From: Octopus bimaculoides
Lineage: Eukaryota
Length of the DNA: 64,000 nucleotides
Direction: 5' to 3'
Assembly: GCF_001194135.2 (NCBI RefSeq)
Contig: NC_068999.1
Location: 47,323,571-47,387,570 of the forward strand
Part shown: positions 1 through 64,000 of the stretch, piece after piece
Position numbering within the stretch: position 1 is the first letter of the stretch
Layout: every line of letters begins with the position of its first letter
Made by a program: the position numbers and the translations under genes
The notes under the pieces: model-generated
Database searches by the model: none
The model's input: only the letters and a program-made list of their open reading frames with translations
Told to the model about the DNA's origin: nothing

Positions 1-350
1 ATATATATATACTAACACTCCATTGATCTGAGTGCCCTGAATGTAGTTCTCAGGGAGATTCAATGTCATACATAGAATGTGACAAGGCTGGCCCTTGTGA
101 ATTACAGGTACAACTCATTTTTGCCAGCTGAGTGGACTGGAGTAACATGAAATAAAAGTATCTCACTCATTATCAACAGACAACCCATCATCCAACATTA
201 AGAAAATACAGAGATCAATTGATGATACATAAATTGTTCACAGTCTCAAAAGTCTAGGGAAGTGGGATTCTTTTGTTGACCATTATTCAAATGAATATTG
301 AAAATTCAATTAATGACGACATTTATCTAAAATATATGAAGTTAACGAAC

Positions 351-415
351 CTCTCAAAGGTGGAACTTTCTGTCTGTAATAACTGCGATGAACTTTCAGC
401 CTCAGTTGATGTTCC
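351..415 (-). CDS. WDR44: WDR44-like exon 3 (GTSTEAESSSQLLQTESSTFE)
   Basis: Very strong acceptor ttttatttctgtttttttctctactag, donor AG|gttcgt, 65 nt, phase 0 to 2. Confidence 0.55.
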
Positions 416-3400
416 CTAGTAGAGAAAAAAACAGAAATAAAATCTTTAAAAATAATTTGTGTAATCATGCAGATCCACACATATATACAACGGGCTTCTT
501 TCAATTTCTATCTACCTCACAGGGCTTTGGTCAGCTTGGGGCTTTAGTAGAAGGCACTTGCCCAAGATGCCAAACAGTAGGACTGAAACTGGGAACCTTG
601 TGCTTAAGATGCAGACTTCTTACCACACAGCCACACGTATAAACATTTATTAATTTTTGATCATTTTTTTGATTTCCTCTCACAGTTGCCACTTGTCTGT
701 GCAACAAATTCAAGTTTGCAATCTGGGTTTTCTACATTTTTGGTGGGTTGGAATATTTAGTTATTCATGTGAAACAGTTACCTCAATCAGAGATAATAAG
801 GATGTCAATTAATTATTACACCTTAGAATCAAGTGTATAGACAAAAAGACAACTATCAGTGATAATTAAATTGTGATTTGTCAGTAAAATTATTTAAATC
901 TTTAACCCTTTAGCATTTAAATCAGCCATATCTGGCCCAAAGCTTTCTGCCTGTTTTATGTTCAAACTGGCCAGATCTGGCCTCTCACACCTACTTAACA
1001 ATGTCAACAATCACATCATTGGAATCTCAAAGCTACGAGATAAGCCGTGATTAATTCAAAAAAATGTGAATAAACAAGCATTACATTTGACATAGTAATT
1101 TGAATGTTAAAGGGTTAAAAATTTAAGGACTACATGCAAGGGTCAAGAAATGGAAAATACATCACATTTCAATAAGAATATTTTAAGGTCACAGAAGAAC
1201 TTTGTAAGATTTCCACGAAATACAATTCAAACATTTCTTTCTAATTGCAATAAATGAAAGTACTGCATGATAAACATTAGTTTGAATAAGTTGGTCTGAG
1301 AGAAAAATTTCCTGTCTTTTGGATGCTAGGTCAGTCCAAAAATATTTTTCCAAATAAAGTTAATAAGGGTCACAAACTTCCCTGCGTAACTTTTTAACCA
1401 ATACAGAAAATACTAATTTCCTTGGGCTCTCCTTTTTTTATGATAAAGATGGTGTGAAAACCCATTCTTAATTTATGAGGATATGTATTACATTTGGCAG
1501 AATAATCTGAATACTAAATGGTTAAAATGCATTAATATGACAGATCAATAATTTGGTATTGTTGCTCATATTCATGACTGAGAACATTCAGCAAGTGATT
1601 CTAAAAATGAAGAATCATAATAGTTTTTCACACAGCAAATATTTCATAAGGATACTTACATCTTGTTTTGGCAAATCAACTGGATCAGGTGATCTGGAAA
1701 TTAAAATGAAAGTTAAAATATTAAAATTACTGAAAACAAAATCAGTTAAGTAAACATTTCTTGAGAGTACTATTTTAATGACTTATATTAACTTGAATCG
1801 ACAGTCATAATGCAGACCATAATCATCATCATTGTCATCATCATTTAATGTCTACTTTTCCAAGTTTGCATGCGTTGGATAGAATTCATTGAGGTAGGTT
1901 TTCTGTGGTTGGATGCTCTTCCTGTCACCAACCCTCACTTGTTTGAATGCAAATAATATAATATTTCCCCATGACAAGACATGTCTTGCAAGAAAGGAAA
2001 TGAAGAAAGAAGTCACTTGCATGACAGTGACACCAGCTTAAAACTAACACGCAATGTCAAGGCAAAGAGACCGAAACATACACACAGACACACATATACA
2101 TACGCACATATATAAATACACACACACATATACATGTGTATATACAGTGGCAGACTGGGTCTAAAAATATTGGTTGCCAGGAGACTAAGGAAGCCCACCT
2201 GCAACTACAAGGGGGCTCACCTGCTACTACAATGCTATCGTTTGATTTTTTTTTTTTTTTTCTGTTAAAAGTATTCTTTTTAACTGTCTACAAACATAGC
2301 CAGGCTGAAATAATTAATGCATTCTTCCAGGAGTGAATAAAAAGGTCTCAAACTTGAGGGGATGAGCCCCTTAGATACTAACATGGGCCCCCATATATGG
2401 ATTCTAACATACATACATATATTACATACATACATATACACATACATATGTGCATATATACATACATACGTGCAGATATACATAAATAAATAAATACGTA
2501 CGTACATACATATACATACATACATACGCACACATATATATAAATATATATATACATGCATATATATATACATATATAGAGGGTGTCATGGTAAATTGTC
2601 ACCATTTTATATTTTTAATTTCGCACATGCAAATTGTTTTTGATTTTGTAGACTATACAGTATTGTAGGGTCAGTTGGGCACCGTCTGTGAGCAAAACAG
2701 TACCATGACGCAATTCACTCTGCCAGCAATTTGGAAACAACATGCTGTGTTGCTTGGCATTCATACCGGAAGCTCCAATATGAAACATTTCTGAGTGTTT
2801 GAGTGTCAATTTGAGGACAATGCAGAAAATTCAGAAAGAGTTGGACGAGTCTAATGGTGATTACAAAGGTATGGCAGCTTGGAAAACTCACTCTGATTAT
2901 TCAGATAAGAAAAGATCTCCTGAATTTGTTAGTGAGACCTAGGCCAGTGTCTGAGTTTCTTATCAGGCAGGTAGTGCATGAAGGCATTCGGTATTCCTCA
3001 TATACAGCTACTACCAACATGAAAGTCCTCAATGCTACATTCTTATTTGTCACCACCTGCCTACCATGACAACGCAGATATCATAATAGCACAGTGATTA
3101 AAACTTTTCCCTCAACTTATCTGTTATATATTTAAACCCTGTTGAACAGGCAAAGCTCTAAAATAAAGACCTAAGTAATCTAAGCAAAAAAATTTAAAAA
3201 TCACAGAGACAATAAAAGGAATGTACTATGTGAGTCAATTGGTAGGGATTAGGCTGGCTATAGTTACATGTAGATATTGATAACAACACTTCTGCTTCGC
3301 TGTGTTAACAAACAGAATTTCATTCAAAATTTTTGGAGATTAGCAAAGTTGTACACTTTTACCATCATGAAAGCATGGAGAATCTGAAAACTAGCATTGG

Positions 3401-6400
3401 TTTCTAATTTTGGCACAAGGCCAGCAATTTCAGGGGAGGAGGTAAATAGATTACATCAACTCCAGTCTTCAACTGGTATACTTATTTTATCAACCCCAAA
3501 AGGATGAAAGGCAAAGTCAACATCGACAGAATTTGAACTCAGAATGTAGAGATGGACAATATACTGCTAAGAATTTTATCAAGCATGATAACAATTGAGC
3601 CAGCTTGTGGCCTTACAATCTGAAAACTAATATAGGCTTAAAATTCTGGCAAAAGGCTAGCATCATTCCTAGTGCTCAACTGGTACTTATTACATCAACT
3701 GCAAAAGGATGAAAGGCAAAGTCGACCTTGATGGAATTTGAACTTAGAACATAGACATGGACGAAATACCTCTAAGCATTTAGCTTGGCGGACTAATGAT
3801 TCTGCTGGCTTGCCGTCTTTCAATCTGAAAACTAATATGGGTCTCAAATTTTGGCACAAGGCCAGCAACTTCAAGAGAAAGGGAGAAGTCAACTACATCA
3901 ACCCCAGTGCATAACCGGTACTTATTTCATCGACCTTGAAAGAATTTGAACACAGAACGTAGAGATGGACAAAATACTGTTAAGTATTTTGCCTGGTGCA
4001 CCAATGATTTTGCTAGCTCGCTTACCTTACAATCTAAAAACTAATACAAGTTTCAAAATTTGGCACAATGCCAGCAAGCTAAGATGAAAGGGAGAAGTCA
4101 ATTACATTGATCCCAGTCCTCACCTAGTACTTATCTCATCAACCTCAAAAGGACGAAAGGTAAATTTGACCTCAGCGGAATTTGAACTCAGAATGCAGAG
4201 ATGGACAAAATACCACCAAGCATTTTGCCTGGCATGCCAACGATTCTGCCAGCTCATTACCTTAACAATCTGAAAACTAATATTGGCATTTGTACAGACT
4301 TGGTTGGCATCTTGGATTTTCAAACTGGCCACCATAACTATTTTGTATTATCTTAGCTTTTAGTCAGCCTAGAAACTGAAGCATGTTAATCCTATGCTTT
4401 CGAGGTCAAGGAATCCAATAAAGGCTTCAAAATAATGTTTAAGATTATATAAAAAAGCAACGAAGGTAACTAAAAACTATTGTCTTTCTGTTTGTGATAA
4501 TATAAGAGCATTACATAATACATGCTGCAATCTTGTGAAGTTACAGACATGGATTTATAAAGTAACAAGACAGCCTTGTTAGTTATTAAGTTGAACTTAG
4601 TTATCAAGTTGAATGATAAGTTCTATACACAGAGTCAACTGGTTCCTGTTACTCAAGGATATACTTTGACAGTTTTTTATTCTCCTGAGAGTCAGTTTTA
4701 GCATTATAGGTCTGTGGGATTTTCAGTCAGTCACTTCCACATAAAGAACTGTGCAAACTAAGTTCATATCATTCAGGTGTATGCTTTTACAGAGGTCTGT
4801 GGCTCAGTGGTTAGGGTATTCGACTCACAATCATTAGGTTGTGAGTTTGATTCCTGGCAGTGCATTGTGTCCTTGATCGAGACACTTTATTTCATGCTGC
4901 TCCAGTTCACTCAGCTGGTCAAAATGAGTTGTCCCTGTATTTCAAAGGGGCCAGCCTTGTCACTTCTGTGTCATGCTGAATCTCCCTGAGAACTACATTA
5001 AGGGTACAAATGTCTGTGGAGTGCTCGGCCACTTGCACATTAATTTCACGAGCAAGCTGTTCCGTTGATCAGATCGACTGGAACCCTCGTCATCGTAAAC
5101 AATAGAGTGCCAGTTTTTATGAATGTGTTGTCCCACAACAGTGACCTAGTACCTCATTCTATACGCATGCATTCAATGTGATCCTCAAAGACACCAACAG
5201 GAAGAAGCAACTTGATGCATTCTGCCAGATATTCACAAAAATAGATACCACCTTAAGTCAAGAATACTTTTATGGCTGTTTTTAGGAATTCCCAGTAAGT
5301 TATGAATACCCAAGTTGTGAAGTCAGTTATGTAATAACATGAAATTAGTTACCCAATAGTGAGAATTCAAATAAAGTAGCCCCGAAAAGGGCTTTAATGC
5401 ATTCCCAGAGTATACAGAACATAAGAGGAAATACTAATAAGGCATGCATACTAAAATCGTGAAGGATGTTACGTAATAGCAGGCTAATCATATATGAGAT
5501 AATAACAATTCAGAGTAAATAACTTTGAAAAGGGCTTTTGTGCATTCCCAGAGAACATTTCCTTCAGGGGTGCGAGTGCTGGTATATTCATGAATAAGTA
5601 ACTAACCGAAATAAGTGGATCGCCACATAATGGGACTGAACCCGGAAGCATGTGGCTGGTAAGCTAGCTACTTACCACATAGCTACTCCTGCACCTATAT
5701 ATAGACAATAAGAAAAACAGATACAGAATTGAAGAGAAAGATTCAACCTTCAGGTAAGGTAAGTTGTACAAATTTCAAACTAAGTTGGAAGAGAAATTTC
5801 TAATGGGACAACAAGATACATACACACAGATACAATGACGTGAGCTTTCCTTTTATGGGCAGGGCTTGCAATACCCACCAACACTGTAGTTGTTTTTCAA
5901 GCTAAATAATAAAATAAAACAGGATGTGTGTACAAACACACAATGGTACAGATGTTTAAATGCCTCAATGAACACCCAAACAAATGTGTGCGCTCACACT
6001 GAAGTGAATATATATAAGCAGGAGATGTTCAATTTTAGGGAAACAGACAGCCATATTGCTGTTCTTCAAGTGAATCACAAGGTCTACAATGAAGTAGCTG
6101 ATACTGCACACACAATATATGCTTCATCATCATCATCAGCATCTTCATTTTAACATCCACTTTTCCATGCTTGCATGGGTTGGACAGAACTTGCTGAGGC
6201 AGATTTTCTATGACTAAGATGCCCTTCTTGTTGCCAACCCTCCTTTGTTTCTAGGTAAAGGTAATATTTCACCTTGTCCAGGCATATTTTCATGGAAGAT
6301 TGGAAACAAAGGACACAATTTGCATGGCGACACTCATTTACTATTACATAATGTCATGGCAGTAACACACACACACACCCACACATATAATATTGGGTCA

Positions 6401-9400
6401 TCCCATAAATAATGCGGTTTTTTTCAGTTGCATGAACTAAAAGTTGGAGAGGGACGGGATAAACTACCTGCATCAACTTGCTATAAAAGCAGGTAGTAAT
6501 TTTACCTTGTACTTATTCTTAGTACAAGTTTTGAAGAGTGCAGTTCAATTTTAGCAGTTATTTTTTCAAAGCTATAATGGAAGTGACAAAGGAGCATATT
6601 CGGCATATTTTGCTTTATGAGTTCAATAAAGGCAACAACAGAAAGTGCAAGGAATAAATGTGCAGTATATGGGAATTGGACAATAAACATAAGCCAGTGT
6701 CAATGGTGGTTCCAGAAATTCTGAGCCGGAAACTATAGCCTAGAAGACGAGCTTCATCCTGGAAGATCTGTGGAGCTCAACGAGGATGTCCTGCAAACTC
6801 TGATGGAACAAAATCCCATCATAACTGTTGAGGAACTAGCAGTGAAGCTTGGATTTGGTCTTTCAACCATTCATTGCCACCTGCATGCCATCAGAAAAAT
6901 CAGCAAATTCGGTCAGTGGGTTCGTCACAAACTTTCCAAGTATAACCACACGCAGAGATTGAATGTGTGTTCTTCTTTGCTGTCACGTCTCACAAATGAA
7001 CCTTTTTGCGACACAATAGTGACTGGTGACGAGAAATGGGTTTTCTATAAAAATGTCAAGCACCAAAGACAGTGGGTAGGGAAAGGAGAAACACTGGCAC
7101 CCCAGGCTAAAGAAGGTCTTCACCCACATAAGGTGTTGTTATCTGTTTGATGGGATATGAAAGGTTTAGTCCACTTTGAACTTTTAAACCCAAACTAAAT
7201 GATAACAAAGGAGATCTACTGCGAGCGGCTTAAGTCAGAACTAGAAGAAAAACAACCACCTTTGGCTTCAAGACAAAAGGTATTCTTCCATCAGGATAAT
7301 GCTCAGCCACATACAGCAAGGATAACATTCCAAAGGTTGAAGATGCCCCACCCACCATATTTGCTGGACATTGCCCCTTCTGATTATCATTTATTCTGCA
7401 GTCTTCAAAATCATTTAGACGGAAAAAATATGGAAAACGGACGTTAAATGATGATGGTTTAGTTCAACCAAAAATGATGTGGTGGTGTATGATAACTGTC
7501 TTTGAGATGTGCAGCAACAGTTTGTATTTTGTTGAAGGGGACTGGCTGTTATGCCCTAAAAAGAGATCTCTTTAGGGCATAAGGACCTCTATTCATAGAA
7601 TTACATAAACTGTCTACATTGCAATAAATGATGCCTGTGTGAGAATATTTAAAGATAATGGAAGGTGGTATGATTTGCATAGAAGTGCAAGGGATTAAAA
7701 ACTAACAAATATTTTATTGATGTGTGGATGGAAGAGGATAGGAGACAAGCAAACATCAATAGACTTAGCATTTTCTAATACATACTGTGCACCAAAGCTA
7801 AGATTGCAATTAATATTTAACAGAAATGAAATCAAAAACGCTACAACAATTATTTGAGCATTATGTCATAGTTATCGCAACTCTGCATAATATACATAAT
7901 ACAAAACAGCCTCAATGCAGTGGCTTGACCTGCAAGAGTTAGCAGCTCAATTTCCTTCAAAGTTCACTTTATGAAGCAAGGAAACTGCTCTCATCAGATA
8001 TTTTTATAAAATCTGCTACTTTCAATGGCACAAAGACCACATGAAACAAAATAAAAAATGACACATTACAATGCACTAGCGCAGCTGGGGGGGGGGGTGC
8101 CGCCCGGGGCGGCCCTTCCGTTTGCCCCCACCCCCACCCGGACCCCACAAAAAACACATATTGCCTACAGCAGACCCAAAAGTGTCACCCCTTTAAAAAT
8201 ACAACCCGGGGCGGACAGTCCCCAGCTACGCTAGTAATTACATGAAAAAATAATTCTGACTGTTTTTTGGGTTTTTTTTTGGCAGCAGAAGAGCAATAGA
8301 GAAATGAAAAATTTCGGTGTAACAGAATTACAAGCACACGCTTGTAATAACCCGAAGAAATCAACACTCTCACCAACATCTACACTAACTTATAACCAAC
8401 TCTACCAAATTGCCAGAATCTAGAAACTAGGGAAAAATCATTAGAATTTTAACCCTTTAGCATCAAGTCAACCCGTTTTATGTTCAATTTGGCCAGAACT
8501 GGCCTCAACACCTACCTTACGGGGCTATTCTAAATATAAACAATCACATCATCAAAATCTTGAAGCTACGAGATAATGCACGATTAGGATTAATTCAAAA
8601 CAATGTGAATAAATAATAATTTCATTTGTCAGAGTCATCTGAACGCTAAAGGGTTAAATTGCACTCAAAGCTAATTAAAAGCGGCATCTACAGACTTATC
8701 AGCCTCACAATTTTAGAAAGGCTCATCATTAATAACACTGACACACCAAATCCCAAACAAGGATTCGGGACACTACACTCAAATCACACACTACCGAAAA
8801 TCTTACACAGAGGGTATATGATTGTTTCAAAACCCACCCCAAATCACTTTGACTACCATCAATATAAGTTATCAAGAAACCTAGCTCCAAACCACATACT
8901 AAAAGTAACACCTGTCAAAAGCCACTGTCTACTTTCCTAAAAGCAACAAAGAAAGCATGAAATACAATTAACTACTACACCCAACAACATGAGTCAAAGA
9001 AGGAAGCTCTATGCCATCGTTCAGTTTGCTAGAAATAGCAGCCAGACCTCCCTCAAACTTACACCCTATCAGATTAAACAGGAAGGATATATTGGATAAT
9101 GTAATTCTAAATATTCCGTCTGAAAATAAGATGAGATATTTATGATTGGTCATAGGTAAGCTAACAGACGAGGTGCTAAACCCGACAACTTGTTGTCAGA
9201 TAGGAATTACATTACAATAACTCCTTAACATCCACAGCCCACGGAAAAGACCTGAAGAAAACAAAACGATGCATAAACACAGCAAGAGAACTCACAGGTA
9301 CTGCCATATTTGGCCAACAGAATGAGACAACAACAATGGTATATACAGTCAAAACATTAGACCCATCATCAGTTAATGTCAGCCCTGCTACCATAAAGAA

Positions 9401-10502
9401 CACAAAACCAGTACACTTCATGTTATCACATGTTGCACACTGTCTACTGACACAAAGAAAGACGCTAAAAATGGAAGGCCACCGAGACATGTGAAGGACA
9501 AAGTTTTGCTGTAGCAGCAAACCGTGAAGGGAGTATATTTCCAGACTGTCATGCCATGACCCACCCTCACGATTGATTCATTCATGCATGTCAAAGTGAG
9601 GAATATGCTGGTCAAAGGTATCTTGAACAATAACTACGTGATTGCACCTGATCATTTAGGTGATAGAATGTTTACAGGTCTGCTCGATCGGAGCTGGCTT
9701 GGAACTACACGACGACAGATTTACAGAAATAGACTGAACAGTGGAGAGACGGCAAATACTGCAGCCCATATGATTAACAATGCCAGGGTGTTAGTATAGT
9801 CCTTAGCGAGACAGACGGAGGCATGGTATAATCTAGTAAATTTGTAATTCATACCTTGCTGTACAGTAGACTTGTGTCACAGGTCTGCCCGATCAATAAC
9901 TTGCAACATTGATTTCTTAGCTAATGCCTTATATATTTTATCTGAGTTGAGATTTAGAAAATGTCCATTCTAGCAGTTTCAGTCTATTTTACTCTCATCG
10001 AGTCTGCTTTTTACTTTCTCTTCTTCAACTGAATCGACTAAAACAAAAATAATAAAGACTGAACGACGAGGAATTCCAGCGTGAATATTAACTAAACATA
10101 GTGATGTCAGCCAAACGTGACAACAGTGAAGAAGTGTTGGTAAGATACAATCTCGAACCCCTAACGATTCAATTTAGAGTAGTTGACAATTCAGTTACTC
10201 TATCTGACGGTCACCAGTCGGCCTAACATGGTTGGTGATACAGCTGATTTGGTATGTTTAGTATTTGGATCTATGAAGAACAAAAATAGACACACCATAG
10301 TGTCTTGCCCTCTATATGCTACAACCAACGTCACATCATAATGTTTAACAATTACATACATAATTAGTACTGAGCTATATATATATATAATATAGCTCAG
10401 TACATGAAAACATAACGTTTTTAATATTTATTTTCTAAAAATGTTCTAGAATAAAATAATGCAAATATTTGCGATTACCTGAAACAGATGACAACTTTCA
10501 AA

Positions 10503-10539
<37 letters not shown>

Positions 10540-11211
10540 AGTTCATAAGTAAAGAAAAAACACATGTAATTTTGTCAACTGTTTTGTCTGATTTACTTTA
10601 TTCTGTTACTTCACATTATTGCTGTTTTCTTGGGTTGCAAGGAGCGTTAGTTACCAAGATAATTACACAATGAACAACAGAATGCTCTACAAAAGATATC
10701 AACAAGTGGATTTTATATCTTAATAAAGGGTGACAAAAAGACATTAAATGTCGGGAGCATGATCAAAGTGCAACAATACTCTTCTAAAAGCTTCCATTAT
10801 CGATTTAAACCAAATCAAAATCTCTCAATTGGAAATACTTTCTTGTTTAACTCTTAATTAGAGGGCGTCACCCAACACAAATACCAACATAAATAATTAT
10901 ATAAATAAATTCTTTTCTTCGTCATCTATTCCTCTCTCTCTATATATATACATGGTCATACATACATATATCTTAAAACAACTGAGAGATTTAACCCTAG
11001 TATCATTGATTGATCGTCTTCAAAACAGAAAATAATTCGTCGTTTACACAAATTAATGTTTTCAGTCAAAAACAGATGTCGGAAGTTTTCGTCAGCAATA
11101 TTCGGAAGAATCTATTTTAAATAAGGATCAATAGGAAACTTACACATTATGTAGTTCCGGAGAATGATCTTCAGCATCATAAAACTCGTCCATCTCGCTA
11201 TCAGACGACAT
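351..11211 (-). CDS. WDR44: 5' portion of a divergently transcribed gene, WDR44/Rab11BP-like with N-terminal FFAT motif; continues beyond the left edge
   Basis: Exons 11211-11144 (68 nt), 1693-1660 (34 nt) and 415-351 (65 nt) join in phase as MSSDSEMDEFYDAEDHSPELHNV-SPDPVDLPKQD-GTSTEAESSSQLLQTESSTFE. Resembles the WDR44 start MASESDTEEFYDAPED (recalled). No WD40 repeats lie in the window, so identity rests on the N-terminus. Confidence 0.62.
478..640 (-). mobile_element. tRNA-derived SINE family A (partial)
   Basis: Reverse complement of gtggctgtgtggtaag...ttcagtcc...cttgggcaagtg...aaagaagcccg. Confidence 0.75.
902..1118 (-). mobile_element. piggyBac-like MITE (family M1), copy 1
   Basis: TTAA|CCCTTTAGCATT...AATGTTAAAGGG|TTAA, about 210 bp, non-coding. 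Confidence 0.85.
1660..1693 (-). CDS. WDR44: WDR44-like exon 2 (SPDPVDLPKQD)
   Basis: Acceptor tttcattttaatttccag, donor gtaagt, 34 nt, phase 2 to 0, matching exon 1. Confidence 0.65.
1822..2065 (-). repeat. Dispersed repeat family C with a (CAT)n-terminated RTE-like tail
   Basis: catcatcat-ttaatgtc-ttttcca-gcatg-gttgga...ggatgc-cttcct-ccaacc. Other copies lie near 6124-6362, 16790-17090, 18270-18580, 19375-19670, 22494-22995, 27300-27500, 32484-32900, 33440-33555, 50210-50490 and 59654-59766. Confidence 0.75.
3381..4286 (-). repeat. Tandem array of four SINE family B units separated by five copies of a 16-bp motif
   Basis: AATCTGAAAACTAATA-like motif at 3381, 3617, 3822, 4031 and 4267; the intervening 190-220 bp units are mutually homologous. 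Confidence 0.88.
4799..5100 (+). mobile_element. tRNA-derived SINE family D; an inverted partial copy lies at about 20-165
   Basis: A-box TGGCTCAGTGG, B-box-like GTTTGATTCC; body is the reverse complement of the sequence at 20-165. Confidence 0.78.
6391..7436 (+). mobile_element. Decayed mariner (Tc1/mariner DD34D-type) transposon, 3'-truncated
   Basis: TA then TIR-like ttgggtcatcccataaataatgcgg at 6393. Transposase starts MEVTKEHIRHILLYEFNKGN at 6577, then frameshifts. Motifs WVRHKL, TGDEKW, HQDNAQPH and HPPYLLDIAPSDYHLF are split over ORFs 6770-7150 and 7199-7447. No 3' TIR. Confidence 0.93.
6577..7436 (+). pseudogene. Mariner transposase pseudogene
   Basis: Frameshift after GNN, TGG to TGA at 7148-7150, internal deletion before HPPY, C-terminus missing. 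Confidence 0.9.
8075..8235. mobile_element. GC-rich MITE with 16-bp TIRs (PIF/Harbinger-like, tentative)
   Basis: ACTAGCGCAGCTGGGG at 8075-8090 and CCCCAGCTACGCTAGT at 8220-8235 (15/16 complementary). Confidence 0.65.
8449..8657 (-). mobile_element. piggyBac-like MITE M1, copy 2
   Basis: TTAA|CCCTTTAGC...GCTAAAGGG|TTAA; same internal sequence as copy 1. Confidence 0.85.
11144..11211 (-). CDS. WDR44: WDR44-like exon 1 (MSSDSEMDEFYDAEDHSPELHN)
   Basis: Context gaaaATG with A at -3; acidic tract plus EFYDA FFAT motif; consensus donor GT|gtaagt at 11143. Confidence 0.78.
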
Positions 11212-11503
11212 TTTCGGGATGTCGTAAATATTTGAGTGAGTTCTTCTCCGCAATATTCAACTCAACCTACACAAACCGCTGCCATATTGTTAGTCACGCT
11301 TCAATCCGTTAGTACGAGAATTGTCAGCAAGAAATTTTTTATTTTCGACAAAATTTTACAATTTTAGATAATTAGTAGTAACAGAAAATTCCGTACCATA
11401 ATTCGAATGTTGAAATTTTAATCATTTTCGAAAAGATATTTTTTTCCGGATTTATACACAAGTTATACGCAAAATATTTCCCAGAAAGCATCATCAAACA
11501 AAG
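11212..11503. promoter_or_regulatory. Shared bidirectional promoter and both 5' UTRs
   Basis: 292 bp between the two opposed ATGs; YY1-like CAATATGGCAGCGG on the - strand near 11277-11290; CpG dinucleotides visibly retained. Confidence 0.7.
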
Positions 11504-11554
11504 ATGGAGGACCTTGCGGTGGAAGTATGCTGGCATAACGGGGCCTTTTTAAAG
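11504..11554 (+). CDS. FMR1: FMR1 coding exon 1 ([17 protein letters not shown])
   Basis: Strong Kozak context aagATGG; 51 nt; donor AAG|gtttgt; resembles the FMRP N-terminus MEELVVEVRGSNGAFYK. Confidence 0.93.
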
Positions 11555-14500
11555 GTTTGTTGCATCTCTCACTATTCCTATTTCATTTATCTTAACATAT
11601 ATATTATACCATGAACCGTTTTAACATTGAAACAAACAATAAAAACACTAGTGATACCATAAATTTCTTTTAAGCAACATCCGCGTGCATCAAAAGTTCT
11701 TGTGTAGTAGTCAAAATGTTGGCCGCTTTTAAGTAATTCTCGTAAATCTGGAGTTTCCTTTTAATTATTGTCAGTTTTTCACCTTATTTCAATTAATGTT
11801 GAATAAATATTCTCGATATATAGATTTCCTTCCTTAATATCTATCAATTAATACATGATACACTGCTGGACCTATGTCCTTCGTTGTATTCTAAATTAAC
11901 TTCTATTCACAATGGCTCGAATTGTGAGGAAATGAAATACCAAAATTTCTTCACTTTCCAACCACATAATGATAAGATTTCACAATTCAAGAAATCTCAT
12001 GAGTTTAACCCATAAAATAGTTAAATTTTATGAATTTAACTATTTCCTCGAATAGTACTACATTTTGCTAACGTTTTATCATTAGAACATACTAATAGGA
12101 ATTTATAAATATCCATTCTCTAAAGAACACGACGCGTAATATCCAACGAAATTTTGTCTTTTATTTAGGCTTTTATCAAGAATATTCATGATGATGAGGT
12201 TACTGTTACGTTTGAAGACAGGTAAGTTTGCTATTTGCCTCTTCTATTGGACGTGATTTCACAGAGAGAGAGAGATATACATGAAGAATTAGTATATGGT
12301 CGTCATGATAACACTCACTAATCCTTTTCTTATTCATCATTATTTGTGTGCCTTTTTTGAAATCAAAAGTACTTGTGTTCGTTTTTTTCTTCACTTTTTA
12401 TATCGGTAGAATAAAAAAGTTTAAATGTTTAGAAATTTAAAAGAGTTTGTTTGATAAAATTTTTAAAAAAATAATAAAAAGGAAAATGAAGAAAAAAAAA
12501 AACAAAAAGCAAATTGTTAACTCTAAAACATTTTCATTATTCTGTATGCTGGAGTTCAATGATGGGAGTTGGGAGACCGAACAAACTCCAGTAACTTGAT
12601 CCTACATTTTATAACCACGCGATGATATATTTGGAGATTTTTGTCAGTTAAAGAACAACGTAGAACAAACTATATACAACAGTCATGTTAGAGCTGCTTC
12701 TCTTCGTTCGCACACACACACATTTACCTGTAAAAGTCAGCAGCGTAAATTTTGTATGGTTATCTCTGGTTAGGTTTAATCACCAAGTAGTAGGCCATCA
12801 TAGTTTAGTTTTCACCATGAAGAATCTTTTGAAGTTTCATTTAGCCATTTTTACTGTACTTCTTGAATAGTTATAGTTGCGTAGTTTGCTAAATTTAAGT
12901 ATGTGTGTGTGTGTGAAGATGCGATGATAAAACCAGAAGCAGCCGAAGAACCGTGGACAAGTTTCAACTCATCAAAAAAATAAATAAATAAATGCTAATG
13001 GCTTAGACTATTTAAATATAATGTTGACTATTGGCGATTATATTGTTTATTCTATCAAGAAACTCCTTCTAATTATTTCGTATTTTGTTTCTTTTACGTG
13101 TAGCGAGGTTGAAATATTTTGGTTTGTTGTTCGTTAGGTTTCTCAAATGAGTTTTCAGATATTTGAATTACAGAATTAATAATTTTTTTTAATCTTCTAC
13201 ATAGAGGTCACCACGACAAATTTATCAATCGAATTTGATCATGCAATGTCTAGTTCTAATGATTTTAAAAGTTGCTCAATGTTGGTAATATAACCCAATT
13301 TTTAATTTTATACTGGGTTTGAAAGTTGTCGAGTAACCTCCTAGCTCTCATCGAGAAGGCTTCTCATCAGATTCATCCTTTTTTTTTTTTTTTTTTGGTT
13401 ATCTACGACTACATTATCCAATGTATCACTTTCTTTTTTAAGATAACAGGGTGTGATTTGACTATTACTTCTAGAAGATTGAACGCACACAGCGTATATT
13501 TGTTTTTATGGATACATAGTGAACATAGTTGCTTGACCGTGATAAGGTTTAATTTTTGAACTCGTTAAAAGTTTTTCACTTCGCAAGTTCTTATTTTTAC
13601 CGTCGTTCTAACTTCCTTTTATAAACAGTCATGAAATATTGAATTTGTCTTGTTTTATTTTAAACTCTTACCAGACTTTTACTTATTAGTTGGCTTACCG
13701 GCCCGTTTTAATATTTTTATGTTACATGAATATTTAATGTGAAATGTAAATGATTCTATTCCTCCTTCGACTTCATCATCGAAATGGATTAAATCGCCCA
13801 TACTTGTCTATGTGAGTGTGGCTACATAGTCATTTTCTATGAATAGGTAGACTGTTTGAGAACAGGCAACTGATAGGGGAAGATGCAAATAGAGACTGGT
13901 GTAGACGAAAGTACACAAATTGACAAATAGGCGTTGTTGGTACTTATGTAAGTTGTTCTGACTGACAAGCAGATTGATGATGTGATTGATTAGTCATTGA
14001 TAAATATATAGACACATGGGCATTTAAGGTCTTTTTGTGTTAGGTATAAAGGAGTTGCTGCAGTATTTACGGCATCTGTTGGCCCTCTTGCTGTCAAAGA
14101 CTAGAAATGAGATGGCAGTTAAATGAATTCTATGAAATTAATTTTATATTAAAAGAACAGAGATTTGGAATTAGCAAGTTATTTGTGTCTAAATAAGGTT
14201 GTGAGTGTATACATATGTACATATTTTGAAATGAATTCTTTACTAGAAGATATAGGTTGTTGTGTGTGAAAATGCCGTTTCGAAGTAAAGAACTTTCGGT
14301 TTTCAAAGTGAAACTCCTTCACTGAATGTGAAAGAGATTTAACAAGTATATTTCTATTGTCACAGTTATATAAAGTGCAGAGGACTAGACACCACAGCTG
14401 GTGGCTGGTCAGATTTAAGCAAATTTGGAAACTTTTTGTTAATATTTATCTTCACATTCTATACAGCTGCAACCCATTAACGCCACACAATCCACACATC

Positions 14501-17500
14501 ACATACTTTGCACAATTACTGTCTGATACTGAAATTCATAACAGAGAGTCGGAATATCTTTGCAAGAAATATTCCAAATTTTGTTTGAGCAGCGACTTCA
14601 GGTTAAAGATTTAGAAAATGAAGGATTTGAGGTTACAGAATACAACTGTTGTTGTAAGTTTGGTAGTTACAGTATATGTGCATCTGCTTTTAACTCTAAA
14701 CCTTTTGACATACAGAATTACATATTAATTTGAAGAATAGTAATAGAGGCAATGCCTTTGAGCCGTTAATATTTGGTATTAGTGATTGCTGTTAACACTT
14801 GGAATATTTTGGTCTGGACCACGAAAGTGAGAGAGCTGAAAATGATTAGATGAGAGATCAGTGTAGCAAGAATTTAAAAGGAGATACTGAGGGATACTCC
14901 CAGTTGTAAAGTATTGAGATTTAGACTGTTGGAGAACCCATAACCTTTATTAGTTCTTTTGGGCTGGTTTGATGTGATGATGTTCAGCTTATGTGATAAG
15001 TAGTGGGTGAGGGTTTTAAATCCATTTACCTATGATTATGCAAGGGGTGAAATCTGTCAGTAGGCTAAAGAAATCTGTTATGTATGTTACCCAGGAGCAC
15101 AACATTTATTTTTGAAATGATGAACATTAACATTACAGCTATACCCACACTCGCTTGATTTTGCATACACAAAGCTGTTGATGCTGGTATCTTGAAAAGC
15201 ACTTGATCTGTTCCAACAATGCAATTTGTGTTTGGATGAGCATCCAATTGCAAAACTCTGTCCCAAATTCTATGGTACTGATCAGGATCAAACATATAGA
15301 ATGACATTTTAGGTGCATGTGTGAACGAGTAGATGATAGAAGTGTAACAGTGGATTTTATTGTCAACACAGATTTTGCTGTCTGAAATGTTAATATTTTT
15401 CAGTCAGTGATAGTAGAGAATCTTCCAAATGGTCAGGTGTTCTTTTCTTCAGAGTTCAAGGAAATGAAATTTCATTTAACTTGATGTCCAGTAAAATATC
15501 CTTGAACTTAAGATACCTTTTTAAGACTAAATAAAATTTTATCCCATAGAAAAGACAGGACCCTGCTACCATCAGAGAAATGGGTATGTTTATTATACAG
15601 AAAAAAAGAGTTAGAAATGTCATGTGCTATTCCCAGTGTAAATTGTAGATACACAAGAGATGTGGGATTACAGGTAGACTTTGTATGTGGCAGATGCCTG
15701 TTAATAATTAGTAGTTAGATTACATGTGAAATAAATTCCTTCAGATGATGGGAAATCTCACAGAGGAAACAAACAGCTTTTGATGCAGTAGAGGTGGATG
15801 TTACGAAAGCATGTCAGCTAAAGTAAGAATGGGATGGGATAAGTTTTGTTGATAGCAAAGGATTACTTGTGTATCGACTGTGATGTTGCATGGTAGCAAA
15901 ATCTAGGACTTGAATGTGAGATTTGTTATGGTCAGAAAGAAAAGCAGCATGCATGCTTCATTGGAATTTTGATGGAGTGCAAATGCGTTGAAAAAAGCTG
16001 GATATATGAGGAATCCAATGTAGTATGCAAAGAGAAGGCTGTATTTATACAGGTATGAATAATGGTGTATATGGAGGATGTCTATTATCTGTAAGTGCTC
16101 AGTGCTTGATATTGAAGGAACCTATGGAAGAGAAACTGCGAAGACGGGTTGGAATATGAAGGTGATTACGAGAATTATGAGTAGCAACACAATGTTGGAG
16201 AAGCTCTGCTGCCCACCTGTCAGAATAGTGAAGGTTGGGATGTATATGTGCATCAGTTCTCTACCCCATTATATTCCTGTTAACTCTATGTCTACTCTCC
16301 TCTGTTACTAACCCTCTTTCCCTTTCACTGTACATCAGTACTTGTCTCAGAAGAATGACATTTGATCTAATTTTACCTCCTTAACACTCTACTGCTTTCT
16401 CACCGTTACCTTCTTCATTCTAATCCAGTACCCCCAACCTTCACTCTCACAGTGTCACTCTTCATTAGTATCACCCCCATCTCTCCTCCAGTTTATTACT
16501 TTCCTTCACTCTTGTGTTATCTCCTCTGTTGCTCTTTGTTGACATTTTCTTTTTTCCATCATTCTGTCACTCTTTGTCCCTTTTAGCTGCTTAAGATGTT
16601 TTGCTATTCAATATCTTTACCAACAACCAACATGTAGCTGCTTATCAATCTCTCCCTCTTCCTCTCCCACCTCATCACAGCTTCTCCCCTCATATTTGTA
16701 CTCTTTGTAACATTTACCTTAACTAAACAGACACAACATAGAGAGGACAGTTCAGCTATTTCAAAGACATGACAACCTCTCTGGTGTTGGTGCCAAGATA
16801 AAATGCACTCAATACACTCTGAAGTGGTTGATGAATTAAACAATATAAGGTAGAGAGGATTGTTTATTGTTGCTAAAGACATGACAACTTCAGATGCTAC
16901 AAGAAAATGTATCTAATACATTCTCTAAAACAGTGGTATGAATGGTATTTAACTGTAAAAACCATGTCAAAAATGGAGCACACTAGTAAGGCATGCTCTT
17001 CCGACTCCTCTAAGATAGCAGTGGCTCCAAATTTGAACTGGTTTGAGCCATGATGGTATGGAAAGCATAAAAAAAATGACAATGAATAAAGCTATTACTG
17101 TGATTAGGTATGGGATCCTAGAAAACCCATCTATGGTTTTATACATGGGTTTGAAAGGTGTAATTATTTTTAATACTACTTGTACATACCTGTTGTTTTA
17201 TGAACAGAATAAACGATATACTGTTACATTAAAATATAGCTATGTATTAAAAAAGGAAATAAAAATATACTTTGCTTTTTATCTTTGTACATATATATGC
17301 AACATTATATATGTTTTGTGTGTGTCTATACACACACACACACACACACTCCCACATAGAGTGGGTGCACAGGTGTGGGTTGTGTCAATGGGAAGTTTGC
17401 TTCTTGACCACGTGGTTTCAGGCTCAAGTCTTACTATGTGGCCACTTGGACATGTGTTTTCTACTATAGCCCTGGGGCCGACCAAAGCCCTGCGAGTGGA

Positions 17501-17768
17501 TTTGGTAGACCGAAAGTTGAAAGGGTCCCATCGTGTGCCCATGTATGTTTGTGTCCCCTTGTCTTCACATTGAGGGGTTGTTGTAAAATAAATGAATGTT
17601 GTTCATTTCAAATATTCTGTGTGAACATATCTGACCATGGAAATGATACCTTGCTTGGAAACAAGTAAAGGTTGGGCAGCTGGAAGGGTATGGAGCTGTA
17701 AAGAAAACTGCTTCAATAAAATTTATCTGACCCATGCAAATCTGGAAAAGTGAACATTAGAATGAGTC

Positions 17769-17805
<37 letters not shown>

Positions 17806-17949
17806 CTTGTTTGTCACTTGGTTGCAGCCATACTGGGGCACCACTTCAAATTTTTAGTTAGATGTATTGCCCCCCCCCCCTTTTTTTTTTAGAGACTTGT
17901 ACTTATTCTATCAATTCTGTTTTGCTAAACTGCTAAGTTNNNNNNNNNN

Positions 17950-17995
<46 letters not shown>

Positions 17996-20900
17996 GGCAG
18001 GCTTTTTTCAGTTTACTATCTACTGAATCCACTCACAAGGCTTTGATCAACCTGAGGCTATAGTAGAAGACATTTCCTCAAGGTTCCATGCAGTGGGACT
18101 GAACCTGGAAGCAAGCAACTTGCCACATCTGCTCCTTAAGGAGACCTATTGAGTCAAGTACAGCAACATCAGTCAAATCAAATGGAAAATGTAGTTGTGA
18201 GCCCCATGTGATTAAATAAGGAAAATGCAAAAAATATCTTTCTAAACAGATATGTGTATGTTTGGCCATTATCATTTTCCATGCTGGCATAGGTTGGATG
18301 TTTTGACAGGAAGTGAGCTGCTGATAGGCTGTACAGGCTCCATGTCGGTTTTGGCATGGTTTCTATGGCTGGGTGCCCTTCTTAATGCCAATCACTTTAC
18401 AGAGTGCACTGGGTGCTTTTATGCAGCACCAGCATGGGTGACTTTTATGGTGACAAAGTCACCAGGTATCTTGCAAGTTAGAAGTCCTTCAACTGGGAGG
18501 GAGTAGTGGTATTGAGGGGTGGGTGGCTTTGTGCCAACTGAGAGATTAAAGGTGTCAAGAGACAGAGATAGGTGACCTACTGTAGAGTACGATGAATTTT
18601 AAAGGTAAAATATATTTCTGGGGACAAATTACAATTTATAACATTGCTACTATGGGAAATTATTGCTCTGCTTTACAAATTTTTGCTTTACAAGTGGTCT
18701 CTGGGAATGAATTAACTCATATATCAAGGCATTACTGTATATCTTATATCTAAGATAAGTCTGTACAAGTGTATTTTATTTTCCAATGAATGTATTTTCT
18801 TTCTTTGATTTGTGGGGGTGGTTTGCAAGCAAACTGCCATCTTTTTTTTTTTTATCTAGATTCCTTACATAATCATATATTATTTAATCCCTTCGCCTGT
18901 CAAACTTTGTAGCATTTTTGAAAAGAGCAATGTGTCAGTATTATTGTCGTTGATTTCTTAACATTTAAATACTTTCTATGAAGTATCTTTTTGCATTCAT
19001 GTTATTGTTCAGCTTCTGAAAAGGATATTCACTAATTTTACACCATTGAAATGTATGTAAAGGATGAAATAAATTAATCATTCATGTGTTTTCTCATTAT
19101 TTAATCATCATTATATATGCGTATAAATGAAGATGAATAGATAGTCAGTAGTTCAAATCATGCTACAAATGTTTCAATAGTATAGTAATTTATTTGCACA
19201 GGATATATTACATAATATGATGCGAGTTCACTGCTAGCTCATGCGGGAATGCTACAGAGTTGATAACCACAGTGATTAAGATCCAAACCAATTGGTATCG
19301 ATCTATATATGCACGCACACTAGAAATACTAGCAGACAACTTGGTATGATAGTGTTATGTAGATATATTGCTAACGCAATAATAAAATGCACTCAATATA
19401 CTCTATGGAGTGGTTGATGAATTAATGAAGATAGTGTCTTGTTAATGGCATGATAGTTTCTGTAGTACTGATGTCACAAAATGTCTTGTATATACTCTAA
19501 AATGGATGATTATGAAGAGCATCCAACTTTAGAAATGATACCAAAAATGGAATATGTTAGATGTGGTCCGCCAACTCATCTAAGAGAGCACTTACTCAAA
19601 GAACTGGCTTAAACCATAATGGATTATCAAACCCTGTTCCTATGGAAAACGGATAAAAACAAAAACTTCAATGATTAAAGCAAACATTGGGGCCAGTTGT
19701 GAGATGATGGGGAAACCATCCACAGTTTTATAGAAGGGCTGTGCTTGATAACTGGACAGAATGCAGGATTCAATGAAATCAGCTTTTGAGTTATGGTATG
19801 GTGTGTGTGACAGATCCAGTAATAATAATTTAACCTTCTGCTGGAAAAGTGGATTATTGGTACATCTTCCTTTTGATACAGAAATTACTTTTGGTTCTAG
19901 GATACAAAACCACCCACTTTAAAAAGTGGGTGGTTTTGAATCCTAGAACCGAAAGTAGTCTCTGTATCAATAGGAAGATATTTCAATTTAAATGTTTTAT
20001 AATTTATTTATCTAGAGTTTTTTGTTTATTAGTGTTCCAAGCATCAGCTTGAGGACAAAAACGTTGTCTTGATTAGTTTCACAATGAATTGAAGGGTACA
20101 GGAAGTATATGTCATTAGAAATGTGTTAATGAATGGGTTAATAGCAAACAGCTGATGAAGAATGTGACAAATGCCTCCAGTCTTATAATTTAATAATCTA
20201 TTCCAAGATTATTGCAAACGGTTCCATCTCGAACGATGGCATTATTTTAGTAGGTTTGGAGAGGGATTGGAAGAATTGTTAGACTTGGCATCAGAATGGC
20301 AGAGTAGCAGAATCGTTAGCAAACCAATCGAAATGCTTAATAGCCTTTCTTCTGGCTTTACATTCTAAATTCAGATTCCACTGATGCCAACTTTACCGTT
20401 AATCTTCTGAGGTTAATAAAATAAGTACCGGTTAAACATTGGGGTTGATGTAATCGACTAGCCTCCTTTCCATAAATTTCAGGCCTTGTGCTTAAAATAG
20501 AATTATTCTTGTAGGTTTGCAAAAATTGAAAATGGCAAAAAGGTAGTTAAGTACGAAGAGTTGTTTTTTTGTGATGAGCTTCTTTTTAAATATACAGGTG
20601 TTTTTCAATCAACATAAAAAGAAAATAAGATATTTTATGCTAACTCTTTAGCATTTAAATTATTCTATCAAATGTAATGCTTATTTATTCAGTTTTGAAT
20701 TAATCATGTATAATGTCATAGCCTCAAGATTTCAATGATGTGATTTTTTTAATTTTTGGAATGACATTGTAGGGTAGGTGTGAAAGGCCAGATCTGGCCA
20801 GTTTGAACATAAAACAGGTAGAATATTGGGCTTCATATGGCAGGTTTAAATGCTAAAGGGTGATGTGAATGTCTTGGAGATGTAAGGAAACTAAAAAAGA

Positions 20901-23539
20901 AAAAATGTGCCTGCTATTTTCAGATAAATATACAATAACTTTTGAGTGAAAGAAGTCTGATAGTATTTGTGAGGAGACTTAATTTTTTTTTAAATGTAGT
21001 AAAAAGATAATTTTAAGTTTTGGAATGAGTGGTGTGTAAGAGAGGGTAGAGTTTATAGAGGTTTACATGTCCTGGGGTAAATGGTAATATGTAAAAAGAT
21101 TCATTCGTTAATAGCTGAATATTATAAAATAAATGTGTTGTAAGCAATGGATCAGAAATTAGGTTTTTGTTAAGGAAGGTTTGCTTGTAAAATATTGGTT
21201 TTATATTAGTTGTCTTAAAAAATTGATTGACAAGCAGAAGATTGATGAGAGGACAGGTCTTTAACCCTATCATGATGCTTTCCCGACTATCGCTCGAAGG
21301 ACTTGAACACCATCTCTGATGGATTCCCACTAAAGCGGTAATGAACAACACACTTAGAAGTAGTAGTTAAAATACTAATATTAGACAACTGTTCACATTG
21401 CGGCTTCGTTGTCAAGTGTGTTTATAACTCATTTGTTAATGGTGTCCTCCATAGCTGGTGTTTATTTTTGTTTTTAATGAAATAAAAACAATGATTTTGC
21501 AATGAAATGAGTGTGTGATGAACTCTGCATTTTGTCTTGTAAATGACCAAGATTTAGACTCTTGCAATTGAGGATATTTATTCTTTGGACAAAGAGCTTA
21601 CCCTTACACCAGCAATGAGTGATTCAGGTGAACAAATATAGTAGTTGAGAGAAAGGCCTATTGTTGTTCTGAATTTTTTTTTTTTTGTGATTCTGTCCAT
21701 GAGTTTGTTTGCAGTTCTTAATCTTTAGTTGATTATGCAACTTTTTATTTTGTTTTTGCTCAGGAGCCCAGGTGAAGGGTAAAGTTGGGCCCAAGGGGCC
21801 CAGGTCTAATAGGGCTAAGGAGCAACCATTGTATAGAAACTAACTTACATGTAACCAGTGAGGTAGATTTCAGTCTAATAATAGCTCGGTGTTTTAGATA
21901 AATTAAAAGATTTTATTTAGGACAACATTGCTCTTTTACAAATGCCCACTCACCACCATAAAAAAAATTTTTTTTTTTTTTTAAATGTTCTGGCCTACAT
22001 TCTAAATAAACTGAAAATGGATGAGTTTCAGAAATCTTACTGCTGGTTACTCATAAAGTGAAAACAATTGAAAATGTATATTATATTGAAGTTGTATATT
22101 ATAGACTACTCTTCTTATTACTTGAAATGAAAAACATGTAAGGGGAAAAGGACAAAAAAAATGTGGGAGTTTATGTGCAAAAGATAACTTAACAAAGAAT
22201 ATGCTTTGAATCAGTTGATTTTATAGAGGAAGATAATAGAGGAAAACATGATGGGACATGGATGTAGGAGAACATATTTTGTTAGAGGGTTATTTTCAAG
22301 GGGCTGTGAGCCTGTTTAAAAGACACCTTTATAGAGAAAATGAAATCTATTGAATTTGAACATTTTGCTGTCTAGAGGTTTTAAATTACTTTGTTACCTA
22401 CATCCTTGTATGTGAGTCAAATGGTTTACGATGTCTGTATGTATACCGGGGCAGTCATTTTCAAAAAGTTACCAATTGTTGGAGTATGTGTCATCATCAT
22501 CATTGTTTAACATCCGTTTCCTGTGCTGGCAAGAGCTAGACCAGGTTTAGACCAGTGCTTCTCAAACTATCTGATCTGGCATACTGGCAGTTTGTTTTTC
22601 CAGTGTACCAGGGACCGGTAATATTTCTTAGTAATATTAATTTATACCGGAAACAATATATATAATGACTATAATAAATGTTAACATTTTTTTTTATCTT
22701 ACATTTATTTTGTAAACAAATGATACAATGTTACAAAAGCATTTTATAAAGTTTCTTTCTGTTCTGGAAACTCGCAACATACTGGCAGCTGATGACTTGT
22801 GGACCATCACTTTGACTAGCAATGAGTTTAGATGGTTTGACAGGAGTTGTCCAGACCCCAGTTCTCTGTTTTGGCATGGTTTCTACAGCTGGATGACATG
22901 TGTGGATGACTGTGATTTTACTTGGCTTGACACATCTTCTCAAATACAGCAAATCACCACAACTCGTGGTCTTTTGTCATTTCTTCAGTGCTGATATTTT
23001 TGGCCCCGAAGAGGGAGATTAATTTTAGCCGTGTTGAGGATGTTAGACCCTAAGCGAAGGTGAGATGTAATGTTTGTAGTGACTTTGAGGGTGTTAGTTG
23101 CTTTTCCATTCATGTTTGGGTCAGGATTGATGTTGTTTTCTTGATAATGTATAGTGATTCATATTTGACAGGACACCACCAGGGAATGTTTCTGAGGTCT
23201 CGCTTTAGGAGGCAATGCAGGTTTGATGGGAAAGGGTCAAGCATTGTTGTAAATGGTTAGGAAGGGCTGAAAAATGATAGCATCTGTGGAAGTGTAAGCA
23301 GTGTTGAAAGCTCCTGTAAGTAGTACATTGGTGTATTGGATAATGTGTTTTGTCCCCCACACAGCTCCCCAAGAAAGAGATGGATTTCTGGGGAATTGGA
23401 TATGCTGAAGCATACACACATATATATAGTAGAAATATGTTACAAAAAGAAAATAGAAACTACAAGTGGAAATGTAAGGGCAAAGTAAGAAGAAAAAAGT
23501 GAAAATGCACATTGGAAATCAAAAAAAAGTAAAGCCTTC

Positions 23540-23609
<70 letters not shown>

Positions 23610-26600
23610 TTATTTATTTACATATACAAACAAACAAATATGTGCACATACTTAGTGGCTATATTGTCATAAATGTTGATTGTTGCTTCTGCCTGTCTGG
23701 AAAAAAAAAAATATGTATGGTTGAATATCCTGTTGTAGAAGTGCTGGCTCCAACATATATTCTCATATCTCACTTATAACATAGATTATATGAAAAAATG
23801 ATGGCACAAAAGGAAAAAGTGAATAGTTATATACACACACACACACAATGTATATATACACATAAGCCACTACTTTGTGTGTATATTTAAGTACACTTAT
23901 GTATTTTGAGTGTTGCTCGGAAAATTTTGAAGACTATCAATTTCGTAGCAATGATGCTTCAGTGTTTATAAAATATCCTCATAAATTAAGAATTTTTAAC
24001 CCTTTAACATTCAAATTACTATGTCAAATGTAATGCTTGTTTATTCACATTGTTTTGAATTAATCATGTCTTATTTTGATAGCTTTGAGACTTCAGTGAT
24101 GTGATTATTTTAAAAATGTCTATGTAGATAGGTGTGAGAGGTTGGACCTGACTAGTTTGAGCATGAAACTGAATATTTGGGCTGGATATGGCCAGTTTGA
24201 ATGCTAACGGGTTAAGTTACTTTAAATTCCATTCATATGATAGTCGAGGCAAAGATATCCACTGGATTAATTTATTGCAATATTTTAGTAAATGAATTAA
24301 AGAGTATGTAGTTTGTGTGCTGCATCTTTATACTGGATGACAGTTAATTAGAATATTTAGAAAAAATTAAAATCCAAATGTAATGTACTGTTGACAATGA
24401 AGCAAGGTGCAACTGTTATGTACTTACAATGCCAAATAAATTGATGTACAATTAGGAATATTTCTGGCTGAATTGAAAATATGAAAGAATAAACATTGTT
24501 CTCTTTCATTAAATTTAGAGCAATTTTTATTTATAAACAAAAACTGTTCATCCATGTGGAGTGACGATATTGTTGAGTAATCTAGTTTAACCAATTCTGA
24601 AGTATGCCTCTTATGTGTTTTAATAAAATTCTAAAATAATTAATGTGGTGTGAAAGAAGGAAAAGTTGTGAATCTAGTCGAGTTAATGGTTCCTCATGAA
24701 GATAGCATGTACGCCACTCAGGCTCGAAAGATTAACTGTTATGTAAACCTCCTCGAGGAATGTGAAGACACAGGCTGGAAAGTGGAGCATTTTCCAATCA
24801 GTCGGATGTAGAGGGTTTGTTCGACACAGTGTGAGATGACTGTTATCATTAGGCCTAACTCGTAAAGTAAGTAGCACCATGACTGATATCCAAACTACAG
24901 TGGAAATGGCTAGCCACTGGATTTGGTTAAAAAGAGACGAGTGATGGCTAGAAGAATATTGAGCTTTATTTGATAACCAGTTGATCTAGCAAGCAGGGCC
25001 TCGTATCAGTGAGGGGAGCCAGTATGTATTGATGCCGTTGAGAGATAGACCCCGAAACTGCATTCTCTCCTGATGACCCCATACACTTGCTGGCTTCTGG
25101 TATGTGGTGCTCTCGACAGGTAGCACTTGCATATGCAAGTTGTTTCCAGAACAAATATGTGAATTTAGATTTTAGAACTCAACAAAAAGTTGTTAAACCT
25201 GTTGCATAATTTTTGTCTCAAAACTATTCAAATTACAAATAAATTTGATAAAATATAAAATTATTCGAAATTATGTTTATATCACCAAAAAGAAAACATG
25301 AGTTTAGCCAGTATAAAGTTGGGTTACATGACAAATTGAAAACTAAATTTTAAAATGTATTTTATAAAATTAATAGGTACTTGAGAGTTTTTTCCACATT
25401 AAGATGCTGTTCATATAGGTATGAGAACACAGGTGATACAGTTCATTGCCTTTAACACAGCATATTGCTGGCATTAAATCTTTTCTTAGTTCCATTTTAC
25501 CACATTACCTCTGTCATTCATTTTGATTTTGTTTTGTTTCTGAGTTAACATTTTGTGTGTGTATTGTGTATTAACTCCAAATATTGACCAGAAACCTGTC
25601 TAACAAGTGTAAAAGGAATCTCTATCTGTTAGTGGAAGAACACAGTTGCTTTGGAAACAAAATTCAGGACAGTAGTCCAGCATGAAGGAGAAAATCTTCG
25701 AGTGATTACCTGTAATTTCAATTTGTCCTAGTTGATGATCTCTGACTATTATAAGAGATAAGGACATTATCAAGGATGCACTAAAGTCATTTGTATCCTT
25801 TAAATTTACATTCATCGCCAAAACAAGTTTGGGATACCCATGGAAGTGGGAATAATTTTTAGTTTCAATTATGAAGCACCAGATTAAAAAAAAAAAAGAA
25901 ATACTACTCAGTCTTTTAACTGTAAATATAGAAACTGAGAGTTTGTGAAAAGGATGCTCTAACAATCCTAACTTATTGTGGCAAGTTTTGGATATGTTTC
26001 AAAAATTGCCGTAATTTCCACTGTGTCACGGGTAAGTGTTGAGGCAGCTATTAGTTAAAAATATTTGTCAGAACAAATATTCAATATTGATCAAACTAGT
26101 TTATATTGGAAGCATGTATCTGAAAGTTCCTACATTTATCAAAAAGCATGCCAAATTTCAAGACAATATAGTTTGACCCTTCTAAGGGAAAAATGAGGTT
26201 TGGTCTAAAATGAAGCTCTTTCTTGTTCCTTCTTGTGAAAACTGACTTTTGTGCTTTTAAGAATACAAGTTGGTTATTACCTACTGCCACAAGAAGTATG
26301 GCTGTCTAAATAAGTCTGAAGACTGGTTCCTGAGTAGTTTTGTTTCCCATGTTAAGGAATATTGTAATAAGGAGAAAATCACATTGGCAATTTTATTGAT
26401 TTAAAATAATATTCTGTCATCTGCATCTCAGCTAAACCCTGATATAAAAGTAGTGTAGCTATTTCCAAACATGACACCACTTAAGCAGCTATGGGTCAAG
26501 GTATTATATACATTCGCAGAAGACAGGAAAATCATGTCAAAAAATGTGAGGCATCGTAAAGCAAGTATTTATCAAGTGAAGCCACATTGTAATGTGGTTC

Positions 26601-29600
26601 GCATTGAGATTCTCGTTCAAATATGAATACATCATTTTGGGCAGATTGGTATTATAAATCAATTTTAGAGCAGGCTGGTAATGAGAGGTTTAGTAAGAAA
26701 ATAGGTAATTGGCAAACTTCAACAAAATATCTGGGAGTCTGTTGGATAAACTTTGCTGGGTTTATATATATATATGTATATTTATATTTATAATGTTAAC
26801 ACTGCTCCTACACCTTAAATATCATCTCACTGCTTTCTGATGTATTCTCCTCCCTGAGCCTATCCTATATCCCTCACGTTACCCCTCTCCATACTGGTAT
26901 TTCCCATCAGCTGCACTCCCACCCCTGTTCATCACTCATTACACTCACCTCTACCCCTATCTCTAACTATCTGTTACTCTCCCCTCACATTCTTATGAAA
27001 CTACCCCCTTCCCTCCACCAATCCACTGTCTAGCTTCTTTTACACCCGCCTTCTTGTATCTTGAGATACTCTGGCATCCCCGTCACCACCTCTATCTTCT
27101 TTCCAACTACTGACACCCAGTTATATAATGCAGGGTAGCCTTGTATCTCTTCTATAACATGACACTTTGGTTTCGTTCTCTCTCTCTTTCTCTACTGTAC
27201 TTCAGTTTATCAACCTGGCATAGAACCATCTCCCCTCTCTCCCTCTCAAATACTACCCCCCCCCATTTAGTCAGGAGGGTTTCCCCTTGGTCTTATTGGT
27301 CTTGCAAGTTACTTAGCAACCTCACTAGTGTTGGTCACATGAAACCCAGTACCCTCAGTAAAGGGGTTGGCATTAGGAAAGGCATCCAGCAGTTGAAGCT
27401 GTGCCAAAGCTGATATTGGAACTTGATGATGCAGTCCTGTAGCTTGCCAGATCCTGTCAAACTGTCCAACACATGCCAGTATGAAAACGGATGTTAAATT
27501 AGGTTAAATTGTCCCTGAGGATAATTGAATAATTAGCCCTTTAGCATTTAGATTCTGTTAAATGGAATGCTTATTTATTCACATTGTTTTGAATTAAACC
27601 TGAAATATCTTGTAGCTTCAAGAGTTTGTTGATATGGTAGTTTATTTTGTGAATGAAATTCTAGGAGTAGGTGTGAGGGGCCTGGTTTGGCCTGTTTCAA
27701 CATAAAGCAAGTAGGAAATTTGTGCTGGATATGGTCAGTTTGAATACTAGAGTTTAAGATACTTCGGTGAACTGGATGAAGGCTTTGACGTACAAATAAT
27801 AAACATTGATGAAAAAGTATTACTTAGCTCTTTATTTTGAGCATCTTGCTATAAACTGCATGGCTATTTATTGTTGGTGATAAGATAATGTGGAATGTGT
27901 AGAGAACATAAACATTTATTTGGTGAGGCACCATGTCCCCAAGCGTATATACTGTCTCTTCATTTAAATCCTTTAGCATTCAGATTATTCTATCAAATGT
28001 AATATTTATTGACATTGTAATCCCATTATCTCATGGCTTCCTGGTTTTGATGTAATTGTTTTTTTAGTATGTCATTGTAGAGTAGGTGTGAGAGGCTACA
28101 GAGGAGAAAACTCATATGCCAACACGATGCACCTAAACATGCTAAAAGTTAATTTCTTTCTACTGAAGAGATCCAAATAGATAAAAATAATTACTGAGGG
28201 ACTTTCTAATTGAAATGAAAAAAGAAATGTAGAAAGATTATATGCTTTGGTATAATACTTTATTCCATTGGATCTAAATTTACCTCATTTTGACTCCTGT
28301 TAAGATGGGTCTCTCTTTTGCTGTAGAAAGGAACAAACAACCTGTGAAAGAAGTGCTTACATTTTCCAAAAAAATATTGGTATTGGTTGTGAGTATATAT
28401 GAATAAGAGACTTGCTTAGACATGCATGGTTTAAACACTCTGCTGGAGACAGCTTTATCTAAATTTCTACAACTGAAGCTGCAAAAGTTAGTTCTCCAGA
28501 AAGACAATAAAATTGAGCTCTTCTAATCTGCATGTAAATTTATGGTTTTTTTTCTACACAACTGATGAACTATGAACAAAAATTACTTCCTTTTAGTGAA
28601 ATGCTTTCTTTATATATCTCTTATCGCTCTCTTTCAAAATCTGTTTTCATTCTGGTGTGATAGTTGCATCTATATTGCGAATATTGATGACTTTATTGAG
28701 GTAACAAAAGAAAACAATCAAGTGAAGACAAATTTAAAATAGACTCCCATGAAGACGATTTTTTGCCTTACAATAGAAAGGAATGAACCACCAATGAAAG
28801 AGCTTACGTGCGTATGCACACACCTAGATACAGGCAAGACTGTGTCGTTAAGTTTGTTCCACAACCCTATGTCTTTCGATTCAGTTCCTCTGTGCTGCAC
28901 TTCAGGCAAGCATCTTCTATCATCCTAGCTTACAAATGTCTTGTGAAGGATTTTTTGTTGACAGAAACTAGATTAAACCTATTGTGTGTGTTTTACATTT
29001 GTCAACAAATTATCTACTGGTTTTCTGCTTTCAAAAATGTATTTAGTCAGAGATTTCTTTCTTGGCAAACAGATATGGGTTAATAATAACAGGCAGGACA
29101 TCTGGCTGTAAAACAATTCCTCAGAAATATATCTAACCCATGCTAGCATGGAAAAATGAATGTAAAAGCAAATGGAGAGAGAATGTGTTTTATATGTGTG
29201 TGTGCATATACTTAGAAGCATATATACTTATGTTGCTTTAGGTCAAGATGAATGAGAGAGAAGTGCTCAATATATGTTGTAGAGAATGTTACTTATTTTA
29301 TTGAAACTGAAAGTTTGTTTTGTGACTCAAGTTTCACACTGCTGATGCTCAGGTAAAACTTCAGATTGCAGTTGCAGTGTAAAACTTGAGTTGGTACGGT
29401 GATTGGCATTAGAACATCAGATAAAATGCTTAGTGTTATTCATTCCGATCCTCTGTACTGAGTTAGCTTCCATCTCTTTGGCATCAGTAAAGTACCGTTT
29501 GACAATGTTTCTTTTCTCTCACTCTCTGGCAGAAATCCGCTATGGTTAAGGATGCCCTCTGCCAAGTTTAGATAACCAAGATACTGTGTAACACAGTCAG

Positions 29601-32016
29601 TGCTATCTTAAAATAGGTGTTATAGCTGCTGTAACACGGGCTCAGGAAATGTATCCATTAAATTTATATCCATAGGGGTTGGTTGGGGTGTGCACTTTTC
29701 CTCGGGATGTTATCTGGATTTGGTAGTATGTATATAATATATAGATATATACAGAGGTAGAAAGTGGGAGTCAGCCTCAAGGTATCTTATACAAATGTCT
29801 TCAATAACCCCAGGTCAACCAATGCCTTATGTGTTAATCTGGTAAACAGGTACAATATGGAGGCCCATTAAAAGATGATGATGTCTGGTAAGTTGAATGT
29901 GTTAGCTCTCTAGTTGAGTTTACTATTATAAAATATAAAGTTTGATGACTTGGTTTAAATATGTAAGCAGTGTCTTGCCAGATGGTTCAAACATATTGAT
30001 AGCATACGTGGTAGTGTGCATATTTATTGGAATAGTAAGCTACTCATCTCTTTTCTGGTTGTTTTCTCTGATAATTTACTACAAGTATATTCTCTAAGTT
30101 GTCTTCAAGAACTTGTGAATACCCTTTTCAAGTTGCACTATGGGGAGGGGCCATTTCTTCAGAACATCACCAGGGTTTGGTAGCATTTATGATGCTGTGT
30201 GTATGTATTTGAAATATGATATACATTGTTGTATCGTATTTCAAATATATCTTCAGAACAACTCGGGAGGGGGAAGTTCTTGGTCAGGATTCATATGTTC
30301 TTTAATTTTGATAAGGGAAACCAAAAACAATGTTATCAGTGAAAGGAATGTGATGTATATAAATGTGACAGTTTTTGAATATTCCTTCACATTTTCTTCA
30401 GTTCTTCAAAATGGTTTATATTGTCATTTGAGATTTAATTTTTTTTTTTTTCTTTGTTATAGTACATTGCCCGAGAAAAGAGTTAAATTCTCTGAAGTCC
30501 GGTTACCTCCAAAGGAAATGCCCCCCAAGTTGGATTACAAAGTTGATGATAATGTTGAGGTAAGTTATAAACTAAATGTAAAGAAATAACATTGTTTGCT
30601 ATTAATCGTTTTTGATACCAACTTGTCTGAGACTGCACTGGATTCTAAGATATCCAGTTATCTCTGGAAACCTGCATATGACATACAGGTATCAGCATAC
30701 CAAGAAGAGATATTATCAACCAACTTGTGAAAGACACTGGATATCAGGTTAAGGATATGAAGACTGCTATGAAAGACCAGGACATCTTGCATGGAATAAT
30801 TACATTGGTCCAAGCAAGTTGGCCAGCTGTGTAGATATATAGATTCTTCTTTCATGGCAAAGCAACTAGTTTTATAGCATGACATGTGCACATTATCCAA
30901 TGTTAAATTTATAGTTCCTGTTACTGGGATATTGAAAACTTTTGGTGTCCAGGTGGGAATTTTTGCTAATTTTGTTGGTTTCTTGCAGAATTTTGAAGAA
31001 TTTATAAAATACCCGTATGCTGTATCCACCTGGAATATATTTCATGCTGTCAACACCCCCAAGCATAGGATCACATTTCTATGTTTGCAGTATTAATTTG
31101 AAAGCTGTTTATTGGCTTTGTGTGTTTTAACAGTTCTGTAAATGCATTCAGGGCTGAACTCACCTATTTTGACTGCAAAGGGTCATATCAGGATTGGACA
31201 TCAGCAGCAGTAATTGTTCAGTTCATTTTTGAGTGATAGTAGTATTAATTTTGGTGTTATTATATATCTCTAATAACACATACATGTTGCTTTTATTACT
31301 TTGAGATAACTTTATATTTTATTTCTTGTGGAGCTGATTTGAGATTTTTAAATACAGTTTGACTTGTGTTTCTGTCGAGGTCTTCACTGCCAACTTAAAC
31401 AGGCTTCACACTTATTTCCCAGTATATTTTTTGCTAAGATCTCAAGAGAATGATATAGTAAATGAAATTCAACTATTCTTATATTTTTGTTGTGTTTTTG
31501 TTTATAGTAGCAATTAGTATCAGGATTGATGGCTATTATTAGATCAGGGCTGAATTTATTTTGTGACACATTAAGAAATCTATCATGCATTGGTACCAAT
31601 ATATTATTATTATTATTATTATTATTCTTATATATGTAGTCTTTTTGGCTTCTATGTAATTTCTATGTATACCTAATGACATCAGTGTCATTAGGTATAC
31701 ACCTCTAAATATCTTTTAAAATATATCTATATAAGTACATTTATATGGAAATGTGTATGTAATGTATCTTTCTCCTTATGTGTGTGTGTAGAAATGTATC
31801 GGTTTGCGTGTGTTTTCATTGGTTTTTATGCCTGTTTTGCCATGGTTTCAACGTACATATTGGGACCTTGTTACACAGCCGGGTGCTCATCCTGTTGCTA
31901 ACCCTTACATGTTTTTCAGATATTGTTTTATATTCTACAAATCTTTAAAAGTGTATTAACAGGAAAATTCTTTAACTTTGACAGTTGTAGCTCTACACTT
32001 TTCAAGTGAAGTCCAG

Positions 32017-32068
<52 letters not shown>

Positions 32069-35000
32069 ATGTATAGAGTTTGCACTTATAACAAGGGATT
32101 GGTTGACCCAGAACTACATTAGAAGATATTTGTCTATGGTGATGTAATGTGCTGTGAAGCTGAACCTGAAACCACATAGTTGAGAAGTGAACCTCTTTAT
32201 CAAACACATGCATATACACATTCCTCTGTCTCCTGTATTTTTCCACTGTTTAAGAATTAAAAGCAGAACCTCTTCCTAAATACCATATTACCATTTCTGT
32301 ACTGCCAGATTCCACTCCTGTGAATGGAATTTGTTCCATTGAAATTCTTAAATAGTTAGACCCATATCACATGGTGTACTTTTGGTGAAAATTTAACGTA
32401 AGTCGGTAAAGTTCCTTTCACTAGATGAACAAGCCAACTTGAGTTCCCAGTCAACTTCACTATCGCAATGTGTATATCACCCTCATTTAATGTCTATTTT
32501 CCATGCTGGCATGGGTTAGATGATTTGACAGGAGCTGGCAAGCCAGAAGACTGCACCAAGCTCTTCTACCTGCTTTTGCAGGGTTTTTACAATTGAATGT
32601 CCTTCCTAACACCAACCACTTTACAAATAGACAGGGTGTTTTTTATGTAGCAGCAGCACCGGTGAGGTCTAATTTGGCATGGTTTCTATGGCTGGATGTC
32701 CTTCCTAACACCAACCACTTTACAGAGTGGATTGGGTGCTTTTTATGTGACACCAGCTGGAACAAAATCACCAAATAACTTACAAGCCCCCCCCCCCCCC
32801 CCCCCAACTGGAACATGGGGAGTAGTATTGAAGGAGGTGGCTTTGTACTAGGTGGTGAGAGGTCAGAGTATGGAGAGACGGAAATGGAGTGTCTTGCAGT
32901 AAAGGAAATATGTGGCTACCTCATAGGAGGTATTGTTGTGAGACAATGAATATTCTTGTGTCTATGTGGTGGTATGTTTTAGGGGTGTTTGTTTTGTACA
33001 TCCTAGCATAGATGTTCATTCACAAATTGTTTTTTGTGTGTGTGTGTGTGTGTGTGTGTATGCTATATGTATACACATACACACATTTGTTAGTGTATCC
33101 TTGTCTGCTGCCTGCTGACTTATGCATTCATGCTCACACTCTTGAAATTCTGTTTACCATTTCTTTGTACTTTCAGGCACTTAGTAGATCAGCGGCTGAT
33201 GACATGATAGGTTGGTGGCCGTCCAAAATAAAAATGTTGAAAGGTGATTTTGTTGTAGTTGAATATTCAGGTTTTGAGTCTTCAAACACAGACATTCTTC
33301 CTTTGGAAAGGATTCGGCCTTTAAATGAAAAGTGAGTAGAAAATTTTGTTAGTAAAAGATTATTTTCCTTCTGTAAGTTTCTCATATTGCAATTTTTTTT
33401 GGTCACTTTTAAATCGTGCACTATTTTATGAGTTATTTGCCAAAACTGGCCTCGCCTACTCTGGTGCTACATGTCGTCTACCTAGCCGGCTCCTATCACA
33501 CCATCCAACCCATGCCAGCATGGATGACAGACATTAAACAATGATGGTGATGATTTGAAGTAATTGATTATTTACACTTTAGCAATCAAATTTGTTAAAT
33601 GTGATGCTTATTCATATTCTTTTGAATCGATCTTGCCTTATCTTGCACCTTTGAGATTTTGATTGTTTATTTTTAAAAAGACATTAATAGGTTAGGTGTG
33701 AGGGGTAGGATCAAGCCAGTTTGAACATAAAACAGCTAGAATATTTGTGCTAGATATGGCTGGTTTCAGTGCTAAAGGGCTTAAATAAAAATTGTGGGTT
33801 TAAATCCAACCTCCCATGTAGAGAAGTGGCATTAATTGCCAGAAAGGTTACAATAACTGACTTGCAGTGGCCTTTAATTCCAAATAACCAGATATGTTAT
33901 GACATGGTTTGGAACTCTGATAACAAAACTCCTGCCAGAATAATTCTTGTTGATAGTTAACTGCATTCTGAGAAGAAAGGTAACCTTATGTAAAGATGCA
34001 GCACATTTCTTCATCTTAGTGGAGTTGAAAGTTATGAGCTTTGTTTGGGATTAGAAGAAAATGAATCAGGGTAGAAATAAGTGTCTAGGTTTATATGAAG
34101 AAAAAGAAGGTTGAATGGTTGCTATTGGCAATAGCAAAAAGAAATCAAGAAAGTTTATGGAGGTGCCTGAAATAAAAGTGAATTCTAGTGCAGGTTTGTT
34201 AGATGAGACAAAATGTCTTTCTCTGAATGTAAACTAGAGAGAGATGAAAGTTGTCTCTTTAATGATGTTGAAGCTTTCACTGAAATGCAGCGATGTTTTG
34301 TTGACGTCTAACTTGTGACAATAAGTCATTCTTAGACCCTACTAAATGTTTGGTGAGATTTAGTTGACTGCACTGAAAGCCTGCTATACTGTTTGGCCGG
34401 CTTGAAATGATGGCTTAGTGAAAATGTTGCAACTACTGATCAGTAAGGATTAATCTTTATTGTAGATTCAGAGCCAAAAAAAGTCATCTAACATAGCTTC
34501 CAATTTTATTTTTGTTTATCTATAAATTTTATTTTAAATCAAATAATTTTGTAATTGTCAAGCTGAATGTCCTGAAACAATTCTTTTTCTCTTTCCGTTT
34601 GTCTAGTCCCTGTATTTCAAAAGATAGTTTTCGGAAAGCGATTCTTGACGTGCCGTCTGATTTAAGAGAAGTGTAAGTTTTTTTTTCTTTTCTCACTTTT
34701 TGTGTGTGTGTGTGTGTCATTTTGTTAATAATTAATTTGTACATTCTATTTCTGTTTTTAAGTGTTCTCAATCAAAAATATTCCAATAAATCTCACAAAA
34801 TCTCTTGCATTCTTCTTCAGTTGCAGAGAAGAAAGTACATTAGCAGAGTTCAAGAAGCACTGTGGTGCAGCTGTTGTTATATATAATTCAGATGATAATG
34901 CATTAGTTGTTGTGGTTAGTATCTGTTTTTGTACTGTTTTTATTCCTTTTTGTTTTGCGTGTATCTATTAAAATCTATTTGTTCTTTTAATTTTAGTCCA

Positions 35001-38000
35001 CTAATTTCTCTGTGATAAAGAAAGCTTCATTGATGGGAGATATGTTTCTGAGGAACTTACGCCAGAAAGTTTTATTAAAACAAAGAACTGAGGAAGCTGT
35101 TAAAAAATTACAGGTAAGGAGATTTTGAAAATCATTACTCTTTACTCTTTTACTTGTTTCAGTCATTTGACTGCGGCCATGCCGGAGCACCACCTTTAGT
35201 CGAGCAAATCGACCCCGGGACTTATTCTTTGTAAGCCTAGTACTTATTCTATCGGTCACTTTTGCCGAACCGCTAAGTGACGGGGACATAAACACACCAG
35301 CATCAGTTGNNNNNNNNNNCGCACACATATATACAACGGGCTTCTTTCAGTTTCCGTCTGCCAAATCCACTCAAGGCTTTGGTCGGCCCGAGGCTATAGT
35401 AGAAGACACTTGCCCAAGATGCCACGCAGTGGGAATGAACTCGGAACCATGTTGTTGGTAAGCAAGCTACTTACCACACAGCCACTCCTGCGCCATTGTT
35501 TTAATTTTTTAAATCTTTTAATTATGATGTGGTTTGCTGTAAATGTTGCAGTTTGTTACTGAATCTGTTCCTATATTTATGCAATCTACTTCACATTTAC
35601 TTTTTCCAGTAAAGTTCTCTTTCGATTGAATTGCAATGTTCATATTCTTAATTTTCATCAAGGCATTTTATCTAGTTTTTTTTTCTGTTTTGAATCTTTT
35701 TTTTAGAGTGCTAAAATTCGGTCTGGTTACATGGAAGAATTTTCTGTTCGAGAAGATTTGATGGGCTTATCTATAGGTACTCATGGCAGTAACATTCAAC
35801 AAGCTAGAAAAGTACAAGGTATTACAGGAATTGATTTAGATGAAGAATCCTGCACATTTAAGGTTTATGGTGAGGTAAGAAATCTCTTTTATCTACAGTT
35901 ATTTTTTCATCTGGTAATATTTAGATGTTTTTAATGTCAAAACTATACTTATATAACTGTTAAGCATTTAGTTTTTCTGTGACCATCATTACTTTTACTG
36001 TCACACCCAGGTGCTTCTTAACCAGAATTAACACATCCATATATCCAATGAATACTAATAAAATATTTAATGAGAATTCCATTAAAGTAAGTTATTGCTG
36101 TGTAACATAGTTAGGCATTAGATGTTCTTTTCAGTTCACCTTTGCATGAAAGCTTAAGGAACCTGTGTTCCAAACATGTCCTTCCTATATCGTGAAAGTA
36201 ACAAAAAAATATTGTTTTCTTATTTCTTTACAAACCTAATCTAAGTTTTCAGTTATTTTAGAATTCAATTGAAACAGAGATGCATTTTAGTTATAAAAAG
36301 AAAAGGTTAAGTCAAGATTTTATTTTCTTAATCTTTCTATTTTAGACTGAAGATGCTGTCCGAGAAGCTAGAAATATGCTTGAATACGCTGAAGAAACTT
36401 TTCAAGTTCCACGCGATTTAGTTGGTAAGAATACCTATATTCTCTGATAAAGGACTTCTGTAGAACCTGAATGTTGTAAGATGAATGACTTTTCAAAGTT
36501 TGAGTATTTACACATTGTTGGAGCTGCAATTTAACATAAGAGGAGAGGAGAATGCCAAGACTAATTAAATTGCAATTTCTCTTGGTTGTGATGAGGTGTT
36601 TTTTTTTCTTTTTTTTTTAAGCTGCTAAAAATATATTTTAACAGCAGTTCAGTCAGCTATATTTTCTCCTGCATAAATTCCTATTTTTTCTAGTCAGAAC
36701 AAAATCATTATTAAAACAGATTAAATATCACGGATATACAGATATGTCAAGTGCAACCCCAATGAAGAGTATTTATTTTGTTAAACTCTCTCGTGCAACA
36801 AATCAGAGATCATTTCTGGAACGAGACTAGCAAACTGAATACTCTGTTAGCATTCACAACAGTTTTGCATATCAGTTAATAATATCTCTCTTTTTTTTAA
36901 TAAACATAACTTTATGGTTAACTTCGTTTTCAAAACCAATAAACAAATCAATCCCAAGCTGAAACCTATGCTGATAAATTTGTGAGATGTTTTATTGAAG
37001 TAAGTGAATTGCCAAATTGTTGGAACGAATGGTATTTAGAAACGGTCTCTTTTTGTTTTTTTTTCTTTTTTAATTATGGTATTATCTAAAGGGTATCATT
37101 TACTTAGGGGTTAAAACGGTTTTAGTAACTAAGAATGACTAAACTTGGCTCATGACTCTTACCTTCACTCAAACCCAGTTACAGAATTGTGATCTCTACT
37201 GCTCTTGGTCTTAGAACCAAGGATATATCTATGAAAATGTTTATCAATTCGACTTGCTCTCTGAGAGGCAGTGCTACTGATTTTCAGTATGTGAACCTAA
37301 GAAGATAATAACTCTGTTCTTGGTAACTGTTTAATTCTTCACAGCAGTCACCTCCTGTCTCATGGGAAAACCTGAATACAGCATTTTCTTGGCTCATTTC
37401 ACTCGGTTCATATTTATACCTAAGTGTTGTCGGTTAGGCACAGTGATACAGCTGATGACTAGATTGTAGGAATCACTGACAGGTTTTTCAGTTCATTATT
37501 GATTCCTCCTTATTTATTGGCCGTGTTTCAGAGTTTAATATTATGTTCACCAAGCCGGTTTTGAAACTTTATGGCTGCTATCTAAGTGATTTTTACTTTG
37601 TTACGGAGCTATGAATTTTCTCAACAGTTTGTCTTCTCTTAATCTTTTTCAATATGACAAAGAGGTGTGCTGAATAACTTTGTCTACACCAGTCTCGGGC
37701 AACCTGTGGCTCATGGGACTTTCTGAATGGTATACCCAATGGAAAATTACCTTTTGAATTTTTTAGTAATGTGTCCTGCCAAATGATGAGTCATGTCCTC
37801 TGTGGCTTGTTTCTTGAAGAAGACTGCCAATTTCTGGTTGACAAAAACATGTTTACGGCTGTCATTAATAGATGTCATCATGACATATGTACAGCTAATC
37901 AACAGTTGGGCTTTTTTTTCTTTATACATGGCAGAATTGGTTACGAGATAGATATTCCACTATATTTTCATTTCATTATTAACTGTAGTTAAGGCAGAAT

Positions 38001-41000
38001 CATTAGCACGCTGGATGGTATACTTAGCCGAATTTTATCCATCCTTACATTCTGAGTTCAAATTCTGTCACAGTCGACTTTACCTTTCATCCTTTTGGAG
38101 TCGATAAAATAAATACCAGTTGAGTGCTGGGGTCGATGTAGTCAACTGTCCCCCTCCCCCATATTTCAGGCCTTGTGCCTAGAAAGGATTATTAACTGTA
38201 GTTCTCTGGAGAATGTATGTCCTTTAGAAAATAAGCTTTTCTTTTAAATGTTCTTCAAGTTATACTATTGGTTTCTAAGTTGTATACTCCATATTGTTTA
38301 AGGTGAAGCTCCATTCCGATAATCTAGGAAATTTATTAGAGTGGTTGGCATTTGTTGGTTAGAAATCTGCATTTTTGTGTTGGATGCAGTTTTGTCTGGA
38401 TGAGGAGAGAAAGTGTTTCAATCCCAGAGCAATCACAGCTGAATTTTATTAAATCTTTTGCTATATAGATGCAGATGTGGTTGTGTGGTTGTTAAGAAGC
38501 TTGCTTCCCTACCATGTGGCATTGAGTTCAGTCCCACTGCATGGCACCTTGTGCAAGTGTCTTCTATTATAGCCGTGGGCCAACCAAAGCCTTGTGAGTG
38601 GATTTGGAAAGTGAAAGAACCCATGTGTGTTTGTGTAACTTAGCAGTTTGGCAAAAAAAGACCAATAAAATAAGTGCCAGGCTTCAAAATAGAAATGCTG
38701 GGGTCGATTTGTTTGACTAAACCCTTCAATGGCTATAGTTCAGTGACTTCAAACTTAACATGTACGCCTGTCATCACCACACCCACCCTCTGACTACAGT
38801 ATTTGCAGTTTTTAAGAATGTTGCCATCAAACTGTCCTCCGTGTTAAGAAATAAGGAATTCCAAGGAGAACTATTTGTTATAAAATACAAATTTCTAAAC
38901 CTTTTAGAACCGTTCAACATATTAACATGAAACAGTTCGTTCTTTTACTAACTTTGTGAAAATTGAAGCAATTTAACTATTGAATTTTACAAAACTTAAT
39001 TAATTTCAAATTTGTAAAATGCTGAATGTTAAGTATTGTGATTGATTATATCTCATCATAACAAAAAAATATTATTTGCTTTTGAATTTTCAGCTAAGGT
39101 TATTGGTAAAAATGGCAGAAATATTCAAGATATTGTTGATAAATCTGGTGTTGTTAGAGTTAAAATTGAAGGTGATAATGAACACGAGGCTCCTAGAGAA
39201 GAGGTATGTGTGAACTCTTCACTATTTGTACCTGCTCTGAAGTGAAATTACTTGGCATGGCTTCAGCATTCATACTCTTCAGTAACAATTTAGTTTTAAG
39301 CTAGAGATGTGTATATCATTTTGTTTGTATTTTCGTTAAATTGCCCTAATTTCTCAATTTTAATTTTGTTAAATAGTCATTAAGCATCAAATTCTCTGCA
39401 GATATTAGTATAGATGTACAGGAGATCTAAGTAGCCTTATTAGGACAAATGATTTGCAGTTTATAGCTTGGAACAGAATCCGTTTTGGGTTATGGGGTTT
39501 TTTGTTCTTTTCCTTGGTTTCCTTAAGTGTACTTTAGTGAAATGTAGATGGAAAATATAAGAGCTTTAGTACATTTCAATAAGATCTTAATTTAAATATT
39601 GCTTTAAATTGTACATAGCTTGTTCTGCTGTCTACTAGTATGTTGATGTGGTTTTATTTCTGTTGTAGTGTATTGTTCATTGTGAAAAAAAAAGACGGGA
39701 AGAAACAATCATGCATTTCAATTGCTTGCTGTGGGATTTATTTTGAACAGATCTAAATATTTTAGTGATTGATAGCTTAGTTGTATTTGTGAAATTTATG
39801 GCTTTATCTCTGAATAATTTACTAAACCTTACGTCTTGTGTGAATTTTGTTGTTAATCTTACTGGGGTGACGTACTAAGTTTATTTCCATCACATCAAAG
39901 ATTGTTTATAAGGATGTTTATATTTTTAGTGTTCTCTCAAAACTGGCAGCTTTTTCACAGCTGCCAGAAATTTACCTTAGTTTTAGTTTTAATTAACTGT
40001 AATAAAATAATCATTATATAAAAAATTATTTCATTATAACCACTGTAATTAATGACTTGTTTAGGAGAAATTAAAAATGTACTAGAACATACTTTAAACT
40101 CAGTAAACTGGTGACTGTAGATTAGTAATTTTTCAACCATGTTACTCTTTTTCTTTAATAGTTCAGAGTATCTGATCCATGTCAAGTACTTTTCATTGAT
40201 TCTAGCAGTTTCTAATGTTAGTCTTTTTAATCTGACTTGAAAACACCTTTTTATTTTTTACTTTTCATTAGCTTATTCAAGTTATTTTAACATACACGTG
40301 TGTATGTATGTACATGTGTATGTACGTGTGTGTGTGTGTAACATGTTTTTATCCTTGTGTGTATTACATATTTGTGTCTGTGTATGAGTGTGTATATTTG
40401 TTGTTGTATATGTGTGCAATTTATAAATAAATATTAGCACAAGTTTCCCATGTGAACAGTATTAAATAAATTTTCTATGAATAAATTCAAGAGAACCAAA
40501 ATAGCAACTCTTCTGTTTAGAAGATTTCCTCATTTGACTACTCAGTAAACCTACTCCTTACTACTCCCCATTTGCCTCCTTGTCTTTTTTTCTCAAATTA
40601 AGCATATATATATATATATTTTATGTGTTGTATCAAATAGTGCAGTTAGTATTAAAGGTAAGTGCTTACTATTGCTATTAATGTCTTAGAGAGCTAGAAA
40701 GGATGCCCATGACGTAGTGGTTAGAATAATTTGGCTCAGGGTGTTAGATACGCATGGTTTGATTTCCATTAAGAGATTTGAGTTGTAGTTTCTAAATATA
40801 AACCTATTTCCTATCATAATAGCAAAGTGGTTCCTCTCCTATTAAACCAGGGCATCCATATGTAAAACAACCTGCAAATGTCGTAGAAATATATACAAAC
40901 TATCTTAGTAACTGTAGCATGTAAAATAGCATGCGTTACACTAGACATCGTAGAGGAAGTGGTTTAACTGAATTTAATGAATATATACTTCAATTTGCAC

Positions 41001-44000
41001 AAAAGTTTTGCTTTTAATTTATAACACTTGCCAGAGTTGGATCCTATTGGGCTTCAGTATAACGTGGCCCTGTGTAAATATGTACCAGATTGTGTAAGTT
41101 AGGTATTAAGTTGCAGGCTGTGTTGTTTTCTTCATTGAGGGATCTGTTTTAAGTCTTAGTTCCTCTCATACAATTGGTCTGTATATCGGGCAGCAAGATG
41201 TCTCCAATCATCCCAGTTTTAAGCATATTCCACTGCAACTTCCCAGGTGATGCTAAATTGCTTCAAAGCTTCAGACTGATGGACCAAAGCATAAAAGGAA
41301 ATTGGTAAACTTATTCCATACTACAGGATATTGTTAGTTTAGATAATGCAATTTTTATCAGAATTGGAACTACAGACACTGTCTCTATTGAAATGACAGC
41401 AATAATTTTGTCTCAGGTTTTCTTCACACCTGAGATAGGCTTTGATAGATTTGCACACTATATTGTTGATGGGCGTCGAAAATATTAGGAGTAAATAATC
41501 CAACTTAGGTTTAATGATTAGTAATAGCCTCTGAAGAATTTAATGTATGGTTAGGGATTCTACAAGAGTTCATGTTAAATGGATCTTGGAACTTTTATGT
41601 AGTGCTAGTCTGATGTGTCTGCAGGCTGGAGAAGAACTTACAAATCGAGATGGTCTACAATTCTTGCAAGTCCTGTTCAGGAAATGGTTTTAAGTAGGAA
41701 GGTTTATAAAAAAAGAAACAGTATTCTGTAAGCAAAATATAGAGACGGATGAAGCTAGACTTAAGTGATGTAATTGGTCACAATGAAAGTTTGGGAACTA
41801 ATGTCAGAAGGAGTTGTTACTTTTGTTGAAAATAAGATATTTCTCTCCATACCAAAGGAGGCAGACATAAGATGCTTTGTGAAAGCTAGCCTTCACTAAA
41901 TATAGATCCATTAAATGTGCAACATGAGCTGTCATGAAACACCAAGCACATGTAATAACATGGCATTAAGAGGCATTATCCAAGCTATACAAGGGTAGTT
42001 CTGTTTACATGGACACAAATTTAATATTTATTACACATGTCGTGTGAAAAAGTCATGTTCTGCTGACAATGGGAAGTGTTTATTCTGGGAAGAGGTGGTG
42101 AGGTGAGAACTGAAGACGTCGGGTTTCAAAGACAGGAATCAACGGCTAGATACTGTATTGGGGAAATATTGCAATGATTTGTAGTTATTGAATGCTGTTT
42201 ATTCAGTGATGAAAATTTAGCTCGTGCTCTTTACATATGTAAAGAGGGTGGGACTGATTGATGGTAGTGGGTAATCTATGGCCCATTCTCTTTTGGATTC
42301 ACCTTATGCATCACCAAGATTGGGAATCCTACTAACAAAGTTGTCAACAGAACTAGACTATGCGACACTCCACTATTGAATGATTCAATAATTGAACGCT
42401 AATAAAACTACCTTGACCCTACATCAAGACTGTGTTTAATATTCCAAAGGCTGCGACCTGTGAAATGTTTTCAAGGACCCTTAATATTACTAGTGTGGGT
42501 CCCCAATTTACTATTTTGCTAGCACGTGCCCCCCCCCCAAATCGTATTCCCTTCCCCGAGTGGTCATATGGACCTCAGTTGGGAACTACTTGTCTAGTAG
42601 GATCAAGAGCATTGTGTGTGTGTGTGATTCCTACAGTTGGTTGAGTTGATGGTGATGGCTTTCTGGTTGAAAGGTTGTCAATAGAGTTTCCTTTGTCTAG
42701 ACATCCACCAAGATAGAACTTTGATATGTCCAACCCACCCATCTGTAAAAGTTATTGAAAACTACAACCTGCCACAGAACATTTAGCAGTATAACAATTC
42801 ATGAGGAATACTTTTTGGCTGGCAGTTTAAGGCAAAACCCTTTCCTGGAAGGTTGGAGATGAGTACATTCTCTTAAGTGACCTTATTCTAACTAAAATAC
42901 ATTTCCATATTATCTAGAGCTGAACCCATCTAGCTTAAGGAATCAATACAACTGTATTTGTGTAATTAAATAAAACACATTGTATGTATGTGTATGTGTG
43001 TGCAATTTTTTAATCGTGGTTTTACATTTACACATTTGCAAAAATGCATAAACTAGTTTGTGGTTGCAGATGCACAAATGAGTGCATCTGTAATTAATTT
43101 TCAATTAATATGTGTATTAAATTCATATAAATATTGACTTAGCTTTTGTTAATTTGAAATGATTTCTGTAATTATTTCTTTTGCATTTTCAGAACGTCTT
43201 AGATTAACAATTATTCCATTGTCTATGTCAGTTTATGGAGAGAGGAATTTTCATTAAGGCCTAATTATGATTGATGAGTTAGTTGGTTAAGGTATAGCTG
43301 TCACAGCATAAAATATTTAACGTACATCCCTCTCTTAAATTACTTCAACATTAATTTTTATTTGCCATAATTTAACCCAAAACTAGAACTGTTTAATGTT
43401 GTAGCTTTTTTTAACGAAGAATTGATGTAATGTTTTATTGTTTATTTTCTTTAGGGCAATATTTGCATATTACTGTATGAATTTGTGCATGTATGTGTGT
43501 ATTATACATGTGTTTTATTTATTTGTGTTTTATATATTTATGTGTGTATTATATTTGGGTGTATTACATATTTGTGTGTATTTATTTATTTGTGTGTGTA
43601 TTATATATGTGTATAATTATATATGTGTATAATTATGCGTGTATCATATGTATGCGTGTATCGTATGTATTATATATGTATGGATGTGTGTATTTTATAT
43701 ATATATGTATGTATAATTCTATCTTCTCTTCAGTAAGGAGCATATGACTTAGTTTTTCGGTGGGGTTTTTGTTCTAATCTTTGATCCCAGTCTCATACTC
43801 GGTCAATATTTTCAGCTCCTAGGAATGCATAGCCTGGATGTTGCTAGCGTCCCTCTGTCCGCACCTAACGATATGAGTCAGGTCAGAAACTTTAATACAT
43901 GTATTTTATCAACAATATTCCTTTTGCTTGTCTTCTTTCTAAGAGTCTGTTGTGAGTTAAATCTGGTATCTTGCCCTCAATATTTACTATGTTCATATTA

Positions 44001-47000
44001 TAGTCTATGCAGACTCTTTATTCTTCAAGCTTATATTAACTTCAATGCAGTAACACAACATTTAAAGTAATTAGTGTCTAACCGTTTTGATACCAACCTA
44101 TCAGACACTGCTCTTTATCCCTTGTTACCAATCTGTCTGAAATTCCCTCATAAATGTACATATTTCAAGATCACATCTTGTTATTTAATAATATGCGTAG
44201 CTGAACACTTTTAAGTTCCACATGCCAGTTAAACAACCAACAGGTTATAATTATTTTGTTAAAATTTCACTCAATTCTTGATTTATTTTGAAAATTAATT
44301 TAAACATTGAAGCAGTCAATTCATGTTATAAAAATGATGAAAGGGTTCAAGTATATATTATAGGGAGCTTTTATTTTTATATTCTTTGTAGTTTAATGAA
44401 GATGTGGGACAGTAGCCATGATATTTGCCAGCCTTCTGAGACTGGTGAGATTGATATATGGTCAACTTTAATGTCTGTAAGCCATTGTCTGCAGGAAAAA
44501 TGTGGTTGGGAAGGAATTCCAGGAGTGGAGTAGGGTTAGTAATAGTCTGTGAAGGAAGTATTGGGGAAAAGTGATCTGTTGCATAACTCAACCATCCATG
44601 GGCTGGGGGTGAAACAAGAGATGACAAGTGTAGCAGGGATGAGTGTCTTGGTTAAATGTAATTTTGAGCAGTACAAAGGTGCTGATGCTGTCGTTGCTGT
44701 TGTTGTAGTGATAGAATAGGTAGAGAAATGAGATGGGACGGGGTATTTGACCCAGAGGTTGTAGTGATAGAATAGGTAGAGAAATGAGATGGGACGGGGT
44801 ATTTGATCCAGAGGTTGTAGTGTATGGCTGAATAAATTATTGGCTATCATTCAAATTGTAGGGTATTGAGCATGACTAGAAATAGTGGGTTTATGTTTGG
44901 GTTAGGAGCCACTTTGGTCTACCACCTTTTCTTAAATGTATTACTAAGTTATTTACAATATCATACATAAGATACTGTACAAAGATTAAAAAAAAAAATT
45001 TTATAATGGCAAGTTTCATATTTTTTTACTGTTATTTTTTTTTTTTTAAAGCAAATCATATAAATGTATTTTGGTTGATGTGTTAAAAATACAAATATAT
45101 CATTCTGAAATAAGTATTTTATTTTACTTAACATTCATAAAATATTCTTTTATATTTTAAAATGAACTCCACATTAATTGCATCATTTTATTTTACCAGA
45201 AAAATACAATGTACACATTGTAGTACAACATAAGTTTCAGGTAAACTGGTTTCAAATCTTAGCTATCACCACCAAAATGCATCATATGTTCTCATTTCTT
45301 TCTTTGGGAATCTTAGACTTTGTGCTTGTGTATGAAATTGGTATATTTTGAAAATAATTTCTCTGACACAGATCATATAGGTTCATAAAAATGGGGAATA
45401 TTATTGTATAACTTTTATGGCTTCCTCTATGAAAATGTGAATGCATACAACAAAGATTTGCTGTGCTTCAAGTTACAGACCCTATTTTGCTATTCTTACC
45501 ATGTGAAACAATAATTGGTCTGTTTGCAACTTGTAGCCAACAATTGCCATCTAAAAGAAATTAGACTGCAAAATTAATAAATTGAAACTTTCACTACAAC
45601 TTAGGAAATTGTGTTAGGACTGAATTTGGACGATTAACCATTGTGGCTTATTTTTTTCTTGGACATCGTTATTCAAATTATTCTTTATGGCAGTAAACTG
45701 GTAGAATTGCTACTGCACCAGACAAAATGCATTTCTTCTGGCTTTGTGTTTTGAGTATAAATTCCACCAAGCTTAACTTTGTCTTTCATCCTTTTGGGGT
45801 TGATGAAATAAAGTACCAGTTGAGCACTGGGGTCAATGTAATTGACTAGTATCCCCTACCCCAAAATTTCAGGCCTTGTGTCTATAGTAGAAATAGTGAG
45901 TTGGAAAACTGGAGCTTGTGATAATGCAGACAATCGGGTAGAAAACATAGGAAATAATACTTTTGCATTCTCATGTGATGTGTGATGATATGTAGCATGA
46001 AATGTAGTTGGTATCTGGTCGTGGATAGCAGCTGTTAAAGAAAAATAGTGTATATTGTATGTAGAATATGAATGTGAGAGAGGTAAAATAAGGAAGGTTA
46101 GTAATGACTGTAGCAAGATTACATATTCTTCCTGATAGTTAACTGAAGAGATAGCAATTGTTGATGATAGAGAAGATAAACATGGATTTAAGACTAGGCT
46201 GGAAATATTAGGTGAAGTAGATCTGGGATTCACAGTTGAGAAAGGCAGGATTAAAAATTAGAAAAAGCTGATGAATTAATAATATTTCTTATGTATGAAA
46301 TGACTTGTTAATAATAATTATAATTTTCTGTTCTGTTAACCTTGTATTGATATCTACTATTGGTTTTGATTAGTTTAATCTTTATTTATCATCAGGTGTG
46401 TCATTTTTGGATGTGTATGTAACACCCTAACTGGTGTCTAGCTATGAATTTTATTTCTAAAATAAGTGTAATAACATTCTATCCATGATACCACATGTTG
46501 TACACGTGTAAATATTGTGGATATACATTGTCAAGAGGAGGTTAACGATCCAATGTACAGAAAGAGATTGTGTGTCTACTGAGTCGCAACTACTATGTGA
46601 GCAATTAGAGCACAGATATGTGATCAGACAGATGTCTGTCTGCTTGTAAAGCCTAATTTTAATGTAAACATAATCATTAATTAAAATCAAGTTTGAAGTT
46701 TGTTGAAAGACTATAGGGCACAAGATCATTTGAAAAAGAATGACCTTCAGTGACATAAACTTCTAAGCTTATTGTGGCGTTCAACAAATTACATGGTCAA
46801 TATTGTAAATTAGGATTTTAGTACAAATATTTCATACTTCTTCATAGCAATGTGGTTTTCTTACATGCAAATAGTTCAGATACAATAAACCTGTCAAAGT
46901 TGGCTTCTGTCACAGAGATTTTTCTGAATAAAGTTACCTAAATTAATCAAGTCTGCTACCACACTTTCATCTCCTGCAGGACTAATGATACATCAGCTAA

Positions 47001-50000
47001 ACAAACAAGAGAAAACACAAAAGTACCATATTTTCTGGCTCACAAGTTGATGTATATAGTGTAAACATTTAAGCATCGTCACTCTCTCTCCAAAGTCATC
47101 TTGTATAAGTTAACCTGCCTCTTTTGGAGCTGTAAATTTTGGTCCGCAAAAATTCCAAATCCGTATACTGGAAAATACAGTAGTTACTATGAATTATCAA
47201 TAGAAATGAGCTTGGATTGGTGGAAGTCTTTAGATCTCCTAGGCAAATTCTCAATTCCTAGATATGTTAGATACACTCATCTAATTCATTTCGGAGTGAA
47301 AGTGTTTTCTAAGTTGATAATGATGTATGAATTGTTTTGTGCTTGTCTTTGGTCTTCCATTTATTTTATTTGGTGGACTTTAATGGCTTTCATAGACCTT
47401 TTTATCATTATTATTATTATTTTATGATTTTCATATGTACATGAAGTGTACCTTAAATTTCGACTTTGTTTTGTTGTTAACTTTTGTATTCAACAATATT
47501 ATTGGTCTATATATGTGCTCAACCTCAGTTTATTACATATTGATACTGATAGAGAATACTTATGTACAGGTGAATGAGTCAAATTATCATAAGTGTTTGA
47601 ACTGGGGTGAATTTTAGAACCTGATGTTGTGGTGGTCAGGTTTTTACACTCGAACTTTACATGTAAAATCTTGGTTGCATTGATTTAGATAATGAGAATA
47701 CGTTAACTTGGTAAAGAAATACCAAAGGAGAAAGAAGCAAGCAAAATTTTGAGAATTCTATAAATGTATAAATGTTCTAAAACGGGGGAAATTCTGTCAT
47801 ATTCGGAAATTAGGCTAGTACTAATAGAGTGAAAATAGATGTAAATAAAACCCATTTTTTTAGTTGCAATGGTTATGAAGATGGAGGGGGGGCTTTTATT
47901 CACAAGTAATTGATGACTAGTGGCTGTTATTTTTAGTTTTTAATAAAAAGATGGTGCAATATTTGTCAATTTAAACTCTATAGAACTTTTATTGTTTCTT
48001 GGCTAACCATTTTATGCTGGCATTTTTGAAGATGAGAGAATTTACTTATCCAGAAATTCTCTTTGCCCTCATCATATAAACCATCGATTTATAACGCCAG
48101 CTGATAGCTATCCAAATGATTCCAAATTAAGAAAACCTCAGATAAAAAGGGGGATTAAATTTATAGCCATATTTATTTTAGAAAGCTGTTTAGGTTATAT
48201 AATGATTGGGAAAATTTTAAATAAGTTTTGTCTGACAAAGGTAGCAGTGATGGCATTAGTTAATCATTTGTAAAAGATTCCCGGCTACATAGGGGTTGTT
48301 AAGTGCAAAAGAAGCTGACCAATGTACACTTGTAATGCTTTAAAATATGGGTTTTATGCTGATGCATTATTAACCCTAACCCAAAATACATAGCCTAGAC
48401 TGCACAGCAGGAGACGCAGCTTGCATCTCCATCTTACCCAGTCATGTTTCTTGCCATCCTCCTTGTCCATTGTTTCGGTGTTGTTCAACCACCCCATTTG
48501 TAGTCTTCCTGCATCAGTTTGTCCATGCATGACTATTCAGTAGAAGTTATATGGTGTTGTGTTATATGACCAAACCACTTTCATTTTCTACTTTTTAATA
48601 CATTACCAGTGTAGGGAAGGGAACCATAAAAGAACTGATATAGAATGTTACAAGTTAAGGGCGAGATCTTAAAATGTTTATTCCAAAGTTGTTTTGCACT
48701 GTCTTTCTTTCAGCCTTTAACTCGTGTTATCTTGTTTAATTTTAAAAGTTAAGTAAAAGCTGTGTATAAAAGCAACAACAAAACTTTTCTTCTGTTGTGG
48801 TGTTACTCTTAAAATTACTTTTGCAACCACCCATTTCCCTTGAAAAATAACGATGGTAGATGTTGCAAAAACTGCGTTCTGCAGAATAGACTTACAGTAA
48901 TCCCTTGCCATATTGCGGTTCACCTACTGCGCACTCAGTACATCGCAGATTTTTCTGACTAATGTGTAAATTTATATTGTGGACTCCTCAGTTTATCTGG
49001 GTTTCTGCGGCTAATAGGTGTTTATATTTTTTTATATTTTAATTATTTCTTTTGGAGATTTTGGAACGTGGCACCCGCGATAGTCGAGGGATTACTGTAT
49101 ATCTTTTTTTTAGTCTGTGTAGTGTTTAAATTGCCATGACTTGAAACTTACTTTTTCATTTCATGAGTGTCACATCAAATTGATAAAGACACTGTAAGAT
49201 TTAAACCAAAATAATATCAAAATAGATATTTACTCTTTTAAATTAATTTATAATATTACTATTTTACTAAATTATATTTGTGATTTTGTTCTAATGCAAT
49301 TTTGGGGCAACAATGACCCCTACCACCACTACTGAGAGACCTTGCAAGTCTAACAACAAAAGGATTACATCTACAACCTAACAAAGTGTGAAATACTTTC
49401 TTACATAGAATTAATTTATATAGTATCCACTGTGTGTTAGGTTCATCTACCTATTTATTTTTCTCTCTTGATATACTGAACCACATCATTGTCATTATAG
49501 AAAAAAAAATTAAATTAGATTATAAAATTCTCCTAAATGCCCAAATGGCTCACTAGAAGTAGTTGATAGTTTTTCTTATCTAGATATTTTTTGCAGGGGA
49601 GGTGGTTGCTCTGAAAGTTATAGTAGCCAGGATAAAAGCAGGATGGAAAATACTCAGGCCTGCTGACAATAAAGGTCTTTTTCCTCAGAGTGAAGGACAG
49701 ATTGTATGACACTTGTGTTAGAATTGTGATGCTGCATGGTAGAGATATAGGTTTTGAATACTGTGGGTAGAAGACTGTGTGATGATGATAAATTCCATTG
49801 GAAGACTGGTAAAAGACTGTGGGAGAAGACTGGAAAGAAATGAATCTAACTTGCTCTGTTGGATGTGCAACATAAGTTTACATGAACATTAAAGTACAAG
49901 TGTGTTGATAGAAAAACTGGGCATAAGTGGTATCAGGTGCAATGTGCAAAAAAGAATCAGCTGGTATGGACATGTGATGTGTATAGATGAGGAGAGCTGT

Positions 50001-53000
50001 ATAAAGAAGTACTGATCACTTAATTTGGATGGAGCTTGCAGAAAAGGGGAGACCCAGGAAGGCATGAGACAAACTGGTGAAGGCTGATCTTGGGACCTTG
50101 AACCTAATGGTAGAGGAAATGACAAAGGAGCAGGATGATTGATGGTTTACATTTCTCCAGAAGAACCCGCCCATTTTGGTGAAACTGAGACTTTGGAAGC
50201 ACAATATGTATCATCATTTAACATCTGTTTTCCATGTTGGCATGGGTTGGACAATTTTTTAAGGAGCTGACAAGCCAGAGGACTGCACCAAGCTCCACTG
50301 TTATGGCATGGTTTTACAGCTGGATACTGTTCCTAGTGCCAACCATTTTACAGAATGGCCTGGGTGCTTTTTTATGTGGTACCAGTGCTGATGAGGTCTG
50401 TTTTGGCATGATTTTTACAGCTCGATGCCCTTCCAAATGCCAATCACTTTATATAGGGAACTGAATGCTTTTTATGTGACCCCAGCTGTTCATTGCAAGC
50501 AATTCATTTACTAAGCATTATGATGAACCTAAGAATAGTGAAAGTTGAGGAAACACCACCAGTGCTGCACATGCTTATTAAGCATGATCCTGAAAATGAT
50601 GATGATGATGGTAAATTCGAATGGAAATATTAAACCAAACTTGGACATAAAACATTTATGCATAACAAGCTAATCTCTTACATCAACACATAATGCACTG
50701 GCAAATTAATAATTAGTTATTTGCCATTAATGTGAAAGCTTAGCAGAATGGACACCAGAAATTGCAGTTGTATAGAGATATGATAGTTTTAGACTGGCAG
50801 CTGCAGTAAAGAATCCGTTGAAATAATGCCATTTCTATACATTGGTAATAATAATATCATGATTCTATAAATGCTGAATGCCATTGAATAATGGTCCAGT
50901 GGATGATGTTGACAATCAACACTGTCATCTTACTTGAGCATTAAACATTGTATTTTCAAGTTTTACAAGAATTGTTTGGTTTTCTAACCATCTTCAATAT
51001 AAATATTATTGGCTCTTTTAACTTAGCATTAAACTTTGCTTCAACTGGATCGTGTTGATGGTTAAAACCCTTTTCGTCATTTTCGTATTTTATCACTGCA
51101 CTGGGCACAGACAATGAGGATGACAAAAATCAATAATCAACAAACGAAAAATAGACCATTTGGAAAATCAATAACTTTTTAAAAATTAAAAAATTAATAG
51201 TTGCTGGTGATGACAGCTTGAGAAAAGTATGGTTATTATTAATGAAATATTTGTACTGACTTTAGGAATCCTATTTGATCATTTGACAGGAAATTTTGTT
51301 GAAGCAGCTTCTACCAAACTGTTCCACATAGTAAAACCACTAATGTTTTTGTAGTATATGGAAAGAATTATCATTTGTGGGATAGCATATGAATTTATTA
51401 ATAAAGCATTGACTTCTGTACTTGGGGTGGTGGGTTCGAATTTGATGCAGACTTAATTCCCAGATATATCAGAAGGGCTTTGTTGTTGGAGCATTATTTT
51501 GAAAAATACAATTTCAACAAGGATGGATGAAGAATTGGTTGAGGAATCTCAGAAAATATAACGCTGGAACTTTGAACTCTTGAATTAAATTCATCAATAA
51601 TGACATGAAGGAATATTAATGTTTAGTTGTAAACTGAACGTTGTCATCAATTTTCCAGTTCACATACATCTGAGACATTTGTGCTGATGAGAAACTTGAC
51701 CCACAAAGAAGCTTACTGAGATTGTGAAAGGACAGCCCTAACTTCATGGATGCAGAAATAATTCCAGACAATAATAATGGGGTACATCTTTATTTCCAAA
51801 CATTTAACTGAAGACTTCAATATGCACTGCATCGATTTCCGGTCTTCAGGCTTTTGTTTTGTCAGTTAATCGTAGACATGAGTATTTGGCCCCTTTCTAT
51901 TGGAGTCAGTAAAGGACACAATATTGCTAATGTAGTTGGGCTGAATGAAAGTTGTACCTAATCGAGAGTTGATAGTTTAGATGATCTATTTTAACCTATA
52001 GAAAAATACATACCATTTAGTGATAGTGAGGACTGCTATTTTTGTCATTATTGGTAGGTTATCTGCTTTAGAGGTATTGCTTTGTTTTAAAATGTTACAA
52101 GGATAAATGCAATAGTTACTGTATGCCGATTAATAGGTTTTTGTCTTTAAGAAATAGTTTTTACTTTCTAAAGAAAAATAATAATTTTTTTTTTTTTTTT
52201 ATTCAGGGTCAGGTGCCTTTCATTTTTGTAGGAACTGTAGAAAGCATAAGCAATGCAAAGCTTCTATTAGAATTTCATTTATCGCATTTAAGGGTAAGTA
52301 TATTTGTTAATACTATTACTACAGAATTGTGTTATTTTAAAACTCAAGATTTTGTCGTTTGAGATAGGATAAGAAATCATTTCTCAGCATGAATCTTAGT
52401 CTCTAACAGTTGTTGGACTGTCAAATAAGTCTTTTGGTCCAAGGACTGACTGAAACAAAAGACCAATAGTTTTTTTTGTTTTTTTTTTTTTCCAAAATTT
52501 GATTCTGATATTAGCAGTGTTATTTGGTCTTTGTGGAATTCTACAGTATGGGAATTATTACATTTAGAATTATAGAAAATTGAATGTGAAAGAAAAAGAC
52601 TAACTACATTTTTTTTTTTTAATTGCTTAGTAGTTAAAGATGGAAGGGCTGTGTTCATAGCCCTTTGAGGGTTTTGCTTAGGCTGGTGGGAGGAAGTTAT
52701 TCAGAGACTTAGTCTGAATGCTTGCAGTAGAGTAAACTTTGCTAAAAGAATCCAAAGCTTGGTGTTCTTAAACTAGGTGAGGCTCTTGAACTAAATATAA
52801 TTTATTTTTTAAGTTTCAGAAAATTGTAGAACATAAAATAAATACTAGAATGTGTAAATTTTGTTGAAGCAAATCATTAACTATAACAACACTTCTTTAA
52901 ATTGAAAAATGTCATTAATTGTAAACCATTCAGTTTTGATTCTTGAAGTGATGCCATCTCAGTTAATGGTAATTTATAATTTCATTTTAGGAAGTGGAAC

Positions 53001-56000
53001 AGTTACGGCAAGAAAAATTAGAAATTGATCAACAGCTGAAGAATTTATCAGGTCCCCAACAGAGCCCCTACTATCCACCATCAAGGGAAAGAAGGTGGGT
53101 TCATAAAAATTGTATTTCATGTTTGCATTGATGTTGTAACACTGAATATCATCTTCATTTTTTTAAAGACAAATGGATTTCCATTAATGAGATTTGAGGG
53201 CAATTCTAGTATAGGTCTGGTTATCTGTTGGCACTGTATATTGACCCCTGAGCTCATGTTTGTCCATCAGAGCAACAAGGACTATCTAGTTATCCAAGGA
53301 GGACTGATAACTTGTGTGGAGTTGTGCAACCACACTCTCCCACTGGTGACCATCTTCAATCCAGTGGTTAGACCAGGTCAAGATGACGGAGGATGGAGGC
53401 AGATGACCAAGATGTCTTACTTGCTTCATCTTGTTCTTCGTTCTCCGCAATGCATTGTTGCAGCCACTGAACCATGAAGCTTCACCTGCAGAATGCACCA
53501 AATCTACTCTTCACATGCATGGGTAGGTAAGCCCCAATATGCTAATTAACCCATAGCTGGGACCTTGGCATGTGCTATTACTCCGAATTAGAGTAGACTT
53601 TGGAACAATAATGGCTAAGAGATAGCTCCACATTCATCAAAACCTAGAGCTACTGAATTAGTTTCACGACCAAATGGAGTTTAAGGTCATACCCAGGAGT
53701 CCATACCCTGCACCCCTGAGCTTTGGAGGTAGTGTCAACTCTGTTAGAATACATGTTTATTGTGGCATTTGAGTAGCATAAGAATATTCTGTCTTGTGAC
53801 CAGTGACCTTTTTTGGTTACCAAAAGAATGTCTCTTTCTCTACATGACCAACCTACTTAGTTTGACATCAAAAGAAATGCTCAGTGTGAAAATAGGCTTG
53901 AAAAGGTCTCACAAGGGAGATGGCAAGCAAGGAAAAGCTGCAATACATATAAATTGGTCAGTAATGCAGGTTTCTTGTATATAAAACTAGATCGTGATGC
54001 AAACCTCAAGTGACATGAAAGAGTGCCAACAAAAGTGGCTGTTCATCATGACTGTATTAACCTCAGGAATAAGGATTTTGAATTGGCATCAATTCAGATT
54101 GATCTGTGATCCTGTTGTGGTTAATCAACCATAAAGCTTGAGTCAACTGAATCATTTTTACTATGTCAGGTTGGTAAGATGTAGCTTTAAACACCTTAAT
54201 TTGGCTGTTGAGTCTTGTTTATATAAGCTGCATAGTGGTCAATGATCCAAAGAATCCAACTAAAAGACCTTAACCATTTAATGTTTAGATTACTCTGTCA
54301 AATCTTATGCTTATGTTTTTTTCACGTTGCTTTTTAATTATCTTGCATTATCTCATAGCTTTGAAATTTCAATGATGTGATTGTTTATTTTTTACAATTG
54401 AGTAGGTGTGTGAGGCTGGATGGGCAAATTTGAACATAAATCAAGTAGAATATTTGGGTCAGATATGGTCAATTTAAATGCTTAAAAATTAGACTCGCAC
54501 TAAATACTATGATTTTCCTTGTTTGCTCCTACAGTTAAATTCTTAAATATAACCATACATAAAATATAATGTGATTATGCATTGTATCAGTTGATCGTTA
54601 ATATATAATGTGATGAAACTGTTATGGTGTTTAATTGAGCAAATGATGACAATCTATTCTGAAAATTAGGACATTGAACTACTATTTCTAATGCTATTAA
54701 CCCTTATCTGTTTCTTTAACTTTTTCCATGGAAAACAGCTTCATAGAAAATGTTTATAAATATACTCTGATATTCCTTAACACCAGTTTGAAAAATTAGC
54801 TCACCGCATTTAATCTGAGGTATTTTTTGTCCAGGATCACTGCAATAAACAAAGTGTGTGGGGAATTAATAAGTCTAAAACAGCATTTGATTGTTGTTTT
54901 GGGTTTACCAATTCCCTTCATTGTTGTTGAGATATACTGAATTCATAAATATGTGTGTCTTTGTTTTGCATGCACCTCAGCCCAACCAGTTGAGCATATG
55001 TAATTACTACTTGGGGTTAGTAATAGTTAAGAGCATGGGCTACCAAGATTCCGGGTTCAATACCGGGCAGTGCCTTGAATAATTAATAATAATAACATCA
55101 GCAAAAAATACCTTAAGAATGAGAACCCAGGGTTGGGTTCAAAATTCTATCGGGACACCTGATGAAGGCTGGAGAGTAAATCAGCCGAAACGTAACAACA
55201 AACAAGATGAAGACACATATCCGTCCAATGTAAATAATGGACAGAATTCTTCATCTCTAAAATATAGAACAGTATGAACATTTGGTTCTGATTAGTAAGG
55301 CTTAAGTCACAGATGTGTCAAAGATAAAGCCCTTAGCTCAGTAAAAGAGCCTTTTCAATTTTGAGATCGGAATAGAAGTTGTCCTGCTATTGTTGTCTGA
55401 AAGTCCAGATATGCTGAGGTAAGGCATCCTAGTTGTGAGAATCTCCAAGAGAGTAAGGCTTATGTGGAAGGGTTGTATCCAATCTATGGTGTTATGGATA
55501 ACACAGTATGATCACGTTTCAGTTATTACTATGATGGGTTTTCCTGTTTATCCACCCAGGGGCAGTAATGACCCATATAATGATGAAAGAAGGGGCCGTG
55601 GACCACCAATGCGTGGAGTCAGGGGCATGAGCCGAGTAGGTAGACGCTGGGCAAATGAACGACATAGTGGAAATAATCAAGGTAAGTGGGACATTGAATT
55701 TGTTTGAACCTTTTGGTTTTTACTCGTATGATGTTTGCATTGGATATTTAAATAAGACATTTCTTGCTAGTTTTTAATTTGACCATCACCTTATTGCATG
55801 TCACAGAAATGCAGATACTACTTTGAGTTCCCATGTTAACTAGGTAAAGGTTCTTGATGGACATTGGACAGGCAGGGGTAAGCAACTGGTAGTCAAGACA
55901 TGGCAATGCGGGCACTCAGACTCTTTTACTTGTTTCAGTCATTTGACTGCGGCCATGAAGGAGCACCACCTTTAGTCGAGAAAATTGACCCCAGGACTTA

Positions 56001-56099
56001 TTCTTTGTAAGCCTAGTACTTATTCTATCTGTCTCTTTTTGCCGAACCGCTAAGTTACGGGGAAATAAACACACCACCATCGGTTGTCAAGTGATGGTG

Positions 56100-56137
<38 letters not shown>

Positions 56138-59100
56138 CGACAGGCTTCTTTCAGTTTCCGTCTACCAAATCCACTCACAAGGCTTTGGTCGGCCCGAGGC
56201 TATAGTAGAAAACACTTGCCTAAGGTGCCACGCAGTGGGACTGAACCCAAAACCATGTGGCTGGTAAGCAAGCTACTTACCACACAGCCACTCCTGCGCC
56301 TATATATTAACTGAGAGAGGATGTGTGACATGTTCACACAGATGGCCTGTATGCATGGCCTCAGTAGGATCAAGAGGAAGAAGACCTGCAAGAAAGCAGA
56401 CCCATTCAAGAGATGGTCTTCTTGTATATTATGGCCCATGTTCTTGTTTCATGATATTACTAGTTGCTTTGTACTATTTGAAATAAACTTTTGGTTATCA
56501 GTTTACTTTGACATGATGCACTTGTGTCACTGATGCTTGCCTTGTCAATGCATTTGGTCATCTTTGGCTTTTGTAGGATATCCCCTAATTAAAACTTCAT
56601 AGTCGTTATTTGAGAAACTTCTTTCAGTTATCTCCTAATTTAAATCTTCACTGTTGTTAGGTTTTACCAGTGTCTGGTAAACGATGAACCCCAAACAAGG
56701 TTCTCTATCTCAGACTGTTATAGGCTCTTCAAAGTACCATTTACATAACTTAAAATTAGATTCACATCTACATGCTTTCTTTTTAATGTGTTTTTTGAAG
56801 AGTTTCTAACTAGGAGACGCTGGTTCAAAACTATAGTTATTAGGACTTGTCTCACTTTTCAGATGTGAATTTTTAAGCCAGTTTCTAACAGACAGGTTTG
56901 TTATTCATTCTTGGTATTGTTTATGAAAGATAAATCTTATTTCCTTTATTTATTTATCTTTTAACCATTTCTGTTGTATATATTCTGGTGTATTTGTATT
57001 GTAGATTAATATTGATCATTTTACTGAGTTTTTCTCTTCTGTTATTTTTGTTTGTCAATGGAGTTTTCTTGTATTATTACTATTTGCAAGTAACTGTGTC
57101 AGCTTTTTTTTTTAGTCTGTATGTAACTTATAATGACACGTTATTCTGAAGTTAGTGCATTCTTATTTTCCAACCTATTTTTGTTGACTTCATGCAAAAT
57201 CATTATTATTATTATTTAAGGCAGCAAGCTGGTGGAATCCTCATCACACCTAGCAAAATTCTTAGCATTTCATCCATCTTTACGTTCAGAGTTCACCAAG
57301 TTCAACTTGGCCTTTGGTCCCTTATGGGGTTGATAAAATAAGCACCAGTTGAGCACTAGGGTCAATTAATTTATCCCTTCCCTCAAAATTGCAGGCCTAG
57401 CTTCTATGGCTGGATACCCTTTCTGATGCCAACCACTTGAAAGTATATATTGAGTGCTTTTTGCATGGCACCAGCACCAACGGGGTCACCAGGTTACTTG
57501 CAAGACAAGATCCCTCAACTGTCTTTGCTGTCTGGACTTTTCATAAATGATGCAAGGAATGATATTGGCCTCTGAGCTGTTGATCAGTTAATCACCTTAA
57601 GATTTTAAACTTCCAGATGATTTCAAAATAACACCTTGTGAAAATATTTATCCAAACTACAATATTTGTGAAAGGAACTATTATTGACATGTCTTATTTC
57701 TAATCTCATTGAATTTTAACTGATTATCTTTTTTTTCATACAAGTTCTTTCTTGTTGGAATTTTTAACGAGAAATTGATGAGAGTTGTTTGGGCTGAATA
57801 ACTTTGTAAAATGTTAGAAAAAGAAACCTAGCTATTTTTTGGAATACATACATCTAAAGATTCTTCTGCCATTGTATTTGTCTGTTTTATCATGTCCATT
57901 GTTCTCTTTTAAAGGTGATGACCCATTATCTCCTCGTCCTATTTCCGACTGGTCAGCAGAGGTAGTGGAAGAAGAACGTCGGCAAGCTGGGTATTTAACA
58001 GATAGCGTATTAAGTGGTCGAGGACGTGGCTTCAAACGAGGAAGGGGTCGAGGGCGTGGAGGAAACAGTAATTCTGCAAGGGATTCAGGTAAGTTAACGG
58101 GGACAAAACCCGAATTTAAAACGCTGGATGATAATGATATATATTGCTTTTCTAGAAGTTGTAAAAGAATTATAGACTGGTTTATTGTTACTTAGGCAGC
58201 ATAAAGGCAATTTCAGAAAGGAGCAGCGTCATCAAATATATCAACCTCAACATTATTTAGGCTAGCAGTTAGTCCTGAATCCTATTTCAACCATTGTGTT
58301 GTCCCTCTGATTCCTAGCTCCAGTTGGTTTCACTCCTTAAAAACTGTAGTAAGTTTGCATCAACATATTTAATGCCTGGAGAATTATAAAAAAAATAAAA
58401 ATTTTAAAGACTAATTAGAAACAAAAAGATACTATGAAGTGTTTTACATTTTTTGATTTTTATACACAGATGTTATCTTTGAATTAATGTATGAGGACTT
58501 GGGTTCTGCGCTTGATTGCTAGTTGAGTGGGCAGCAACTGAAAGGCTATTGCTCTTCTATAAAAAGACCATCTCATTGTATGCAAGAATGGGTGTGTAAA
58601 TTAAGTTGCTAATGACTTGGTCTTTGGATTCATATATGGCACATTTTCACTCCAGCCTTTATAGAGTTGCAATTATGCAATTCTACAAAGCCTGTAAGAA
58701 AACGTGTGTGGTGTCACTTCTTATATTAAACTCACTTTAATACAGTAAATTACTTGCAACTCACTCCCCTCAGGTTGATGAAGAGACATAGAGGTGGAGT
58801 GATATTTATTGTTGAAATGTCAAACAACACATTCTCATCTTCTTAGCCCTGACCCAATCTTCCCTAGTTTTCCTCGTGTTTTCAACATTTACATAACATT
58901 TTTCCACTTAGCTAGCATATGTAATTTGTTTTCATGGCTTCTTCATTCTAGTTTAGTCTTAGCTCATTAACCATTATTTTAAATAGTCAGTTGCTTTCAT
59001 TTATTTACAATTAACTTTTATTTCCAACAAGCCATAATTAAATTAATTCTCTCCAATCACACTAGATCCTCTTCTGAATTCATTGCCAAATGATATCCTC

Positions 59101-61698
59101 TGATTTCAGCATTGAGGCAGACCTTATTTTATTGTCAATGCAACTATAAATATTTCTTGTTTTATATTATACATTGAAGAATGAATTTTATATCTCACAT
59201 TAATCTTATACTTTTTATTGTAGGCTGGTTATCTCACGACCCACATCAAGGTATATAACACCTCTTCATTTATTTGATACTTGTTATATTAAATTTATTT
59301 CATATTTTTCTATGTGAAACAAATAAGTCATATCATGTCCTTCAGTATAAAGTAATAATGATTATAACTATGTAAGTTAATAGCCAGATTATGTCTACAA
59401 TATAGAATAACAATGATTATAACTACACAAAATGCTTTAGTGGTTGTATTACAAGAAACTTTATATTTCACATTGAGACCTCATCACTTAGAATTTTCAA
59501 ATCACATGTAACCTTGTCCAAGAAACTAGTGTTTCTCACAAATGGATACCAAAACTATTGAAACCAATTTCAGTGACATTCCTAAGTAGAATAGTCTGCT
59601 GAATTTCTAGAAATAAATTTAGTTTAAGAAGAAAAACTCGGAATATATGACACCTGTCGTCGTCGTTGTTTAACGTCCGCTTTCCATGCTAGCATGGGTT
59701 GGACGATTTGACTGAGGACTGGTGAAACCGGATGGTAACACCAGGCTCCAATCCAATTTGGCAAGTAATTACTTGTTTTTTTATAGAAAGTATGAGAATA
59801 TTGGGCCCCATTAAAAGCATTTAGGGAGTTTATGTGGGCTGTAAATTTAACTCTTATTCATATAGAGTTGAATTTGAATGAACTAAGCTTAACTTTGGCA
59901 GAGTAACTTTAGTTAACGCAACTAGTTTTAATATCTCTATAATAGTTTCAGCTCCACAATAGTTCCACTCCTTGGCCTTTAATGTTATCAAATTCCTCTG
60001 AATTTTCCTCAGCCGTCCAAGGTTTTCCTGTTGACAGCCATCAACAGCTGTCCCAGGCAAACATCTGTCTTGCAAGGCCTACAAAAGTTATTAGCTAACT
60101 AAAGTTTAGGCTGTCTCTAACGGATAAAGAAAGAAGATTCAATCCAAGAAGAGTTGTATCAATCAGCCTTGAGTTAAGTCTTCACAGTTTGGAGGAACCG
60201 TCTCTTATTTGTGAAGAAATAGTAACCATTAAAATTGTATCGAGTATGCAACAAAAATTTAGGAGTTACTTTGGTAGAAAGCAAAACAGAAGAGACTGGG
60301 AAATGATTGTGCATGATTGTGTTGAAAAGGTAGTGGTGGTGATTGGTGACATGCAGCAGTATTTGCTGACCAGAAACTACAGGAACTAACAAAGGTAGGT
60401 GCGACACTGCTTCAATTCTCATGGAATCATTTTCTTCCTTATATATAGAACTTATTCTGAAGAAATGAAAGACTAGAAATCAATTGCTCCAAAAAAATTA
60501 TTGATAGCGATTGACTAAGTCCTCGTTTTACAATTAATATAATGTGGAATTTTAATGAACTTTTATTTTTACCGTTATTTAGGTGCCTATGATGATGATG
60601 ATATCCAAGATCAAAGATCACGTCGTCGAACAACAGACGACGAAGACACAGTACTGGATAATGCAAGTGTAAACAGCCAAGATCAAGGTTAGCAATTCAT
60701 CTAAATATTTAATGTCTTATGTTGGTTGCTATGGTTATTCTATTGATTTTGTTTGCTGCTCTTTAAATAACTGAACTATCACTCTGAAACCCCATAAGCT
60801 TAAGAACTCATTTACCATATTTTAATGTGTTTAAGGAACCCTTTTTTTTTTTGTCAAAAATTAGGTTAAAAAAATATGGGAGTTTCTTATACATGGATAG
60901 TATTATAATCCCTTACAAAACCTTTTTTCCAAATTTTAAGTCCCAAAAATTAGGGGGGTTCCTTATACACATTAAAACATGGTAACTGTCAATACACAAC
61001 TGATTATTAAGGATATTGAAAAGAAATGTAATTTTAAGAGATTGAGTTATCTAAGACTATTAAGTTTGACATCTTAAAAGAACAATAAAAATGAATTGGT
61101 TATTAATGGCATTTGCGCTACAAATTATCGTTTAGTTTATTAAATGCTTAATTTTTGTTTTGACACTCTTTCAGATCGTAGACGGGATAAAAGAAGAAGG
61201 CGCAGAAGAAGATTGCGTGGTAATGGTAGTGCAGCTTCTGGTACTGAGACAGACACAAGTGTATCTAATTACAGGGGCCGCTACTCGGCACCACCATCGC
61301 GGGCCGGTTCTATGATGAGGAGCCCAAGTTACAATAACAACATGCATAAGCCAGAAGATTTCTCTGTGTCTGTTACGTCTGTCCATAATAACCACCATTC
61401 TCAATCTCCCCCACCTCACTCCTCACAAATGCATCTGCAGCTGGGAGGCAACCGGCCTACTTATAACAACAACAATAGTATGGTGGCAAATGAAAAAGAA
61501 ATTATTGTGAAAACAGAAAATGATTCTACACCCAAGCAACAACGAGATGCTCGCAAACAAACCCGTCAGCAACTCAGTGGCAGTGAATCCGACAGTAAAA
61601 ATATAAAGAGCAAGTCGAGCAACTCTGCAACTTCTCCTACTGCTACTACTACTCATTTCTGCAAATCAAAGGAACAGCTTGTTAATGGAGAACAATGA
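11504..61698 (+). CDS. FMR1: Fragile X messenger ribonucleoprotein (FMR1/FXR family) gene, complete: 16 coding exons, 701 aa
   Basis: join(11504-11554,12169-12221,30463-30559,33177-33331,34607-34672,34821-34914,34997-35113,35707-35874,36346-36424,39094-39203,52207-52293,52991-53094,55560-55681,57915-58088,60583-60687,61175-61698). Sum is 2106 nt, open frame, all introns GT..AG. Diagnostic motifs: [32 protein letters not shown] (KH1), [21 protein letters not shown] (KH2), [12 protein letters not shown] (NES), RGG box, RRRTTDDED, terminal LVNGEQ. Confidence 0.96.
12169..12221 (+). CDS. FMR1: FMR1 exon 2 ([17 protein letters not shown]), Agenet 1
   Basis: Acceptor ttttatttag, donor gtaagt, 53 nt, phase 0 to 2. 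Confidence 0.95.
15650..16100 (+). mobile_element. RTE-like LINE remnant, highly decayed
   Basis: KVRMGWDKF-like and ML-HGS-like segments; similar to the element at 49690. Confidence 0.5.
17360..17560 (+). mobile_element. SINE family A
   Basis: ...ctactatagccctggggccgaccaaagccctgcgagtggatttggtagac... Confidence 0.75.
17892..18140 (-). mobile_element. SINE family A containing a (CA)n tract and an assembly gap (N x10 at 17940-17949)
   Basis: aatccactcacaaggctttg...gctatagtagaagac...cagtgggactgaacc. Confidence 0.8.
19864..19979. repeat. 116-bp near-perfect palindrome (57-bp stem)
   Basis: Positions i and 39843-i pair throughout, with 3 mismatches, 2 G-U pairs and an AA loop at 19921-19922. 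Confidence 0.92.
20293..20500 (+). mobile_element. tRNA-derived SINE family B
   Basis: gcagaatcgttagc...aaaataagtaccgg...ggggttgatgtaatcgact...aggccttgtgc. Confidence 0.78.
20640..20864 (+). mobile_element. piggyBac-like MITE M1, copy 3
   Basis: tttagcattt...gtaggtgtgaaaggccagatctggcc...tgctaaaggg. Confidence 0.8.
22553..22824. mobile_element. hAT-like MITE nested in a family-C repeat
   Basis: 5' CAGTGCTTCTCAAA and 3' TTTGACTAGCAATG (11/14 complementary); flanking duplication with core GTTTAGA. Confidence 0.65.
23542..23604. repeat. (TA)n microsatellite
   Basis: Uninterrupted TA run; another lies at about 17775-17803. Confidence 0.97.
23996..24215 (+). mobile_element. piggyBac-like MITE M1, copy 4
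   Basis: TTAA|CCCTTTAAC...GCTAACGGG|TTAA. Confidence 0.85.
24643..25130 (+). mobile_element. 3' fragment of a restriction-like-endonuclease non-LTR retrotransposon (HERO/NeSL-like)
   Basis: Translates as [10 protein letters not shown]...ARK...[15 protein letters not shown]/(frameshift)GCRGFV...LGL...[14 protein letters not shown] stop (24942-24944), followed by a putative 3' UTR. Confidence 0.75.
27533..27757 (+). mobile_element. piggyBac-like MITE M1, copy 5
   Basis: ttagccctttagcattt...gtaggtgtgagggg...; degenerate right TIR. Confidence 0.75.
27964..28097 (+). mobile_element. MITE M1, truncated copy 6
   Basis: cctttagcattcagattattctatcaaatgtaat...gtaggtgtgagaggc. Confidence 0.7.
30463..30559 (+). 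CDS. FMR1: FMR1 exon 3 ([33 protein letters not shown])
   Basis: Long T-tract plus tag acceptor, donor gtaagt, 97 nt, phase 2 to 0. Confidence 0.93.
32018..32062. repeat. (CA)n microsatellite
   Basis: Uninterrupted CA run; others at about 10505-10525, 17950-17990 and 56104-56130. Confidence 0.95.
32484..32900 (-). repeat. Family C repeat with an internal duplication
   Basis: Two tandem gtccttcctaacaccaaccactttaca segments at about 32598 and 32698. Confidence 0.7.
33177..33331 (+). CDS. FMR1: FMR1 exon 4 (ALSRS...[19 protein letters not shown]...ERIRPLNE), Agenet 2
   Basis: Acceptor tactttcag, donor gtgagt, 155 nt, phase 0 to 2. Confidence 0.95.
33572..33784 (+). mobile_element. MITE M1, copy 7
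   Basis: ctttagcaatc...ttaggtgtgagggg...gtgctaaagggcttaa. Confidence 0.75.
34607..34672 (+). CDS. FMR1: FMR1 exon 5 ([21 protein letters not shown]), start of KH0/NLS region
   Basis: Acceptor gtttgtctag, donor gtaagt, 66 nt, phase 2 to 2. Confidence 0.93.
34821..34914 (+). CDS. FMR1: FMR1 exon 6 ([31 protein letters not shown])
   Basis: Acceptor ttcttcttcag, donor gttagt, 94 nt, phase 2 to 0. Confidence 0.92.
34997..35113 (+). CDS. FMR1: FMR1 exon 7 ([39 protein letters not shown])
   Basis: Acceptor ttaattttag, donor gtaagg, 117 nt, phase 0 to 0. Confidence 0.94.
35135..35494 (-). mobile_element. SINE family A, near full length, young; gap N x10 at 35310-35319
   Basis: Very similar to 55920-56302; tRNA-like head at the right end, (taaaagag)n-like tail at the left end. 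Confidence 0.88.
35707..35874 (+). CDS. FMR1: FMR1 exon 8, KH1 domain
   Basis: [46 protein letters not shown]; donor gtaaga; 168 nt. Confidence 0.97.
36346..36424 (+). CDS. FMR1: FMR1 exon 9 ([26 protein letters not shown])
   Basis: Acceptor ctattttag, donor gtaaga, 79 nt, phase 0 to 1. Confidence 0.96.
37990..38190 (+). mobile_element. SINE family B
   Basis: gttcaaattc B-box; cctttcatccttttggagtcgataaaat central domain (possibly Meta-domain-like, recalled). Confidence 0.82.
38462..38745 (+). mobile_element. SINE family A, older copy
   Basis: gttcagtcccactgcatggcaccttgtgcaagtgtcttctattatagcc...ctggggtcgatttgtttgactaaa. Confidence 0.82.
39094..39203 (+). CDS. FMR1: FMR1 exon 10, KH2 N-terminal part
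   Basis: [37 protein letters not shown]; donor gtatgt; 110 nt, phase 1 to 0. Confidence 0.97.
41050..42380 (+). mobile_element. CR1/L2-like LINE reverse-transcriptase remnant
   Basis: EGSVLS (like QGSVLGP) near 41138 and FPGDAKL (like FADDTKL) near 41242; many stops. Confidence 0.45.
43470..43720. repeat. Degenerate TA/TG low-complexity tract
   Basis: tgtgtatattatatgtgtat-type repeats; explains spurious ORFs 43438-43747. A similar tract lies at 2400-2580. Confidence 0.85.
44703..44822. repeat. 56-bp tandem duplication
   Basis: gtagtgatagaataggtagagaaatgagatgggacggggtatttgaYccagaggtt x2, one mismatch. Confidence 0.92.
45686..45895 (+). mobile_element. SINE family B
   Basis: ctttcatccttttggggttgatgaaataaagtaccagttgagcactggggtc. 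Confidence 0.8.
48895..49097. mobile_element. Tigger/pogo-like MITE with TA target duplication
   Basis: TA|CAGTAATCCCTTGCCATATTGCGG...CCGCGATAGTCGAGGGATTACTG|TA. Confidence 0.8.
49690..50175 (+). mobile_element. RTE-clade LINE 3' fragment, degenerate
   Basis: [17 protein letters not shown]...[15 protein letters not shown]...EKLGI...WYGHVM...KGRPRK, with stops and indels. Confidence 0.8.
52207..52293 (+). CDS. FMR1: FMR1 exon 11, KH2 C-terminal part ([29 protein letters not shown])
   Basis: T-tract plus cag acceptor, donor gtaagt, 87 nt. Confidence 0.95.
52991..53094 (+). CDS. FMR1: FMR1 exon 12, nuclear export signal ([16 protein letters not shown])
   Basis: Acceptor ttcattttag, donor gtgggt, 104 nt, phase 0 to 2. 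Confidence 0.94.
53200..53500 (-). mobile_element. Possible LINE 3' remnant
   Basis: [16 protein letters not shown] resembles the RLxGH motif of the post-RT region; weak. Confidence 0.3.
54270..54492 (+). mobile_element. MITE M1, copy 8
   Basis: ttaaccatttaatgtttagattactctgtcaaat...gtaggtgtgtgaggc...aaatgctt. Confidence 0.75.
55013..55240 (+). mobile_element. tRNA-headed short element with a hammerhead-ribozyme-like core (family E)
   Basis: B-box GGTTCAATACC at 55054-55064; CTGATGA-A-GGCTG(10 nt)CAGCC-GAAAC at 55159-55191. Confidence 0.65.
55154..55194 (+). ncRNA. Hammerhead ribozyme catalytic core remnant (stem I partner missing in this copy)
   Basis: Both conserved core strands flank a perfect 5-bp stem II; palindromic ACGT as minimal stem III. 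Confidence 0.5.
55560..55681 (+). CDS. FMR1: FMR1 exon 13, RG-rich ([22 protein letters not shown]...)
   Basis: Acceptor ccacccag, donor gtaagt, 122 nt, phase 2 to 1; the only candidate I found that bridges exons 12 and 14 in frame. Confidence 0.85.
55920..56302 (-). mobile_element. SINE family A, full length, young
   Basis: Complete head-to-tail copy with an internal (CA)n tract. Confidence 0.9.
57215..57400 (+). mobile_element. SINE family B, followed by a family-C fragment
   Basis: aaggcagcaagctggtggaatc...ggggttgataaaataagcaccagttgagcact. Confidence 0.75.
57915..58088 (+). CDS. FMR1: FMR1 exon 14, DWS motif and RGG box
   Basis: [15 protein letters not shown]...[17 protein letters not shown]; acceptor ctcttttaaag, donor gtaagt; 174 nt, phase 1 to 1. 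Confidence 0.92.
60583..60687 (+). CDS. FMR1: FMR1 exon 15 ([34 protein letters not shown])
   Basis: Acceptor cgttatttag, donor gttagc, 105 nt, phase 1 to 1; resembles the FXR1-type RRRRTDED..L motif. Confidence 0.9.
61175..61698 (+). CDS. FMR1: FMR1 terminal coding exon 16 (Arg-rich tract, low-complexity tail, LVNGEQ stop)
   Basis: Acceptor actctttcag; open frame to TGA at 61696-61698; ends in the family's LVNG motif. Confidence 0.92.
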
Positions 61699-64000
61699 GT
61701 AGGATTGCAGGTTTAGAATTCCCCTCCCTTTCCCTGACTTGTTGAAAGAATCGACTGAAGTCAGGTTTGCAGGCAAGGCAGACATTGAAATCAGTAACCA
61801 CTGATCAACGCTTATTGAATGGACTACACAGCTGGAAAAATGCTGTTGCTGCTCCAAAACATGATTAATTACATGAAAAAATGTTTTTAGAGAAAAAAAA
61901 AAACATGAGTAAATTTTTTAAAAGTTTCTTTAAAAAAAAAAATGTATTCCTGTGTGTTTAGGATGACTTACTACCCTGAATTGCCTAGACATTAGTCTAT
62001 TTTGTTTTCAATTCTGGACTGAGCTCAATCTATGCATATAATGTCGAGCAATTAGTTTGCTTTGACTGTTGCATTGTCTCAGAGTGCATGGTATATTTGG
62101 CCTAGACAGTTTGGGGGGAAAGTTGGCATGCACTGTGAAGGTAACAATGTTGTTAAATATTCTGGTACAATTAAGTTCTGCTAAAAGGTACAATGTTGGT
62201 AGCAGGGTCTACAATAGAGATATTGAAGCTGCTGGTAGCAGAATGTATTCCTTCAATCCGTGTTGGCCTAATTGAGTAAAATTTTTTCATGGTAAGATGA
62301 TTAACAGCAACCTTTCTACTACCAATGCTGCCACCTAACCTCATTTGGTTTGATTGCTTTTATTTTCATTTCAATTTACTTGCAGTCTGTAATCCGTTAA
62401 TTTTGGTTGGTTTTTTTTTTTTTTTTTAGACTTATCATTTTGGCATCTTATTTATTTCATTTCATTTCACTACAGGTATTTGAACATCTATTTAAGCTCT
62501 AATGTTAATGCAGTTGTTAATACTGCACACAGTAGTAAGTTTAGGGCGGAGGACTGCTATAGATGAGAAAATATCGTCAATCTTAAATTGAAAGCTAAGT
62601 GTAATTGTCTTCCCATTAATAGTTTTACTTGAAAGTACATTAATTAAATTAGTAGTGCTATAACTTCTAATTTCCATGTAGTATTCATTTGTTACCGATG
62701 AAATGGTTTAAATAAGCAAAGTTGCAATGTAGCTAAAAGGAGCTTCACATACTGAACTCCACAAGTGTTACAATTTCTCTCAACTGATTTTATCTACGGT
62801 TTATTTCTATAATATATGGAATAATATGACCACATAAAATTGAAAATTCTCCAAAATCAAGACATTGGTTCAGTTATTTTCTTCTTCATCAATAATTAAA
62901 AGCAATTAACATAGGCCTCTTGGTTAGTTACCTTACATAATTATTGTTGTCTTGATTTATTCCCATGAAAAATATAATCCAATACATTTAATAAACAGTT
63001 TTATGTGCAACATTTTTCAAACCCAAATATATCTACAAAGAAATTCCAATCTGGGCCAAACGTATTTCTCTCTAATTGCTAATTTCTTGCCACCCCCACC
63101 TATCTACAGACTACCCCTGCTTAAAAGATTTAAAAAAAGAAAAAAGTTATTAGCAATATGTGCATATAGCATTTTGATTGTTATATCTTTTTTTTTCATG
63201 GTCAACATATTAACAGTATTAGCTAATTATTTGCTCCTAAGATAACGTGTTGCTACCTTTTCTGCTAGCTTACTTTACCATTTAGCTTTTTACTGCTGTT
63301 TTTTTCATCTGTTTTTGCTGCTCTCGTTGCTTTCCGTTACGGGAGTGTTTAAATTATTTTTATGATGGAGTTTTGTTTTTTTTTTTTGTCAAAACAGAAT
63401 ATTAATGCTGGTGCTTTTTTTCTTTCTTTTTTTTTTATATCCCAATGTATTCTATATCAATTTAAAATCTATTTGTTCTAGTTGTTAATACTCTTTGATA
63501 GTATTTTTTTTTTCTTCAGTATGCTTAGTGTCTTTTCTTCAGTTAGTTTCACTATTTTGCATTAACCTGGACTATATTGACAACAGTAACAAAAGAAAAT
63601 TGTAGGTTTTAAAAAAAAAAAAAGTATTTTTGTTATTTGCTGTTATTTTGTTTTTGTGCTGTTTGATTTTTTAAGTGATTCTTTAGGTTTCAATTTACAG
63701 TGCACAGACTTAGTTAATGTTAAATATACCTGTTCTCAAATAGATTTCATTAAGGTGAGTTTAATCACCTTTATTTACTTTCCATTGTTTGATGAGAGAT
63801 ATTTCTACTGGTTTCGTTTTCTTTCCTGATTCAAACCCACCTGCCCCCCCATTTTAATGAAAAAAAAAATAAAAACTACAACACATGGATAACATTGCTT
63901 CTGGGTGGTCCAACTTTCCAGATATTCTATGTGATGCTGTTTATAAAAATAGCATAATGTACCACAACAGATTTATTAGAAGTGTCTAAAATACATATAT
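61699..64000 (+). other. FMR1: FMR1 3' UTR (long, U-rich, no recognisable transposon); end not defined
   Basis: Follows the stop codon; AATAAA at 62990-62995 and 63868-63873; many oligo-T tracts. Confidence 0.6.

Follow-up and report, generated by a model that had tools for sequence, protein, structure and literature searches.

Work on the FMR1 promoter comes almost wholly from mammals, in which the CGG repeat and CpG-island methylation dominate its biology. Conserved ancestral microsyntenic gene pairs, including 5'-5' pairs with a bidirectional promoter for which HSPE1-HSPD1 is the paradigm, are described by Irimia et al. (2012, PMC3514665). Human WDR44 carries an FFAT motif within residues 1-15 that is required for VAPA/B binding (PMC7199855). 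We analysed a 64,000-nt stretch of Octopus bimaculoides DNA (hereafter the window) in which FMR1 and WDR44 are arranged divergently, with start codons at 11504 (+) and 11211 (-). The spacer between the two start codons is likely to be one compact bidirectional promoter holding both short 5' UTRs.

Organization of the locus

The features of the two genes are as follows.

11212-11503, no strand: spacer of 292 bp between the FMR1 (+) and WDR44 (-) start codons, predicted to contain a bidirectional core promoter as well as the 5' UTRs of the two genes
11504-11554, plus strand: first coding exon of the FMR1/FXR orthologue (51 nt, 17 codons; ATG at 11504-11506; donor GT at 11555-11556)
12169-12221, plus strand: FMR1 exon 2, with an intron of ~18 kb next
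30459-53101 (approximate), plus strand: other FMR1 exons detected (Agenet, KH0, KH1, KH2 and the start of the C-terminal core)
11144-11211, minus strand: first coding exon of the WDR44 orthologue (68 nt, 23 codons, phase-2 end; ATG at 11211-11209), encoding MSSDSEMDEFYDAEDHSPELHN(V)
11138-11143, minus strand: splice donor GTAAGT of WDR44 intron 1, directly at the end of exon 1

The original prediction placed the start codons 292 bp apart, which is exact, and its outer limits, 11144 and 11554, coincide with the outer ends of both exons. It also described the spacer as AT-rich. Spacer GC is indeed 0.32, a value that is not distinguishing because the GC of the whole window is 0.35. The distinguishing feature of the spacer is CpG retention, not AT-richness. 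Its CpG observed/expected ratio (o/e) is 1.82, the highest in the window, compared to 0.33 window-wide, and the leading 300-bp windows, ranked on CpG count and on o/e, all fall within 10,901-11,600. These define one additional feature:

10900-11600 (approximate), no strand: small AT-rich, CpG-retaining island by CpG count and o/e, with the spacer at its centre

This island is probably unmethylated in the germline. With a high o/e and a GC of only 0.32, the spacer falls outside the vertebrate-type definition of a CpG island (GC >50%, o/e >0.6); it appears to act like a non-methylated island, yet it is no classical CpG island. Among the species compared, the window has a clear CpG island and Capitella a modest one, and there is none in Lottia or Melipona. 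Another CpG-rich patch occurs in the window at 12,850-13,800. As predicted, there is no CGG repeat in the sequence read, and no tandem repeat lies between 4145 and 17950. The switch in strand signals proposed for this interval is evident as a maximum of the cumulative A-T skew at 11511, with an AT skew of +0.096 over 1-11143 vs -0.061 over 11555-64000. Rfam and tRNA scans of the window gave no matches.

Identity of the two genes

The plus-strand gene is the single invertebrate FMR1/FXR orthologue. Pfam analysis identified Tudor_FRX1 (2.7e-20), Agenet, KH_9 (KH0; 5e-39) and KH_1 domains, and FXMRP1_C_core weakly. The closest match is the FMR protein of the cuttlefish Acanthosepion (87% identity), and this best match, together with the domain content, upholds the original naming of the gene as FMR1. 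Exon 1 consists of 17 codons ending in ...NGAF.K followed by a GT donor, as in human FMR1, whose first coding exon we take to end at the same 17-codon boundary. The N-terminal 17 residues of a Sepia FMR protein (P0001) support this exon.

The minus-strand ORF encodes the peptide MSSDSEMDEFYDAEDHSPELHNV, a canonical N-terminal FFAT motif. The FFAT core EFYDAED is encoded at 11187-11167, and SDSEMD-EFYDAED corresponds to codons 3-15 of exon 1, which places the motif within the first ~15 residues. Known WDR44 proteins (Rab11BP, rabphilin-11; human Q5JSH3, C. elegans SYM-4, Drosophila CG34133) likewise have an FFAT motif in the first 15 residues, after an acidic Ser/Asp tract. When the annotated WDR44 of Tegillarca (P0216) was compared with the window by tblastn, it matched exon 1 at 15 of 19 residues (79%, E=4e-4). 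On the homology of the N-terminal FFAT exon and on conserved synteny, with no WD40 exon in the window, we assign the minus-strand gene to WDR44. The FFAT/WDR44-like gene of the original prediction is thus retained on the exon 1 match to Tegillarca WDR44 and on synteny, not on WD40 exons.

It is scarcely credible that this ORF instead arose by chance or opens a different gene with an FFAT motif. Such a reading would draw on the human WDR44 tblastn match, which alone is not significant (E=27), on the retrieval of no cephalopod WDR44 protein, and on region 1-11143, where tblastn with human and Tegillarca WDR44 and tblastx with Lottia detected neither exon 2 onward nor WD40 or Rab11-binding exons. 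It is contradicted by the Tegillarca match, by the consensus GTAAGT donor directly at the ORF end, and by the same exon, in the same phase and the same place beside FMR1, in four genomes with an unmistakable WDR44. Intron 1 of WDR44 runs beyond the window start and is therefore >11 kb long. A candidate WDR44 mini-exon at ~10,013-10,036 on the minus strand, with a good acceptor and donor, was rejected owing to a stop in the phase that exon 1 requires. Also rejected was the lone match of the 38-aa minus-strand ORF among 1.84 billion representatives; it involved NIYDVPK repeats in P0355 and was spurious, falling in the non-coding part.

Conservation of the gene pair

An exon encoding MSSDSE.DEF[FY]DAE[DE], with a phase-2 donor, adjoins FMR1 head-to-head in the limpet Lottia, the worm Capitella, the bee Melipona and the clam Tegillarca. 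The phase-2 donor of exon 1 is found in 5/5 species (in the DNA of the window, Lottia, Capitella and Melipona, and by reading in Tegillarca). The start codons are 324 bp apart in Lottia (L001), where clear WDR44 exons are present, and 309 bp apart in Capitella (L002), and ~400 bp lie between WDR44 (969 aa) and the conserved FMR1 ATG in Melipona (L007). The distance is 2833 bp in Tegillarca (L003), in which the WDR44 and FMR1 locus tags are adjacent and the spacer is enlarged by a tRNA-like insert and microsatellites. All four species have WDR44 on the minus strand and FMR1 on the plus strand, and in each the former is clearly WDR44 by its downstream exons or its annotated product. Exons for the Rab11-binding segment and the seven-blade WD40 propeller are present in the syntenic orthologues of Lottia, Capitella, Tegillarca and Melipona, whereas the 23-codon first exon alone is visible in the window. 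Exon 1 is thus head-to-head with FMR1 in four other genomes across three phyla, supporting the neighbourhood-based orthology of WDR44. The FFAT first exon is missing from the deposited gene models of both Lottia, where it is unannotated, and Capitella.

The original prediction had allowed that the linkage might be restricted to one lineage. Adjacency and orientation are instead kept across Mollusca (window, Lottia, Tegillarca), Annelida (Capitella) and Arthropoda (Melipona). Because the arrangement is common to limpet, clam, worm and bee, we conclude that the two genes form an old and conserved pair, of a kind already known. Literature searches on FMR1-WDR44 synteny or a shared promoter returned nothing relevant, and they found no paper on the FMR1-WDR44 pairing, consistent with the earlier view that it had not been described.

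The pair is not universal. The sequence seen beside WDR44 lacked FMR1 in Daphnia, in Nematostella and in a sea cucumber, for which 2.4 kb was visible, and in a spider the 10 kb upstream of FMR1 contained no WDR44. An FFAT-like DNA match in Daphnia (L006, 8277) proved on inspection to be no coding exon. Human FMR1 and WDR44 are presumably not adjacent, with WDR44 elsewhere on Xq, so human-anchored pair lists would miss FMR1-WDR44. Drosophila Fmr1 lies on 3R. Drosophila WDR44 is CG34133, on the X chromosome (PMC4395870, PMC8826484), and the status of the pair in this fly is taken from the literature.

This distribution bears on whether the two genes merely abut, with independent core promoters in the spacer, no shared elements and no selected co-regulation, a reading that we consider unlikely. 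An interval of 300 bp offers breakpoints a tiny target and any break in it destroys a promoter, so adjacency could be kept passively. The repeated loss of the pair (Drosophila, Daphnia, spider and human) is consistent with such passive adjacency, as is the growth of the Tegillarca spacer to 2.8 kb without harm. However, a spacing of ~290-400 bp has been kept in four lineages, the window included, despite introns here that reach 18 kb and more, and conserved 5'-5' pairs are reported to be co-expressed as a class (Irimia et al., PMC3514665). The candidate regulatory elements described below bear on the same question.

Conserved elements in the spacer

Two motifs were located in the spacer, one on each arm.

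11474-11495, plus strand: conserved element ATATTTCCCAGAAAGCATCATC, with core ATTTCCCA at 11476-11483, 28 nt before the FMR1 ATG
11278-11288, minus strand: YY1-like motif AATATGGCAGC, facing WDR44, 67-77 nt upstream of the WDR44 ATG

The 8-mer ATTTCCCA is invariant 26-33 nt before the FMR1 ATG in 5/5 lophotrochozoan sequences (the window, Lottia, Capitella, Tegillarca and mRNA contig L009). No 7- or 8-mer was common to all five sequences in any of 20,000 resamples. The element is absent from the spacer of the bee, Melipona. Contig L009 is a spliced mRNA with an FMR1 5' UTR of at least 200 nt that includes the element. The element is therefore transcribed and exonic rather than a 3' splice site, and the FMR1 transcription start site (TSS) in that species lies well inside a spacer-sized interval. 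A 5' UTR of this length in a relative would leave little room for two separate promoters, which argues against genes that merely abut; the placement of the two conserved motifs on opposite arms, neither of them common to all species, is on the other hand what independent promoters might display.

The L009 contig also bears on the very improbable case in which at least one gene has a distant upstream non-coding first exon, so that the spacer would be partly intronic and not, or not only, a promoter. The sequence TTTCCCAG followed by AAAG at 11477-11488 looks like a 3' splice site and is formally a possible acceptor, and the CpG-rich patch at 12,850-13,800 could mark another regulatory region. 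Use of the core as a 3' splice site was rejected, given that the element is exonic in L009 and that in Capitella no AG follows it before the ATG. The spacer also coincides with the CpG peak and with the skew switch. Pairing of ATTTCCCA with the VEV codons as an RNA stem was not supported. Alifold gave an energy of -5.4 kcal/mol and no covariation, the stem occurs in 2/5 MFE folds, and the five z-scores range from -0.4 to +0.6.

The TTCCCA core is also that of RBPJ and THAP11. By this core and an A/T-C-rich tail, the element resembles the SBS sites of ZNF143/Staf, as seen when the lophotrochozoan consensus ATATTTCCCAGAATTCATTTGG is set against the experimental SBS1 TTCCCATTATGCACCGCG. Compared with the 18-bp SBS consensus (TTCCCA..AT.C....GCG; PMC3627581), it agrees at 11-16 of 18 positions by hand count. 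The GCG tail of the SBS is kept in Capitella only, and partly in Tegillarca. Unlike the SBS sites used for comparison, the element is transcribed, as part of the 5' UTR, and lies ~30 nt from the ATG. In human, head-to-head promoters show an enrichment of SBS sites (PMC3082894, PMC3627581).

A YY1-like motif facing the minus-strand gene had been predicted, and AATATGGCAGC is the sole match to AAWATGGCRRC in 64 kb. The sole match in Lottia L001, AAAATGGCGAC (9785-9795, minus strand), is also inside the spacer and in the same orientation. Both were compared with the YY1 consensus AAnATGGCG(G)C, and each is unique in its own locus. The spacers of Capitella and Melipona lack the motif and that of Tegillarca has just an ATGGC-like sequence, such that the motif is missing in 2-3 of five species.

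Promoter model and implications

The sequence features suggest that the two genes probably share the use of one small two-way promoter. The spacer would be a compact, TATA-poor, CpG-retaining bidirectional promoter, with RNA polymerase II starting from its middle in either direction. The WDR44 arm would carry the YY1-like site, and the FMR1 arm would carry the TTCCCA-core element, transcribed into the FMR1 5' UTR. Under this model, both TSSs are predicted to lie inside the spacer, hence within the 1 kb on opposite strands that defines a bidirectional promoter, with shared elements and co-expression of the two genes. The two 5' UTRs may overlap, as the original prediction suggested. The WDR44/Rab11BP product would be tethered to ER VAP proteins by its N-terminal FFAT motif. 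The arrangement is no cephalopod oddity; it dates from the protostome ancestor at least and has been lost several times. The original prediction went further and proposed obligatory co-regulation. This claim is weakened by the split pair in Drosophila and human and by the pair not being seen in Daphnia, Nematostella, sea cucumber and spider; because the pair is broken or not found in several lineages, the coupling is dispensable.

A more speculative extension, which we regard as improbable, is that the FMR1-WDR44 divergent promoter is the ancestral state of FMR1 in protostomes, and possibly in bilaterians. The human Xq linkage would then be a trace of it, the ASFMR1/FMR4 antisense transcription a vestige of the WDR44-directed arm, and the TTCCCA-core element an ancient FMR1 control element that predates the vertebrate CGG-repeat 5' UTR. 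If true, an ancestral promoter that is a ~300-bp two-way unit shared with WDR44 would provide an evolutionary baseline for FMR1 regulation. It would also serve as a small natural reporter, in which two candidate elements of conserved position could be mutated. The output of a regulator of mRNA transport and translation would be tied to a factor of Rab11 recycling endosomes and ER contacts, and a connection of FMRP-dependent mRNA transport and translation with Rab11/VAP membrane traffic could be tested. For annotation, the missing WDR44 FFAT first exon can be found ~300 bp upstream of FMR1, as in Lottia and Capitella.

Comparison with known systems

On present evidence, FMR1-WDR44 is one more conserved bidirectional pair and introduces no new principle. 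The pairs of Irimia et al. (2012) are unrelated genes that are head-to-head across phyla, keep their orientation and lie <1 kb apart, which is the signature of a shared promoter; FMR1-WDR44 has the same properties and is not named in the main text of that paper (PMC3514665). The human FMR1 promoter is likewise a short divergent region that drives an opposite-strand transcript (ASFMR1/FMR1-AS1, FMR4; PMC2194623), and the original description of that promoter as bidirectional with non-coding partners agrees with this source. In human, the partners are non-coding, the promoter forms a GC-rich CpG island, and the 5' UTR carries a CGG repeat. In contrast, the partner of FMR1 in the window is a conserved protein-coding gene, and the region between them has 32% GC and no repeat.

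Organization of the FMR1 locus

With GC 0.35 and CpG observed/expected 0.33, the window is AT-rich eukaryotic sequence in which FMR1 and a candidate WDR44 first exon lie head-to-head, as follows.

ATG at 11504, plus strand: FMR1 exon 1, encoding 17 residues before a GT donor at 11555
12169-12221, plus strand: FMR1 exon 2, located by tblastn with human FMR1
ATG at 11211, minus strand: first exon with ORF MSSDSEMDEFYDAEDHSPELHNV and a GTAAGT donor at 11143-11138

The two start codons are exactly 292 bp apart (11212-11503), and the limits of the shared bidirectional promoter proposed in the original prediction, 11144 and 11554, are base-exact as the ends of both exons. The tblastn search with the human FMR1 query recovered at least ten more FMR1 exons across 30.4-53.1 kb. 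The joined exons encode Tudor_FRX1, Agenet, KH0 and KH domains, with cuttlefish FMR as the best database match (87% identity) and other molluscs next (62-69%). On these matches, the sequence is assigned to a cephalopod-like mollusc and the plus-strand gene is identified as its single FMR1/FXR1/FXR2 pro-orthologue.

No further WDR44 sequence was found in the 11.1 kb left of the minus-strand exon, and its peptide compared with human WDR44 alone gave a non-significant match (E=27); the WDR44 assignment therefore rests on other genomes. Annotated WDR44 of Tegillarca granosa (P0216) matches the exon with 15/19 identities (E=4e-4), and the first exon ends in phase 2 in all five cases (window, Lottia, Capitella, Melipona and Tegillarca). 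The FFAT motif of human WDR44 lies inside residues 1-15 and is required for VAPA/B binding (PMC7199855). By comparison with four genomes, the minus-strand exon is almost certainly WDR44 exon 1, in line with the FFAT/WDR44-like gene of the original prediction.

Both genes have very long introns relative to the 292-bp spacer, at about 18 kb for FMR1 intron 2 (12222-30458) and more than 11 kb for WDR44 intron 1. The latter contains two overlapping tandem duplications (3469-4145, unit ~205-209 bp), whose translations (..FHPF.VD.IS..) recur in the ORF list. The window also carries a dispersed SINE-like repeat (GTCATTTGACTGCGGCCATGCCGGAGCACC...), with six or more copies on both strands showing 78-93% identity; the copy at ~35.3 kb holds a 10-N run, an assembly gap.

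SINE-like repeat copies, both strands: 35145-35495, 476-634, 5618-5692, 17438-18104, 38490-38721, 55920-56300

CpG content and strand skew

The spacer is a CpG-retaining island and the CpG-richest spot of the window, with 16 CpGs in 11151-11450 (observed/expected 1.83-1.86 vs 0.33 overall), and the top-ranked 300-bp CpG windows all fall within 10.9-11.6 kb. In base composition it looks like an unmethylated promoter in a CpG-depleted genome. Cumulative A-T skew reaches its maximum at 11511, with mean skews of opposite sign on either side. This is consistent with transcription running outward in both directions from here, and it bears out the strand switch of poly-T tracts noted earlier. A second raised-CpG patch (12850-13800, observed/expected 1.3-1.46 vs 0.33) lies some 1.5 kb past the promoter, within FMR1 intron 2; it could extend the unmethylated domain or mark a regulatory element of the intron.

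Conservation of the head-to-head pair

The pair occurs in three phyla: Mollusca, Annelida and Arthropoda (Hymenoptera). In Lottia gigantea, the opposite-strand gene upstream of FMR1 shares 75-90% identity with human WDR44 in its WD-repeat blocks, and 324 bp separate the FMR1 ATG from an unannotated exon, MSSDSEPDEFFDAEESTPF followed by GTAAGT. Capitella teleta has a like arrangement (WDR44 exon MSSDSEIDDFYDAEDVTPARPN, spacer 309 bp). The deposited WDR44 models of both species, P0121 (593 aa; Lottia locus L001) and P0126 (556 aa; Capitella locus L002), omit the FFAT first exon (L001 9617-9676 and L002 9624-9691, both minus strand) and other N-terminal exons; the true WDR44 start in each is ~300 bp from FMR1. 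Tegillarca WDR44 starts MSSDSELDEFYDAEDATPRQ, and its locus tag adjoins that of FMR1; a tRNA-like insert and microsatellites enlarge the spacer to 2833 bp. The tRNA-like sequence (Tegillarca locus L003, 7632-7705, minus strand; tRNA-Tyr with an odd ATA anticodon by ARAGORN) probably represents a SINE of tRNA origin or a pseudogene; it and extended (TA)n and (AAT)n arrays make up much of this 2.8-kb spacer. The 969-aa WDR44 of the bee Melipona quadrifasciata begins MSGSSDSEEFFDAEDD; its distance to FMR1 is 286 bp if measured to the annotated start and 400 bp if measured to the conserved start. That FMR1 model takes as its start an in-frame ATG further upstream (MEKSCTIGEQQ...), 114 nt ahead of the conserved MEDLTVEV (Melipona locus L007, 10001-10117), probably an over-extended annotation.

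The head-to-head partner of WDR44 exon 1 (MASDSDSEGEFYDAPD) in Nematostella is a RabGAP-TBC gene ~1.2 kb away (locus L004, 1483-9569), and FMR1 was not found within 36 kb. RabGAP-TBC is a different partner in FMR1's position, and the WDR44 exon is deposited there as a separate 130-aa gene (L004 7806-9569). No KH gene was found within 8-10 kb upstream of Daphnia WDR44, neither the FFAT exon nor WDR44 within 10 kb upstream of FMR1 in the spider Araneus, and no FMR1 in the 2.4 kb covered upstream of sea cucumber WDR44 exon 1. Human WDR44 lies at Xq24 and human FMR1 at Xq27.3; Drosophila Fmr1 lies on 3R. The Drosophila WDR44 orthologue, CG34133, is on the X beside ari-1 (PMC4395870, PMC8826484).

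The most economical reading of these comparisons is that the arrangement arose no later than the protostome ancestor and was lost several times afterwards. Linkage spanning three phyla is not lineage-restricted; the predicted "obligatory" co-regulation is too strong, because several lineages have FMR1 and WDR44 apart. A Lamp2-like gene (L002 29982-31720, minus strand) lies ~8 kb downstream of Capitella FMR1, and human LAMP2 is at Xq24 near WDR44, with LAMP3 near FXR1 on 3q; there are hints here that WDR44, FMR1 and LAMP once belonged to a larger, ancient linkage. Bee FMR1 is followed directly downstream by an IBR/RBR (ariadne-like) gene (L007 23935-25800, plus strand). With fly CG34133 beside ari-1 (PMC8826484), this suggests that the gene order in ancestral insects was WDR44-FMR1-ari and that Fmr1 later moved out in flies.

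Candidate elements in the spacer

Five of five sequences carry ATTTCCCA at -26 to -33 relative to the FMR1 ATG: the window (11476-11483), Lottia, Capitella, Tegillarca and L009, a spliced lophotrochozoan FMR1 mRNA contig. The remainder of the spacer gave no alignment across the compared species. Any 7- or 8-mer common to all five sequences appeared in 0 of 20,000 first-order resamples; ATTTCCCA is not rare within the window, and the signal is therefore its fixed position. The L009 5' UTR (at least 200 nt) includes the element, which is thus transcribed and does not act as a splice acceptor. Given similar spacing in the L009 species, its FMR1 transcription start would fall within ~100 bp of the WDR44 ATG, leaving space only for initiation that is closely back-to-back or overlaps. 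No support was obtained for a role in RNA structure in which the element pairs with the VEV codons. In its extended form, the consensus, ATATTTCCCAGAATTCATTTGG, is similar to the ZNF143 SBS1 site TTCCCATTATGCACCGCG; THAP11 and RBPJ also bind its TTCCCA core (PMC3627581), and human bidirectional promoters are enriched in ZNF143 sites (PMC3082894).

Other candidate sites in the spacer:

11278-11288, minus strand: YY1-like AATATGGCAGC, the sole AAWATGGCRRC match in 64 kb
11233-11241: ETS-type CCGGAA core within TTTCCGGAT

The 26-kb Lottia locus likewise has a single AAWATGGCRRC match, inside the spacer and oriented as in the window. As promoter evidence the YY1-like site is only suggestive, since the pattern was built from the window and Lottia sequences themselves and has no match in Capitella or Melipona. 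ETS-type sites are present in the spacers of Capitella (perfect, CCGGAAGT) and Tegillarca (GCGGAAGCCAT), and their position and orientation vary among the three species.

A probable shared promoter and its known relatives

The best-supported model is that one compact bidirectional promoter serves FMR1 and WDR44, which may share elements and be co-expressed; the pair would have stayed together because a break inside the ~300 bp would cripple at least one gene. The sequence data establish both gene identities, their orientation and spacing, the deep conservation, the CpG peak, the skew switch and one strongly conserved element, whereas the transcription start positions are inferred. The main rival, passive retention of two abutting promoters, appears rather unlikely. 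The original interpretation was largely right as to anatomy and non-restricted linkage.

We found no paper naming the FMR1-WDR44 pair. The pair belongs to the class of conserved ancestral 5'-5' pairs with sub-kilobase spacers (Irimia et al., 2012; PMC3514665). The human FMR1 bidirectional promoter differs, being a GC-rich CGG-repeat island with non-coding RNA partners (PMC2194623).
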